Program-made: the position numbers and the translations under genes
DNA from: an uncultured delta proteobacterium
Lineage (GTDB): Bacteria; Desulfobacterota; Binatia; UBA9968
Assembly (NCBI GenBank): GCA_963760795.1
Contig: CAVXEP010000018.1
Span: 64,183 to 128,182, forward strand
Direction of reading: 5' to 3'
DNA: 64,000 bases
The notes under the pieces: generated by a model
The model's input: the letters and a program-made list of their open reading frames with translations, nothing else
Database searches by the model: none
Told to the model about the DNA's origin: nothing
Shown here: positions 1 through 64,000 of the stretch, in pieces
How positions within the stretch are numbered: the stretch's first letter is position 1
Layout of the letters: the number at the start of each line of letters is the position of its first letter

Positions 1-3000
1 GCAAACTACGGCTGAGTTCGGCGATGGGCAGATCTTGATGAGCAAAGGCTTCCTGCGCTACGGATCGGGTCTGTTGCAAAAGATCGTCGAACGACATCCG
101 CGGCGCTACGCGGGTTCGCAACACCACTGCATTGACGAAGTAGCCGATCAGATTTTCGCGTATGCGGCTGTTGGCGATTTGCCACTAAAGTGCCGATGCA
201 AAGATCGCGGCACCCGGTCAAACGGTAGAGCCACAAGTTTAACGCCGCCACCAGCACGACAAACGGCGTGGTTTTCCGCGCGCGCGCCAATTCGTGAATT
301 GCCGCGCTGACCGCCGCTTTCATATCCATCGACAGCCGTCCGCTCCGCAGTGTCAATTTTTTTCGCCGTTTGCCGACCGCAGGAAACTCGATCGTTGGCA
401 ACGGACCGGCCAACCGCTTCTGCCAAAAGTTGAGTTGATCGTCGAATCCGCCGGTATCCAACATGCGCCGCTGCCATCGACTGAAATCGACGAATTGGTA
501 CGGCAACGCCGCGACCGCCGCGGGCTCGCCTTGAGCAAAGGCTTTGTAAAACGCCACAAGCTCGCGGCGAAACAGCCGCATCGACCATTGATCGGCGATC
601 ATATGATGCATTGTCACCAGAAAAATATGTTCCGCCGCGGCCAACCGCACCAAAGTGACCCGGAACGGCGGCCCCTTGTCCAAGTCAAAAATCTCCTGGG
701 CATCCTCGTGGGAGATCCGCTGCAAGTTCGCTGCTGCGCTTTGGCTCTGGCTTCGCCGCCAAATCGAATCGCCTAAGCGGTACGCGCATTCGGCGCCGGA
801 CGACTTGGACGAGCTGGCCATGGCGCTCGTTTGAAGACCGTGCGCAACACCGCATGGCGCGCCATGATCTTTTCAATGGCACGCCGCAGCGCCGCCTGGT
901 TCAACCGGCCGCTCAGTCGGTACCCGTACGGGAGGTTCAGAAAATCCGCCCCCGACAACAGGTCATCCATGCGCCAGAAAAGGTCCTGAGCCGATGACAC
1001 CGGTAACGCACCGCCTTGTATGGCTCGACGGCAGGATTGGCGGCAGCGCCGCGCGCTCGCCTTTTTCGATCCGAGCAGCGACGCCGGCAACCGTCGGCGC
1101 ATCGAAAAACTCGCGCACGGAGAACTCGGCGCCAAATGCCGCGCGCAGCCGCGCGACTATCTGCATCGCCAATATCGAATGGCCACCGAGCTCGAAGAAG
1201 TCATCGTCGACGCCGATCCAGTCTAAACCCAGCCCTTCGCGCCAGATCGCGGCAACTTTCTCTTCGGTTTCGTTGCGCGGACCCACCAGCTTCGATTCAG
1301 CCGCGCGCTGGTGCGCCTGTGAGCTCCGGCAGCGCGCGTCGATCGATTTTGCCGTTGGGCAGAAGCGGTATGCGCTCCAACCGAACAAACCCCGCCGGTA
1401 CCATGTAAGCCGGCAGCATTTGCTGGAGATATTCGCGCAGCTCACGGTCGGTCGGCGGCATCTGAGGAAACAATGTACGCCACCAACGACTGTCGCCAAT
1501 TTTGCATTGGTCGCATCGCACCGCTGGCATCGGTCTGCAGCGGTCACAACACAGTCGTCGATCCTTGGATGACTGCGCAGCGCCGCTTCGATCTCGCCCG
1601 GTTCAACCCGCTGGCCGGCGAATTTGATTTGATTATCCGCGCGGCCGAGATATTCGAGATTGCCATCGGCGCGGTAACGCGCCAAGTCGCCGGTGCGAAA
1701 CAGCCGGGAGCCCGGATCGGCGCTGAACGGATTGACGACGAATTTTTCCGCGGTCAGTTCCGGCCGGCGCCAATAGCCCCGCGCCAAGCCGTCGCCGCCG
1801 ACATACAGTTCGCCGATGACGCCGACTGGCACGGGCTGGCGCTGCGCGTCCAGAAGATAACACCGTGGTGTTCGAAATCGGCCGGCCGATGGCCACCGTC
1901 TTCCCCGAAGTCCGGCCGTCATATTCAAAACAGCTTGCGTCGGCGGCGACTTCCGCCGAACCGTAGAGATTGAGCAACACCGCCTTGGGATGACTCTTGC
2001 GAAACCGCTCTGCGAGTTCAGTGCTCAGCGCCTCGCCGCTGCTGGTCCAGAGCTTTAGCCGCGGCAATTTAACCGTCAGATTGACGCCATCGTCGAGAAA
2101 GGCTTTTAGCAGCGACGGCACCAAGACAACACGGCTCACCCGCCGATGGGCGAGAAACTCGATCAGCAAATGGGGATCATGGGCGGTGTCATCGTCAGCG
2201 ATGGTCAGAGGAACGCCTTGCAGCAGCGGTCCGAATATTTCCCACACCGAATCGACGAAACTCAATGACGTCTTGCTGCAACAGACCTCGCCAGGACGAA
2301 ACGGATAGCGCCGCCACATCCAGTCACAACGATTGACCACGCCGCGATGAAGCCCGACCACGCCTTTAGGCAAACCGGTGGAACCTGAAGTGTAGATGAG
2401 ATAAGCGGCGCTTGCCGCCCTGGACAGTACTGTGGGATTCTCATGACTCTGGCCGGCGAATAGATCGGCATCGTCGAGACAAACCAGCGAAACATTCGCC
2501 TGGGAAATTGTGCCGGCGAGCTCTCGCTGGGTGAGCAAAAGGTCGATTTCAGCGTCAGCGACCATGAATTCCAAGCGCGCGTGCGGATAACTTGGATCGA
2601 GTGGCACATAAGCAGCGCCGGCTTTGAGAATCCCGAGCATGCCCACGACCATCTCAAGCGACCGCGCGACCAGCAGCCCGACGGGCTTGTCGGCGCCAAC
2701 GCCACGACCACGTAAAAAATGCGCCACGCGATTGGCATGCCGGTTGAGTTCGGCGAAGGTCAACGTTGACGATTGGAACTCTAGGGCAACGGCGTCGGGC
2801 GTGCGCGCGACTTGGGCCTCGAAGAGCTCGTGAATGCAGCTCTGGCTCGGATAAGCTGCCGCGCTGTCGTTCCATTCGACTAAGCATACGCCGCCGCTCG
2901 TTGGCACCGAGCAATTCTAACGCGCCGATAGCGCGATCGGGATTAGTGACAATATCATCGAGCAGCGGCGAAAAATGTCCCGCCATGCGCTCGATGGTCG

Positions 3001-4427
3001 CGGCGTCGAACAAATCGCTAGGCGTACTCGAAATAACCGAGCAACCGGCCGCCGCGCTCGCGCAAATAAAGCGAGAGATCGTACTGCGCCGTAGCGTTCT
3101 CCACTTCCACCGGGTCGATATCTAATCCTTCCGGCACCGCCCAACGGTTCGGCGTGTTCTGCAAAACAAAGAAAGCTTGAAACAACGGCTGGCGATTGAG
3201 CTCCCGGCGCGGCTTGAGTTCCTCGACCAGTTTCTCGAACGGGATAGCCTGGTGCGCGTAAGCATCGAGACAAACTTCGCGCACCCGCCGCAAATAGTCG
3301 CGAAAGCTTGGCTGGCCGCTCAGATCGCCGCGCAGAATCAAAGTGTTGACGAAGAAGCCGATCAGCCCTTCGCATTCGGCGTGAGGACGATGGGTCACCG
3401 CGGAACCCACGGCGATATCGTCCTGGCCCGAGTAACGATGCAGCAAGAGCTGAAACGCCGCCAACAGCACCATGAACTGCGTCGCTTTCTCCTGCGCAGC
3501 CAGGCGATTGAGCGACGCCGTTAACGATGGTGAAAAATTTATCGGGTAGCGTCCACCGCGAAAACTTTGCCGCACCGGCCGGGGCCGGTCGGTGGGCAGA
3601 TCGAGGGCTGCCACGCCATCCAGCTGTTTACGCCAGTACAGAAGTTGCTCCTGAAGCGGCGCCGTCTCCAAACGGCGGCGCTGCCAAATGGCAAAGTCAC
3701 CATATTGAATCGGCAATTCGGCCAAGGGGGATACTTGTCCAGCGGCGAAGGCCACGTAAAGTTGCCAAAGTTCGCCGACGAGAATTCCCATGGACCAGGC
3801 ATCGGCGACCAAATGATGGGTAGTTAGAAGCAAAATATGCTCAGCATCGTCGACTTGCAGTAAGCGCGCGCGCAGCAGTCGCCCCGCCGCCAGATCGAAG
3901 TAAGTTTCCGCTTCCAGCTTAATGCGCCGGCGCAGTTCGTTGTCACGTCGGGCGCCGGAAAGCCGACGCAGATCTGTTACCCGCAGCAACCTTGTGGCGT
4001 CGGCAACCGGAACTTGCATCGGTATGCCGTCGATCGTGCAAAACCTCGACCGGAGCACCTCATGGCGCCGGACAATCTCGTTGAGACTCGCGGCGAGAGT
4101 CTGGCGATGGAGCGGACCGCGTAGGCGGAACCCGCGGCATAAGTTGTAAACCGACCTTTCCGGCTCCAGTTGCGTCAAGAACCACAGACGTTCTTGGGCC
4201 AACGACAAAGGTGCCTCTACGGCTGTCCTGCGGCGCGGAACGGACGGCGCAACGCTTAAAGCACCGGCGCGAAGCCTCGTTAGCAGCTCGGCTTTTCGCG
4301 CGGCGATGGCTGCGCGCAGCTCATCATGCAGCGCGCCCTTGGGTGCGTTGATGCGCAGCTTATCGCCATCGGCGGATATCGCGATATCGAGCGCACGCAA
4401 CTGCGCGATGAAGTCCTCGGTATCTAT
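1..4427 (-). CDS. NRPS subunit 3: beta-hairpin (TubC-type) docking domain-C-A-T-C, frameshifted, continues past left edge
   Basis: Joined ORFs 3018..4400, 1633..2907, 963..1928, 773..1135, 6..821. Motifs: [12 protein letters not shown] docking domain, [49 protein letters not shown]. Confidence 0.9.
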
Positions 4428-7400
4428 ATCTCGATCTCCTCGCGCTCGCCGCCGCCAACCGCCACCGGCTCCACGTTCAAATTCAACGATGTCAGCGAGC
4501 GCGCCAACGCCGCCACCGTCGGCGCCGCGAGAAAGGCGCGTAACTCGATACCGACGCCGAAGTCATTTTTAATCCGCACCGCGGCTTGCGCGGCGAGCAA
4601 AGAATGGCCGCCGAGGCGAAAGAAATTATCCTCGACGCCGATCCGCTCTCGGCCCAATACCTCGGTAAATATCTCGCACAGCTTGGCTTCGACCTCAGAA
4701 CGCGGCGCGATGGCCGCAGCGCTCGACTGGGCGCGCGATTCCAGCACCGGCGGCAACGCGTCGTAGTCGAGCTTGCCATTGGGCCCCAGCGGCAGCCGGT
4801 CTAGCAGGACGAAATAACCCGGCACCATGTAGTCCGGCAGCTTGGCGGCAAGATAGGAACGTAAAACGTCGATCTCGCTTTCCCCTGCTTCGCTGGCGAC
4901 GACGCAAGCAACTAACCGTTTATCGAATTTTGGATTTTGGATTTGGGATTTTGGATTGTCGGATTCAGGAGTTGGGAAGTCTCTTGCGATCACCACTGCG
5001 TCGAGCACCGTCGAATGTTGTTTGAGCGCCGTTTCGATTTCCGCCAGCTCGACGCGGAAGCCACGGATGTTGACGCGCCGGTCGGATCGGCCGGCCCACT
5101 CGACATTGCCGTCGGGCCGATAGCGGGCGAGTTCGCCGGTACGATAGAGCCGGTCACGTCCGTCCCCGATGAATGGACTTGCGATAAACATCGCGGCGCT
5201 GCGCTCGTCGTCGTCCAGATAGCCCAAGGCCAAATGCGGGCTGCGCACATAGAGTTCGCCCAACTCACCGATGCCGCAAAGTCGCCGGCGCTTGTTTAGA
5301 ACCAGTAACTGCACGTCCTTGATACCGCGCCCCAACGGCAGCGGCCGCGATGACTGGTCAGCGGCGTCGAGGGTCTCGCCGCCAATCTCATAGTAGCCGA
5401 CGGCGCGCTGGGTCTCGGTGGCGCCGTAAAAACTGCCGATCACCGCCTTTGGCGCCAATCGGTGCATGCGCCGCACGTCGTCGCTGGTCAAGACATCGCC
5501 GCCGAAAAAGATCCGGCGCAGCGCCGGCAACGGCCGCTCACCGCCGGCTAAAAGCAACTGGCCCAGCGCCGGCGTGAGATGCAAAACCGTGATGCGATTT
5601 TCGTCCAACCATTTTGCCAGTAAGTCCGGCGCCCGGGCGGTGCGATCGTCGGGAATGTAAAGCGTCGCGCCGAGCGCCAGCGCGGTAAATAGGTCGCGAT
5701 GCAGATGACTGTAGGCCAGGCCGGAGAGCATGGCGAAGCGATCGCTCTCACGCAACTCGAAGGCGTCCGCGCTGCCAGGGCAGAAAATGCGTCATCGGCC
5801 CATGACCGCAGAGAACGGCTTTGGGTTCTCCGCTGGAGCCGGATGTAAAGGCGATATAGGCTGGATCGCTGCGCCGCTACCGGCACCGAGACACGGGCCG
5901 TTCTCGCTATGCGCCAGTGCTGCGATAATCGCTGCTTTGCCGCGCGCTAGAGTCATGTGAAATTTGACGTCCAATGCCTTCAGACAGCCGGCCAATTCCG
6001 CCGCGAGTTCGGCCGTGCCATCGAGTTTGATCCAAGCCCTAGGCCGAGCAATTCTCAGGTAATCCAGTGAGCGTGCCGCCGGGTACGCCGGATCGAGAAT
6101 CAAAAAGCTTGCGCCGGTTTGAAGAATTCCCAACAGGGCAACGACTAACGACGCATCGCGCGCAGCGTAGATCGCCACCACGTCCTTGGGTTTCACGCCG
6201 CCGGCACGGAGCGCGCTGCTAAGCCGCGCGGCGGCCTGATCAAGCTCGGCGTAGCTCCAACTCTCACCGCCCTGAACTAGCGCAGTTTTTGCCGGCGCAT
6301 GGCGCGTTTGCTCGGCGACCAGTTCATGAATCGCCCCCTCCCAGCGGTCATCGAGCACCGCCGTCGGATCGGGCAGCAACCCCTGCGCCGTTTCGCCAAC
6401 TAGTGAAAGCTCCTCAATCGCCAGCTCAGGACAGCGCAGCGCTTGCGCGAGGATCAGTTCGAATTGTTCGAGCACGGCAGCGATTCGCTCCGGGCGGTAA
6501 AGTTCGACATTGTAATCCACCGTGAGTTCCACGCTGCCAGCGATTTCCGGCGCCGACAGCACCAAATCGAATTTGGCGCCGGGGGCGCTTGCCATTATCT
6601 TGTCGATCTTGCAGCCAGACAGCGAAAACCTGCGCTCCGACAGGTCGGCGACATTGAAGAGAATATCGAACAGCGGATTGCGGCTGGGTGCGCGCGCCGG
6701 ATTGACCTCTTCGACCAATTTTTCAAACGGCAACTCTTGATTGCTGTACGCGTCCAAGCAAACTTCGCGAACTCGGCGCAGCAGGCCAACGAAACTCGGA
6801 TTGTCGCCAAGTTGAAGCCGAAGCGGCAGGACGTTGATAAAGAAGCCTATGACGCCTTCCATCGCCGCATGATTGCGCCCGCCAACCGTGGAGCCGATGA
6901 CGACATCGGTCTGGCCGCCGATCCGCGACAGCAACACGCTGAACGCCGCAAGCAAAGTCATGAACGATGTCACGCCCTGTTGACGAGTGAAACGGTTCAG
7001 CGCCGCACTGAGTTCCACAGGCAGGCGCCGTACCAATCTGGCGCCGCGGTAGCTGCGCGCCGCCGGACGAGGAAAATCCGTCGGCATCGATACTGGCGTC
7101 GGCAAACCGGCGAGATTACGCTTCCAGTAATCCAGCTCGGCAGCACAGGCCGGTGAGGCTAGCCACTGCTGCTGCCAAGCAGCGTAATCGGCAAATCGAA
7201 GCGGCAATGGTGCGGCTAACGCGACTTCCGTACGGCGATAAGACTCATAGCTCAATGAAAGTTCGCGAAAAAAGATCGCCAGAGAGGAACCATCGGCGAT
7301 GATATGATGAAAGTTCAAGATCAGCAGATGATCCTGCTCCGCCAGTTTGACCAAGTGAGCACGCCACAGCGGCGCCTGTGCCAAATCATAGGGCGTGCGA

Positions 7401-10400
7401 GCAACCAGGTCCGCCAGCCGACGCCATTCCGATTCCGCTTGGTCCTTGCGGCAAACCGGACAAATCGGTGATCGGCAGCGCAATCGTTATCTCCGCGACA
7501 ATTTCCTGGCAGGGTTCGCCGTCAACTTCTTTAATGGCGGTGCGCAGCGCCTCGTGGCGCGCAGTGACCAGATTCAACCCCTGCGCCAATGCTGCAACGT
7601 CGAGATCGCCGTCGATGCGAAATACCGCCGGTATATGGTAAGCAGCGAGATCGCCGTCAAGTTTTTGCAAGAACCACAAACGGCGCTGGGAAAATGACAG
7701 CGGCAAATTGCCGCCACGCGCGATTCGCGCCATCGGCACCACGCCCGTCCCTCTCTGATTACGGCGCAATATGGCAATTTCATCGGCGAGCCCGGCGACG
7801 GTGGGCCGTTCAAAGATTTTCCGCAGCGCCAGATCGACGTTAAAATGGCCGCGCAGGCGCGCCACCACGCGGGTCGCGAGCAGCGAGTGGCCGCCCAGCT
7901 GGAAAAAGTTTTCATTGCACGCCGAGCCGGTCGCCGTTTCAACACTTCGCGCCAAACCTGCGCCACCAGCTCTTCGATCTCGTCGCGCGGCTCGATAAAT
8001 TCACTGGGCAGCGCTGGTTCGCGGTCCATCCGGAGCAGGCAATGCCCGGCGGTCGACTTTACCGTTGGGCGTCAGCGGCAAGGCTGGCAAAGACATGAAA
8101 ACAGCCGGCACCATGCAGCTGGGCAACTTAGCGCTCAGGTAGCCACGCAAATCATTTTCCGCCAACGTCACGCCGTCTCGGGGCACCAAGTAGGCGACCA
8201 ACTCACTCTCGCCCTCGCCGCCGGTGGCCCCGGCGACGACCGCCGCATCCCGCACCGCTGGATGCAGTCGGAGAACGCTCTCAATCTCGCCCAATTCGAT
8301 GCGGTAACCGCGCAGCTTCACCTGGTTATCGGATGCGGCCGAGGTACTCCACGGTGCCGTCGGCCTGATACCGAGCCAGGTCTCCAGTGCGGTAAATCCG
8401 TGCACCGGGTTCACGGCTAAAGGGATTCGCGATAAAGCGCTCCGCGGTCAAGTCCGGCCGATTCAAATAGCCGCGCGCCACGCCGGCGCCGCCGATGTAA
8501 AGCTCGCCGACCACGCCGATCGGCACCGGCTGCATTACGCCGTCTAGAATATAGAGCTGGGTATTCGCCAGGGGCCGGCCGATGGGAACGGTAGCGCCAA
8601 CACCCTCGACGCGATGCATCGTCGACCAGATGGTGCTCTCGGTGGGGCCATAGAGATTCCACAACTCGCCGCAGCCACGTAAGCGATCGGCCAGAGTCGC
8701 GCGGGCAGCGCTTCGCCGCCGCAGAGAATTTTAAATTCGGCCATCGCCCTGCCAGCCGGCTTCGAGCAGCAGACGCCAGGTCGACGGCGTCGCCTGCATC
8801 GTCGTCGCGCCGGAACTCTTCAACCGTTGCGCCAAACGCTCGCCATCGCGCGCCTCGTCACGGCTGGCGACCACTAATTTGCCGCCCGTGATCAACGGCA
8901 ACAAGATTTCCGCCGCGGCGATATCGAAAGAAATCGTCGTCACCGCCAGCCAGACATCGGCTTTGGCTGATTTTCAAATGGCGCTGCATTGAGAGCAGGC
9001 AATTGACCAACGAGCGCTGTTCGATCTCGACGCCTTTAGGATGGCCGGTCGACCCCGAAGTGTAAATTACGTAGGCGAGATCGCGCGGTGAAGACCCGCG
9101 CTTAATATTCTCGCTGCTATGGGTTTCGATATTTCGTCGCTCACGATCTAATAAGATGACGATGGGGTCGAGAATGGAGGATTGAGGATCGAGGATCGCT
9201 ATCATCCATTTTCCATCCTCGATCGTCGGCGATACTCTTCTGGCTAATCAGCACCGACACCTGCGCGTCGTCTAAAATAAATTCCAGCCGTTCTCTCGGA
9301 TATTCCGGGTCGAGCGGCAAATAGGCCGCGCCGGCTTTGAGCACGGCGAGCAGTGCAACGACCATGTCGACCGAGCGCTCCAGGCATAGGGCGACGACGC
9401 AGTTTCGCCCGACGCCAAGTTTTGTTAAATAGCGCGCCAAGCGGTTGGCGCGGCGATTCAGTCGGCCGTAGGTCAAACGCTCCGGGCCGCACTCAAGCGC
9501 CAGCGCGCTCGGCGTGCGCTGCGCTTGGCGTTCGAACAATTGATGCACACAAGCCTTCGGTACAACCGCGCGCGTTCGGTTCCACTCGATCAACAAACGG
9601 CGGCGCTCCTTTTCGCCCATCATCGGCAGTCGGGCAATCGACCGATCTGGCTCGGCGACGATCGCGTTCAGCAGCGTGAGGAAATGTTGCAGCATGCGCG
9701 CGATGGTGTCGTCGGCGAATAGTGACCTGCGATATTCAACAAAGCCGCTGAGCCGGCCGTCGCGTTCGCCCAACGCCAGACTGAGATCGTATTTGGCCCC
9801 GCCGCTGTCGCAGTCGATGGCCTCGCTGCGAATGCCGTGCAGGCTCAATTCGGCGGGCAACTGGTTTTGAAACGTGAACAGCGTCTGGAAAATCGGCGTG
9901 CGGCTGGGATCGCGCGATTGCTTCAACTCATCGACCAGCCGCTCGAACGGCAGCTCCTGATGCGCCAGCGCCTCTTGCAAGTTAGTCGCGCAGCCTTGCC
10001 AGCAGTTGGGTAAATGTCGGATCGCCGGCGAGATCGCTGCGCAGCGCCAGGGTATTGACGAACGAGCCGATGAGATTCTCCAGCGCTGGATGGTCGCGAT
10101 TGGCCACCGGGAAACCGACAACGAGATCGTCCTGCCGCGTGTAGCGCCAGAGCAGGACGTTGAACGCCGCCATCAAGGTGACGAACAGCGTGTTCGACGC
10201 CCTGGCGCTCAGTTCTTTGAGCCCGGCGGTGAGCGCTTTGTCGAGTATGATTTTCTGCCGCGCGCCTTTTAAGCTCGCGGCTGCCGCCCGCGGCTTATCC
10301 GCCGGCAGATCGAGAACCGGCAACACGCCGCCCAACTGTTTTTTCCAATAGGCCAGTGGCGCCGCCAAGGCTGCATCGTCGAACCCCCGGCGCTGCCAAA

Positions 10401-11074
10401 GCGCGTAGTCGCCATACTGCACCGGCAACTCGGCGAGGGAAGCGGCTTCGGCTGCGCCGCCGTTGGCGTAAAGCGCTTCGAGTTCACGGTAAAACAGATC
10501 GAGCGAGCGGCCATCGCACACCGCCTGGTGCGCGACAAAAACGAAAACATGGTCTTGGCGATCGAGTTGAAGCAGCGTAACGCGCAGCAGCGGTTCGGCG
10601 CTAAGATTGAAACAATGGCCAGCTTCGGCGCCCACCCGCAGGCCGATTTCCTCGTCACGGAGATTGACGCGCGATATGGCGCAAATCGAACATTTGCAGC
10701 GCCGGCGCGGTCAACGGCAAGACCTGCTGCAGCGGCCGATCGCCGTCATTCGCCAACACTGTGCGCAGCACTTCGTGGCGCTGCACGATACGCTGCACGC
10801 AACGGCTGAGCAGCGTGACGTCGAGCGCCCCCTTGAGACGCCAAGCGCGGGCGACGTTGTAAACCGCACTGGCCGGCTCCCACTGCTGCAAAAACCACAA
10901 GCGCTCCTGAGCGAATGACAGCGGCACGACTGCGCCGCTGGGGCGCGGCGTGATTGCGCTCGCAGCACCAGCGTCTGAATCAGTACTTTTGTCCCGCAGC
11001 CGCGCCAGTAAACGCAGCTTGGCCGCGCCCAGCGCGGCGCCGGACTGGGGCTTGGAGTGGCGAGTCGTGTTCAT
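4424..11074 (-). CDS. NRPS subunit 2: C-A-T-C-A-T with C-terminal docking motif EEIEI, frameshifted
   Basis: Joined ORFs from 10655..11224 down to 4424..5755. Motifs: [44 protein letters not shown] twice, HHIIADGSS. Confidence 0.9.
4924..4966. repeat. Heptamer tandem repeat (GGATTTT-like) inserted in frame in an A domain
   Basis: ttttggattttggatttgggattttggatt encodes NPKSQIQNPKF. Confidence 0.75.
9168..9225. repeat. Heptamer tandem/inverted repeat (GAGGATC-like) inside an A domain
   Basis: gagaatggaggattgaggatcgaggatcgc...atccattttccatcctcgatc. Confidence 0.7.
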
Positions 11075-11078
11075 TCTA

Positions 11079-13010
11079 TTAATCGTCACCCAGCGCCCGG
11101 TAAATCTGCTCGGGCGCCATGCCATCGATCTCGAGCATGAGTCGCGCGCTTTCCGCCGCTGCGCCTGGGCAACGTTCTTGAGCCGTGATCCATGCCGCGA
11201 GCTGCGCCACGGTCGGCGTGGCAAATAGTGTTTTCAATGGCTGGGTCAAGGCAAACAGTTGGTTCACCCGTGCGACAATTGCGTTGGCCAGGAGCGAGTC
11301 GCCGCCAAGGGCGAAGAAATCGTCAGCGCTGCCCAATTCCTCCAACTGCAAGACCTCGCGCCAAAGCTGCACCAGGACGGTCTCCAGTTGGTTCCGCGGC
11401 GCGGCATAAGGAACATCGAGGGCGGCGCGCGAATGGCGCGCCTCCGGCAATCCACGCCGGTCGATCTTGCCGCTGCGGGTCATCGGCAGGCGGGCCAATT
11501 GAACAAACGCGGCGGGAATCATGTAATCGGGTAATTTTTCTTGCAACGCGCCGCGGATTTGACTCACGTTCATGGCGGTACCGGCCCGCAAGACGACGTA
11601 GGCCAATAACCGCGCGCCGCCATCGCGCTGCTGCCGTGCCACCACCGCCGCTTGTACGATGCCGACGATCTCGAGCAAGGCGATTTCAACTTCGGCAAGC
11701 TCGACCCGGTGGCCTCTAATTTTGGCTTGCAAATCTTTTCTGCCGACATGAACCAGACAACCATCCGGCCGCAAATAACCTAGGTCGCCGGAAAGAAATA
11801 TGCGCGCGTCGCTGCCGGCGGGATCGGTTAAGAACTTGGCTTGGGTCAATTCCGGACGACGCCAATAGCCGCTGGCGAGAAAGCGGCTCTTTACCGCGAT
11901 TTCACCGACAGTGTTTGCCGCCACCGGCTTTCCCGCTTCGTCCAGCACGGCGATTTCGTAACCGTCCAAGGCAAAGCCAACCGGCACCACCGGTTCTTCG
12001 ACGATGCTATTCTTGTCGATGAAAAAATAGCTGGCGGTCTTGGTCTCGCTGATGCCAAGCCGGTTGACCAACCGGCAGCCGTCGATGAAGTGTTGCTTGA
12101 ACAACTCGATGTCGGATTGAAACAGCGCCTCGCCGCCGAGATGAACCAAGCGAACACTAGGGAAAGTGGCGTGGTGGTCGACGTTGCGCAGCGCGTGGCG
12201 AAACACACTGGCGACACAAGTGAAGAACCGTGATCTCATCACCGATCAGCCAGTCGGCCAAACCGGCCAGTCCCTCTTCCTTGAGTTCCAACAGACACAG
12301 CGCCGCGCCATTGAGCAATCCCAGGAGCGCATCGGAAGTGGCGCCGACGTTGTGCGAGCGCAGCAGGCTGATGCGATCCGACGGTGTAATTGCCAACGCT
12401 TTGGCCTTGACCAGAATGCTATGCAACTCGCTGCCATGGTCCGACATGACGCCTTTGGGCTCGCCGGTGGAGCCGGAAGTGTAGTTGATATAGGCGATGG
12501 CGCTGGGCGCGATCGCCAACCCGAGATTGCTGTCGGCGAGATCGTCCTTGAGCGCGTCGAGATTGATCACGATAACATCGCCCCCGGCAAGCTCACGGGC
12601 GCAGCGATAGTGCTCGCTGTCGGTGACGATCGCGCGCGCGCCCTGCGTCTTCAATCAGCCGGGCGGCCCGCGCTTGCGGTAGTTTGTCGTCGATCTGGAC
12701 AAACGGCCGGCCGGTCTTGAGCACCGCCAGGTTCGCTGTGATCAGCGCGCTTCCGTGTTTGAAGAGCAACGCGATCGGTTCGTCGCCTGCCGGCGATGCA
12801 GTCAAGATCGCACGGCCCAGCCGGTTCGCCGCGCGATTCAGTTGATCGTAGGTCAGCGCCTGATTCAAAGTTTTCAGGGCGAGGCGCGCGCCATGGAGCG
12901 CCACCTGCTGTTCGAAGCGGCCGGTGAGCGATTGCGCTGCCCCAGAGATACCGCGGGAACAGATTCTCAGACGATCGTTTTCGCTGTGGTTTGGCCAGCC
13001 GTCGAGTCAT
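11079..13010 (-). CDS. NRPS subunit 1: stand-alone A-T loading didomain, frameshifted
   Basis: ORFs 12593..12904, 12157..12654, 11079..12242. Motifs: YTSGSTGEPKG, SGDLG, KIRGHRVE, FFALGGDSLLA. Start position approximate. Confidence 0.85.
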
Positions 13011-13052
13011 GAGCGCTAAAAAACTTTCGGGGATTTTTTCCGGCGGCGACGG

Positions 13053-16000
13053 CTAACGAAACCGAGTTGAATCACTTTCGCCCATAGTCAGGAAGCCAGT
13101 CATCGCCAGAGCGGCGAAAAGTTCCCGCGCGGCGCTCGACTCTTGGCGCGCCTGCTCAAGGTTTCCCGCCACCCCATAGACTTGGGCAAGCGCCGCATGA
13201 CAATGCGCCTGGAGCGGCCGCATCGCCATATCACTGGCAAGACTCAACGCTTCGCGATAGTGCCCCTCGGCCTGCTCGATTTGTTTAACGGTGAGGCGCA
13301 TGGCGATATCGCCGCGCAGCTTGAGCGCCAAAGCGCCATGACCCGGCTCTTTGTGTTGTTTGGATAACTCACAGGCACGATCCGCCAAGACCATCGCTTC
13401 GTCGATGCGATTGGCGCTCAAGTAGGCGTCGCTCAGCCAAGCGAGATTAAGCGCCAAGAACCCAGCCCGGCCCACCGCGGCGGAATCTTCGATGCTTTGC
13501 TCGAGTAGCCGCAACCCTTCAGCCTGACGGCCGGCACGGACATAAGCGTAACCCAGTCGCGGCGCAACCAAGGGCACATAAATCGCGATATGTTTCTCCT
13601 CGCACAGAGTCATCGCCCGCTCCAAGACTGGTATCGCTTCGTGAAAGTCACCCTTGAAAAGATACAGAAAACCGAGACTGGCGTTGACGTGAATCTGACT
13701 CACCGGATGATTCGCCTCATCGGCGATCTGCACGCCCTCGGCGCCGCGCTCCAGCCCTTCGGCAAAATCCCCGGTCATCGCCAAGGATTGCAACAAATGG
13801 CTGCGAAAGATCACCGAAAGAATCACCGTGGTGCCGAAACGTTGGTGGCGCAAAGCCCCCTCGACGCTTTGCATGCCGCTGCGCAGCACCGTCGCGGCGC
13901 GCCCATACTGGGCGACTTTGTTGTAAGCCACTCCGGTGTAGTAACTGGCCACCGCCCGCAATGCGGTGTCCTCTTGGGTGGCCGGCATCGCCAAGGCACG
14001 CTGGCCGGCTGCGATCGCCCGCTCGGGATCGCCGATCAAACCGTAATAACTATTTTGAAAATTGAGCACCCGCGCCAAGCGCCGGCTGTCGCCGATCCGT
14101 TCGGCGAGCGTCTCGGCTTGCGTCAGATGGTCACCGACCCGCGGTAAATCGCCGCGCAGAAACAGCACGTTGCGGCAGTCCAGGTGCAGATCGATGCGCT
14201 GCTCAAGTCGCGCCGCGGTTTCCGGCAGATGGCCGAGCGCTTCAAAGGCGCGGGTATAGTTATCAAAGGCCTCGCCGAAAGCCGAATGGCTCATCGCCTT
14301 GGCGCCCGCTTGGCTCATATAGTCGGCGGCTTTTTCCCATAACTCGCCGCGAAACGCGTGGTCCGCGAGCGCTTCAATCTCGTCGAGCGGATTGCCGCCG
14401 CTTAGCCGCTCGATCGCCGCCGCAGTCTGCGCATGCAGCGCTGTCTTGCGCTCGTGCAATAATGCGCCGTACACCACTTCGTTGATCAACGCGTGGGTAA
14501 ATTTGTATTCCAACTTGGGATATAAGTTGCTTTCATAAAGAAACTCGCCGGTTTGTAAATGGCTCAAGGCGCCGCGCAGTTCTTCTTCCGGCAATCCCGT
14601 GATGCCATGGAGCAGCCGCTCGGGAACGATCATGCCGATGACCGCGGCGCTTTGCAGTAGTTGTTTCTCCAGCGCCGGCAAGCGATCGATGCGATCGGCG
14701 AGAACCGTTTGCACGGTGTTGGGAATACGAATGTTCTCGACCTGCACCCCCGGGCGATAGTTTCCCTTCGCGCCAATCAGAATGCCCGAAGCGGTCAAAG
14801 AGCGCACGCTCTCTTCGACGAAGAACGGGTTACCATCCGTCCGGCTGATCAGCAGCTGTTTGACCGTCGCCAGATCGCCATGAGCGCCCATCAGCGCATC
14901 GAGCAACTCTTCCGCGCCTGCCGCCGTTAATGGATTGAGACGTAAACGGCTGTAGTGCTCTTTATTGGCCCATGCGTGGCTGTAGCCCGGCCGGTAATTG
15001 ACCACTAAGCAGATCCGCCCGCTCGGCAGCCGATCGACTAAAGCGTCGAGAAACGCTTGGGTCTCGCTGTCGATCCAGTGCAAGTCTTCAAAAACTAAAA
15101 GCAGCGGTTTCACGCCACTCGCTTGTAAGAGCACGCGCACTAAAGCCGCCAGGGTCGATGCACGCCGATCCGGCAAATCCATGGCGCGGTAGTTCGCCGC
15201 CGCGACCGCGACCGCCGGGAACGTTTCGCTCCAGCGCGACAGCAAATCGCCCGGCTCGGTCGATGCATCCGGCAGCGCATCCAGCAGCGCCAGTATCGGC
15301 GCCACCGCCTCGCTCAGATTTACGTCAAGTGTCTGCATCTCTTCGGCGACCCGCGAGCGCACAGCATCGGCGTCGTCAGTTTCGTGCAGGTTAAAAAATG
15401 TCCGCAGCAATTCGATCACCGGGAAATAGGGCGTCGCCTTGCCATAGGACACCGACGGCGCTTCAAGCACGCGCCACTCGGAGGAGACGTGATGATCGAG
15501 AAACTGGCGCAGTAAACGGGACTTGCCCATGCCGGCTTCGCCGACCACTGCCAAGATCCGGCCATGACCGGCGGCAGTTTGCGCCAACATTTGCTGGGCA
15601 AACGCAATCTCGGTCCGGCGTCCGACGAAGGGTGATAGTCCACGCGCCTCCGCCGCTTGCAAGCGATTACGCGCCGCGGTGGCTCCGGTCAGTTCAAAGG
15701 CATCGATGGCAGTGGAAAAGCCCTTGACTTGGAGCGCGCCCAACGGCCGCACCACGACGAAACCTTCTACTTCGCGCAAGGTGTCGGCGGTGATCGCGAT
15801 CGATCCCGGCCCCGCCAGGGATTCCATGCGCGCGGCGAGATGCGTCGTTTGCCCGAGCGCCGAGTAGTCGATGTTGAGATCGTTGGTCAGCGAGCGGACG
15901 ACCACCTCGCCGGAGTTGATGCCGATGCCGATCTGCAGCGGCGTCGGCTGGGGCAACGGGCCATCCGTGCCGCCACCACGGCGCAATTCCGCTTGCATCG

Positions 16001-16505
16001 CCAGCGCCGCGTAGCATGCCCGCAGGGCGTGATCTTCATGCGCCAGGGGCGCGCCAAACAGCGCCATGATGCCATCGCCCAAAACTTGATTGACCGTGCC
16101 GTCGTAACGATGCACCGCGGCCATCATGACCCGCAGCACTGGATCGAAATGTTTACGCACCTCCTCCGGATCGAGTTTCTCGATGAAACTGGTCGAACCG
16201 CGGATGTCGGCGAACAAGACCGTCACTCTTTTACGTTCGCCTTCCATGAAGCGGCGCGACGCGAGCATGCGATCCGCGACGTTATCGGTTGTAACGGCTG
16301 CAGCCGCAGCAGCCGGCGCCGCCGCGTTGACTGCATCACCAAGCCGGGCGCCGCACTTTTTGCAGAATTTCGCGCCTCTGCGATTGCTTTCGCCGCATTG
16401 CCCGCAGTTGGCATCGAGCGGCGCGCCGCATGCGTCGCAAAACTGCGCATCCGCCGCGTTGCCATTCTGACAAGCGCGGCAAATTATTCTTGGCTCCTCC
16501 GCCAT
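13053..16505 (-). CDS. Double zinc ribbon-class III adenylate/guanylate cyclase-AAA ATPase-TPR protein
   Basis: Four CxxC pairs, VLFADIRGST, GDGIMALFGAP, Walker A GEAGMGKS, Walker B LLLVFEDLHW, helical C-terminal repeats. Start set at MAEEP. Confidence 0.92.
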   Translation of the reverse strand: MAEEPRIICRACQNGNAADAQFCDACGAPLDANCGQCGESNRRGAKFCKKCGARLGDAVNAAAPAAAAAAVTTDNVADRMLASRRFMEGERKRVTVLFADIRGSTSFIEKLDPEEVRKHFDPVLRVMMAAVHRYDGTVNQVLGDGIMALFGAPLAHEDHALRACYAALAMQAELRRGGGTDGPLPQPTPLQIGIGINSGEVVVRSLTNDLNIDYSALGQTTHLAARMESLAGPGSIAITADTLREVEGFVVVRPLGALQVKGFSTAIDAFELTGATAARNRLQAAEARGLSPFVGRRTEIAFAQQMLAQTAAGHGRILAVVGEAGMGKSRLLRQFLDHHVSSEWRVLEAPSVSYGKATPYFPVIELLRTFFNLHETDDADAVRSRVAEEMQTLDVNLSEAVAPILALLDALPDASTEPGDLLSRWSETFPAVAVAAANYRAMDLPDRRASTLAALVRVLLQASGVKPLLLVFEDLHWIDSETQAFLDALVDRLPSGRICLVVNYRPGYSHAWANKEHYSRLRLNPLTAAGAEELLDALMGAHGDLATVKQLLISRTDGNPFFVEESVRSLTASGILIGAKGNYRPGVQVENIRIPNTVQTVLADRIDRLPALEKQLLQSAAVIGMIVPERLLHGITGLPEEELRGALSHLQTGEFLYESNLYPKLEYKFTHALINEVVYGALLHERKTALHAQTAAAIERLSGGNPLDEIEALADHAFRGELWEKAADYMSQAGAKAMSHSAFGEAFDNYTRAFEALGHLPETAARLEQRIDLHLDCRNVLFLRGDLPRVGDHLTQAETLAERIGDSRRLARVLNFQNSYYGLIGDPERAIAAGQRALAMPATQEDTALRAVASYYTGVAYNKVAQYGRAATVLRSGMQSVEGALRHQRFGTTVILSVIFRSHLLQSLAMTGDFAEGLERGAEGVQIADEANHPVSQIHVNASLGFLYLFKGDFHEAIPVLERAMTLCEEKHIAIYVPLVAPRLGYAYVRAGRQAEGLRLLEQSIEDSAAVGRAGFLALNLAWLSDAYLSANRIDEAMVLADRACELSKQHKEPGHGALALKLRGDIAMRLTVKQIEQAEGHYREALSLASDMAMRPLQAHCHAALAQVYGVAGNLEQARQESSAARELFAALAMTGFLTMGESDSTRFR

Positions 16506-16576
16506 CTTTGCGTATTTAACGCAATTCCAGCGACGGCGCAAAGAGATTGGCCGGTAATAAGAGATTCGCCGCGAAT

Positions 16577-17638
16577 TTAGGATTCTTCGCGATACAGCCG
16601 CAAGGCATCGAACAAAGGCCGGTCGGAGACGGAGAAAAGAATCGTGTCCTCGGAACTGGATGTGTTGAGAAAACGGTGCCAGTGCCAAGTCGGCACATTG
16701 AAGCAATCGCGCTCCTGCCACGTCAAGTCGCTGGCAACGGCGCGCTGCTTGCCGATCATGGCCACTCCCTGACCGCGCACCACGTGATAAACGGTATTGC
16801 CGGTGTGGCGATGCGGCTGCGTCTGTTCGCCGGGACCGAGCAGTTGCATGCGGCAGCTCATCGTCGCCGTAGTCGGACCACCGTCCTGCGGATTGCGGAA
16901 CTCCAACACGGCGCCGTCGAATGGATCGCGCTCTCCCGACAGCGCCAGATCTTTCAATGCGTTATAAGTTTCCGCCCAGCGGTATTTCACCGGAAACGGC
17001 CCCGGCCCATCGAGCACGCCCTGCGCCCGCAGCGGTCCCAGTTGCTTCATGTGAAAGCCGTCAGGTTTGGTGATCGGCTGCGAAAAACTTTCTGGATACC
17101 GCTGGTTTTCCCAATTATCGAGATACTGCATCAGTGCGGTGTCCATGGCGGTAAACCAAATCGCCGGCTCCGATCCGGTATTGGTCGTGCCATGCCAAGT
17201 CCAACTCGGCTGCGTCAGCAAATCCCCCGGCTCCATGAACTGCTGCTCGCCCTCCGCGGTGGTATAAATGCCGCTGCCTTGAATCGCCAAGTAGACTGAA
17301 GTCGCCGTATGGCGGTGCGAGTCGGTCACTTCACCGCCGTTGACATGCTGCAACATGGCGGCAAAAGTGCGCGACACCCCGAGCGGAAGGATATCGGCAG
17401 AGTTGGTCATATGCAGGGTGCGCATGCGCATGACTTCATCGAGCGGCGCCAGTTCCCCGGCTTCGAGCAACAGCGGCGCCATCTCGCTCCAGCGCCATAC
17501 CGATGGGCGAATTTCTTCCTGCTTCACCGCGCCCCGTTCGCGCTGCCATGCGCCGCGCAGAGAGCTTTGCTGGACTCTAGAGTTTAGGGTTTCGAGTCGA
17601 TCGATAAGGACCTTAGAATTAGAAATGGTATCGGCCAT
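16577..17638 (-). CDS. Gentisate 1,2-dioxygenase-like bicupin (paralogue 1)
   Basis: SHRHT...QPSWTWH and PHRHT...VPTWHWH cupin motifs; SDRPL C-terminus. Confidence 0.85.
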   Translation of the reverse strand: MADTISNSKVLIDRLETLNSRVQQSSLRGAWQRERGAVKQEEIRPSVWRWSEMAPLLLEAGELAPLDEVMRMRTLHMTNSADILPLGVSRTFAAMLQHVNGGEVTDSHRHTATSVYLAIQGSGIYTTAEGEQQFMEPGDLLTQPSWTWHGTTNTGSEPAIWFTAMDTALMQYLDNWENQRYPESFSQPITKPDGFHMKQLGPLRAQGVLDGPGPFPVKYRWAETYNALKDLALSGERDPFDGAVLEFRNPQDGGPTTATMSCRMQLLGPGEQTQPHRHTGNTVYHVVRGQGVAMIGKQRAVASDLTWQERDCFNVPTWHWHRFLNTSSSEDTILFSVSDRPLFDALRLYREES

Positions 17639-17715
17639 GATAAACTCCCCGCGAAAAGCGAAACGGCGAACAATTTTTCGCCTGTCGTGAAACCGATCGT
17701 TCGCGAGATTCGCCG

Positions 17716-18861
17716 CTAATTCAAATGAAAAAAGTTCACCGCGTTATCGACCAGCATCTTCTGCTTCTCGTCTTCCGGCACGCCGGAAAAGATGTCGGCG
17801 ATGACCCGCTTGGAATTGGGCCAGTCGCCGGCCGAGTGCGGGAAGTCATTGCCCCACATGATCTTATCGACCCCAACGTCGTAGCGCATGCGCAGACCGA
17901 TGCGGTCATAGATAAATCCCCAATAAAAGTGTTCGCGGAAATAGGCGCTCGGCTCTTTGGCCAACGGTTTCAGGTCAAAGTAACGCTGCATCCAGTGCTT
18001 GCTGCGTTTGTAAACATCGTCGAGCTGATCGTAGTAGTAAGGCAGCCAGCCCATCTGCGTCTCCGCCCAATAGATTCTCAGGTTGGGAAAGCGGTCGAAG
18101 ACACCGGATAGCAATAACTGCACGGCATTCAAACCGCTATTGCCGCCGAAGCGCGTCAGTACCCGGATCGGGTCGCCGCCGAAGGCAACCTCGCCTGGGT
18201 CTTTGTCGTACTTGAACAACGGCCCATCCGGCAGTCCCATCGCCACATGCACCGACAGCGGCATGTTCAGATCCAGCGCCGCGGCGTAGAATCGGTCGTC
18301 CTCCAACGTGGGATAGGACTTGCCGCTCGGAAACGTGTTGAGCATCATGCCTTTCAGTCCGGCCTTGGCGCAGTACTCTAACTCCTTAACCGCAGCATCG
18401 ACGGAATGAGTCGGCAGCGCGCCCAACGCAATCAACCGATCGCGGTTCGCTGCGCAGTATTCTTCGGCCAAGAAGGTATTGTAGGCGTGAACCGTTGCCA
18501 GATAGGCGTCGTCATTTTTGATGCCGCGCCAAAAACTCAGGTTGCCAGCCGATGTGTAAAGAATCTCACCGTCGACGCCGTCCTTGTCCTGCTCTTTTAA
18601 ACGTTGCTCCGGCGATCCCGCCCCTTCCGACCCTTCGTAGCTAACCCCCCTAAGCTCATGCCGCTCATAGGGCTTACCGGCAATCGCCAAACCGACCACG
18701 TAAAGCGGCCGCCCTTCGATGATGATGCCGTCCCCACCGTTGGCGAGTTTGACCAGCCTGGGCGCGCGATCGCGATACTTCGCCGGTATGCGATCAGTCC
18801 AACGCGACGGTGCAATTTCTAAATGTGAGTCGGCTGAGAACAAGCGATACTTACTGGGCAT
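17716..18861 (-). CDS. Amidohydrolase_2 family protein
   Basis: SADSH, GVFDRFP, WGNDFPH. Confidence 0.9.
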   Translation of the reverse strand: MPSKYRLFSADSHLEIAPSRWTDRIPAKYRDRAPRLVKLANGGDGIIIEGRPLYVVGLAIAGKPYERHELRGVSYEGSEGAGSPEQRLKEQDKDGVDGEILYTSAGNLSFWRGIKNDDAYLATVHAYNTFLAEEYCAANRDRLIALGALPTHSVDAAVKELEYCAKAGLKGMMLNTFPSGKSYPTLEDDRFYAAALDLNMPLSVHVAMGLPDGPLFKYDKDPGEVAFGGDPIRVLTRFGGNSGLNAVQLLLSGVFDRFPNLRIYWAETQMGWLPYYYDQLDDVYKRSKHWMQRYFDLKPLAKEPSAYFREHFYWGFIYDRIGLRMRYDVGVDKIMWGNDFPHSAGDWPNSKRVIADIFSGVPEDEKQKMLVDNAVNFFHLN

Positions 18862-18890
18862 GATCTATCTCCCTATGGCTTTGAGAAAAC

Positions 18891-18920
18891 CTTGAACCGT
18901 TGAACCTTGAACTTTGAACG
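18891..18920. repeat. TTGAAC(C/T) short tandem repeat
   Basis: cttgaaccgttgaaccttgaactttgaacg. Confidence 0.65.
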
Positions 18921-18922
18921 AG

Positions 18923-20110
18923 TCAGCGCGGCGTCTGCAACCATTTCTCCGGCTCCAGCCCCGGCCGATCTTTATACTTCGCGGCGATCGCGCGCACTTT
19001 CGGATGATCCGCCGCGGTTATTCTCCCGTCCTTGTAGACGTAGTTCTCGCCGATCTTAAGATTGCCGCCGCGCAATTCTGCAGAGATATGCATCAAGTAG
19101 GGAAACGTCTTGCTGCGCCGGCTGTTGCCCATGTGGAAGTGGAAACTGCTCCAGTGATGGTGCTCGATGAAGTGGCGGTACGGCGCGTTGGGGCACTGGT
19201 GCGGCTCCAGGATCGCCGACGGATGGACGCCGCCGTGAAAACCGCGCACTTCGTAGGCCGCGTCGTCTAAGTATTTTGAAATGAATTGGTAGAAGCGCGT
19301 CAGAGTTTCTGCTTCGGCGCCGCCTTCGAATTTTTTGATCTGGCCTTTTTCGATGAACACTTTCACCGGCTGCTTGAACGGACAAGGCACGCCGATATGG
19401 CGCGCCCAGATCACGCCGATCTCGTTGATGATGCCGACCCCCTCTGCGTCTCGCGCTCGGATCGACGACCAGACGCCTTCGGGAAATGGCCGGTAGACGC
19501 CGATGTCGCGATAGTGCGCGTAGTCGTCCATGTCTTCCGGTTTGACGACATAACCTTCGATGTGCGAACCGTTGGGATGGGTCATCACCCACTTGGCGCC
19601 CGGCACCGCCAGCGCATTAGCCTGGACCCGGATCTCAGAGACCAATTCGTAAGGCGTCAAGCCCCAGTTGCTCGTCAGCAGCGAGCCGGTCGTCGCCATG
19701 TTGCGCGCGTATGGGATGTTGTGCTCTTCGAGAATATCGGCGGTCTCGCGCAGCTCTTCTTCGAAGGTCAGATCGACGGCGTTGCTGATGATGCAGTCGG
19801 CGCCCTTCATGGCGGCGGCGACGATCTTCGGCACACGCCACGCTTTGCCGGGATCGGCGCCCTCGCCCCAAAGCACCATCGGCCGATAAGGAATATCACA
19901 CCACACCACCGTCGCATCGGCGCCGCGCTGGACGATCGCCGAGTGCAGCCACGAGATGGTTTCCGAGTCGACGATATTGACGCCGCCATACATGCCATCG
20001 TTGCCCGCGACCAGCAGCACATTCATCCCCGGCTTCACTTTGGCGCAGTTGTCGACCATGTCGCCGACGGCGATCGCCGCTTGTTTGGGAATCAACGGAA
20101 CAGAGCTCAT
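18923..20110 (-). CDS. NicX/M29 aminopeptidase-fold metalloprotein (2,5-dihydroxypyridine dioxygenase-like)
   Basis: CAKVKPGxxVLL N-terminus, FPEG, IEKGQIKKFEGG, FHFHMGN, MHI...YKDGR layout typical of the M29/NicX fold. Function inferred. Confidence 0.55.
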   Translation of the reverse strand: MSSVPLIPKQAAIAVGDMVDNCAKVKPGMNVLLVAGNDGMYGGVNIVDSETISWLHSAIVQRGADATVVWCDIPYRPMVLWGEGADPGKAWRVPKIVAAAMKGADCIISNAVDLTFEEELRETADILEEHNIPYARNMATTGSLLTSNWGLTPYELVSEIRVQANALAVPGAKWVMTHPNGSHIEGYVVKPEDMDDYAHYRDIGVYRPFPEGVWSSIRARDAEGVGIINEIGVIWARHIGVPCPFKQPVKVFIEKGQIKKFEGGAEAETLTRFYQFISKYLDDAAYEVRGFHGGVHPSAILEPHQCPNAPYRHFIEHHHWSSFHFHMGNSRRSKTFPYLMHISAELRGGNLKIGENYVYKDGRITAADHPKVRAIAAKYKDRPGLEPEKWLQTPR

Positions 20111-20127
20111 GAATATCTCCAAAACAC

Positions 20128-20213
20128 TTGTTCAAAAGTTCAAGGTTCAAGGGTTCAAGGTCAGATCGGACTCGGACACCGATTGAACCTTGGAACTCTT
20201 GAACCATTGAACG
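20128..20213. repeat. Inverted pair of GTTCAAG/TTGAACC tandem arrays
   Basis: gttcaaaagttcaaggttcaagggttcaagg...ttgaaccttggaactcttgaaccattgaacg. Confidence 0.7.
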
Positions 20214-20218
20214 AAATT

Positions 20219-21190
20219 TTATGCAACTTTCGCTTGCACCCTTGCTGCCTCGACCAACGGTTTATACTTGGCGCACAGCCCCTTCCAGCTCTCGGCCTTT
20301 TTCTTCGCCCGTTCGATGGCGGTGTCGGAAAATTTCACGATCGGCGTGCGTGCCGGACCGGGATTGACATAGCCGGCGAATTCAATGGGCAGCTTGGCCG
20401 TGGCGCCTTCGTTGCCGCCTGGTCGCTCGCCGCCGGCGGCGCTCATGATGTCGCCGATGACCGCGATCGCCTCTTGATCCTTGCCGGCGCGAACCAAATT
20501 GCGCAGGTGTAGCACCGGCCACGGTCCCATCCAGGCGTCGATCGACCAGCAGCCCGCCGAGCCCATACGATAGTAGGGAACCATCTGCGCCTGATTGGTC
20601 ATGACGCTGATCTTGCCGCGGATGATTTCCATCAGCCGGAGGAACTCGCGGGTGTCGCGATGGCTGTCCTTCATGCCGACGATGTTCGAACATTTCACCA
20701 AGCGCGGAAACACCGACACGGGAATCTTGACCTTGTGGTTGACCGGATTGTGATAGATCAAAAACGCCAGCTTGGGAAACATCTCGGCGATCTGGCTGTA
20801 GAAGTCCGCCATGAACTCCGGCGACTGCGCGTCATAATAGGGCACGCCGAGCAGCGACCCATCGGCGCCGATGTCCTGGACGAATTTCAAGCGCTCGACG
20901 ACTTCGCGCGCGTTCGGGCTGGTGGCGCCGACGAACAAGGGCACGCGCTTCTTCACCGCGTCGACGGCGGCCGCCGCCAGGGTCTTGTACTCGTCCCAGC
21001 TCAGGTTGTAACACTCGCCAAAACTTCCCGTGGTGGTAATGACGTCGATGCCGTCGCCGATCATCTTGTCGACACCGGCTTTCAAATTATCCACGTCGAT
21101 GGTATTTTTCGCCGTCAAGTCGCCGGCATCTTTGGTTGAAAACGACGGCATCATCGCCATCACGCCTTGGACATCCTTCGCTGTAACCAT
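20219..21190 (-). CDS. DHDPS-family hydratase-aldolase, NahE/PhdJ-like
   Basis: TAKDVQGVMAMMP, TGSFGECYNLSWDE, IGADGSLLGVP, IYHNP, MKDS (Schiff-base Lys). Confidence 0.8.
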   Translation of the reverse strand: MVTAKDVQGVMAMMPSFSTKDAGDLTAKNTIDVDNLKAGVDKMIGDGIDVITTTGSFGECYNLSWDEYKTLAAAAVDAVKKRVPLFVGATSPNAREVVERLKFVQDIGADGSLLGVPYYDAQSPEFMADFYSQIAEMFPKLAFLIYHNPVNHKVKIPVSVFPRLVKCSNIVGMKDSHRDTREFLRLMEIIRGKISVMTNQAQMVPYYRMGSAGCWSIDAWMGPWPVLHLRNLVRAGKDQEAIAVIGDIMSAAGGERPGGNEGATAKLPIEFAGYVNPGPARTPIVKFSDTAIERAKKKAESWKGLCAKYKPLVEAARVQAKVA

Positions 21191-21299
21191 AATGAACCTC
21201 CGTAAAAGTGGGGAATATTTTCTTAACTCATAGCTGGAAACAGTTGCCATTGTAAAGCCCAAGTTGCGCCGGGATTCGACGAATTTGCTACAACCACAT

Positions 21300-21344
21300 T
21301 GAGTTAACGTTATGAACGACTTAAACGGTTTGAACGATTCGAAC
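21300..21344 (+). repeat. 9-bp TTGAACGNY tandem array
   Basis: atgaacgacttaaacggtttgaacgattcgaac. Confidence 0.7.
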
Positions 21345-21358
21345 CCCGGAGGATAAAA

Positions 21359-22382
21359 ATGTCCAAGCCCGCTATGAAAGAACCGATGGACCGCACACAA
21401 CTGCACAAAAAATTTGCCGAGTTGGGGCTGCGCGGCTACTGGCAGAACGAGCGCAATGAGCAGCGCATGGAGCCGCGGCTGTGGCGTTGGAAAGAAATTT
21501 ATCCGGCATTGATGGAAGCCAGCGAGGTCATCAGAATCGGCCCCGACTCTTTTCGCCGCAACGTCGGCTTGCAAACCGGCAGCAAGACATTGGCCATGGG
21601 CTTTCAGATCGTCCTGCCGGGGGAGGCCGCCGCGGCGCATCGTCACACCAACACCGCGCTGCGCTTCGTCGTTTCCGGCGGCGGCGCCTACACGACGTCC
21701 AACGGCGAACCGATGGTGATGGCACCCGGCGATTTGCTGATCCAGCCCAACTGGGTGTGGCACGATCATGTGAATACTTCCAAGGAACCGATCATCTGGA
21801 TCGATGCCTTGGACGCCGGCCTGGTCAATTATCTCGACGCCCATATCTTTCGCGAAGAATGGGCCGAGGGCAAACAGCAGCCATTGACCCGCGGCCACGG
21901 CGCCGCCCGGCGACTCTACGGCCCGGCGCGCCAGCCGAAGGTGGACTACGAAGGCGCCGCCGGCGTTCCCTATCACTACAAATGGCAGGAAGCGTTGGAC
22001 GCATTGAAAGAACTCGGCGAGCAAGGCCTCCAAGACCCCTATGACGGCTTGTACATCGAGTACAAGAATCCCATCGACGGCGGCCACACCTTTCTCACCA
22101 TGACTTGCTACTTGCAGCTGCTCCAACCGGGACAAGAAACCCGCTTCCACCGCCACACCGGCACGGCCATGTACCACGCCGTCCAAGGCCGCGGCGTCAC
22201 CATCGTCGACAAAACCGAATCCAGTCGACCTCCAATGGGACGACCACGACAGCTACACCGTCCCTCCCTGGCGCTGGCACGCGCACAAAAATCTGTCAAA
22301 AACCGAGCCGGCGATCCTGTTCTCGTTCACCGACAGGCCGCTGCTGGAGATGACGGGACTGGATCGGGAGGAGAATGGCTAG
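21359..22382 (+). CDS. Gentisate 1,2-dioxygenase-like bicupin (paralogue 2), frameshift near 22217
   Basis: AHRHT, QPNWVWHDH, FHRHT. The alternative frame restores VPPWRWHAH...FTDRPLLE...TAG at 22382. Confidence 0.85.
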
Positions 22383-22600
22383 GCGACCTACCGAAATCTG
22401 ATCCTTCAAGCCGCGGCAGCTTGGCACACAGGAACTCCTTGCATTGGAATCGGCGCTAGCCTAGCCACGTCGGCTTTCGATTCTCGCTCATCGGCCACGC
22501 GACCTTGGAACTGTTTCTTGTCCTCAACGGGCACGACATTGGCGCATCCGATACTTCGCTCGAACCGTACTAAGACCTCCCAAAGATTGATATGACAAAT

Positions 22601-22876
22601 ATGAATCCTCACATTATCGACGTTGCCGGCTGGCTCCCAGCGATCATTTTCCCCGTCGCAACATTGATCCAGCTCATCGCCCTTTTGCGAAGTAACAGCC
22701 TTAAAGCTATAAGTCCGATGACCTGGACGGTGTTCGGCATCGCGAACATCTCGGTCTACATTTACACCGAGAAATATCTCGCGGTTCAAACGATTGTCGG
22801 CTTCTTAGGCACGGCGCTGTTGGATTTCATGATCGCCGCGATGGCAATCAAAGGACGCGCGCCAGAGAAGACATGA
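22601..22876 (+). CDS. Small 3-TM membrane protein, SemiSWEET/PQ-loop-like
   Basis: Three hydrophobic helices and an IS..TW motif; PQ motif divergent. Confidence 0.55.
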   Translation: MNPHIIDVAGWLPAIIFPVATLIQLIALLRSNSLKAISPMTWTVFGIANISVYIYTEKYLAVQTIVGFLGTALLDFMIAAMAIKGRAPEKT

Positions 22877-22900
22877 TTCGACTGAGTCAGGGTGCGAAAG

Positions 22901-22936
22901 ATTTGAACTTTTTGAAGGCCTTGAACGATTTGAACG
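22901..22936 (+). repeat. 9-bp TTGAACGNY tandem array
   Basis: ttgaactttttgaaggccttgaacgatttgaacg. Confidence 0.65.
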
Positions 22937-22946
22937 CCCCATGGCT

Positions 22947-24713
22947 TTATTGCGCCAGGGTCGCGCCGATCCACTTCCGCCCGGCGATGACGAATATCAA
23001 ATTGAATGCGATCAAAACCACTAGCATCGCCGCGGAGGAATTGAAGTGTCCGCCAACAAAGGACTCGTAGATGACATTGGCCACAACGACGCTGCCGGCC
23101 GACGCCAACATCAAGGCCACCGAGAAGTCTTTCGCCGCGTGCACGAGCACCCATAGCCAGCCGTTCATGAAGGCGGGAAAGAGCAAGCGCAGGGTAATCC
23201 GCCAGAAGGTTTGAAAACTTCCGGCGCCGCTGGTGTGGGATACTTCTTCCAGTTCTTTGTGAATCTGTAAAACCGCTGAGTGCATTAGACGGGTGCCGAA
23301 AGCCAGGTAGCGCGCCAGGAACGCCAGCGTGATCAGCGCCAAGGTGCCATGCAACGGCGTGCCGACGAACATCAGGAACAACGCCAAGGTCGAGATCACC
23401 CCGGGAATCGCCAGCGGCATGAAGGCCACCAGATTGATCGCCTTGCTCAACGGCGACGGATGGCGCACCACCAGCCAGCCGATGAAACTCACTAGCAGCA
23501 TGGTCAACGTCGCCGCCAGCAAGGCGACGATCAATGTGTTGACGAAAAACCTGCCAAAAAAACGATAGTCGAACAGCCGCTCGTAATGAATCAAGGTCCA
23601 CTTGATGTCGGGCAGATACTCGGCGATAGGCGGCACATAGAAGCGGAGAAAGCTTGCGTAGAGCAGCACGGCGAAGGGCAGGACAACTTTGATAATAACG
23701 AACAAACCGATGGCGCCCAGAGCCAAGTACTTCCACCGTCCGAGCTCGATGATTCGCGGCCGATACCCCTTACCGGTTACAACCGCGAAGTCCGATGCTC
23801 GGCGGACCAGATGGTGATAAAGAAATGTCCCGGCCACGCCCATTAGAAGTCCGAGGAGTCCGAACGCTGCCGGAATTCCGTAGTTCACGCCGAGATCCGC
23901 GGTCGGCGCCAGGCTGAAAAAGATTTTCGTTGCCAACACCTCAATGCCCGCCGTCGGTCCTAAAGCGAGCGGCAACTCCAGACTTTCGAGACCGCTCAAA
24001 AAAAAGTATATCGCCACCGCCGCAACGCCGGGACGCATGAGCGGCGCGGTGATTGTTCGTAGAGTACGCCAGCGCCCGGCACCGGCGGCCGACGCCGCCT
24101 CTTCGAGCACCGGGTCCATGCGCCGCAAAACAGCCGTCAAAAACAGCCACATGGTCGGCACCATGCCGAGGACGTGAACAAAGATCAGCCCCGGCAGGCT
24201 ATAAATATTGAACGGCCCCTCCGCGGCCTCGCTGCCGGTCATCGCGCGTAGATAAACGTTGATGGTGCCGCCGCGCGGACCCAATAATAGAACCCAGCCC
24301 AGGGCGGTGGCGAACACCGGCGTGCTCATGGGAATGAACATGAGTACGTACATGGCGTTGCGCAACGGCATGTCGGTGCGCTCGGTGAGAAAAGCGAAAC
24401 CGAACGCGATCGGCAGCGCGAATACGACGCCAAGCCCGGCGTAGATCAAAGTGTTGCGGATGATCGGCAGCAGATCGCTGCCGCCGTAGGCCTGCGCGTA
24501 ACCTTGAAAAGTAAACACGCTCGACGCAAACGGCATCACCCCAGCGGGACGAACGCTGGCGAGCAACATGATTAACAGCGGTACGATGACGAGAACCGTG
24601 AGGACGATGAGAACTAAGATCGAACCGGTAGATTGGAAATCAAGCCAACGAACTAAGAAGTCACGCGGACGCCCGATCACGCCCCGCGTAGCGAGTTGTT
24701 GCGTTGCATCCAC
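22947..24713 (-). CDS. ABC permease, FbpB/ThiP type (two fused modules)
   Basis: TERTDMP and two EAA motifs (LEEAASAAGA, LEEVSHTSGA). Confidence 0.9.
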   Translation of the reverse strand: MDATQQLATRGVIGRPRDFLVRWLDFQSTGSILVLIVLTVLVIVPLLIMLLASVRPAGVMPFASSVFTFQGYAQAYGGSDLLPIIRNTLIYAGLGVVFALPIAFGFAFLTERTDMPLRNAMYVLMFIPMSTPVFATALGWVLLLGPRGGTINVYLRAMTGSEAAEGPFNIYSLPGLIFVHVLGMVPTMWLFLTAVLRRMDPVLEEAASAAGAGRWRTLRTITAPLMRPGVAAVAIYFFLSGLESLELPLALGPTAGIEVLATKIFFSLAPTADLGVNYGIPAAFGLLGLLMGVAGTFLYHHLVRRASDFAVVTGKGYRPRIIELGRWKYLALGAIGLFVIIKVVLPFAVLLYASFLRFYVPPIAEYLPDIKWTLIHYERLFDYRFFGRFFVNTLIVALLAATLTMLLVSFIGWLVVRHPSPLSKAINLVAFMPLAIPGVISTLALFLMFVGTPLHGTLALITLAFLARYLAFGTRLMHSAVLQIHKELEEVSHTSGAGSFQTFWRITLRLLFPAFMNGWLWVLVHAAKDFSVALMLASAGSVVVANVIYESFVGGHFNSSAAMLVVLIAFNLIFVIAGRKWIGATLAQ

Positions 24714-24823
24714 CTTTCACCGCCGACAAGAAATATATCGTTGCTTTAAAGAGTTGCCAGCATCACGGGTTTCACTCTATGCCTGCTACACTTGAACGGC
24801 TTGAATCCTGCAGGACAAGCGCT

Positions 24824-25979
24824 TTATCTCGTGATCTTCTTCTTACTGGCAATGCCATCCTTCAACGCCTGGATGGCGATCTTGCGATATTCGCTTGCCT
24901 TCTCCGCGTCTTCTTCCGTCTTGGGCCCAACCACCTGTTCCATCTTGGTGACGCCGTTCTGGCGCGCCAGACGCGTCAGTGGGAGAAACTTCTCTTCCTC
25001 GGCAAACAACCGAAACGCACCGGCGCCGGAGATCTGCGCTTCCGTGTAGGTGCCGTCGAATGCGTCCCAAGCCCAGTACAGCGCGGTCATGTGAGCATCA
25101 TTCACCGGCGGCTTGATCAAACAAGTGACCGTCGAATTGCCTAGGACAAACTCGGCAAACGCGATGTCCAGCGGCGCGCCGAGCTTTTTCTGCGGCAACA
25201 CCCAGCTCATCGACACCATGCTGACATCACCTTCGCCCTGGATCAGCGACTGGATCAAATTCATGCTGCCGCCGGCGACCATCTTGGTGCCGTTGGCGCC
25301 CAAGTTGTGCGCGAATGTTTTCATGCGCTCGACATCCCACCCCGGCGCGAAGGGCAAAGCGAACAACCCCAACGCCTGGGCGTCCCATAGCACGCGATTG
25401 CGCCAGCGTTCGCCGGTCAGATCTTCCAACTTAACGCCCTTGAGCTCCGCCGCTTTGACCCGCCGTGTATTGTAAACCAGCGACCAGTTACCCATTTGCG
25501 CGTGCATGCAATGATCGCTCAACACCGTGCCGTCCGGCCCGCCACCGATCTGCGGCACCACCGAGCGCAATTTTTTCGCCAGCGGCCATCCCTCGTAAAT
25601 CGCGTCCCAGGGCGGCCGGCGCGTGTTGCCGGCGCGGAACATGCCAAGGATCAGCGGCGTTCCTCCGTCCCACGAGTCGATCACACCGCGCCCCGACTTC
25701 GCTGACTCGATGACTTTCACCGGCATGTCGCGATGATGGCCGGGCTGGGATTCGAGTTTCACCGGAAAGCCGAATTTCTTTTCGAAGGCTTTTTCCTTAC
25801 CGCGAACTACGTCCGGCTCGGTGGCCTCGAGCGCCAGCGTTACCGTCCGGCTCGACGCCTTAGCCTTGGCGATCAGATCTTTCAAATTCGCCGAATCGCC
25901 CGGCGCGCCCTGAGCGGCAAGAATCAGCGTGGGCGCCACCAGATAGAAACAGAGCTACAAAATAATATTTCATCTTCAT
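24824..25979 (-). CDS. ABC substrate-binding protein, Fe/thiamine-type; frameshift in signal peptide near 25940
   Basis: AFEKKFG, LVYNT, LIQGE. Signal MKMKYYFVALFL lies in the adjacent frame; adjacent to the permease. Confidence 0.75.
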
Positions 25980-26041
25980 GGCAGGTCTCCCATTCTTTCC
26001 CCCGTTTACGGTCTCGCTCCTTCGGTGATGAGACACGAGTC

Positions 26042-26150
26042 CCGTCATGCTCGGACAATCGGCCATCCAGACCATCACCACCTGGATACCGTTTTTCAAC
26101 GGTATGACGGACGCTGTCCGTCATCTGGATTCCGCATCCGCGGGATGACG
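26042..26150. repeat. GTCAT...ATCCAG-type palindromic repeat cluster
   Basis: 26080..26123 is an exact reverse complement of 32632..32675. Confidence 0.75.
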
Positions 26151-26192
26151 AAAAATTTCCCGCATCAACAACGGTTAGAATCACCAGCTTGT

Positions 26193-27440
26193 TTATCCCG
26201 ACAGCCGCGCATCGAACTTTTCGATGCTCATCCCCTGCATCGCCTGGCCATAGCGGTCGAGATCGGCGCTGGCGTCCAGGTGAAAATATTTAACCGCGTT
26301 GTCGAGCACCATCTTTTGTCGTTCGAGGGCGGCCACGCCGACGAAGGTTTCAGCGAGCATCCGTTGCGAGTTAGGCCAGTCGCCGGTGGCATGGGCGAAG
26401 TCGCTGCCCCAAAGCAGAATATCGACGCCGATCTCGTGGCGGCATTTGATGCCCCAGGCATCGCGCATAAAACCCCACAGGCAGTGCTCCTTCAAATACT
26501 CGCTCGGCCGCCGCTTCGGCCCTGTGAAAGCGAAATCGCGCTCACCCCAATAGCGGTTGCGCTCGTAGTTGTCGTCGATCTGATCGAAGCTGTAGGGCAG
26601 CCAGCCGCACTGGCTCTCGGCCCAGTAGATTTTCAGGCGAGGAAAGCGGTCGAAGACGCCCGCCATCGCCATCTGCAACGGCGCCATGGGCTGCTCGCCG
26701 GCGAAGCGAAACAACAGCGACACTGGATCGCGTTCGCCGCCGCCGGGCTTGACCAACGTGCGCGGGTACTGAAAGACGCCATCGTTTTTCGCTCCGAGCC
26801 GGGTCGTGCCGCCGTTGGTATGGGAAGTCACGCAGATGTCGAGATCGAGGGCAGCGGACCAGAACTTGTCGTCGTCGGCCGTGACGTAACCTTTGCCGTT
26901 CGGGAAACGGTGGAGATTGACGCCCTTCAATCCAGCCGTGGCACAGTAGGTCATCTCGGCGATGGCGTCGTCGACGCCGGTGTCGGGGATCACGCCCATG
27001 CCGAGCAAACGATGGGGATTGTAGGCGCAGTATTCTTCGGCAAGCCATTCGTTATAGGCGCGGATCATCGCCTTGTAGGCATCATCGTCAGCGATGCCGC
27101 GCCAAAACTCGGCGTAACTGCCGTGCGAGTAGAGAACCTCCGCATCGACACCGTCTTGATCCTGCTCCCATAGCCGTTGCTCGGGCGCGCCAGTCCCGGG
27201 TCCTTCGAACCAATATTTTTGCAGGCCGTGCTTTTCGTAGGGCAGTCCCGTAATGGTGGTCGCCCCCGGACTACGCGGCGGCCGGTTCTCGACGAGAATC
27301 CCCTCGTTGCCGTTGGCGAGGATCACCGTGCGCGGCGCCCGTTCGCGCCAGCGCTTCGGCACCCGCGGCGTCCAGCGCTCGGGGCGAATGTCGAGATGGG
27401 AATCACTGGAAATACATTGGTAATGGCGGGGCATTGACAT
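26193..27440 (-). CDS. Amidohydrolase_2 family protein
   Basis: SSDSH, GVFDRFP, WGSDFAH; GAGGAGG RBS. Confidence 0.9.
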   Translation of the reverse strand: MSMPRHYQCISSDSHLDIRPERWTPRVPKRWRERAPRTVILANGNEGILVENRPPRSPGATTITGLPYEKHGLQKYWFEGPGTGAPEQRLWEQDQDGVDAEVLYSHGSYAEFWRGIADDDAYKAMIRAYNEWLAEEYCAYNPHRLLGMGVIPDTGVDDAIAEMTYCATAGLKGVNLHRFPNGKGYVTADDDKFWSAALDLDICVTSHTNGGTTRLGAKNDGVFQYPRTLVKPGGGERDPVSLLFRFAGEQPMAPLQMAMAGVFDRFPRLKIYWAESQCGWLPYSFDQIDDNYERNRYWGERDFAFTGPKRRPSEYLKEHCLWGFMRDAWGIKCRHEIGVDILLWGSDFAHATGDWPNSQRMLAETFVGVAALERQKMVLDNAVKYFHLDASADLDRYGQAMQGMSIEKFDARLSG

Positions 27441-27472
27441 TACCTCCTCCTCAGTGCTCTCGGATAATTATC

Positions 27473-27632
27473 CCGCAAAGGCGCAAAGACGTTAAGTGAC
27501 CGGGCACCACCCGTCATCCCGAGTGGAGCCGGAATTCGTCTTGGGATTTTTTTTTGCGTCCCTTATTGCGTTCTTTGCGGCCATTCTCCTTTTCGGTTGC
27601 GGCTTCGCCGCGCTAGGCTCTTTGCGGTTAAT
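27473..27632. repeat. CGCAAAG-unit palindromic repeats plus TTCGGTTGCGGC element
   Basis: cgcaaaggcgcaaag...ttgcgttctttgcggcc...ctttgcggtta; relatives at 30069-30244 and 61741-61765. Confidence 0.6.
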
Positions 27633-27680
27633 GTTTCCTAATCCGAATGTTTGTCTAACCGTCCAAATGGAAAACCCTTA

Positions 27681-27802
27681 TCACGTTACGGCCGGCATCG
27701 CGTAGCACTCATCTTCCGGCACGCCGGCACCCGATGGGTCCAGCGATCCGGCGGCAGATCCAAATGCGCATCGCCGGAAATAATCTTGTACGTCACCGCC
27801 AT
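27681..27802 (-). pseudogene. Internally deleted amidohydrolase remnant
   Basis: RBS plus MAVTYKIISGDAHLDLPPDRWTHRVP joined out of frame to a C-terminal-type GVPEDE. Confidence 0.75.
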
Positions 27803-27820
27803 TACATCTCTCTCCGAATC

Positions 27821-27862
27821 CTCAACGATTTGAACGGCTTGAACGTTTTGAACCCATTAAAT
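27821..27862 (+). repeat. 9-bp TTGAACGNY tandem array
   Basis: caacgatttgaacggcttgaacgttttgaaccc. Confidence 0.7.
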
Positions 27863-27863
27863 T

Positions 27864-30059
27864 CTAAGTCGTCAGTTTCTTATAAAGCTGCGGCAAGCGC
27901 CGCGGCAACAAACTCACATCGGCCAATACTTCGTAACTGAAGTCATCCATCATGGTGCGCAAATAATCGTTGCCGTCCTTATCCACAGTCAGACAAAATG
28001 GATGAATGCCCTCGCGCCGCGCCTCGATCATCGCCATGCGCGTATCCTGCACCGCGTGAGCCTTCTCGGCGCCCTCTTGAGAATAGCCGCGATCCTGCGG
28101 CCGGCCGTCGCTGATCAAGAACAGAAATTTCGAATGGCTCTGCTGTTTGCGCAGCTTCGCCGTGGTATGGCGGATCGCCGGACCCATACGCGTGGCGTGG
28201 AGCGGACCGATGCGGCCGAAGCGTTTGGCGATGTCCATGGAAAACGACTCTTCTATATCCTTGATCACGTAGAACTCGACGTTGTCGCGGCCATGGCCGG
28301 AGAAACCGTAAACCCCGTAGCGGTCGCCGATCGCCTCGAGGGAATCCATCATCAAAACAATCGCCTCTTTCTCGACGTCGATGATGCGCCGCTGCGAGCG
28401 CTCCGCGCCTGGCGCGTTGCCGGGGAGCGGTTTGTCGCTGGCGGTCTTGATCGCCTCACCCGTCGAGCCGCTCATGTCGATCAAGAAAGCCACCGCGACA
28501 TCGCGCTCGATCTTATGATGGCGCCAGAAGATTTTTTCCGAAGGACTGATGCCGATACGGAAGTCGGTCAGCGCCTCGATGGCCAGGTCGAGATCGTGAT
28601 CCGAACCTTCCGGCAAGCGTTTTTCCTTGTGATAGAGTTCCGGCACCACCTGCTCGAACTCGCGGCGAATCTGCTGCGACAAACCGGCGTGGCTCAACAA
28701 CGTCTCGCGGTAAAAGGTCAGATCGCCGCTGCCCAGGCTTTTCTCGTAAACCTTGCACCAGCGTTCGCGATATTTACGCGCCGCGGCGTCCCATTCGTCG
28801 TAGATAAAAGTATTCGGCTGAGTCGCCGACAACGGCCCGGAGTCGTCATCGTTACTGGGCGACGGCCGGCGCGTCACGCTCTGCATGCGCGGATCGCGCT
28901 GGTCGAGTTCCTTCAAGAGGTTCTGCACCATCTGGCTGGTCTGGGGATCCTGCTCGTCGCCGTTATCTTCGCCGTCGCGCGGTTTGGGCGCGCGCTGGCT
29001 GCGCAGCAAATCCGCCAGCTCTTCCGGCGTCAGAGATTTGCGCTGCTCGCGCGAATTGGCCTGCGCCTTGGTCAGCAACTGCGCCAGCTCCGGGCGAAAC
29101 TCGCCGCGGTAATCGACCCCCTGCGGCGCCAGATATTCTCGCTCACGCCCAGTCAATTCCGGCAGCACCGCGATTTCTTCTTTATCCTCCCAACGGTTTG
29201 AACGACTTGAACGTTTTGAACGGCTTGAACTCTTATCTGCCAGCTCCAGAAAGATGAACTGCTCTTCAGCCAAGTAGTCGTTTTTGACCCGCGCCAAGCG
29301 CGCATAGATCCGTAATGTCGCTTCCGCGGCGTCTTCCACCGTGGCGGTTTTGCCGCCGACGAGCCGCATCATCGCCCGGATATCGCGGGCAACGGCCGCC
29401 TGCTTCTTGGGGACTTTGATGCCATCGGCGCGGCCTAGACTGAGCCGAATCATAAATTCCAACAGCGCTTCGCGGGCCGGCAGATAGATCGATTCCTGGC
29501 GTAGCGCCAGCGTGCGCCCACGCATCGCGCTGTAAGCGACGGCGATGCCGCGGTATTCCAGCATAATGCGCGCTTCGACGCGCGCGCTCTCGACGATGGA
29601 GAAAATGTCCAGCGCCAGCCGCTTATTGGGGAATAGGCGAAAAAACCGCGTCAGCTCGGTGACCGCGGCCTGCTCGTGATGCCCTTCATGGCCATGATCG
29701 TGGTCGTGATATTCCGCCGGCGCTTTAAACTGCGGCCGCAGATCGGTGAATTGCGTCGACGGCCGCTCGAACTCGAACTCAAAGCTGCCGAACTCGAGAT
29801 GGCCGGCCTGCTGGGTGAGCATGACTTTGAGATAATCATAGTTCTCAGCCTGGGCGTCGAAGCGCTCGACGACAGCAGGTAGAAAAATCGCCGCCCCGTC
29901 GCTGGTGGCGACATCGCTCTTCGACCAACCGATGTTCTTATCGACAAGCTGCTGCAGATCCTGCAGCTCGACGCGCCGCTCGGTCAACGCATGGCAATAA
30001 AACCCCAACATCTCACGGATCGGCGCCAGCTCAACGGCAGGTGAAATGATCGCAGACAT
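27864..30059 (-). CDS. CbbO/NorD-family VWA adaptor protein
   Basis: YDEWD..., MIDAS LIDMSGST, TRMGPAIRH, ISDGRPQD, LPQLYKKLT; His-rich HDHDHGHEGHH. Confidence 0.9.
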   Translation of the reverse strand: MSAIISPAVELAPIREMLGFYCHALTERRVELQDLQQLVDKNIGWSKSDVATSDGAAIFLPAVVERFDAQAENYDYLKVMLTQQAGHLEFGSFEFEFERPSTQFTDLRPQFKAPAEYHDHDHGHEGHHEQAAVTELTRFFRLFPNKRLALDIFSIVESARVEARIMLEYRGIAVAYSAMRGRTLALRQESIYLPAREALLEFMIRLSLGRADGIKVPKKQAAVARDIRAMMRLVGGKTATVEDAAEATLRIYARLARVKNDYLAEEQFIFLELADKSSSRSKRSSRSNRWEDKEEIAVLPELTGREREYLAPQGVDYRGEFRPELAQLLTKAQANSREQRKSLTPEELADLLRSQRAPKPRDGEDNGDEQDPQTSQMVQNLLKELDQRDPRMQSVTRRPSPSNDDDSGPLSATQPNTFIYDEWDAAARKYRERWCKVYEKSLGSGDLTFYRETLLSHAGLSQQIRREFEQVVPELYHKEKRLPEGSDHDLDLAIEALTDFRIGISPSEKIFWRHHKIERDVAVAFLIDMSGSTGEAIKTASDKPLPGNAPGAERSQRRIIDVEKEAIVLMMDSLEAIGDRYGVYGFSGHGRDNVEFYVIKDIEESFSMDIAKRFGRIGPLHATRMGPAIRHTTAKLRKQQSHSKFLFLISDGRPQDRGYSQEGAEKAHAVQDTRMAMIEARREGIHPFCLTVDKDGNDYLRTMMDDFSYEVLADVSLLPRRLPQLYKKLTT

Positions 30060-30068
30060 GGGAGGATT

Positions 30069-30244
30069 GGCCGCAAAGAACGCAAAGTTCGCAAACTATG
30101 AATTGCTAACAACCTTCGCGCTCAATCTCGTCCTCGTGCTCTTCGCGTCCTTCATGTTGAATAGCAAGTCTCTGTTGGATCTCTAATTGCCGGTTTGCCG
30201 CTTATTAAGATTCTTCGTTTGCGAGCTTTGCGTTCTTTGCGGCC
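30069..30244. repeat. Inverted CGCAAAG-unit repeat element
   Basis: ggccgcaaagaacgcaaagttcgcaaa ... tttgcgagctttgcgttctttgcggcc. Confidence 0.8.
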
Positions 30245-30262
30245 ATTCTGTCTTTGGTATTC

Positions 30263-31159
30263 TCACGGGAAGATTGCCGTGACGACTTCTTCTAAACTTC
30301 GCTGCACTTGCGGGTCGTCGGTGATGCCCCAGGTGACCGCCACCTGGCAGGCGCGGCGCGGCGCGATGCCTTCCTTGATCAAGCGGCCGGCGTAGATCAA
30401 TACGCGCGTGCTCGCGCCCTCTTTCAAACCATGCTCGCGCAAGTTGCGCACCTTGTGGCCGAGCTTGGCCAGTTGCACGGCATTCTGCTCGTCGACGCCC
30501 GATTCATGCTCGATAATTTTCGCCTCGCGCACGCTATCCGGGAACTGAAAGTCGAGAGCGACGAAGCGCTGGCGCGTGCTATGTTTCAAATCCTTGAGCA
30601 CGTTCTGATAGCCGGGGTTGTACGACACCACCAGCAAGAAATTATCCGCCGCTTCAATGACTTCGCCCAACTTATCGATCGTCAACAGCCGGCGATGATC
30701 GGTCAACGGATGAATGATCACGGTCGTGTCTTTGCGCGCCTCGACGATTTCGTCGAGATAGCAAATCCCGCCGACCCGAACCGCCCGCGTCAGCGGCCCG
30801 TCGATCCAGCGCGTGCCCTTGGCGTCGAGCAAATAGCGCCCGACCAGATCGCTGGCGGTCAAGTCTTCATGGCAGGCCACGGTGACCAGAGGCACCGCGC
30901 CGTTGCCAGCGACGTCGCCATTCTTCGCACCTTTGGCGCCGTCTTTGACGATGCTCAACGGCTGGCCCAGTTTCCACGCCATGTATTCGACGAAGCGTGT
31001 CTTGCCGGTGCCGGTGGGGCCTTTGAGTAGTACCGGCACGCGCTGGCGGTACGCCGCTTCGAAGATCTCCACCTCATCGGAGCTCGCCACATAAAACGGC
31101 TGCTCCTTGACGATATACTCTTCAATCCGGTACTGCTGCGCTGATGGCTGGGTCGACAT
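30263..31159 (-). CDS. CbbQ/NirQ/NorQ-family MoxR AAA+ ATPase
   Basis: KGPTGTGKTRF, ACHEDLTASDLVG, CYLDEIVEAR, SYNPGYQ, STRQRF. Confidence 0.95.
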   Translation of the reverse strand: MSTQPSAQQYRIEEYIVKEQPFYVASSDEVEIFEAAYRQRVPVLLKGPTGTGKTRFVEYMAWKLGQPLSIVKDGAKGAKNGDVAGNGAVPLVTVACHEDLTASDLVGRYLLDAKGTRWIDGPLTRAVRVGGICYLDEIVEARKDTTVIIHPLTDHRRLLTIDKLGEVIEAADNFLLVVSYNPGYQNVLKDLKHSTRQRFVALDFQFPDSVREAKIIEHESGVDEQNAVQLAKLGHKVRNLREHGLKEGASTRVLIYAGRLIKEGIAPRRACQVAVTWGITDDPQVQRSLEEVVTAIFP

Positions 31160-31194
31160 TCGATGGTTTCACTCTCAAAAAATTGATTTCAAAA

Positions 31195-31311
31195 ACCGTA
31201 ACCGATGGCCCAAGCCGTGTCAAACCAGTGGTTGGCGTGACAGCCAAGGCGCCGCCCCCTAGACAAGATCAATGCGGCGCGTTGACACTCCGCTCGTTCT
31301 AACGATAGATT
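31195..31311. promoter_or_regulatory. Putative divergent sigma70 promoters for the cbbQ-like gene and the bicupin
   Basis: Minus strand TTGACA(31223)-17 bp-TACGGT; plus strand TTGACA(31282)-18 bp-TAGATT. Confidence 0.45.
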
Positions 31312-31340
31312 AGCCAACAAATTCGCTCGAGGAGAAAAAC

Positions 31341-32402
31341 ATGGCCGACTCACATGCCGTCCCGGAAACACCCGAAGTCATCGCCCTACACAATCGATTG
31401 GCGGAATATTCCCTGGGCGGCCACTGGCAGCCGCGCGAGAAGAATCCCGATTTGGTGCCGCATCTGTGGCCCTGGTCGATCATCCATTCCTGCCTGATGG
31501 AGTCCGGCGAAGTGATCAAGTTGGGCGGCATCGATGACGCCGCCAAACGGCGCACCGTGCAATTGGTCAATCCGTCGTTGACAAATAAGAAGGCGACAAC
31601 GCGCACGTTGCAGATGTCGATTCAACTGGTCAAGCCCGGCGAGCGCGCCGAATGCCACCGCCACACCGCGGCGGCGCTGCGCTTTGTCGTCGAAGGCGAC
31701 GGCACCGGCTACACCAACGTCGAAGGCGAGCAGATGCTGATGGAGCCCGGCGATCTCGTGCTTACGCCCCACTGGACCTGGCATGACCATTTTAACTGTG
31801 GCGAGAAAAATCTCGTCTGGCTCGACGTCCTCGATGCTCCTCTGACCAACCATCTCGACGCCACCTTCCACGAGAACTTCGCCGAGGGGCCGTCCCAGCC
31901 CATCGTCAAGCCCGAAGGTTTCGGCAAGCAACAATACGGCGCGATCCGCCCGCGCATGACCAACCCCAGCAACTCCGCCCTGCCTTACAATTACAAATGG
32001 CGCGACGCTGAACGCGCCTTAAACGATATCTCCGCCTCGGGCCAGCGCGACGCCCATGACGGCGTGCTGCTAGAATACTCGCACCCGATCACCGGCGGCT
32101 CGACCATGCCGACCATCGGCTGCTGGGTGCAAATGATTCCGCCGGGCGAATCGACCAAACCGCACCGCCACACCAGCAGCACCATCTACCACGTCGTCCA
32201 AGGCGGCGGCGTCATCACCGTCGGCAAGCAAAAGGGCGACGGCGAACAGCTTGGCTGGGGTGCCCACGATTGCTTCTTCGTGCCGTCCTGGAACTGGCAC
32301 TCCTTCGAAAACAAATCGACGAAGGAACCGGCGATTATTTTCTCCGTCACCGACCGGCCGGTGCTGGAAAGCTTGGGCTTGTTCAGGGAAGAAGCGGCGT
32401 GA
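31341..32402 (+). CDS. Gentisate 1,2-dioxygenase-like bicupin (paralogue 3)
   Basis: RRTVQLVNP, CHRHTAAALRF, TPHWTWHDH, PHRHT, VPSWNWH, TDRPV. Confidence 0.88.
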   Translation: MADSHAVPETPEVIALHNRLAEYSLGGHWQPREKNPDLVPHLWPWSIIHSCLMESGEVIKLGGIDDAAKRRTVQLVNPSLTNKKATTRTLQMSIQLVKPGERAECHRHTAAALRFVVEGDGTGYTNVEGEQMLMEPGDLVLTPHWTWHDHFNCGEKNLVWLDVLDAPLTNHLDATFHENFAEGPSQPIVKPEGFGKQQYGAIRPRMTNPSNSALPYNYKWRDAERALNDISASGQRDAHDGVLLEYSHPITGGSTMPTIGCWVQMIPPGESTKPHRHTSSTIYHVVQGGGVITVGKQKGDGEQLGWGAHDCFFVPSWNWHSFENKSTKEPAIIFSVTDRPVLESLGLFREEAA

Positions 32403-32444
32403 GAAGATATGGAGTATTGGAATGTTGGAGTGAGGGGAATGAAA

Positions 32445-32498
32445 GGAGCGCGAACCTTCTAGCCCGCGGGAATCGGCGGACAAGAATGTCCGCGCTCC
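32445..32498. repeat. GGAG-footed REP doublet
   Basis: ggagcgcg...gcggacaagaatgtccgcgctcc; second copy at 53140-53204. Confidence 0.7.
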
Positions 32499-32607
32499 CA
32501 TCGAGAATCGGCATGCCAACTCCACTGGCAAGTCTTTAAATATAGCTCGGCGCTAAACTGAGCGATTCTCGTTGCGTTTCCCCGCAGTCCGCTTTCTCTT
32601 ACGAAGC

Positions 32608-32717
32608 ATTCCCGCGAACGCGGATTCCAGGTGACGGACAGCGTCCGTCATACCGTTGAAAAACGGTATCCAGGTTAAGGGGATGGGGATGACTGCCGGT
32701 TTTCACCGGCATGACGG
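32608..32717. repeat. GTCAT...ATCCAG-type palindromic repeat cluster
   Basis: cgtcataccgttgaaaaacggtatccag...ccggttttcaccggcatgacg. Confidence 0.75.
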
Positions 32718-32782
32718 AACGTAGTTCGCCGCAAGCAGACTCTCGCTAATTCATCTCTCCGACTTACCTCAGAAATTCCGCA

Positions 32783-34339
32783 CTAGCGTGCCCGCGGTTT
32801 GAGATCCCAGCCGTAGACGTCTTCGCCTGGATTCGCCTTGAAGTCGAACTTGTTGCTCACTCCTTGCAGGCCTTGATACTGGTACAGCCAAACCACCGGC
32901 GCTTCGTCCATCAGCACCGACATCGCCTTTTGCAGGAGCTTCACGCGCTGGGCCGGATCGAAGCTCGCCTGTTCCGCCTCCAGCGCGGCGTCCACCGCCG
33001 GGTTGGAGAACTCCAGCCGCTTGGTGACTCCGGTGCGAAAATACTGGTGCAGGTATTCACTGGGATCGACGACCGCGCCGCGCCCGAAGATATACATGCC
33101 GGCTTTACCATTTTGGATGGCGGCAAAGCCGCTGTCTTGATCTTGCGTGCGCAGTTTAGCGCGTATCCCCACGTCGTTGAGCATGCCGCCGATCGCCTCG
33201 GCGACATCCTTGACCTTGTTGTATTGGCCAACGGGCACTAGGAAATCGACCTCAAAGCCGTTGGGAAAGCCGGCTTGGGACAGTAACTTCTTCGCCCTCG
33301 CCGGGTCATGGTTGTACTTGGGACGGATCTCGCGATTGTAGCCGTATTGGTCTGGTCCCACCGGCGCGTCCATCGGATAGGCATAGCCCTTGAGCACGTT
33401 TTGCGTCAGCGCATTGCGATCGATGGCGTAGTTGACCGCCTGACGCACCAGTTTGTTTTGAAACTGCGGCACCGAGCTGTGCATGCCGAGAAACATGATA
33501 TTAATCGTCCGCGCGCTCTCGATCCGCGCCAGGCCGGTCACTCGCGAGGCGCTCTCAGGCGGGACGTTGGAGATGATGTCGACTTCCTTGTTCAACAGCG
33601 AGGTGATCGCGACCTCCGACTCGGGAATGTTGCGGAAGACGATTTCGTCCACCGTCGGCTTGTGGTCGCTATGCGCGTAGCCAGCGTTCTTTTCCACGAC
33701 GAACCACTGGCCGCGCACCCACTCCTTGAACTTATAAGGCCCCGTGCCCAGCGCCAGCTTGTCGGCCGCCGCCGCGCCCAAGCGATCATAAGCCGCCTTG
33801 TTGGTGATAAAGCGCTGCCCGAGGCGAAACAGTAGCGCGGCATCCGGATTTTTCGTCCGCAGCCGAACCGTCAAAGGGTCCACCGCCTCGATGGCGGTAA
33901 CATGGGCGATCGAGGTCACCTGTTTGCTATCGGGGTCCTTCTGGACGCGCGTGAAAGAGTGCACGACATCGGCCGAGGTGAACTCGCTGCCGTCGTGGAA
34001 CTTGATGCCCTTCTTCAGCTTGAACAGCCAGGTGCTCGGGTCCGGATTGCTCCACGACTCGGCGAGAATCGGCACGATGCGTTTCTTGCTCCAATTCCAC
34101 TCGATCAGCGGCTCGATGACATGTTTCCAAGTCGGATAGATCTGTGTGGTCGAGTGACCGTAAGGGTTCAGGGTCTCCACCTGCACGCCCGGGAGTGCGA
34201 CGGTGGCACTAACCTTTTGATCGGTCTTCGCGGCAGCCATTACCGAAGTTGGCCCGATAATTAACGGAACCAGCACCTGCTCCGCCCCGACAAAATGAAA
34301 CAAGAACACAGAGAAAGCGACGATTCGGAATTTTAGCAT
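32783..34339 (-). CDS. Family 5 (peptide/nickel) ABC substrate-binding protein
   Basis: Signal peptide, KFHDGSEFTSADV, GTGPYKF, VRQAVNYAIDR. Confidence 0.92.
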   Translation of the reverse strand: MLKFRIVAFSVFLFHFVGAEQVLVPLIIGPTSVMAAAKTDQKVSATVALPGVQVETLNPYGHSTTQIYPTWKHVIEPLIEWNWSKKRIVPILAESWSNPDPSTWLFKLKKGIKFHDGSEFTSADVVHSFTRVQKDPDSKQVTSIAHVTAIEAVDPLTVRLRTKNPDAALLFRLGQRFITNKAAYDRLGAAAADKLALGTGPYKFKEWVRGQWFVVEKNAGYAHSDHKPTVDEIVFRNIPESEVAITSLLNKEVDIISNVPPESASRVTGLARIESARTINIMFLGMHSSVPQFQNKLVRQAVNYAIDRNALTQNVLKGYAYPMDAPVGPDQYGYNREIRPKYNHDPARAKKLLSQAGFPNGFEVDFLVPVGQYNKVKDVAEAIGGMLNDVGIRAKLRTQDQDSGFAAIQNGKAGMYIFGRGAVVDPSEYLHQYFRTGVTKRLEFSNPAVDAALEAEQASFDPAQRVKLLQKAMSVLMDEAPVVWLYQYQGLQGVSNKFDFKANPGEDVYGWDLKPRAR

Positions 34340-34419
34340 GGCAACTTGACCCCCAAACTTTCTTCAGCCTTTCCAATCTGCTTGATCTCAAACCGAAACA
34401 GCTCTAACCATACGCGCGA

Positions 34420-34866
34420 TCACGTCGTCGGAGGGATAACGGCTAATCCGTGCCGCCGAGCAACTTCGACCAGTTTGCCAAGGTCCGGCTTATCGGGCGA
34501 AATCTCGCGATCGAGGTCGGTGAACATAACCGAGGCGCCTTCGCGCGAAGTCATCGATATCATTTCGCCGCCGCCTTTGCCGAAGCGGAACCAGTGCGTC
34601 GTGCCGGCGGGCAGATGCACGAGCGTGCCTGCCAAGGCAGTGGTCTCGCTGCCGTCAATGCCGAAGGCGATTTCGCCCTTGATGACATAGAACGATTCAT
34701 CCCAAGGATGGTTATGCGGCGGCGGGCCGCTGCTTTCGGGCCCCTGTTGCAGGAATATTTCATAGCTGCCGGTCTGTGCGCCCGAGGCGAGCACAGTGAT
34801 TTGTTCGCCCACAAGCTTTAACGGCCTCGGTGCGTTTCCGGGCGTGACGACGAAAGGTTTAGGCAT
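34420..34866 (-). CDS. Cupin domain protein
   Basis: PPPHNHPWDESFYV...PAGTTHWF. Confidence 0.88.
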   Translation of the reverse strand: MPKPFVVTPGNAPRPLKLVGEQITVLASGAQTGSYEIFLQQGPESSGPPPHNHPWDESFYVIKGEIAFGIDGSETTALAGTLVHLPAGTTHWFRFGKGGGEMISMTSREGASVMFTDLDREISPDKPDLGKLVEVARRHGLAVIPPTT

Positions 34867-35459
34867 AGGGAACCTCCATGATTAATTGAGCGTATTTGCG
34901 CACGTAGCACTTTGTCTGATGTTACCAGCAATGTCGACCTCTCGCCGCGAGCCAGCGTATCACTGCACACCTTCTCTAATATAAAGGCAAAATTATATCT
35001 CTCACAACGTGGCAGGGAGTCAAGGTCAACTCGGATGGAGCTGGTACCGACCTAAATCACCAATCGATTTAAATCGACCGGTAGGAGAAATCAGTTCAAT
35101 CCTATGTGCTGATGAGTCGAAAAGAAAACAGCGGCCCGATGTGGAGCGCCGGTATGATGTGAGATAAATTTTCTTTGAGCGTGTGACTCAGCTTTATGCG
35201 CAAACCCCGCAACAGCGCAATTTTCACCAAACACTCGTGCGATTGACTACTCGCAGTTCGGCGATGTGGCACCCGGGAGAGAAAAAGTGTTGTTAAAAAA
35301 TTCCCTCTATGAATACGTCGCCTTGTTCCTGACCGGCTTGGCCGGCGATAAACTTCTCGACCACGGCCTTGTCTTCGCCTTGCGATACGACTGCCCCGGG
35401 ACTGGCTCCCGGATGGAAAATAGCCAGTAAGCTGCAACGCAGATCCTTCATCATGATTC

Positions 35460-36377
35460 TCATTCGCCGATCGCCATTGCATTCCGATAATAGAAAAGAT
35501 CGACATACTTCTCGACCGGCGGAACGGGTTGGGCCATATAGCCCAGTTGGGCTCGTAACTCGATCGCGGTCAGAACTCCCGGCAGATTGACGGCCGCTCT
35601 GGGGTACAGGCCGCGCCGTGGATCGAGCAGCGCATCGAGTGTGCGTTCGGCTACGCTTCCCTGAATATCGTTGTGGCGCGCGAGCATGTCGAGGCAAGCC
35701 GGGCGATTCGCGCTCGCGAAACACCACTCGGTCGCTTCCACGTAGGCGCGGATGTAACGAATCATGCGCTCAGGATTTCGCTCTGCCCAATTCCGGCTCG
35801 CCGCCCCGCAGGTGCCTTGGTAAGTGGGGATCATCTCGAAATCTCGCGCCAGCAGATGACCGCCGGCACTCAGGGAATTCTCGACGAAAGGCTCGGTTAA
35901 CAGAGTCGCACTGATTTTGCCGTCCATTAGGGACTCATAGCGGCTTTGCCAACCGCCGACCTCGATCAATTCATAATCGTCTCTCGCAAAGCCTCGGTCC
36001 TGGAGCAATTTTACCAGCACTAAGACCAGGCCGCTGGTTTTGGCATCGACGCCAATGAATTTGCCGCGCAGTGAATTGACGGCTGGGCAGTCCGGCGCGC
36101 CGACCAAACTGAAAAGACCCGGATGAAGCCCCATGAAGATGAACAAGTCGGAGCCCTCTGTGTTTTCGACATCGGCGATCACGTCGTCGGCGCCCGTGTG
36201 GCCGATATCGCATCGGCCGGCTCTCAGCGCTTCGCTAAGAAACACAGAGCCCGGCGTGTAGGCGGCTTCAACGCCAAGCCCGTGGTGGGCGAAAATTCCG
36301 CTCTCGACCCCGGCATGCACCGGCAAGTTGTACGCCGCGCGAAACTGCAAAAGTTTGATGGTCTCGGGAAATTTCAT
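35460..36377 (-). CDS. NMT1/SsuA-type SBP-fold protein lacking a signal peptide
   Basis: GIFAHHGLGVE, LRGKFIGVD, YVDLFY. Confidence 0.8.
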   Translation of the reverse strand: MKFPETIKLLQFRAAYNLPVHAGVESGIFAHHGLGVEAAYTPGSVFLSEALRAGRCDIGHTGADDVIADVENTEGSDLFIFMGLHPGLFSLVGAPDCPAVNSLRGKFIGVDAKTSGLVLVLVKLLQDRGFARDDYELIEVGGWQSRYESLMDGKISATLLTEPFVENSLSAGGHLLARDFEMIPTYQGTCGAASRNWAERNPERMIRYIRAYVEATEWCFASANRPACLDMLARHNDIQGSVAERTLDALLDPRRGLYPRAAVNLPGVLTAIELRAQLGYMAQPVPPVEKYVDLFYYRNAMAIGE

Positions 36378-36498
36378 AGCGATGCGTCTCGTTCTGCTCC
36401 TATCACGGTGGGCGGGAAAGTTGAACCAATGAGCGCGGCCAACTTGACAAGGTGTGGGGTTTCCCATTACTGCTCAAAAAACAATTGGAGGTGAACTC

Positions 36499-36885
36499 AT
36501 GCCCTTAAAGGTGATGCGAATCGAAGATGCGCCGATCAGGCTGATGCGCTGGGACCGCGGCAAGGCGCTCCGTCTGGTCGACGAAGCCGACGGCGCAAAG
36601 AACGTCGACGTGCATATCAATCTGATCAACGTCGACTCGGGGCCCGGCCCGACGCACTATCACGCGAAAGCGGAAAATATTTACGTCGTCCTGGAAGGCA
36701 ACGTCGAGGCGATCGTCGAGGGGAAAAAGTATCGCCTCGGCCCCGGCGAGGTGGCCTTCATCCCGCCTGGCGTACGCCACCAGGCCGGCAATTGTGGCGA
36801 CAAGATTGCCCGCGTGCTGGAGATCTACGCTCCGGCCGGAGAGGATTTTCACATCGTCGATGATTCGGAGAATGAACCGCGTTAA
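36499..36885 (+). CDS. Cupin domain protein
   Basis: HYH...ENIYVVLEG...PPGVRH; GGAGGT RBS. Confidence 0.85.
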   Translation: MPLKVMRIEDAPIRLMRWDRGKALRLVDEADGAKNVDVHINLINVDSGPGPTHYHAKAENIYVVLEGNVEAIVEGKKYRLGPGEVAFIPPGVRHQAGNCGDKIARVLEIYAPAGEDFHIVDDSENEPR

Positions 36886-37863
36886 GTGACTAACGGGGTC
36901 GTGAAAATGCAATTTGGCGTGTTACTACCGCACTTCGGCAAAACCGTTTCACCGTCACGCATCATCGACGGCGGTAAGCTGTGCGAGGAATTGGGATTTG
37001 ATTCCATCTGGGTGCGCGATCACTTGATCTGGAACCCGCACGGCATGGAGCGGGCCGGCTTAAGGTTCGTCGAACCCTTCGTTACGCTTTCGGCGGTCGC
37101 CGCCGTGACGAGAAAAATAACCTTAGGCACCGCGGTGCTGGTGCCAGTGCGCTGGCCGCTCAAACTCAGCCAAGACCTCGCCAGTCTCTCGTATCTTGCG
37201 GGCGGCCGGGTGATCGCCGGAATCGGTTTGGGATTCAATCCCGAGGAACTCGCCACGGTCGGCATGCGCCTTGAGGATCGCGTAGACATCATGCGCGAGA
37301 CCGTCGAGATCGCGCGCTTGATCTGGAACGAAGATAACGTGTCCTACAAGGGCAAGGTGTTTTCGTTCGATCATGTCACCATCGAACCCAAGCCGGCTGA
37401 ACCCATCCCAATCTTCGGCGGCGGCAGCACGCGCGCCGCGATCCGACGAGTGGCCGAGTATTGCGACGGTTGGATTCCCGGCCGCGTGCCGCTGGCGACT
37501 TTCGACGACCGGGTAAGATATTTGCGGCAGATCACCGATCGGAAAATTATTCTCGGCAATATTCCCATCACCCGTATCGAGAAGGATCGCAGGAAAGCGC
37601 GCGACAGCGTCGACGTCGCCGCCCTCGCCGAGAGTTCGGAAGGAAGCAGCCACTGGATCAAACCGCCGTCGGGAAAGTTTCAAACCATCGAAGACCTGGA
37701 AGGTTTGTTGATCGTCGGCAACCCCGATGACTGCGCCGCCGAGATCGAAAAGTACCGCGGGCGAGGCGTCGAGCATTTGGTTTTCGACCTACGACTGCAA
37801 TACGATCGCTTCGAAGAGAGCTTGGAGCTGATCAGCACGGAACTTCTGCCGCGGTTTCGTTAA
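36886..37863 (+). CDS. LLM-class flavin/F420-dependent oxidoreductase
   Basis: GFDSIWVRDH, LGTAVLV, RRVAEYCDGW. Confidence 0.9.
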   Translation: MTNGVVKMQFGVLLPHFGKTVSPSRIIDGGKLCEELGFDSIWVRDHLIWNPHGMERAGLRFVEPFVTLSAVAAVTRKITLGTAVLVPVRWPLKLSQDLASLSYLAGGRVIAGIGLGFNPEELATVGMRLEDRVDIMRETVEIARLIWNEDNVSYKGKVFSFDHVTIEPKPAEPIPIFGGGSTRAAIRRVAEYCDGWIPGRVPLATFDDRVRYLRQITDRKIILGNIPITRIEKDRRKARDSVDVAALAESSEGSSHWIKPPSGKFQTIEDLEGLLIVGNPDDCAAEIEKYRGRGVEHLVFDLRLQYDRFEESLELISTELLPRFR

Positions 37864-37957
37864 ACCACCGGCGCCACGCAATGCTAACGTTCACGTTCGG
37901 GGGCGCGGCGGGAACGATGCCAGAACACAGGCGACCGCTGGTGTGCGTTTTGGAACA
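37862..37957 (+). repeat. ~95-bp direct repeat, copy 1 (resembles an attC left arm)
   Basis: gcgccacgcaatgctaacgttcacgttcgggggcgcggcggg...; near-identical to 39917-40016. Confidence 0.8.
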
Positions 37958-38016
37958 TGCGAGAACCTCAGGATTCGTAATAGGTTAACATAGCTGGCTG
38001 GGAAGCAATGATTCAA

Positions 38017-38094
38017 GCCTCTCAAGGGGTTCACCGGGCGGCGGCAGGCGCCGAAGGCGCCTGTGTGACGCTCCGGTGCAACTGGATGTTCGGC
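38017..38094 (+). other. Degenerate attC-like hairpin
   Basis: GTTCACCGG-GCG...CGC-T-CCGGTG-C-AAC-N5-GTTCGGC, a stem with two extrahelical bases; left R box degraded. Confidence 0.55.
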
Positions 38095-38205
38095 GTCATC
38101 TTTACTCGGACGCCTGAATACCAGTCAGCTTCGCTCTCTTCTCCCATCGAACCCATGCCTCGACGAGGAAGCTTGCAAACGCTTGCGCCGACGTGGGGTC
38201 AGGTG

Positions 38206-39579
38206 TCACGGCCGGTCGGGGACCCAATCTCCGTGGAAGCCAAAGGGCACACGCACGGGAAGCTCAACGACCGCCAAAGGCGGACCGGCGAAGTCTTGAG
38301 CCGACAGAATCACAACGTCGCTGGCGTTGCGCTTTGCATCGAAGACGTAGGCCATGACATAGCCATCGTCCTCGTCGGTTGCCCCGCTGCGAGGCACGAA
38401 CACCGGCTCCAGGGACGCGTGACCGGTGCCGAAGTCGTGCGCTTCCGTGCGTCCACTGCGTACGTCGTGCTTGTAGAGGGGCCCGGAGCTCACCTTGTCT
38501 CCCCACCAGTGCGCCGTGTAGGCATAGCGATAGCTCTGTCCGCCGAGGCGGTCGTCAAAGCGCGGAAATTCGCCGCCGTGCTCGTCGAGAAGGCGCTCGG
38601 TCAGCCGACCACGGACGCGATCCAGGGTCCAGCGCACCAGGACCGGCGTGCCCTCGTTCGGCCCCTGCTGGTCGTGATCGTGCGTGCGCGGGTGGCGCAC
38701 CACATCCACTACCACTTCGCCGCCGTCAGCCTCGTAGGCGTTCACGATATGGAAGACGTAGCAGGACGGCGCCTCGAACCAGATCAGGCCGCCAAGATCG
38801 CCGTTGCGCGGCAAGAGGCCGATGCGCGGAGCCTGCTGGTCGTTCCAGAAATAAGGGAAGGTATGCCCCGGGACCCGTTGCGGCTGAAAAGTGACCGGCA
38901 GGTCGAGCACGACGACGAAGTTCCGAGTGAAGCCCACATCGTGCACCATCGGCATATGCGGCGCGGAAATGTCGGCCCGGGTCTCGGCTCGGCCCGCAGC
39001 GTCCACTGCCACATAGCGCAGCGTCGGCCGATCTGGCACGTAGGTCATGGCGACGAATTCGCCCGTCACGGGATCGCGCTTTGGATGCGCGGTGAAACCG
39101 CCTTCAAGCGTCCCGCCGAAATCCGAGCGCGCGACGCTCTCCAGGTTGTAGTCCAATTCGATCGGCAGCTGACCAGCCTCCACGATAGCCAGCACACGGC
39201 CCCCGATGAGCGTGACGTTGGTGTTCACAGACGTCTGACCGTCGCCTGGCCCTGGAATTAAGGGTTTGCCCAGGGCCGCGGCCGCGTCCACGCTCATCGT
39301 GAAGCGGCTGCGATACCATTCCGCACGCCCGCCGCGCAGACGCAGGCCATGCACAAGGCCCGTCCCCGTGAACCAATGGTAGAGGGCCCGGTCCACGGGG
39401 CCGATCGGGCTTGGGCCGATGCGCAAGAGCCTGCCTTCCAACTCATCTGGGACTCGACCACGGGCCTTGAGGCTGAAAACGGTGGTCTCGCTGGTCATCG
39501 GGGCGAAGTTGCCGCTGAGGTACGCATTCCCAGCTGCACCGTGCGAGGGAGCCAACTGTGCCGTGGTGTTTTCGGACAT
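38206..39579 (-). CDS. Carotenoid/lignostilbene cleavage oxygenase (RPE65 family)
   Basis: YLSGNFAP and four Fe-His motifs (TAHP, MVHD, VFHI, GFHG); EFPR, EDDG. Confidence 0.93.
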   Translation of the reverse strand: MSENTTAQLAPSHGAAGNAYLSGNFAPMTSETTVFSLKARGRVPDELEGRLLRIGPSPIGPVDRALYHWFTGTGLVHGLRLRGGRAEWYRSRFTMSVDAAAALGKPLIPGPGDGQTSVNTNVTLIGGRVLAIVEAGQLPIELDYNLESVARSDFGGTLEGGFTAHPKRDPVTGEFVAMTYVPDRPTLRYVAVDAAGRAETRADISAPHMPMVHDVGFTRNFVVVLDLPVTFQPQRVPGHTFPYFWNDQQAPRIGLLPRNGDLGGLIWFEAPSCYVFHIVNAYEADGGEVVVDVVRHPRTHDHDQQGPNEGTPVLVRWTLDRVRGRLTERLLDEHGGEFPRFDDRLGGQSYRYAYTAHWWGDKVSSGPLYKHDVRSGRTEAHDFGTGHASLEPVFVPRSGATDEDDGYVMAYVFDAKRNASDVVILSAQDFAGPPLAVVELPVRVPFGFHGDWVPDRP

Positions 39580-39916
39580 ACCGACCTCCTGCGATGTGGG
39601 TAATGCTCTCGTGAGGCTATCGATCTCGACACCTCCGGTCAATGTGACTGTACAATGTAAGAGCGGCGTCTCGCACCGCTGTCGCGTCGTGAGGGGCCGC
39701 GACGCGAGCGCGTACCTGAAGGTGCTCTTAAAGGATTGGTCATGCACTGCCTGCCAGCAAGTCGATCTGCCTTGATGACTCCGGCGCCGCTGGCGGGACC
39801 GGGTTCAGCACTGTGCTGACGTAATGGGGCCGCATCACCTTCGAACAAGGACAGAACCTCTCGCCGATTCCGCAGCCACGGGATCAGCCACGACAGCCTG
39901 CACAGCGGGAGTCCTC

Positions 39917-40016
39917 AAACCGCGGGCGCCACGCAAATGCTAACGTTCACGTTCGGGGGCGCGGCGGGGGACGATGCCAGAACGCAGGCGACCACTGTTG
40001 CGCGTTCCTGGTAACA
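39917..40016 (+). repeat. ~95-bp direct repeat, copy 2
   Basis: Matches 37862-37957. Confidence 0.8.
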
Positions 40017-40057
40017 ACTCGTGCGGCCCGCGCTGGCGCCACTGACGTTGTCGCGGC

Positions 40058-40160
40058 CGCCGATACTCCCTTGAAACAATGATCGATAGTTTCCCGAGTG
40101 CGCGGCCAGGTCGAACTCGCCAGTGGACGATTAGCCGATGATCGGCGCCGATGTAATCGT
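40058..40160 (-). pseudogene. Fragment duplicating the 3' end of the amidohydrolase at 43636-44761
   Basis: actcccttgaaacaatgatcgatagtttcccgagtgcgcggccaggtcga aligns with 43698-43801. Confidence 0.75.
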
Positions 40161-40174
40161 CCAAGATAGCAGCA

Positions 40175-41278
40175 TCAACCCCACACCTGTTTGGCTGTTT
40201 GCATGACCAGCTCGAGCTTACGCTGCTGGTCCTCCCACGAGATCAGATTACCCGCCGCTCCCGAGGCAAAGCCGCACTGCGGGCTGAGGGATAAATTTTC
40301 CAACGGCACAAATTTCGCGGCTTCGTCGATGCGGCGCATTAAGTCATCCTTCGACTCAAGCCGGCCTTCTTTGGTGGTGATCAGTCCCAACACAACTTGT
40401 TTTCCCGGCGGCACGAAGCGCAACGGCTCGAAGCCGCCGGCCCGCGCTGTGTCGTACTCGAGGAGAAAGCGGTCGATATCGAGCTGATTGAAAAGTTTCT
40501 CGGCGATCGGCTCATAGCCGCCTTGCGAATGCCAGTTGCTCCGGCTGTTGCCGCGGCAAATATGCATGGCCAAAGTCACTTGATCGCGCGGCACCCCGGC
40601 CAGCGATGCGTTATCGGCGTCGATGAACTCAGTGAATGCCTGCTCTGGATCCACCCCCTCGGCGCGCATTTGCGCGCGCTGCTGCGCGTCGACGAACGCC
40701 GTATAACCCGGCGCGTCCAGTTGAATATAGGAAACCCTTTCAGCGACTAGCGCGCAAAGTTCCTTTTGAATAATTGCCGCGATGTCAGCCAACAGGTCGG
40801 CGATCGCCGGATACGCCCGGTCGGTCACGCCGCGGCGGTAGTTTCGGCTGCCCAGATAACCCGCGCTGGGCACTGTGACCTTGCATGGCCCATGAGCATG
40901 ACGCAGTAGAAACGACGACTCGTGGGCGGTGATGCGACGGGTTTGGCGCAGCTTGGCGCCAACCACTCGTTCCACCCCGTTGCGACGCGGTGTGCTCTCA
41001 AGCTTCTGCCAATCGCGACCGGATGGCACCGCGACAGATCCCTCTACCGCTTCAGCGAATCCACTGCGAAAAGTCGCGCGCCGATACTCGCCATCGGTAA
41101 ATAGATTAATACCCGCGGCACGCTGCATTTCTATGGCCGCGAGCACCGCTTGGTCTTCAATTTCTCGCAAGCGCGCGCTGTCGATGCGTCCCTCGGTGAA
41201 AACCGCGCGAGCGTTAAGTAGCTCCGGCGGGCGCAGCAAGCTGCCGACGTGATCGGCGCGAAATTTGTTCAGTCCCAT
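40175..41278 (-). CDS. Cobalamin-independent methionine synthase II-family (single-barrel MetE-like) protein
   Basis: RADHVGSLLRP, HICRGN, LEYD, LSPQCGFAS. Confidence 0.9.
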   Translation of the reverse strand: MGLNKFRADHVGSLLRPPELLNARAVFTEGRIDSARLREIEDQAVLAAIEMQRAAGINLFTDGEYRRATFRSGFAEAVEGSVAVPSGRDWQKLESTPRRNGVERVVGAKLRQTRRITAHESSFLLRHAHGPCKVTVPSAGYLGSRNYRRGVTDRAYPAIADLLADIAAIIQKELCALVAERVSYIQLDAPGYTAFVDAQQRAQMRAEGVDPEQAFTEFIDADNASLAGVPRDQVTLAMHICRGNSRSNWHSQGGYEPIAEKLFNQLDIDRFLLEYDTARAGGFEPLRFVPPGKQVVLGLITTKEGRLESKDDLMRRIDEAAKFVPLENLSLSPQCGFASGAAGNLISWEDQQRKLELVMQTAKQVWG

Positions 41279-41403
41279 CTATCGAATTCTCCTAATTCAC
41301 TAGCGCTGCATATAAACCGATGCCGCAGATCGTTTCCATTGATTGACAGCCGACTACGGTTTTCCTACGATCGCGAGATCGTTGCAACAGAAAGGAAAGG
41401 CGG

Positions 41404-42384
41404 ATGTTTGTCATTCTGTTTCGCTTACCAACGTTGATACTGCTGATTCCGATCGTGCTCATCGGCTTGCCTTCGACCGGTCTCCCGCAGCCGTTGGAAA
41501 AGGTGTTGTTTACCGCCACCAACTCGGAAGACATGAACCAAGTATTGTTTCGTTACGGCGTTGAGAAAGGCCACTTCAAAAAAGCAGGTATCGATTTGGA
41601 ATATCGGTTCCTGCCGCCTAATTTGGCGCTCTCCGCGCTGATCTCTAAGGATGTCGATTATGTCTCGCAACTCGGCACTCTGTCTCAAGCCGCGCTCCAG
41701 GGGCTACCGGTGCGCACCATCGCGGTGGGCTATGACCGGCCATTTTTTTACATCATGGTCCAGCCCTCGATCAAGTCGGCCAAAGACTTGCTCGGCAAAA
41801 AGTTCGCCGTCGGCTCGTTGCGCGGCTCGGCGGCGCGCAGCGCTCGCGCAGCGCTACGCTCGCTGGGCCTCAATCCCGACAAAGACGTGACGACGATCGT
41901 CGTCGGCCAATCGTCGACACGCATGTTGGCCATGGAAACCCGCTCGGTGGATGCTTCGGTCTTTCCCCCGCCGTGGAACTTTCGCCTGCGCCAAAAAGGC
42001 TTCACCGAGCTGATGTTCGCCGGCAAACATGTCACCGAGCCCTTTGTCGGCATCGCCACGACGATCGAGAAAATGCAAAGCAATCCCGGCCAAGTCAAAC
42101 GCTTCTTGCGCGCCTTCCTGGGCAGCTTGCGTGCCCTGAAAAGCGAACGCAAAGAAGCCACCGCGTTCCTCGCGCGCACGTACAAACTAGAACCGGACAT
42201 CGCCGCCGAAATGATCGACGCGACGCTGCAAAGCTTGACCAAGGACGGCACCGTCGAAACCGACGTGCTACGCGACTACGTAAAAACAATTAAAGAGGAT
42301 ATCCGTCTAGTCAAAGATGTTGCACTCACCGATGTTATGGATTTCACCGCGCTGCGCGAGGTGTTAAAGGAAGCCGGCAATTGA
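41404..42384 (+). CDS. NMT1/SsuA-type ABC substrate-binding protein
   Basis: Signal peptide, GHFKKAGIDLE, KDLLGKKFAV. Confidence 0.85.
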   Translation: MFVILFRLPTLILLIPIVLIGLPSTGLPQPLEKVLFTATNSEDMNQVLFRYGVEKGHFKKAGIDLEYRFLPPNLALSALISKDVDYVSQLGTLSQAALQGLPVRTIAVGYDRPFFYIMVQPSIKSAKDLLGKKFAVGSLRGSAARSARAALRSLGLNPDKDVTTIVVGQSSTRMLAMETRSVDASVFPPPWNFRLRQKGFTELMFAGKHVTEPFVGIATTIEKMQSNPGQVKRFLRAFLGSLRALKSERKEATAFLARTYKLEPDIAAEMIDATLQSLTKDGTVETDVLRDYVKTIKEDIRLVKDVALTDVMDFTALREVLKEAGN

Positions 42385-42529
42385 GGTTGCCGATGGTGTG
42401 AACGCTCGGGAAAGCTCCATACCAGGGGAATGAGGGTCAGATTGTTAAACAGCACACTCTGACAAGAAAGTCAGGAAGTAAAAGATCCCATTCCTCCTCC
42501 TGAATTTTTTGTCTCGAATCCGCCAGCGC

Positions 42530-43517
42530 TCAACGCGTGCAATCGACGATAACGGTGCCCAACTTGGTGCCAGCTTCCACCGCAAGGTGAGCCTCGGCGG
42601 TTTCCTTCAGAGGAAACCGCGCTGCGACCATATGAATTCTGCGCCCGCCTGCGAGCCACTCGGCCATTCCGGCCTGCGCCTTTCGCTGCAGCGCCATCGG
42701 CGTCAGCGGAAGCTGCAGGAAGTAAATTGTGACGTTTTTGCGCATCAGCAGGCGGACCGTCACCTTGGGCGCCAGATTGCCCTTGCTGGCATAGACAGCA
42801 ATGGTGCGAGAACCGCGCGAGGATTTTTTCCGTGATGGCGATGTTGCCGCCGAAGTCCACTTCGACGATGCGGTCCACACCCTTAGGACTGAATTTGCCC
42901 ACCCGTTCAGCGACGTCCTCCTGCTTGTAGTCGATCACCAGGTCCGCGCCGGCGGCCTGGGCGATCTTGGCCTTCTGCGGCGTGCTCACGGTCGTGATGA
43001 CGCGCGCACCGCCCCATTTCGCCAACTGAATGGCGTAGTGACCGACCGCGCCTGCGCCGCCGGTCACCAGCACCGTTTGTCCGTCGATGGGACCAGCGTG
43101 GAATAGGCAGATCCACGCAGTCATGCCGGGCACACCGAGCGTTGCGCCCGCCGCGAACGACACATTGTCCGGCAGCGGCGTAACCAGGTTTTCGTCGAGG
43201 GCGATATATTCAGCCGCGGTGCCAAAGGCGCGGCCGTTACGCTGGCCGTTGTAGAGCCAGACTCGGTCGCCGACCTTGAAACGCTTGGCGCCTGAACCGA
43301 TCTGGTCGACGAAGCCTGCGCCGTCGCTGTTGGCGATCACGCGCGGATACTCCATCGGGTCTACGGTGCCCGCGCGGCGATAGGTATCGGACGGATTGAC
43401 GCCCGACGCTTCAAGCTTAATGCGAACTTCGCCGGGGCCGGCTTCCGGCGTGGGCAGGTCGCCGTAGTTAAAGACTTCGCGCGCCGGGCCTTGCTTGTCG
43501 TACCAGACTGCCTTCAT
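42530..43517 (-). CDS. NADPH:quinone reductase (MDR family), frameshift near 42810
   Basis: SGVNPSD, VLVTGGAGAVG; C-terminal AEAHLAVE...GTVIV in a second frame. Confidence 0.88.
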
Positions 43518-43635
43518 ATCGTGCCTCGACTGACCTGTCGTCTTTTCGCTTGGAGGCGGGAGCAAACCTTACGATCTAAAGATTTCGCGCCGGAGCATCG
43601 ATCGGAACGAGTTCTGAAAATCCGCTATCCAACTT

Positions 43636-44761
43636 CTACAGCCGATACAGCTCCGCGGCATTTCTCCACAACACTCGTTCGCGCGTCTTCCGCCGAAACT
43701 CCCTTGAAGCAATGATCGATGGTTTCCCGGGTGCGCGGCCAGGTCGAGTTCGCGAGTGGAAGATTGGCCGACCAGAGAATGCGATCGGCGCCGATGTAAT
43801 CGGTGAAGGGCGCGACGGGGTCGTACCAGGCATTGAAGAAGCATTGCCGCTTGAACATCTGCAACGGTGTCAGGTCGTAACCTTCGCGGGCGAGACCGTC
43901 ATGTTCGAACTGGTGATCGGCCCATTCCAAGTAGAGCATGCCCCAACTGAGGGCGCTCTCGGCCAACACCAAGCGCAGTTTCGGATGGCGCAGCAAGACC
44001 CGCGAAAAAGAATAGAGGGAAATCACGAACACGCTCGACACCGGTTTGGTCGCCGCGTCCACCGCCGCGGCCAGCGCCGGTTTCATGTTCGGCGGCAACG
44101 GCGATTGTAATTCCGGCGACGCACCGGCGTGGAGACAAACCGGCACGGCCAATTCTTCGCACACCGACCAGAGCGGGTCATACTCAGGACCACTGATATG
44201 GGGAACGTCACGCAAATGCATGGGCAAGGACGGCAAGATCACACCGCGATGGCCGCGGCCGACCGCGCGCTTGATCTCGGCGATCGCCGCTTCCACCGGC
44301 CAGATCGGCACCAGGCATTGCGGGATGAAGCGCTCGCTGGCGCTCGCCCACTCGTCGATCAGCCAATCGTTGTAAGCTTGGACACAGGCGATTTCCAATT
44401 CGGAGTCTTGCAGGCGGCCGAAAGTCTCCCCCGCTGAACCGGCCACCGTCGGATAGAGAACGGAATAGTCGATGCCCGCAGAATCCATCGCCTTCAAGCG
44501 CTCCGCCGGGGTAAACGCCGGCGCCGGCACATCGGCCCAGCGTTTGGGATCTTCATTGCGATCCGCCATCAACGCCCCGGCCCGCGCAGTGCGGCCGTCC
44601 AGAAGCATTTGCCCATCCAGGAACCACTGCTCGCTGCCATCTTTGGCAGTAACCAAATGAGGAACCCGGTCAGCAAACTTTTTCTGCACCCGACTGGTCC
44701 ACAGATTCGGCGTCTCCTGAACATGATCGTCGACGCTGACAAAGCCATATTTCAAATGCAT
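43636..44761 (-). CDS. Amidohydrolase_2 family protein, frameshift near the 3' end
   Basis: SVDDHVQE, AYNDWL, LWSANLP; NAAELYRL in the alternative frame. Confidence 0.85.
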
Positions 44762-44784
44762 GCAAATTTCCTCTCTAGAGACTA

Positions 44785-44871
44785 TTCACCACGAAGGACA
44801 CGAAGAGACACGAAGGGGTTCGGTCAGTTTAAACTGCCGAACTTCGTGCTCCTTCGCGCCTTCGTGGTGAA
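44785..44871. repeat. TCACCACGAAG palindromic element
   Basis: ttcaccacgaaggacacgaagagacacgaag...cttcgtgctccttcgcgccttcgtggtgaa. Confidence 0.9.
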
Positions 44872-46060
44872 ATTCGATTTTCTCATCGCGCAGGGCAACT
44901 TCGACTAATCGCCATGCCGGCAACACCGCGTCGATCTTGTACAGCCGCACGGCGTTTTCATACTGCATCTTACGCCGGTCGGCTTCGGGCACACCGGTGA
45001 GCACGCGCTCGACCTCGCGCCAGGAATGCGGATAGTACGATGCCACATGGGGGAAATCCGATTCCCACATGATGTTGTCGACGCCGATGTCGTCGCGCAG
45101 CTTGATGCCTTCGGCCTCGAACCAAAAGTTCACGTACATCTGCCGGCGCACGATCTCGCTCGGCCGCGTGGTGATGCCTTCGGTCCAGAGATGGCGGCTC
45201 TCCCACTCGTGATCGCAGGTGGCGATGACATAGTTGAGGCTGCCGACACCGGCCTCGGGAAACACGCTGATCAAGCCGGGAAACTTTTCGGTGATGCCGG
45301 AAAAAATAAATTGCGGCACGATCTGCGCCGGCGTCACCGCCGAAGTCGCGGTCTGCGCCGAATGGGCCTGGCGATGGGAATAGCCGCTCCACTTGCGCAC
45401 CGATGCACCGGCGCTCAACCCGGCCGATCCATGAAAATGAATCGGCAGCTCCAACGCCTGACAAACTTCCCAAAGCGGATTCCAGAAAGCATCGGTGATA
45501 TGCGGCAGCCCTTTGGGCATCTGTCCCATGAGATTAACGCCGCGATGGCCCGCCGCCGCGGCGCGCTCGAGTTCTTTCTTGATCACCGCCGGCGCGCTCA
45601 AGTACGGCACGATCGCCAAAGGCACGTAGCGGTCGCTGACCCGTTTCCACTCCGCGAGACAGTCATTGTAGGCGCGCACGACATCCAACTCGAACTCGAT
45701 ATCGCCAAACTCGAAGAAAGATCCGCCGGGCGGATTTGGAAACAGAATCTCGGCGTCGACGCCATCGCCATCGAGCATCGCCAAGCGCGCCTGCGGATCG
45801 TGATACGCCTTGGGTATTTCTTCGTAGAGTTTTGGATAGGTCGGAAATGGCTCGCCCATCAAAGCTGGGCAATTGGCGACATTGCCATGCTGCGGCTCGC
45901 CGTACACCGACCAATGATCGATCCGTTCGCCGTTTTTGTTCTGCTCAATAATATGCGGAATGCGCTCGCCCCATTTGCTGGCGGACATGCGCTTGGTGAA
46001 ATCGTCGCGATCAAATCCCGCATGGGAGTCCGCGCTGATGAGTTTATGCTTGATCTCCAT
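44786..46060 (-). CDS. Amidohydrolase_2 family protein (3' end runs into a repeat; true stop uncertain)
   Basis: ISADSH, IMWESDFPH, ENAVRLY. Confidence 0.85.
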   Translation of the reverse strand: MEIKHKLISADSHAGFDRDDFTKRMSASKWGERIPHIIEQNKNGERIDHWSVYGEPQHGNVANCPALMGEPFPTYPKLYEEIPKAYHDPQARLAMLDGDGVDAEILFPNPPGGSFFEFGDIEFELDVVRAYNDCLAEWKRVSDRYVPLAIVPYLSAPAVIKKELERAAAAGHRGVNLMGQMPKGLPHITDAFWNPLWEVCQALELPIHFHGSAGLSAGASVRKWSGYSHRQAHSAQTATSAVTPAQIVPQFIFSGITEKFPGLISVFPEAGVGSLNYVIATCDHEWESRHLWTEGITTRPSEIVRRQMYVNFWFEAEGIKLRDDIGVDNIMWESDFPHVASYYPHSWREVERVLTGVPEADRRKMQYENAVRLYKIDAVLPAWRLVEVALRDEKIEFHHEGAKEHEVRQFKLTEPLRVSSCPSW

Positions 46061-46080
46061 TTCCTCCTCCTACCTGCTAT

Positions 46081-47058
46081 CTAGTCCAATTCATGACATG
46101 CAACCCAATGGTCGCTTTGTTTCGCTTCCAATAATGGTTCCATCGCGCGGCATTTTTCAACCCTGATTGGACAGCGCGGCTCGAGCCGGCAGCCTGGCGG
46201 AGGATTCACCGGCAACGGCACTTCGCCCCTGAGCGTCTGCGGGGCGGCGTCCATGAACGATTGCACGGTCGGGTTTGCCGCCAGCAGCGCCTTGGTATAG
46301 GGATGCAACGGGTTCCTGAAAATGTCCTGAACCGGAGCGATTTCCATCATCTTGCCGGCATACATCACACCGACGGTATCGGCGAGATAACCGACAACAT
46401 TCAAGTCGTGGGAAATGAACAGCAGAGTCAAATTCAGCTCGCGCTGCAGCCTACGCAAAAGATTCAGCACCTGGGCCTGCACCGACACGTCGAGAGATGA
46501 CACGGGCTCGTCGGCGATGATTAGTTTGGGATTTGCCGCCAGCGCCCGGGCGATACCAAGACGCTGGCGCTGGCCGCCGCTAAATTCATGGGGGTAACGG
46601 TAAAGATGATCGGCGCCGAGGCCGACGAGTTCCAGCAGCTCAACCACCCGGTCGACTTTTTTCTGACCTCTGGCGCCAAAAAAAATCACCAGCGGCCGGC
46701 CGACGATATCGACCACGCGCATGCGCGGATTGAGCGACGCGTAGGGATCCTGAAAAATCATCTGAATTTGGTTACGCAACCGACGCAGCTCTCGCTTGGG
46801 CAAGCGCAAAATTTCACGGCCCTCGAAACACACCTCGCCCTCGGTGGCGGGAATGAGTCTGGCAATCAGCCGTGCAGTGGTCGACTTACCGCATCCGCTT
46901 TCACCCACCAAGCCGAAGGTTTTTCCCTGTGGGACGTCAAAGGAAATCCGGTCCACCGCCTTGAGCGTCTTGCCGGCGCCAAGCCAGCGGCCGAACAGAC
47001 CGCTGCTGACATCGAAGTGCTTCGTGAGGTTTTTGACCTCGAGGAGGGAGTTGGTCAT
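46081..47058 (-). CDS. Oligopeptide ABC ATPase, OppF/DppF-like
   Basis: GESGCGKST, FSGGQRQR, C-terminal Cys domain. Confidence 0.93.
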   Translation of the reverse strand: MTNSLLEVKNLTKHFDVSSGLFGRWLGAGKTLKAVDRISFDVPQGKTFGLVGESGCGKSTTARLIARLIPATEGEVCFEGREILRLPKRELRRLRNQIQMIFQDPYASLNPRMRVVDIVGRPLVIFFGARGQKKVDRVVELLELVGLGADHLYRYPHEFSGGQRQRLGIARALAANPKLIIADEPVSSLDVSVQAQVLNLLRRLQRELNLTLLFISHDLNVVGYLADTVGVMYAGKMMEIAPVQDIFRNPLHPYTKALLAANPTVQSFMDAAPQTLRGEVPLPVNPPPGCRLEPRCPIRVEKCRAMEPLLEAKQSDHWVACHELD

Positions 47059-47179
47059 TTTAAAATTTTCGCAGTGCGATCTTCGATTAACTCAGCTGAG
47101 CCGGCGATTTTCAATCCCGCCCAAGAACATCAGAAATCTACTTTGCGGTCTTTGGATAACTTGCGGTTAAATCTCCGAA

Positions 47180-48163
47180 TCAGGTCGTCCGATCAGCCCC
47201 GGGAAAATAACAGGCCGCCTGGCTCTGGTTCATTTTTTCTTCCAGCCGTGGCGCTTCGGTTTGGCAAATTTCCCGCGCTTTGGCACAGCGCGGATGGAAC
47301 CTACACCCCGGCGGCGGATCGAATAAATTACACACCGTTCCGGGAATTGCGCGCAGAGATTCATGACGCATCTCCGGTCGCGGTATGGCATCGAGCAGAG
47401 CGATGGTATAGGGATGCTGCGGCTGGGTGAACAGTGCCTTCTTGTCCGCCACCTCGACCATGGAGCCGGCGTACATAACGCCGATCCGATCGCACAACCG
47501 AGCCACCACTCCGAGGTTGTGGGAAATAAAGATCAGCGCCATCTTGAACTTTTCCTGAAGCTCTTGGAGCAGTTCAAGAATCTGCGCTTGAATCGTCACG
47601 TCTAGGGCTGTGGTCGGCTCATCGGCGATCAGCAGCTTGGGTTCGCACGCAAGCCCCATGGCGATCATCACCCGCTGCCTCATACCGCCGCTCAGTTCAT
47701 GGGGATAGCGATCCGCCAAGGTATGCGGCGACGGCAGCCGGACCAGCGCCAAGACATGCTCGGTAAAATCCCGGGCGACCTTTTTCGAATGGCCCATGTG
47801 GACTTGGTAGCATTCGCCAATCTGCGCGCCGACGGTGAGCGACGGATTGAGCGAGGTCATCGGCTCCTGAAAGATCATGGAAATGTGCCGGCCGCGAATC
47901 TTCTCCATCTCACGCTCGCTCTTCTTGAGCAAATCTTGACCCTCGAAGAGGATCTCGCCGCTGACAATCTCACCAGGCGGAGACGGGATCAAGCGGAGAA
48001 TCGACAGCGAAGTCACGCTCTTGCCGCAGCCGGTTTCGCCGACGATACCGAATGTCTCACCCGCCGACAGCGACAAAGACAGATCGCGCACCGCCGCCAG
48101 CGTGCCGCGCCGCAGGTTGAAATTGATCGAGAGATTTTTGACATCCAGTAGTGGCGTAGCCAT
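47180..48163 (-). CDS. Oligopeptide ABC ATPase, OppD/DppD-like
   Basis: GETGCGKS, LSGGMRQR, DEPTTALD. Confidence 0.93.
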   Translation of the reverse strand: MATPLLDVKNLSINFNLRRGTLAAVRDLSLSLSAGETFGIVGETGCGKSVTSLSILRLIPSPPGEIVSGEILFEGQDLLKKSEREMEKIRGRHISMIFQEPMTSLNPSLTVGAQIGECYQVHMGHSKKVARDFTEHVLALVRLPSPHTLADRYPHELSGGMRQRVMIAMGLACEPKLLIADEPTTALDVTIQAQILELLQELQEKFKMALIFISHNLGVVARLCDRIGVMYAGSMVEVADKKALFTQPQHPYTIALLDAIPRPEMRHESLRAIPGTVCNLFDPPPGCRFHPRCAKAREICQTEAPRLEEKMNQSQAACYFPGADRTT

Positions 48164-48179
48164 GGCGGTCAAGATTCTA

Positions 48180-48262
48180 TTCACCACGAAGGCACGAAGA
48201 CCACGAAGTTCGGAATATTAACTTGTCCGAACTCTTCGTGTCCTTCGTGGCTTCGTGGTGAA
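48180..48262. repeat. TCACCACGAAG palindromic element
   Basis: Same arms as 44785; lies inside the ABC operon. Confidence 0.9.
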
Positions 48263-48268
48263 ATGATT

Positions 48269-49168
48269 TTATCGTTCATACTGCCGCGGGTCGAAGACAT
48301 CGCGCAGGCCGTCGCCGAGCAAGTTAAACCCTAAGATAATTAACGATATGGTCAGCCCGGGAAAGAACGCCGCCATCGGCTGGAGTTGAAGAAAAGGCGT
48401 CACCTCTTTCAACATCAGCCCCCAACTCGCGGTTGGCGGCGGCAGACCGAGGCCAAGAAAACTCAATGACGACTCCGCCAAGATCGCGTGGCCGAAGTCT
48501 AGACTAAGCCGCACCAGCAGCGGCGACATGCAATTGGGCAGTACTTGCAGGAACAGAATACTCCAGCTGGACTCGCCGGTCATGCGCGCCGCTTCGACGT
48601 ATTCTTTCTGTTTTTGCGACATGACCACGCCGCGGACTATGCGCGCGTAGGACGGAATCGAATTGATGCCGAGCGCGATATAGAGAGAATATAGCCCGCC
48701 GCCAAGGGAGGCGACCAGTGCAATGGCCAAGAGCCGGCCGGGAAAAGCGATAATCGCGTCCATCAGACGCATCAATGCCGAGTCCACCCAACGGCCAGCG
48801 AAGCCAGCAATCGCACCGATCGGAATGCCGAAGAAGGCGCCGAGAAACACCGCGCCGATCGCCACTTGAAACGCGGTGCGCGCGCCGAACACGATACGGC
48901 TGTACATGTCTCTGCCGAGGTTGTCGGTGCCCAACCAGTGCGCCGCGCTCGGACTCTTGAGACGTTGGGCAATGTCAATCTCGTAGGCATCATGGGTCGC
49001 CATCAGCGGTGCGGCCAGGGCGGTGAGCAGCCAGGTGCCGACGATCACGACGCCGATCAGCGCCATGCGGTTGCGCGCAATGACTTGGCAGGCACTGAAA
49101 AATCGCTGCCAGAAGGAATTCGCGCCATCGGCAGCGCGCCAAGGTCTAGGCAAAGTTTCTTGTTTCAT
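48269..49168 (-). CDS. Peptide ABC permease, OppC/DppC-like
   Basis: HWLGTDNLGRD, YVEAAR, LGDGLRD. Confidence 0.92.
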   Translation of the reverse strand: MKQETLPRPWRAADGANSFWQRFFSACQVIARNRMALIGVVIVGTWLLTALAAPLMATHDAYEIDIAQRLKSPSAAHWLGTDNLGRDMYSRIVFGARTAFQVAIGAVFLGAFFGIPIGAIAGFAGRWVDSALMRLMDAIIAFPGRLLAIALVASLGGGLYSLYIALGINSIPSYARIVRGVVMSQKQKEYVEAARMTGESSWSILFLQVLPNCMSPLLVRLSLDFGHAILAESSLSFLGLGLPPPTASWGLMLKEVTPFLQLQPMAAFFPGLTISLIILGFNLLGDGLRDVFDPRQYER

Positions 49169-49179
49169 CTTGGCGTCTG

Positions 49180-50145
49180 CTATTCGAGCTTGATGCGCGG
49201 GTCGAGCCATTGGTAGGCGATATCGACAAAAAGATTGATGAACACGTAGGTGACCGCAATCAGCAGCACGCTACCCTGCACGACCGGATAATCGCGTGAA
49301 TAAACCGCTTCGATCAATAGCCTGCCGATTCCCGGCCAAGAGAAAACCGTCTCGACAATAGTCGAGCCGCCCAAAAGCCGGGCGGTTTGTAAGCCGACCA
49401 CGGTTACCGCGGCAATCAGAGAATTTTTAAGCGCATGTCTGACGACGACCATGCGCCCAGGCAGCCCCTTAGCCCTAGCCGTACGCACATAGTCCTGGCG
49501 CAACTGCTCCAACATCTCGGCGCGAATGTAACGGGTGAGGGGCGCGGCGAGGTCGGTGCCCATGACGATCGCCGGCAAACACGCATGTTGGAGAAATCGC
49601 CACGGCGCTTCCAACGGATTGGCATAGCCGATCGACGGCAGCCAACCGAGATGCAGGCTGAACAAGACGATGAGCATCAACGCCAGCCAGAAATTAGGCA
49701 TAGCGATGCCCCACAGGGCGAATCCCATGGCGGCGTAATCAGCGGCAGTGTTTTGCCGGATCGCCGCGATCACGCCGGCGGGAACGGCGATCAACAGGCC
49801 GGTCAACAACGCGATGGCGGCGAGATAAATCGTCGCCGGATAGCGTTCGAAGATGACTTCGAAAACCGGCCGGCGCGAGCGCAGCGACATGCCCATATCG
49901 CCCTGGACGACGCGGCCGACCCAGTTGAAGTATTGCAGGTAAATCGGCCGGTCAAAACCCAACTGCCGCTGCAGCGAGCGATACTGCTCGTCGCTGATGC
50001 GCGCCCGCTCATCGGCGTCGATGCCCATCATCACCAAAACCGGATCGCCGGGAATGATCCGCACGATCAAAAACACCGCCAGGCTCACCAAGATGAGCAC
50101 GGGAATAAGCTGCCAAATGCGTTGAACGATATAGCGGAGTAGCAT
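49180..50145 (-). CDS. Peptide ABC permease, OppB/DppB-like
   Basis: IPGDP, YVRTARAKG, ETVFSWPGIG, LDPRI. Confidence 0.93.
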   Translation of the reverse strand: MLLRYIVQRIWQLIPVLILVSLAVFLIVRIIPGDPVLVMMGIDADERARISDEQYRSLQRQLGFDRPIYLQYFNWVGRVVQGDMGMSLRSRRPVFEVIFERYPATIYLAAIALLTGLLIAVPAGVIAAIRQNTAADYAAMGFALWGIAMPNFWLALMLIVLFSLHLGWLPSIGYANPLEAPWRFLQHACLPAIVMGTDLAAPLTRYIRAEMLEQLRQDYVRTARAKGLPGRMVVVRHALKNSLIAAVTVVGLQTARLLGGSTIVETVFSWPGIGRLLIEAVYSRDYPVVQGSVLLIAVTYVFINLFVDIAYQWLDPRIKLE

Positions 50146-50210
50146 GAGGGAAGCGGACGGTTATCGCCTCTACTGCAACGTTGGTTGTGCGCTTGGTTAG
50201 CGAAGATTGT

Positions 50211-50292
50211 TTCACCACGAAGGCACGAAGAGCACGAAGTTCGGAATATTATTTGTCCCAACCCTTCGTGTCCTTCGTGCCTTCGCGGTGAA
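50211..50292. repeat. TCACCACGAAG palindromic element
   Basis: Same arms. Confidence 0.9.
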
Positions 50293-50303
50293 TTCAGAAT
50301 CTA

Positions 50304-51854
50304 TCACTTATCGACCCAGGCGCGGCTTAGGCCGCCGCCCCACACTTCGAAGTCGCCGCTGCCATTGGTGACAAAGCCCTTTATATGGTCGCGGAAGGTA
50401 AAAAAGCGCGGCGTGAAGCCGATGGCGAAGATCGGCACATCCTGAACGACTTTGGTGACCACTTGCTTGAACAACGCGCGCCGCTTGACCGGGTCGACTT
50501 CGCCCTCGGCCTTACGCAAGAGCGCGTCGTATTCCTTGTCGCAATAACCGCTTTCATTGAGCCGGCGATTACGCGGATCCGGCTCGCAGGCATACTCTTC
50601 ATAAGCCGGTAGTGGGTCGGGAAAGTCGCTGCCGCCGGCGAGCTTGAACATGTATTTGCCCTGGCGCCTGGCTTCGAGAGCGGAAGCGCGCTCGAGAATC
50701 TTGAGCTCAACCTTGACGCCGATCTTGCGCAGCTGCGCTTGAATGACCGCGCCTTCGACATCGGCGACCTCGCCCCGGTTGCCCATCAGTTCTAGGGTCT
50801 CGCCTTTATAACCGGCTTCCTTCAACAACGCCTTCGCCTTGTTGGGATCGTACTGGAGCGCGGCAACGTCGAAATACCAATGGTGCCCTTTGGGAAATCG
50901 CTGGTCACCGACCTCGGCCAAACCATGGTAGGCTGCTTGCAAAATTTCCTTTCGGTCCAGAGCGTGAGCAATCGCTTGGCGCAATTTCTTATTGTTAAAC
51001 GGCGCATCGGCGGCGTTAAATTCTAGATTGCGCGCGCCGGCACGGGCCGCTTTGGCAAAGCCGATGCCTTTGACTTTTCCTTCAACAATCTGCTGCACCC
51101 ACTCGTACGGCGTGCGCTCGATGATATCGACATCGCCGGCCTGCAGGGCGGTGAAACGCACGGTGTTGTCGCCGATCTCTTTCATGACCACGCGGTCGGC
51201 GTAGGCCTTCTGGCCCCAATAGTCCTCGTGCCGATCGAAAACGATGCGCTGGCCCGGCAGCCATTCGACAAACTTGAAAGGACCGGTACCGGGAGGAAAA
51301 TTCGCCGGCTTTCTGATTCCTTCGGCGAGAGACTCCTTGGGAATCGCCGAGAATGAGCGAATCTCGGTGAGCAAGGAAAGTAAGACCGGATTATGCTGTT
51401 TGAGGTGTATCCGGAGGGTGTATTTATCGACGACTTCCGCTCGCTCCACCGCGCTCAGATCGTCCAAGCCGTAGGCGCCATTCTTCGGATTGATCGTGTA
51501 ATCGATGGCGAACTTGACGTCGTCCGCCGTCAGCTCCGCGCCGTTGTGGAACTTGACGCCGCGCCGAAGTTTGAAGGTATAAACCTTTCGATCCTTGGAA
51601 ATCTCCCAAGATTCGGCGAGCCGCGGTTGAATCGCGCCCTTCAAGTCTTTGGCGAGCAACGGCTCGTACATGAGGTCGCGAATCCGTGCCTCAGTGGAAC
51701 TGGTGTTCACCAGTGGGTTCATCAGCGCGAGTTCTTTGCTAACCCCCAACGTAATCGTACCGCCGCGCTTAGGTTGTGCCGACGCGGCGTGAAGAATCGA
51801 CATCGCGCCGAAAAAAACCATGAAAAACAAATTCAGCAGCGTCAATCTTTTCAT
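50304..51854 (-). CDS. Family 5 ABC substrate-binding protein
   Basis: Signal peptide, KFHNGAELTADDV, GTGPFKF. Confidence 0.92.
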   Translation of the reverse strand: MKRLTLLNLFFMVFFGAMSILHAASAQPKRGGTITLGVSKELALMNPLVNTSSTEARIRDLMYEPLLAKDLKGAIQPRLAESWEISKDRKVYTFKLRRGVKFHNGAELTADDVKFAIDYTINPKNGAYGLDDLSAVERAEVVDKYTLRIHLKQHNPVLLSLLTEIRSFSAIPKESLAEGIRKPANFPPGTGPFKFVEWLPGQRIVFDRHEDYWGQKAYADRVVMKEIGDNTVRFTALQAGDVDIIERTPYEWVQQIVEGKVKGIGFAKAARAGARNLEFNAADAPFNNKKLRQAIAHALDRKEILQAAYHGLAEVGDQRFPKGHHWYFDVAALQYDPNKAKALLKEAGYKGETLELMGNRGEVADVEGAVIQAQLRKIGVKVELKILERASALEARRQGKYMFKLAGGSDFPDPLPAYEEYACEPDPRNRRLNESGYCDKEYDALLRKAEGEVDPVKRRALFKQVVTKVVQDVPIFAIGFTPRFFTFRDHIKGFVTNGSGDFEVWGGGLSRAWVDK

Positions 51855-51890
51855 AAACCCTCCATTTTCTGCCTTGGACCGGAAGAATTT

Positions 51891-51972
51891 TTCACCACGA
51901 AGTTCACGAAGGACACGAAGGTTTCGATAAATAGTATTCCGAACTTCGTGCTCTTCGTGCCTTCGTGGTGAA
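51891..51972. repeat. TCACCACGAAG palindromic element
   Basis: Same arms. Confidence 0.9.
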
Positions 51973-52935
51973 ATGTAGTTTCGCCGTTGCATGCGATCTA
52001 CGCCTGGCAGATTTCCGCCTGTACAATTTATCGATAAATCCCGAGTTGTCGAGCTCGCGCAGATAGTGCAAATCCCATAGCGCCATGGGGCTCAACTGTT
52101 TGGCTTCAGGCGCCTTGATGCAGCCAAGTTCGTAGGCGTTGATGATCGCCTGGGCATCTGGATAAGGCTTGCTCGGCATGCGCTCTAACCGGCTGTATTG
52201 ATAATCTTCGCCGGTTCTTTTGTTTAGGCCGTCTAATATTTTTTGGCTCTTCTGCCGCTGCGTTTTGGCGAAGTGAATGCCGAGCACCAGCGCTTTGACC
52301 AACCCTTCACCCAGCCCCTTTTTCTTGTGCAGCACCGTGTAAGAAGTGGTCAGTGTTGGCCCGTTGATCATCGGCAAGGGACCGAGCGGCAGGATGTGCA
52401 TGCCAAGCTTTTTGTAACGCTCCCCGGCACCGGAAATAAAGCGCGCGTCGGCCTTACGCGATGTCAGCGCTTCGAACTGCTCATCGGAGCTTTCGCTTTC
52501 GACCCACTTTACGTCGCGAATTTTCATGCCGGCGCGGATCATATACATCATGTGGTTGCCCCGGCCATGATGGAATCCGCCCTCCCTGCCTTCCATCGGC
52601 GTATCGGCGACCCGCTTACCGCGCAGATCGCGCAACGACTTGATCCGCTTCCATGACGCGATGCTAGCGTTCTGTTCGTTTACCGGCGAGGCGATGCTGA
52701 CGATCGGCTTGCCCTGCACGACCAATGCATAGGGCGTCAAATGATCGCCGGAAATGAAATCGATCTCTCCTTTGAACAACGCCCGTTCCGCATCCGGCGG
52801 CATCGCGCAGTATTCGAAACTAACGAGATCGAGCCCCGCCTTCTGCCAAATGCGGGCTTTCTCCATAACTTCCCAAATCGGCAGATGACTGCCCGAACGA
52901 TAAACTCCGCGAACTTTGATTTTGCCTTGGGCCAT
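51904..52935 (-). CDS. NMT1-like SBP-fold protein lacking a signal peptide (3' end runs into a repeat)
   Basis: DLRGKRVA, PYP, ELDNSGFIDKLY. Confidence 0.75.
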   Translation of the reverse strand: MAQGKIKVRGVYRSGSHLPIWEVMEKARIWQKAGLDLVSFEYCAMPPDAERALFKGEIDFISGDHLTPYALVVQGKPIVSIASPVNEQNASIASWKRIKSLRDLRGKRVADTPMEGREGGFHHGRGNHMMYMIRAGMKIRDVKWVESESSDEQFEALTSRKADARFISGAGERYKKLGMHILPLGPLPMINGPTLTTSYTVLHKKKGLGEGLVKALVLGIHFAKTQRQKSQKILDGLNKRTGEDYQYSRLERMPSKPYPDAQAIINAYELGCIKAPEAKQLSPMALWDLHYLRELDNSGFIDKLYRRKSARRRSHATAKLHFTTKARRARSSEYYLSKPSCPS

Positions 52936-53069
52936 GAATTTTCCTTCCGTGGTGATATATCTTTCTGGTGGTTCCCCCCTCTTGATATTTCTGTCCGCAG
53001 TTTTCGTCAATCGTCAATATTTTTCTCATTGAGCCTGAAGCTCAAATAAAGGAGAGTGAAATCCAAGAA

Positions 53070-53246
53070 TCCTGGATTCCGTTTTACTCCATCCAGGCTA
53101 CAAAATTTTGTCTTTCGTCGCACCGAAGCGCTTTTCAAGGGAGCGCGGGTTTTCTAACCCGCGATTATCGGATACTTAAACGCGGACAAGAATGTCCGCG
53201 CTCCTTTACGCTCCGAACTTCGTGCCCTTCGTGCCTTCGTGGTGAA
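53070..53246. repeat. Composite REP cluster (GTAG-type REP, GGAG-type doublet, half TCACCACGAAG element)
   Basis: cctggattccgttttactccatccaggctac; ggagcgcg...cgcgctcc; cttcgtgccttcgtggtgaa. Confidence 0.7.
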
Positions 53247-53256
53247 TAGTTCCCGC

Positions 53257-54681
53257 TTACTTCTTGCCAATCGTCGCCAACAGGTCGCCCCACTTGGCTT
53301 GCAGCTTCTGGCGGTCTTCGGCGCCGAAGACGTTGGTCTTGGCGAACTGCTCGCGCCAGGCGAAGGGCTTGCAAGCGTTGATGAGCATTCTGCCGACAGT
53401 CAGATCGCCCTGGGCGCGCCGGGCCGGCGAGACGCGTGGATCGAGATCCGCGGTCCAGGCGTCACGCAGAACATCGACCGCGGTGGCTGGGTCTACGCGA
53501 GTGCACATGGCCCACAATACTTCTTCTTGATTCGTCGGATCGATGTCGTCGTCCACCGTGACGTAGTAGGTCTTCATGTCGCCATGGCGAAAACCCGCGG
53601 CGGTGATCAAGGCTTGCTTGGCGTGGCCGGCGTAGCGTTGCTTCAACGACACCACGGTGAGCAGTCCGTTGTAAAAACCCCAGACGCCGTTGATGTCGGT
53701 GATGCCGGAGCGTTCGAGATGCTCCCATAGATGCACATAGTTGGTGAAGTTGCTCCAGTTGATCGGCCGCAGCGGCGGCGCGCCGGCGATGATCGGATTG
53801 TCACGATAGTAAATCCGCTTGATGCGCACCACCGCTTCCGGTCCCTGATGGGTGTAATAGCCCGGCCATTCGCCGAACGGCCCTTCCACCGCGGTCTCTT
53901 CGCTCTCCGGCGGAATCTCGCCTTCGATGACGATCTCGGCGTGGGCCGGCACGGGCAGCTTGGTCAGCGGCAGCTCGACGACGTCCACCGGACTGCCGCG
54001 ATAGGCGCCGGCGAGTTCATATTCCGACGTACCGAAGGGCGGCGACATCGACGCCGTCATCCAAGTCACCGGCTCGCAGCCGAACACCACCGCCACCGGC
54101 GCGGCCTTGCCATCGCGCCAATATTTTTGCGCGAGAATGCGCCCATGCTTCTGCGGATTGATCCACAGGCTGACGCGGTCGCGGCGCTGCACCATGGCGC
54201 GGTAGCAACCCATGTTGACCCAGCCCTGTTCGGGATCGCGGACGATCACCATATCCTGGGTGCCGATGTAGCGACCGCCGTCGCCGGGATGCCAGCGCGG
54301 CGCGGGGAAGTTTTCAATGTTGACGGCGTCGCCTTGCTGTACGTTGGCCAGCACCGGTCCGTCTTTGACCACCCGCGCGGGAATCGGTTTTGAATCCGCC
54401 CGCTTGTCGCGCCAGCGGCGCAGCAATTCCAACGGATGAATGTCGAGGGGCAAAGCCATGGCCAAAGCAAAACGGCGCAGCGTGCGGTTGGCGTTGGCGG
54501 CGACGCGAAAGCCCGCCGGATAGCCGGCGAACTTGTCGAACAGCACCATCGGCCCGTTTTTCTCCGCCGTCAGTTCGGTCAATCCGCCGACATCCATCTC
54601 CAGGTCCGCGCCTTCGACATGGAGCACCTCGCCGACCTGGTCCGCCGCGGTGATAAAATCACCCAGTGATTCGAATGACAT
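53257..54681 (-). CDS. UbiD-family (prFMN-dependent) decarboxylase
   Basis: DGGRYIGT, NMGCYR, EGPFGEWPGYY, VDDDID. Confidence 0.93.
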   Translation of the reverse strand: MSFESLGDFITAADQVGEVLHVEGADLEMDVGGLTELTAEKNGPMVLFDKFAGYPAGFRVAANANRTLRRFALAMALPLDIHPLELLRRWRDKRADSKPIPARVVKDGPVLANVQQGDAVNIENFPAPRWHPGDGGRYIGTQDMVIVRDPEQGWVNMGCYRAMVQRRDRVSLWINPQKHGRILAQKYWRDGKAAPVAVVFGCEPVTWMTASMSPPFGTSEYELAGAYRGSPVDVVELPLTKLPVPAHAEIVIEGEIPPESEETAVEGPFGEWPGYYTHQGPEAVVRIKRIYYRDNPIIAGAPPLRPINWSNFTNYVHLWEHLERSGITDINGVWGFYNGLLTVVSLKQRYAGHAKQALITAAGFRHGDMKTYYVTVDDDIDPTNQEEVLWAMCTRVDPATAVDVLRDAWTADLDPRVSPARRAQGDLTVGRMLINACKPFAWREQFAKTNVFGAEDRQKLQAKWGDLLATIGKK

Positions 54682-54697
54682 TTCCCCTCCAAAAACA

Positions 54698-54773
54698 GTA
54701 AGGAGTGAATAGTAAGGAGTTAGGGGTGGGAGAGGACTCCTGACTCCTGTCTCCTTACTCCTTACTCCTGACT
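54698..54773. repeat. Inverted heptamer arrays AGTAAGG / ACTCCTK
   Basis: agtaaggagtgaatagtaaggagttagg...actcctgactcctgtctccttactccttactcctg. Confidence 0.75.
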
Positions 54774-55451
54774 GTTATTTTCTTCTACCCGTTCCACCCG
54801 CCCATCGCGCAAGTAAATCTTCCGATCGGCATATCCCGCCGCCTCCTCGCTATGGGTCACCATGACGATGGTGCAACCGTCTTGGCGATTGACCAGGCGC
54901 AAGAGTTCGAGGATAGCGCTACCGTTTTGCGAATCGAGATTGCCGGTGGGCTCGTCGGCGAGCAGTATCGGCGGGTTAAACGCCAGCGCCCGGGCGACGG
55001 CCACGCGCTGAATCTCGCCGCCGGAAAGCGCCTCGGGGAGATGCTGTTGGCGATGTTGCAGACCAACTTTTGCCAGCAGAGCGGCGGCGCGCGCATCCGC
55101 CTCGGCCTTGCTGCGGCCGTCGAGCACGAAAGGCAGCGCGATGTTCTCCGCCGCGGTTAAGGTCGGCAGTAGATTGAAGAACTGAAAAATGAAACCGATC
55201 TGGTTGCGGCGAAACAGCGTCACTTGGTCGTCCGCCATCTGGCCAATCAATCGGCCGTCGACCAGCAGCTCGCCGCTGCTCGGCCGGTCCAAGCCGCCGA
55301 TCAAATGCAGCAGCGTGCTTTTCCCCGAACCGCTCTGTCCCATCACCGCCGCGAACCCGCCCTGGGGAATCTCCAACGAGACCCCGGCAAGCGCGATGAT
55401 CCGACTCTCGCCCTGCTGGTAAACTTTGCCAACGTCGGTGCAGCGAATCAT
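54762..55451 (-). CDS. ABC ATPase, LolD/MacB-like
   Basis: GQSGSGKST, LSGGE, ADEPTGNLD. Confidence 0.92.
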   Translation of the reverse strand: MIRCTDVGKVYQQGESRIIALAGVSLEIPQGGFAAVMGQSGSGKSTLLHLIGGLDRPSSGELLVDGRLIGQMADDQVTLFRRNQIGFIFQFFNLLPTLTAAENIALPFVLDGRSKAEADARAAALLAKVGLQHRQQHLPEALSGGEIQRVAVARALAFNPPILLADEPTGNLDSQNGSAILELLRLVNRQDGCTIVMVTHSEEAAGYADRKIYLRDGRVERVEENNSQE

Positions 55452-55463
55452 GAAGCGGCAGGG

Positions 55464-55829
55464 TTAACAGAACAGCTGGATGGTCGGCGCACCCAAAGCG
55501 CTGGCGGTTTGTTGTTGATCTTTTTCCAACGCGGCAAGATTGGCGCTGACGCCGGCCATCAGCGCGTCGACGTTAACGCCGAGATACACCGGGCTGTAGG
55601 CCTGGAGTTTTTCCATACCCATACGCCAGAGCTTCAACGCGCCCGCCGGCACGCCCTGTTCAAGCTTGTAATAGCCGGCGGCGATCTGAATGATGCCCTG
55701 ATAAAATTTGCGCTCCTCGCCATGCTCCTCCAGCCAGATCTCTTCGAGGGTCTCGTGGCACTCGAAATACAGTCCATTGTTGAACTCTTCAATGCCCTTG
55801 ATGAATCGCGGATCGTCTTGTAGTTCCAT
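55464..55829 (-). CDS. DUF309 family protein
   Basis: FNNGLYFECHETLEEIW...YQGIIQIA. Confidence 0.9.
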   Translation of the reverse strand: MELQDDPRFIKGIEEFNNGLYFECHETLEEIWLEEHGEERKFYQGIIQIAAGYYKLEQGVPAGALKLWRMGMEKLQAYSPVYLGVNVDALMAGVSANLAALEKDQQQTASALGAPTIQLFC

Positions 55830-55860
55830 AATCGCTGCACCAGGAATGATTAATGCAATC

Positions 55861-55945
55861 TCACCACGAAGGTCGACGAAGAGCAGGAAGGTTTCGGAGT
55901 GATTAATCGTTCCGAACTTATGCCCTTCGTGCCCTTCGTGGTGAA
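55861..55945. repeat. TCACCACGAAG palindromic element
   Basis: Same arms, more diverged. Confidence 0.85.
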
Positions 55946-56010
55946 TAGTCTTTCTGTCCTTCGGTTGCGGCGTTGCCGCCCAAGTCCCATTGTGGTTAAG
56001 TTGTCACACT

Positions 56011-57318
56011 TTGATTACCGAACACATTTCACAACCTACCCCGAAAACCGAACTAGAACTAGATATCGACCGGCTTTCCTACGGCCCCTACGGCATCGGC
56101 CGCAGCGACGGCAAGGCGATCATGATTCCCAACAGCGCTCCCGGCGACCGCGTGGTCGCCCGACTCACTGAAACCAAAGAACGCTACGCCATCGGTGAGA
56201 TCGTAAGAATCATCGCGCCATCGCCGCTGCGCCAGACCCCGCCTTGCCCCTACGTCGGCGATTGCGGCGGTTGTACTTGGCAACATATCGGTTACCAAGA
56301 GCAACTCAAGGCCAAAGAGCAGAGCGTTGCCGACGCCCTGCGGCGCATCGGCAAGCTTGACGGTTTTGACCTGCGGCCGATCATCGCCTCGCCCAGCGCC
56401 GAGCATTACCGCCGGCGCATTCGGTTGCAAGTCAGCGCGGTGAAGCGCTTGGGTTTTTACAGCGGCGCGTCGCACCATCTAGTCGAAGTCGATACTTGCC
56501 TGATCGCCGCGCAGCCGCTGAACGCGGTCATCGCGCCGCTGCGCGCCTGGCTCGACCAGCTCGCTGCCAACCTCGAGCATATCGAGATCGTCAGCGGCGA
56601 CGAGACTGGCCAAACTGTGGTCACGGCAACAGCCACCGAACCGCTGCGGCCAAGCGATGAGGAGCTCTGCGGCCAACTGGTCGGTGCGGCAAACTCTTCT
56701 ATTAATGGTGTCATTATGCAAGCCGGCGACTGGCGCAAAACCTGGGGCACACCATCGATCACGGTGGCGCTGCAAGACGACCTAGCGCTCAAACTCGACG
56801 CCGACACCTTCACCCAGGTCAATGCCGAGGCCAACCGCCTTATGCTCGCCGAACTCCTGAACGCCGGCGCCTTTGACAAACAGGATCGCGTCTTGGAGCT
56901 CTACTCCGGCGCTGGGAATTTCACTTTGCCCATCGCCCGGCAGGCAGGTGAAATCACCGCGGTGGAAGGTTTCCGCACCGCGGTCGCTAGCGGTAAACTC
57001 AACGGCCAGAGAAACGGCCTCGACAACATCCATTGGATATGCGCGCCAGTGCCCCGGGCGTTATCGCAACTCAAACAGCAGCGCCAAAAGTATTCCAAGA
57101 TCGTCCTCGATCCGCCCCGTACCGGCGCCAAGGGAATTGAAGCCGATATCAGCGCGCTGGGCGCGGCGACGATGATCTATATCTCGTGCAATCCGACAAC
57201 CCTGGCGCGCGACCTGGCCGCGCTTGGCAAGCTTGGCTACAAGCTCCGATTCGTCCAACCGGTTGACTTTTTCCCGCACACCTTCCATGTAGAATCGTTG
57301 GCCGTAATGACCCGCTGA
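56011..57318 (+). CDS. rlmD: 23S rRNA m5U methyltransferase, RlmD/TrmA family with TRAM domain
   Basis: CPY..CGGC, FTQVN, LYSGAG, DPPR, YISCNP, FPHTFHVE. Start approximate. Confidence 0.85.
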   Translation: MITEHISQPTPKTELELDIDRLSYGPYGIGRSDGKAIMIPNSAPGDRVVARLTETKERYAIGEIVRIIAPSPLRQTPPCPYVGDCGGCTWQHIGYQEQLKAKEQSVADALRRIGKLDGFDLRPIIASPSAEHYRRRIRLQVSAVKRLGFYSGASHHLVEVDTCLIAAQPLNAVIAPLRAWLDQLAANLEHIEIVSGDETGQTVVTATATEPLRPSDEELCGQLVGAANSSINGVIMQAGDWRKTWGTPSITVALQDDLALKLDADTFTQVNAEANRLMLAELLNAGAFDKQDRVLELYSGAGNFTLPIARQAGEITAVEGFRTAVASGKLNGQRNGLDNIHWICAPVPRALSQLKQQRQKYSKIVLDPPRTGAKGIEADISALGAATMIYISCNPTTLARDLAALGKLGYKLRFVQPVDFFPHTFHVESLAVMTR

Positions 57319-57329
57319 GGAGGACGATT

Positions 57330-58316
57330 ATGATGAAAATATTGTTTATCGGTATGACACTTTTCGCCCTTTGCTTAAGTGACGAATCGGCAAGGGCAGC
57401 GGCGGCGCCGGACCGGCTCGTGGGTCTGCACTCGGCCCAGGTGATGTCCCAGTCAATGCCATGGATCGCGCGGGAAGCCGGCCTGTTCAAGAAATACGAT
57501 CTCGACTTCAATTTGGTTTTCATTCCCTCATCGCCGGTCGCCACCGCCGCGACCATCAGCGGCGACGCCGAGATCGGCGTCACCGGCGCCGTCGGCAACG
57601 TCCGCGCCATCGTTCAAGGTACCAATGATCTTGTCTTCATCGGCGGCATGAAGAACTTTTTGACCCATAGCATCATGGGCAAGGCGGACATCAAGAGCCC
57701 GCAGGATCTCAAAGGCAAGAAAGTCGCCGTCGGCCGCTTCGGCGGCAACACCCACTATTTTGTCATTCAGGCGCTGCGCCGCTTCGGCATGGATGCCAGC
57801 AAGGATATTCAAACGATCCAAACCGGCGGCGGGCCGGAAACCGTGGCGTCGCTCCTCGGCGGCAACGTCGATGCCGCCGGCCTAGTGGCGCCCGGCGATT
57901 TCCAGGTCGCCTCGCGCGGCTACCGCTATGTCGTCAATGGCTTCGACTTGAAGATCCCCTATGCCGCCACCTGCGTCGTCACCCTGCGCTCGCTGATCAA
58001 CAAACGCGGCCCGGTCATCAGCCGCTTCATGCGCGCCATGGCCGAAGCTACCAAGCTCATGCACAGCGACCGCGCGTTAGTTTATAAAGTGCTCGGCAAA
58101 TATCTGCGCATCACCGACCCGAAGGTTCTCGACGCATCCTACAATTCCGAGATCGCCGCCATGGAACACCGGCTGGAAATCCACGAAGCAGCGCTGCAAG
58201 CATCGCTCGACGAGATCGCGCCCCTCGACGCGCGCGCCAAAGCGATCAAACCTGCCGACATGATCGACCGGCGTTATCTGGTCGAATTGGAAAAAAGCGG
58301 GGTGTTTGCAAAATAG
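57330..58316 (+). CDS. NMT1/SsuA-type ABC substrate-binding protein
   Basis: Signal peptide, AREAGLFKKY, DLKGKKVAV. Confidence 0.88.
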   Translation: MMKILFIGMTLFALCLSDESARAAAAPDRLVGLHSAQVMSQSMPWIAREAGLFKKYDLDFNLVFIPSSPVATAATISGDAEIGVTGAVGNVRAIVQGTNDLVFIGGMKNFLTHSIMGKADIKSPQDLKGKKVAVGRFGGNTHYFVIQALRRFGMDASKDIQTIQTGGGPETVASLLGGNVDAAGLVAPGDFQVASRGYRYVVNGFDLKIPYAATCVVTLRSLINKRGPVISRFMRAMAEATKLMHSDRALVYKVLGKYLRITDPKVLDASYNSEIAAMEHRLEIHEAALQASLDEIAPLDARAKAIKPADMIDRRYLVELEKSGVFAK

Positions 58317-58345
58317 GCGCGATGCAACAGGAAGCGAAGAGTTCA

Positions 58346-59343
58346 ATGCCACACAAAGCCATCGACATTCACCATCATTACGTGCCGCAGCAGCTGATCG
58401 AGGAAACTCAAAAGCATGGCAAAGCGCTTGGCGTTGAGGTCGCAGACGACAAAGGGAGTTGGTCGCTGTCTTTCAACGGCAGTAAACCACACCGTTTGCC
58501 GCCGCCAATCTTCGACGTCGAAAAACATCTCGATATCATGGACCGGGGCCAGGTTGGTTTCGCAACCCTCGAAGCCAACACCAACAGCTTGGGCTATCGA
58601 TTGAACGGCAGCCAAGGCGAGGCCTGGTGCAATCTCTACAACGATTGCACCCAGCTGTTGGCAAAACAGCGACCGGATCGCTTCATCGGCATGGCGGTGG
58701 TGCCGCTGCAAGATGCCACGCGCTGCGGCAAGGGTATTGCAGCACGCCATCGTCGATCTTAAATTTCGCGGCGCCTTTATCGGCACCAACGTCAACGGCC
58801 AATATTACAACGTCACCGACTTCGATCCGTTCTGGGCCAAGGCGCAAGAGCTCGACATCATGATCGTCATGCACCCCGAGCATATCGCCGGCGCCGAGCG
58901 CATGACCGAATACGGTTTGAACGTCGTCTGCGGCAATCCCGCCGACTCGACCTTGTCGCTGGGCTACATGCTCTACAGCGGCCTGTTCGACCGCTTTCCC
59001 AATTTAAAAATCTGCGCACTCCACGGCGGCGGCTTTCTGCCGTTTCATCTCGGCCGCTTCGACAAAGGGTTCACCACCGGTCAGAAAACTCGCCCGGCAC
59101 TGGCGAAAAATCCGCCCAGCGCCTATCTTAAAAAATCTCTACTTCGACACGCTGGTCTACGACGTCGACACGTTGGAATATTTAAAAGCCAAAGTCGGCG
59201 CCGACAAACTCATGCTCGGCACCGACTATCCTTACACCCTCGGCGACTGGATGGCGGTCGAAAAGGTCCAGGCATTGAAATGCTCCGACGCCGACAAAGA
59301 GGCGATCTTGGTAGGTAATGCCAAGCGGCTATTGAAATTGTAA
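58346..59343 (+). CDS. ACMSD-like amidohydrolase/decarboxylase, two frameshifts
   Basis: IDIHHH, VMHP, HGGG, MLGTDYPY across three frames. Confidence 0.85.
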
Positions 59344-59371
59344 GGAGCGCCGCAGCTCCCTAATCATACTC

Positions 59372-59452
59372 CTTCTCCCTCTGGGAGAAGGCTGGGATGA
59401 GGGCTCAGCAAACTGCGGCCCTCACCCTAAACCCTCTCCCAGCGGGAGAGGG
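59372..59452. repeat. CCTCTCCC-type palindromic repeat
   Basis: ccttctccctctgggagaaggctgggatgaggg...ccctcaccctaaccctctcccagcgggagaggg. Confidence 0.75.
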
Positions 59453-59474
59453 AATCGAATTGACTGTTGAACAG

Positions 59475-60407
59475 CTAGTTAAGGCCGAAAAGTTTCTTAG
59501 CATTCAAATAATAAATCTTCTCCTTATCCGCCGCCGGTACATCCAACTCTTCCATCGCTTTCAAAGTCATCGGGTAGAACTGATCGTCGCGTCCTTCCCG
59601 GCCGTGCGGATAGTCGGCGCCAAAGAGGATCTGATCTGCGCCCACCGTGTCGCAGACCAGCTTGATAAACGGCGCGCGGATCGGCCCGGCGGTGTCGTAA
59701 AAGATCTTCTTGAAATAGACTTCCGGCTCCTCCTTGCACAGCGGATCGCCTTCGCGCCAATTGAGCCGGTCGAGATAGCACAGAATCATCGCGCCTAAAT
59801 GGGATGCGATCAGCTTCAAGTTTGGATAGCGGTCGAACATGCCAGCATAAACGATACGCGATAACGCCAGCGTGCTGTCGGTGGGCCAGAGGATTTTCTG
59901 GTGCAGCGAGTACTTGTCCCAATTGGCCTGGCACGGTGCGTTGGCCGGATGGAGAAACAACGGCTTGCCGCCGGCGGCCAGCGCGTCCCAAAACGGTTTG
60001 AACTCCGGTTCGTCGATGTACTTGCCGGCGACATTGGTCGGCATCATCACGCCATGCATCTTGAGATCTTTGTAGCAGCGCTCCAACTCGCGCACACAAT
60101 CCTCCATATCGAGCATCGGCAATCGCGCGAACGCCAAAAAGCGCCGCGGATATTTGGCGTGGGCTTCGGCGAAACCATCGTTCAAGACCCTGCACAGCTC
60201 CAACGCCGTGGCGCGATCGCCGCCTTTTTCGATCCTGCCGCCGGTGTTCGATAGTACACCCATATCGATTCCGTACTTGTCCATCACATTGAGATATTCC
60301 TGATGATCGAAAGCATGGAAACCGACGCCCCGAACGTCATTTTTCGCCTCCGGCATCAGCTCGAGAAATTTTCCGGGAAAGGCGTGAAAGTGAGTATCAA
60401 TGATCAT
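59475..60407 (-). CDS. ACMSD-like amidohydrolase/decarboxylase
   Basis: IDTHFH, FLHP, SHLG, FGADYPH. Confidence 0.9.
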   Translation of the reverse strand: MIIDTHFHAFPGKFLELMPEAKNDVRGVGFHAFDHQEYLNVMDKYGIDMGVLSNTGGRIEKGGDRATALELCRVLNDGFAEAHAKYPRRFLAFARLPMLDMEDCVRELERCYKDLKMHGVMMPTNVAGKYIDEPEFKPFWDALAAGGKPLFLHPANAPCQANWDKYSLHQKILWPTDSTLALSRIVYAGMFDRYPNLKLIASHLGAMILCYLDRLNWREGDPLCKEEPEVYFKKIFYDTAGPIRAPFIKLVCDTVGADQILFGADYPHGREGRDDQFYPMTLKAMEELDVPAADKEKIYYLNAKKLFGLN

Positions 60408-60465
60408 GTGCTTTTCCTTTCGTGATCATGCCGTGGTTGTTCGATAATGTCGCCAAATAACCGTC

Positions 60466-60609
60466 TCACCACGAAGGCACGAAGGACACGAAGAGTGTGG
60501 ATATTTCGGATAATTTGAACTCCGACCTTCGTGATCTTCGTGTCCTTCGTGGTGAAAAGGTCTTTCCCATTTGGTTGCGGCTGTGCCGCACTACGTCCTT
60601 CGTGGTGAA
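60466..60609. repeat. TCACCACGAAG palindromic element plus an extra arm
   Basis: Full copy at 60466-60556; extra cttcgtggtgaa near 60598. Confidence 0.85.
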
Positions 60610-60629
60610 TCCTGATCTTTTCCTGTTCG

Positions 60630-61652
60630 TTACTTTCCCGTCTCGCCATACAGCCGCTTGACGAAGCCGCTCGCCTCGATCTCGCGCAGCAAACGGCCAT
60701 CGACGAACTCGCGCGGGTCGACAGTGCGCACTTTTGGATTGGTTTCGCTCACCTGGGTGATACCGAGCTTCATCGCCTCGAGGTCGGGATAGGGAACCCG
60801 TTCGAAGGCCGCGGCATAGACTCGCTGGGTTTCCTCCAACATCGCCCGCTCGCTGGTCTGGGTATATTTGCCGATCACGTTCATGGCGAAATTGGCGTCG
60901 GTTTTAAACCGGTGCGCCGCTTCGATATGCGCTTCGAGTAAGCGGCGAACCGCAGATTCATTGCTGCGCAATAGCTTTTGAGTCACGATCACCGACGATA
61001 GCGGATAGCGATATCCCGCCGTATTGTAATCGACCAAGACGCGAAACCCGGCTGCGCGAGCGTGCAACACCGCGGGAAAACCGAACGTGCCGCCCTCGAC
61101 CTGTCCGGCTTTGAGCGCGGCGACGATCTCAGGTAATCCCCCCGCCTGGCGGATCATGACGTCCTTGTCCGGCACGAGATTGTTTTGGCGCAAGTACAGG
61201 CGTGTGAAGAAGTCCGTCACCGTGCCGATGCGCGTCACGCCAATGGTCTTGCCGCGCATCTCCTCGATGCGCTGAATCTGCGGTGCCGCCACCGTGAAAA
61301 CCAAGACCCGGGTGACCGGCAAAGCAATATAGATCGTATCCGCCCCTGCCAGCCTGGCATCGACCCCCGCCGGCCCGCCGATCTCGGCAACGTCAACACT
61401 GCCACCCACCAGAGTCTGTACCGCGCGCGCCCCCGACGCGATATAAACCAACTCGACATCCAATCCATGGCGCTGGAAGATGCCCGCTTCCTTAGCGAGC
61501 CACGGCAGCGAAAATGCCGCGGTGATGGCGGCATAAGCGACCCGCAGCTTTTGCAGCCCTTCAGCCGCGCTGACGGTTCGCCCGGAGAAGAGCAACGCCA
61601 GGCACACCGCCATGCCGAGAAATCCGCGTGAAGAAAATCCAAACGAGTTCAT
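60630..61652 (-). CDS. NMT1/SsuA-type ABC substrate-binding protein
   Basis: Signal peptide, KEAGIFQRHGLDVELV, EIEASGFV. Confidence 0.88.
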   Translation of the reverse strand: MNSFGFSSRGFLGMAVCLALLFSGRTVSAAEGLQKLRVAYAAITAAFSLPWLAKEAGIFQRHGLDVELVYIASGARAVQTLVGGSVDVAEIGGPAGVDARLAGADTIYIALPVTRVLVFTVAAPQIQRIEEMRGKTIGVTRIGTVTDFFTRLYLRQNNLVPDKDVMIRQAGGLPEIVAALKAGQVEGGTFGFPAVLHARAAGFRVLVDYNTAGYRYPLSSVIVTQKLLRSNESAVRRLLEAHIEAAHRFKTDANFAMNVIGKYTQTSERAMLEETQRVYAAAFERVPYPDLEAMKLGITQVSETNPKVRTVDPREFVDGRLLREIEASGFVKRLYGETGK

Positions 61653-61704
61653 GCTTTTCTCCTCAACAGAAACTCGCGCCCAGACTTGGTGACGCCGAGG
61701 CAAG

Positions 61705-61822
61705 AGGGCAGGTTTTAAACCTGCCCTACGAATCCCCATTCTTTTTTGCGTTCTTTGCGGTTAAATCTCCGCTTCCGAAACTCTTCTGCCGACCTTCGTG
61801 TCCTTCGCGCCTTCGTGGTGAA
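61705..61822. repeat. Composite REP cluster
   Basis: agggcaggttttaaacctgccctac; tttgcgttctttgcgg; cttcgtgtccttcgcgccttcgtggtgaa. Confidence 0.7.
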
Positions 61823-61830
61823 GACTTTCC

Positions 61831-62819
61831 TCAATAATGCCCTTCATCGCCGCCGGCATCGCCGGGATCGGTGTCGAAGAACAACTCGTCGACGGTCATC
61901 TCTCTCTTGATCAGCCCCTGGTTGTGACAATAGCGAATGATCGTTTGGAGATTTTTACGATTCGCTTCGCCCAAGCCATAAACCCAGGGATCGGCGCCCA
62001 GCACTTTGCGTTCTTCCTGCCATTGATGAGCGAACCAGGCCAACGGCACGATGCGCGGGTTGACCACGCGCTGATAGCAAAGCTGTTTCGCCTTCTCGAA
62101 AGCCTTCGCCAAACTGACCGCCGCCCAGGGATACTTGTCGACGATCTCCTGCTTGATCACGGTCACATGCATGATCGGGAAGATCCCGGTTCGCTGAAAG
62201 TACTCGCGCTCGACGTCTTTATAGTTGGGAAACAAATAGGATACCCGCGGGTCGCCATTGACGATGGGCCGGGGAATATAGGGATTGATCATCGCCGGGA
62301 TCTCGCCCTCGGCGAGCATCGTGTCCATATGTTTTCCGCCGGGATCATCTCGATCTTCAACCCCGGTGGCGGCGTGAACTCGACGTCCTCGCTGCGATCG
62401 ACCACCCAGGTGATCGACTGATGCGGCACGCCGTACTGCTCTTCGAGGGTACCGCGCAGCCAGATATTGCCGGCCGGTTGAAAGTTGGTGCCGCCGACTC
62501 TTTTGCCGATCAAGTCCTTGGGCGACTTGATACCGGCGTTGACGTTGACAAATGCAAACCCATGGCGGAATCGCCGGTGCAGAAACACCGGGATGCTGGT
62601 CACGGCGACGCCATGCTCGCGCGCCATGAAATAAGCGCCGACGTTAAACTCGCAGACATCGTATTCAAGATTGCGCGCCATGCGCCAGTGGCGCTCCCGC
62701 GGACCATGGCTGGTCAAGACCACCAGCTCAAGGCCGTCCGCCTGCACCGTGCCGTCTTTGAGCGCGCGGATGATCTCGTAATCGCCGCAGGCGACCGAAA
62801 GTCGCAGCTTAGTAGACAT
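61831..62819 (-). CDS. 4,5-dihydroxyphthalate decarboxylase-like (Pht5/OphC family), frameshift near 62330
   Basis: ACGDY, IPVFLHRRFRH, TGIFPIMH, WVYGL..NR. Confidence 0.8.
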
Positions 62820-62852
62820 GATTACCCTATTCTCCCCGGTTTCGAATTCAAC

Positions 62853-62910
62853 TGTAGGGGCGACCGGCGGTCGCCCGTCCGAGCGGGCAGACACAGGGGT
62901 CTACCCCTAC
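62853..62910. repeat. GTAG-type REP doublet
   Basis: gtaggggcgaccggcggtcgccc...gggcagacacaggggtctacccctac. Confidence 0.75.
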
Positions 62911-62935
62911 AACAATACGTCCATCCCGCAGATCT

Positions 62936-63927
62936 TCACTGCCCGTACAGCTTCTGCACGAATCCTTCCTTTTCAATCTCATCGAGCAAGCTCATGTCGA
63001 CGAACTCGGTTGGGTTTCTTTGCCCGGCATTGATCGAGAGAAGAATATTCTTGATCCCATCCAGTTCCGTGCGCGGCGAGCGCGCCAGGCGGTCGGCGAA
63101 AAATTTGTAGGTTCCCTCAACCGCCTCGGCGTCGGTGATCTGTAATATTTACGGAGAATTCTCAGACTGCCCTCTTTGTTGGTCTTGACGTAGTGCATGC
63201 CCTCAATCTGACCTTTGAGAAATCCCTTGATCGCCCCGCGGTTTTGCTGCAATTCGGCACGCGTGACGATATTCGAAGTGTTGGTGAAAAAACCGAAGTC
63301 GCCGATGTCCGCGAGCACGTTCATGCCGAGCTTACGCGCCTGATAGATCTCCGGATAGGACTGCACCGTCGCATCGACCTTCTTGGTGATCAGCGCCGCC
63401 ATGCGCGCCGAAGTGCCACCGGTCTGCAACATGGAGATATCTTTGGGGTCCATTTTCCACGCTTTAATCGCCATCAGCACCGCGGCGTCGTTGGAGCCGC
63501 CGAAGCGATTGATGCCGATGACCTTGCCGCGCAGCTGCTGCGGCTCTTTGATCTCGGGGCGGGAGACCAACAGCATCGGCAACTTATTTTCCAAAGTTGC
63601 AATGATCACCACCGGCGCCCCCTGGTTCGCGCCAATCACCGCCGAAGAAGCTGCCGTCTGCGTCAGTTGCAAGCTGCCGCCGACCAGCGCCTGGATGTTG
63701 GGCGAGCCGGCTTGGATCAAAATAATCTCCAGATCGACGCCATGCTTCTTGCTGAAGCCCAACTCCCGATTCACCCATAACGGCAATTGGTAACCGGCGG
63801 TGCCGCCGTAGCTGACGCGAAAGCGCGCCGCCTCAGCCGCCAACGCAACCCGCGCAAGAATTCCCGAAGCCAGAATGAAAACCATCGCGCTGAGCAAAGC
63901 TTCTCTCGATCGTCTGGTCTTATTCAT
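62936..63927 (-). CDS. NMT1/SsuA-type ABC substrate-binding protein, frameshift near 63142
   Basis: Signal peptide, KKHGVDLE, QLRGKVIGINRFG; EIEKEGFVQKLYGQ in the alternative frame. Confidence 0.85.
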
Positions 63928-64000
63928 AAACGTCCCCTCAGGTTCACAGAACTCGGATAACCACTCGATAACATTTTCTCGGTGCGATTGTCGCGCCGAA

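Follow-up and report, generated by a model that had tools for sequence, protein, structure and literature searches.

Domain architecture of the assembly line

On the minus strand of positions 1-13010, the window (the whole 64,000-nucleotide stretch of DNA analysed here) carries an ordinary NRPS cluster with some unusual domains. It is a real three-gene assembly line with the order A-T / C-A-T-C-A-T / dock-C-A-T-C, and none of the three genes has an uninterrupted frame that would allow its translation as sequenced. The overall reading that we hold, at slightly better than an even chance, is of a genuine Binatia-like soil NRPS cluster that assembles the units proposed below and whose insertions are consensus errors. 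Sequence comparison places the cluster in a large, conserved, widespread and apparently uncharacterised family of soil bacteria.

Minus-strand stop-to-stop segments of positions 1-13010 were scanned against Pfam, and 26 of the 62 segments had a match. The families behind the domain order are AMP-binding, AMP-binding_C, PP-binding, Condensation and TubC_N. The scan upholds the order that the preliminary description had given for three co-directional genes, and adds the strand. Colinear A, carrier and C domains identify the system as a modular (type I) NRPS, and the order is identical in L001, the nearest relative of the window (91.6% identical). The features are as follows.

13053..16721, minus strand: intact regulator-like gene of 1222 aa (Pfam), upstream of the NRPS and co-directional with it
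11079..13010, minus strand: gene 1, loading A-T (AMP-binding, AMP-binding_C, PP-binding), about 640 aa if read through
About 12916-11860, minus strand: A1 of gene 1 (Pfam)
About 11378-11186, minus strand: T1 of gene 1 (Pfam)
4424..11074, minus strand: gene 2, C-A-T-C-A-T (Pfam and frame reading)
About 10930-9590, minus strand: C1 of gene 2, motif HQAVCDG
About 9536-8057, minus strand: A2 of gene 2, Gly-type
About 7922-7778, minus strand: T2 of gene 2
About 7709-6382, minus strand: C2 of gene 2, motif HHIIADG
About 6316-4771, minus strand: A3 of gene 2, Lys2-like
About 4684-4498, minus strand: T3 of gene 2
1..4400, minus strand: gene 3, dock-C-A-T-C, its 3' end running off the window at position 1
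About 4418-4271, minus strand: TubC_N docking domain of gene 3
About 4217-2884, minus strand: C3 of gene 3, motif HHLVADA
About 2823-1769, minus strand: A4 of gene 3, VD-type
About 1262-1067, minus strand: T4 of gene 3
1009-1, minus strand: C4 of gene 3, motif HHMIADQ

The carrier serine motifs of the four T domains are GGDSL (T1), GGHSL, GGHSL and GGHSI, in the window and L001 alike. Among the condensation domains, C1 deviates from the HH motifs of C2, C3 and C4, and its HQ-type motif recurs in at least 36 of 43 gene-2 relatives. Every catalytic and carrier motif that was examined is kept in the window.

The regulator-like gene encodes zinc ribbons, an adenylate/guanylate cyclase, an AAA_16 ATPase and TPR domains (Pfam), and scores 290.7 bits against TIGR03903, short of the 705.75 cut-off. 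In L001, too, the NRPS has the conserved 3' part of this gene beside it; substitutions at codon positions 1, 2 and 3 amount to 2.6, 2.0 and 10.7%, a third-position bias. At the opposite end of the cluster, gene 3 of L001 continues for about 370 nt past the point that corresponds to the window edge and stops after the terminal C domain, and a gene for a 599-aa alpha/beta hydrolase lies directly after it. In L001 no TE domain follows the terminal C domain of gene 3, and none of the 51 ORFs or segments scanned across 13-64 kb of the window contains a thioesterase domain; the earlier statement that the window holds no TE or tailoring genes was correct.

The family comprises 113 relatives of gene 1, about 40 of gene 2 and 8 of gene 3. 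Intact full-length proteins exist for gene 2 (P0002, 2207 aa, 78%; P0127, 2215 aa) and for gene 3 (P0249, P0250 and P0271, 1571-1580 aa). Orthologous clusters that are intact are found on the contig with P0366 and P0127 and on the one with P0374, P0002 and P0284. The 78 other loci among the 79 of a genome scan were rejected as orthologous clusters: none combines even two of the four signature motifs, and they are generic NRPS relatives of 39-52% identity.

Adenylation pockets and proposed product

The pocket of A1 reads VGSTHGRTVK, with V235/G236 and without the Asp. It is highly conserved in the family: V235 is found in 110 of 113 relatives, H299 in 112, and G236, G301 and R322 in all 113. 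The A2 pocket, DIAQLGLIWK, differs at one of ten positions from DILQLGLIWK, which 22 of 43 gene-2 relatives have and which we take to be a Gly code. Module 2 of LgrA, the closest Gly domain with a solved structure, was discarded as a check on the A2 substrate, as its pocket differs from that of A2 in the alignment and is uninformative.

A3 contains the TETQRAV-type motif. Module 3 of the intact gene-2 homologue P0002 matches TIGR03443 with 898.7 bits, below the cut-off of 1030.1, over profile positions 2-917 of 1390 and without a reductase; it is similar to the A-T portion but stands outside that family proper. SHRHFGFRAK is the A3 pocket in 21 of 43 relatives, most of the others being close variants. 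Position 235 is Ser or Asn, not acidic, in 40 of the 43; the pocket of module 3 keeps two Arg and lacks Asp235. In A4, the pocket VDWVTSLADK and the motif FVDSVWE place the Asp at position 236. Among 23 proteins of similar length, the same code occurs in 7 and VDWVISLADK in 1; the shifted Val-Asp pattern is presumably of the beta-Ala type seen in beta-amino-acid domains. The four pocket calls made by eye in the preliminary description (A1 without the amino-binding Asp, A2 Gly-type, A3 Lys2-like, A4 beta-Ala-like) are largely borne out by Val235 in A1, the A2 code, the TIGR03443 match of A3 and the A4 code. No occurrence of the six pocket code strings was found in the literature searched, and the accessible text of the kasichelin paper gives no beta-Ala code. 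The substrates proposed here follow from the presumed meanings of the pocket codes.

The following route is suggested by the domain order and the pockets. The cyclase/ATPase/TPR regulator is followed by the A-T protein for loading, the C-A-T-C-A-T protein with its two modules and the C-A-T-C protein with its docking domain. A1 would load a small non-amino acid, probably an anionic one because Asp235 is missing and Arg322 and His299 are invariant. C1, with its unusual HQxxCDG motif, would couple this starter to the Gly of module 2. The Lys2-type pocket of module 3 possibly activates a distal or side-chain carboxyl of an amino diacid, and module 4 would add a unit of the beta-Ala type. The terminal C domain may then set the chain free, with an amine or water as acceptor or by cyclisation. 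The preliminary description had proposed a polyamide of the acyl-Gly-(side-chain-linked diacid)-beta-Ala type, a structure that is conjectural.

The family at large has at least 113 loading proteins, with dimodular and docking proteins to match, and occurs in Binatia as well as in other soil bacteria. We tentatively put forward, with more doubt than conviction, that its product is a small polyamide not yet described, three of whose four units are something other than alpha-amino acids. These would be an anionic non-amino starter (Val235/Arg322), a unit activated at its side-chain carboxyl by the Lys2-type pocket and a beta-amino acid. A C domain without the second catalytic His would join the starter, and the terminal C domain would release the product. 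If the family is active, it would offer small non-proteinogenic peptides from an uncultured phylum of soil bacteria, a source both common and so far untapped, and A1, A3 and C1 would broaden the known substrate and catalytic range of NRPSs.

Distribution of the insertions

The NRPS genes of the window contain 14 intragenic frame changes between long stretches, 13 of which are +1. The preliminary description mentioned indels only in passing and advised correcting them; they are, however, the central feature of this copy, which cannot be translated as it stands. Compared with L001, the window NRPS has 46 indel events, of which 30 are one-base additions on the window side; among the 1-nt events, insertions outnumber deletions by 38 to 3 (p = 1e-8). 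Three one-base insertions lie in gene 1 (near 12961, 12640 and 12227), gene 2 has six net +1 frame changes in addition to compensated clusters, and gene 3 has at least six frame changes. The window carries about four times as many insertions as L001, which has eight insertion sites. In the flanking 51 kb a single frameshift was detected, also +1, against 30 insertions in the 13-kb NRPS. One tract of gene 2 stands out:

5898..7444, minus strand: insertion-free tract, part of a 564-aa open segment (5795-7486)

At the density of the remaining gene 2, the probability of finding no insertion in this tract is 0.004. It coincides with the tract in which the window differs by only 0.5-1% from the cluster-1 proteins. 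The fine-scale mosaic was rejected as proof of a chimeric consensus, a third lineage with recombination giving an equal pattern.

Several causes were dismissed on the basis of the inserted bases themselves. Only 7 of the 30 match a neighbouring base, which argues against homopolymer slippage; the 38:3 excess of insertions, with so few neighbour repeats, is unlike natural slippage. Tandem retention of both alleles of synonymous polymorphisms fails as a general cause (9 of 24 testable sites versus 8.5 expected, p = 0.49). The same idea does fit the two insertion sites shared with other assemblies. A methylation or sequence motif was likewise not apparent at the 30 sites: no k-mer stands out, the best 5-mer being observed 6 times versus 2.8 expected, and GCAGC/GCTGC, near 7 of the 30 sites versus 10.7% of positions, is unconvincing after multiple looks.

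Expression of the genes despite the insertions, through programmed +1 frameshifting or four-base decoding, would be in line with 13 of 14 frame changes being +1 and with the return of genes 1 and 2 to their starting frames after three and six shifts, respectively. However, with only +1 events such a return is automatic at every third event, the sites share neither a sequence motif nor a codon-phase rule, and the extra bases are missing from these positions in close relatives. We consider recoding extremely improbable.

Assembly error or decay

We favour, with moderate confidence, consensus errors of long-read assembly over real pseudogenisation as the origin of the roughly 30 insertions. When gap columns are dropped, the window and L001 both show 0 stops in 4208 codons, where 3.2-9.7 would be expected with 100-300 neutral substitutions (for 150, the probability of none is 0.008). 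Gene 1 treated in this way gives 638 codons without a stop and aligns without gaps to the intact P0368 (642 aa, 96.2%). Protein evolution is not accelerated despite the fourfold load of insertions: derived replacements number 167 in the window versus 137 in L001 (p = 0.096), deviations at 1684 conserved columns 16 versus 25, and private derived changes in 982 columns 5, versus 1, 7 and 16 in three relatives. The shift sites are read through by intact proteins, namely P0368 (95-99% identical to the window) and P0362, P0364 and P0293 (96-97% identical to L001). The break points differ among five contigs of one 90% cluster, and in short NCBI Binatia contigs 10 of 10 ORFs fill their contigs. The label of L001 points to a Nanopore-only set assembled with Flye and one round of Medaka, according to the accessible text of PMC12313526; the label suggests that L001 is a member of that set.

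Part of the evidence runs the other way. The insertions stop at the borders of the NRPS, which random sequencing error would not predict, and other long contigs with broken NRPS genes have the flanking VWA gene at full length (731 and 715 aa). One insertion site is common to the window, P0124 and P0125, which are independent assemblies, and another to P0001, P0126 and P0125 (P0001 and P0124-P0127 were compared as proteins). These shared sites look heritable, but they show all four allele combinations, a four-gamete pattern that fits recurrent error as well.

Such confinement, with flanks intact in the window and in other contigs, is what relaxed selection on a dead cluster predicts, and some probability, although a rather low one, goes to the frameshifts being real. 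The NRPS array of this strain would then have lost its function recently and be decaying, with L001 and other strains less far along the same course. Most of the mutations would be +1 insertions made without a template, such as end-joining repair can leave, and the insertion-free tract would have been patched by recombination with an intact strain. The sites common to independent assemblies would agree with this, as would the coincidence of the insertion-free with the near-identical tract, the visible mosaic, recombining population structure and the lone flank frameshift, which is also +1. Constraint at replacement sites is weaker than in the regulator: substitutions at codon positions 1 and 2 stand in a ratio to position 3 of about 0.45 in the NRPS and 0.22 in the regulator, and this raised ratio could mask some neutral divergence. 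On the other hand, there are no large deletions and no losses among the motifs examined, and relatives of 96-98% identity are intact at the same sites. Nor does the excess of insertions (38 versus 3 deletions, outside repeats) resemble the decay known from bacteria. What is found, then, is frameshifts and two sites shared between assemblies, without the stops or the acceleration of a decaying pseudogene and with few one-base deletions. The missing nonsense codons, the unchanged pace of protein evolution and the read-through by relatives argue against long neutral decay.

The insertions are most likely consensus errors, and the genes of the organism are therefore probably intact. Were the insertions real, a dispensable gene cluster would be decaying here in an unusual way, through insertions only. 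Both in this assembly and in related ones, the biosynthetic genes are disrupted far more than the genes beside them, and genome mining that 'corrects' or discards such clusters requires the reads for that decision.

Comparison with known systems

Like Lys2 (L-aminoadipate-semialdehyde dehydrogenase), module 3 keeps a TETQRAV-type A5 region and the two pocket arginines. Unlike Lys2, it has no reductase and serves as an elongation module, with a C domain on either side.

A1 shares with the keto-acid A domains of the cereulide, cryptophycin and dolastatin 15 type (Ak/KAL) the replacement of Asp235 by a hydrophobic residue, here Val, as described in the accessible text of PMC13643306. In contrast to those domains, A1 is followed by no ketoreductase (KR) domain, has invariant Arg322 and His299 in its pocket, and resides in a loading A-T protein instead of a C-A-KR-T module; its substrate may be any other non-amino acid.

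Among the structures of the PDB, the linear gramicidin synthetase LgrA matches A1, A2 and A3 best and has the same A-T-C module fold family; the similarity is generic, and its Gly pocket, as noted above, is not that of A2.

A class of NRPS assembly lines ends in a condensation domain instead of a thioesterase. The system described here resembles that class in that the last domain of gene 3 in L001 is a C domain (motif HHxxxDQ) that no TE follows; in L001, the alpha/beta hydrolase gene then follows directly.

Organization of the assembly line

The long frames bearing NRPS domains in window 1–13010 all lie on the minus strand and are cut into many pieces. A Pfam scan of 62 stop-to-stop segments gave the following domain order, with an intact regulator directly upstream of gene 1 and co-directional with it.

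NRPS genes and regulator
13010 (ATG) to 11079 (stop), minus: gene 1; AMP-binding, AMP-binding_C, PP-binding
11074 (ATG) to 4424 (stop), minus: gene 2; Condensation, AMP-binding, PP-binding, Condensation, AMP-binding, PP-binding
4400 (TTG) to past position 1, minus: gene 3; TubC_N docking, Condensation, AMP-binding, PP-binding, Condensation
13053–16721, minus: regulator, 1222 aa; zinc-ribbon, cyclase, AAA_16, TPR

This order, together with the gene borders, bears out the architecture A-T / C-A-T-C-A-T / docking-C-A-T-C proposed in the preliminary description.

A genome-collection scan returned 79 loci, with a single true relative, L001 (91.55% DNA identity over window 7–14559), whose MAG carries the label 'uncultured delta proteobacterium'; the other 78 were rejected, as they are without the cluster's signature motifs. 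Third-position divergence from L001 is 18–21% in gene 3 (1–4400) and 9–13% in genes 1 and 2 and the regulator. Gene 3 of L001 ends after its last C domain (HHxxxDQ), beyond which no TE domain closes the assembly line. A 599-aa alpha/beta hydrolase gene (L001 14910–16709, plus strand) overlaps the gene 3 stop and is followed by unrelated genes. Its product, which matches the proline-iminopeptidase family weakly and has about 350 residues without a family, is a possible candidate for a release or tailoring enzyme just past the window edge.

Substrate pockets and unusual domains

Pocket positions were read by hand in GrsA numbering on read-through translations and intact relatives. The A1 pocket reads VGSTHGRTVK. 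Among 113 gene-1 relatives of 620–675 aa, 110 have Val at position 235 and 112 have His299, while Gly236, Gly301 and Arg322 are invariant. Absence of Asp235 is the mark of a domain with substrates other than alpha-amino acids, as described for keto-acid-activating domains in PMC13643306. No KR domain follows A1, and the conserved Arg and His in the pocket suggest a small anionic acid as substrate. The C1 domain carries HQAVCDG (near 10400) rather than HHxxxDG, and HQxxCDG or HQxxFDS replaces the canonical motif in at least 36 of 43 gene-2 relatives: the second His has been conservedly lost from the first condensation domain.

The A2 code is DIAQLGLIWK in the window and DILQLGLIWK in 22 of the 43 gene-2 relatives; a subgroup of about 12 has DVWH-type codes, which we take to be Ser codes. 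The A3 code, SHRHFGFRAK, is shared by the window and 21 of the 43 relatives, and most others have close variants. This pocket lacks Asp235, which makes an ordinary alpha-amino acid an unlikely substrate. For A4, the window has VDWVTSLADK, found in seven of 23 proteins of 1500–1680 aa (VDWVISLADK in one); its Val-Asp pattern is presumably of the beta-amino-acid type.

Frameshifts concentrate in the NRPS genes

The frame most similar to a set of 182 reference NRPS ORFs changes 14 times within the window's NRPS genes, 13 of these changes being +1. Alignment to L001 gave 49 indel events, 46 within the NRPS, with 30 single extra bases there in the window and 11 in L001. When polarised by the long open frames of both, all 30 in the window are insertions and the 11 comprise eight L001 insertions and three window deletions, a total of 38 insertions versus three deletions (p = 1e-8). 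The bases inserted in the window are C (13), A (7), G (6) and T (4), the same as a neighbour at seven of 30 sites. These 30 sites are explained neither by a motif nor by codon phase or a synonymous-allele pattern, and we regard recoding at them as scarcely credible. Three further one-base indels relative to L001 (13029–13121) lie in the 43-nt regulator–gene 1 spacer and the regulator's last 23 codons; none falls in the other 1.4 kb or so of overlap with the regulator. Outside the NRPS (51 kb) a single frameshift was found, so that the densities differ about 118-fold.

Split gene outside the NRPS
58361–59318, plus: amidohydrolase with a +1 shift near 58716; Amidohydro_2 positions 1–92, then 91–213 in the next frame

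We consider it probable that the extra bases are assembly errors. The seven members of the window's 90% cluster, on five contigs, break at different places (pieces of 563, 832, 1498+288, 1931+288 and 2076 aa), and the contig with the 1498-aa piece has an intact 642-aa gene 1 product that aligns without gaps to the window read-through at 96.2% identity. L001 shifts at 2927, 11880 and about 12296 are read straight across by proteins 96–97% identical to L001, and four more are crossed by the related protein P0004. On short NCBI Binatia contigs, 10 of 10 ORFs fill the contig. Going by its label, L001 may come from a Nanopore-only set that was built with Flye and given a single round of Medaka polishing (PMC12313526).

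Real decay of the NRPS genes, a possible but doubtful alternative, would fit insertions that keep within NRPS borders and the full-length VWA gene that flanks broken NRPS genes on other long contigs. One related contig of 147,952 nt (proteins P0185, P0371 and P0130) departs from this pattern: its genes 1 and 2 are short and so is the flanking VWA gene (466 versus 731 aa), and breaks in this assembly go beyond the NRPS. Independent assemblies also have two insertion sites in common: the one near 5769 in the window recurs in the gene-2 relatives P0124 and P0125, and one near 5312, not in the window, is common to P0001, P0126 and P0125. The two sites are found in all four combinations, and this requires recombination or recurrence. 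Several observations argue against long neutral decay. With gap columns removed, 4208 codons (six stretches) of window and L001 contain no stop; as 3.25% of possible substitutions create one, 150 neutral substitutions would yield 4.9 (P = 0.008 for none). Polarised by outgroup NRPS proteins, derived replacements number 167 in the window and 137 in L001 (p = 0.096), and deviations at 1684 strongly conserved columns 16 and 25, although the window has about four times the insertions of L001. Among four same-cluster sequences (982 columns), the window has five private derived changes and the others one, seven and 16. Third-position substitution bias persists in the NRPS, if weaker than in the regulator, and every carrier serine and His motif examined is intact.

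Gene 2 of the window alternates among L001-like, cluster-1-like and third-lineage tracts. Its only long insertion-free tract (about 7444–5898; P = 0.004 at the density of remaining gene 2) is nearly identical to cluster-1 proteins and fits error and decay equally. Under assembly error, a rare strain would receive a clean consensus only where read depth is shared with co-occurring relatives; under decay, recombination would have patched a decayed segment. Judged from its sequence, the cluster is a recombination mosaic.

Neighbouring genes

The remaining 47 kb is tiled with ordinary full-length genes, including amidohydrolases, bicupin dioxygenase-like proteins, ABC transporters, a UbiD decarboxylase and an RPE65 oxygenase. 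Near-identical proteins in public sources bear names that indicate Candidatus Binatia.

Selected genes
16577–17638, 21359–22459 and 31341–32402: bicupins, named gentisate 1,2-dioxygenase by sources
27864–31159, minus: adjoining CbbQ/NorQ-type AAA (298 aa) and VWA (731 aa; NorD per one source)
34420–34866: small cupin
38206–39747, minus: RPE65-family carotenoid or stilbene oxygenase, full-length (profile positions 1–469 of 469)
53257–54681: UbiD decarboxylase

Regions 16577–34866 and 42471–63927 look like an aromatic or small-acid catabolism neighbourhood. At least seven Amidohydro_2 genes, seven NMT1-type binding proteins and two Opp/Dpp-type ABC systems are present there. No obvious partner enzyme lies beside the CbbQ/NorQ–VWA activation pair. 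A luciferase-like monooxygenase (36886–37863) adjoins the RPE65-family oxygenase.

Comparison with known systems

Relatives in the large protein collection include one of 1498 aa at 98% identity and full-length forms of 2207 and 2215 aa, and a large family with these NRPS parts is present in JGI, ENA, NCBI and Logan assemblies. No description of the family was found in the literature searched, where the pocket codes had no match and no paper listed for NRPS and BGC names Binatia; on this comparison with the literature, the family may be uncharacterised. The cluster is a caution on reading frames in long-read MAGs. The system is an NRPS, an already known kind, in which several parts are unusual and are conserved across a large family. 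Its A3 module resembles Lys2 (898.7 bits to model TIGR03443) but differs in having no reductase, and by analogy with Lys2, A3 may plausibly activate an amino diacid at its distal carboxyl.
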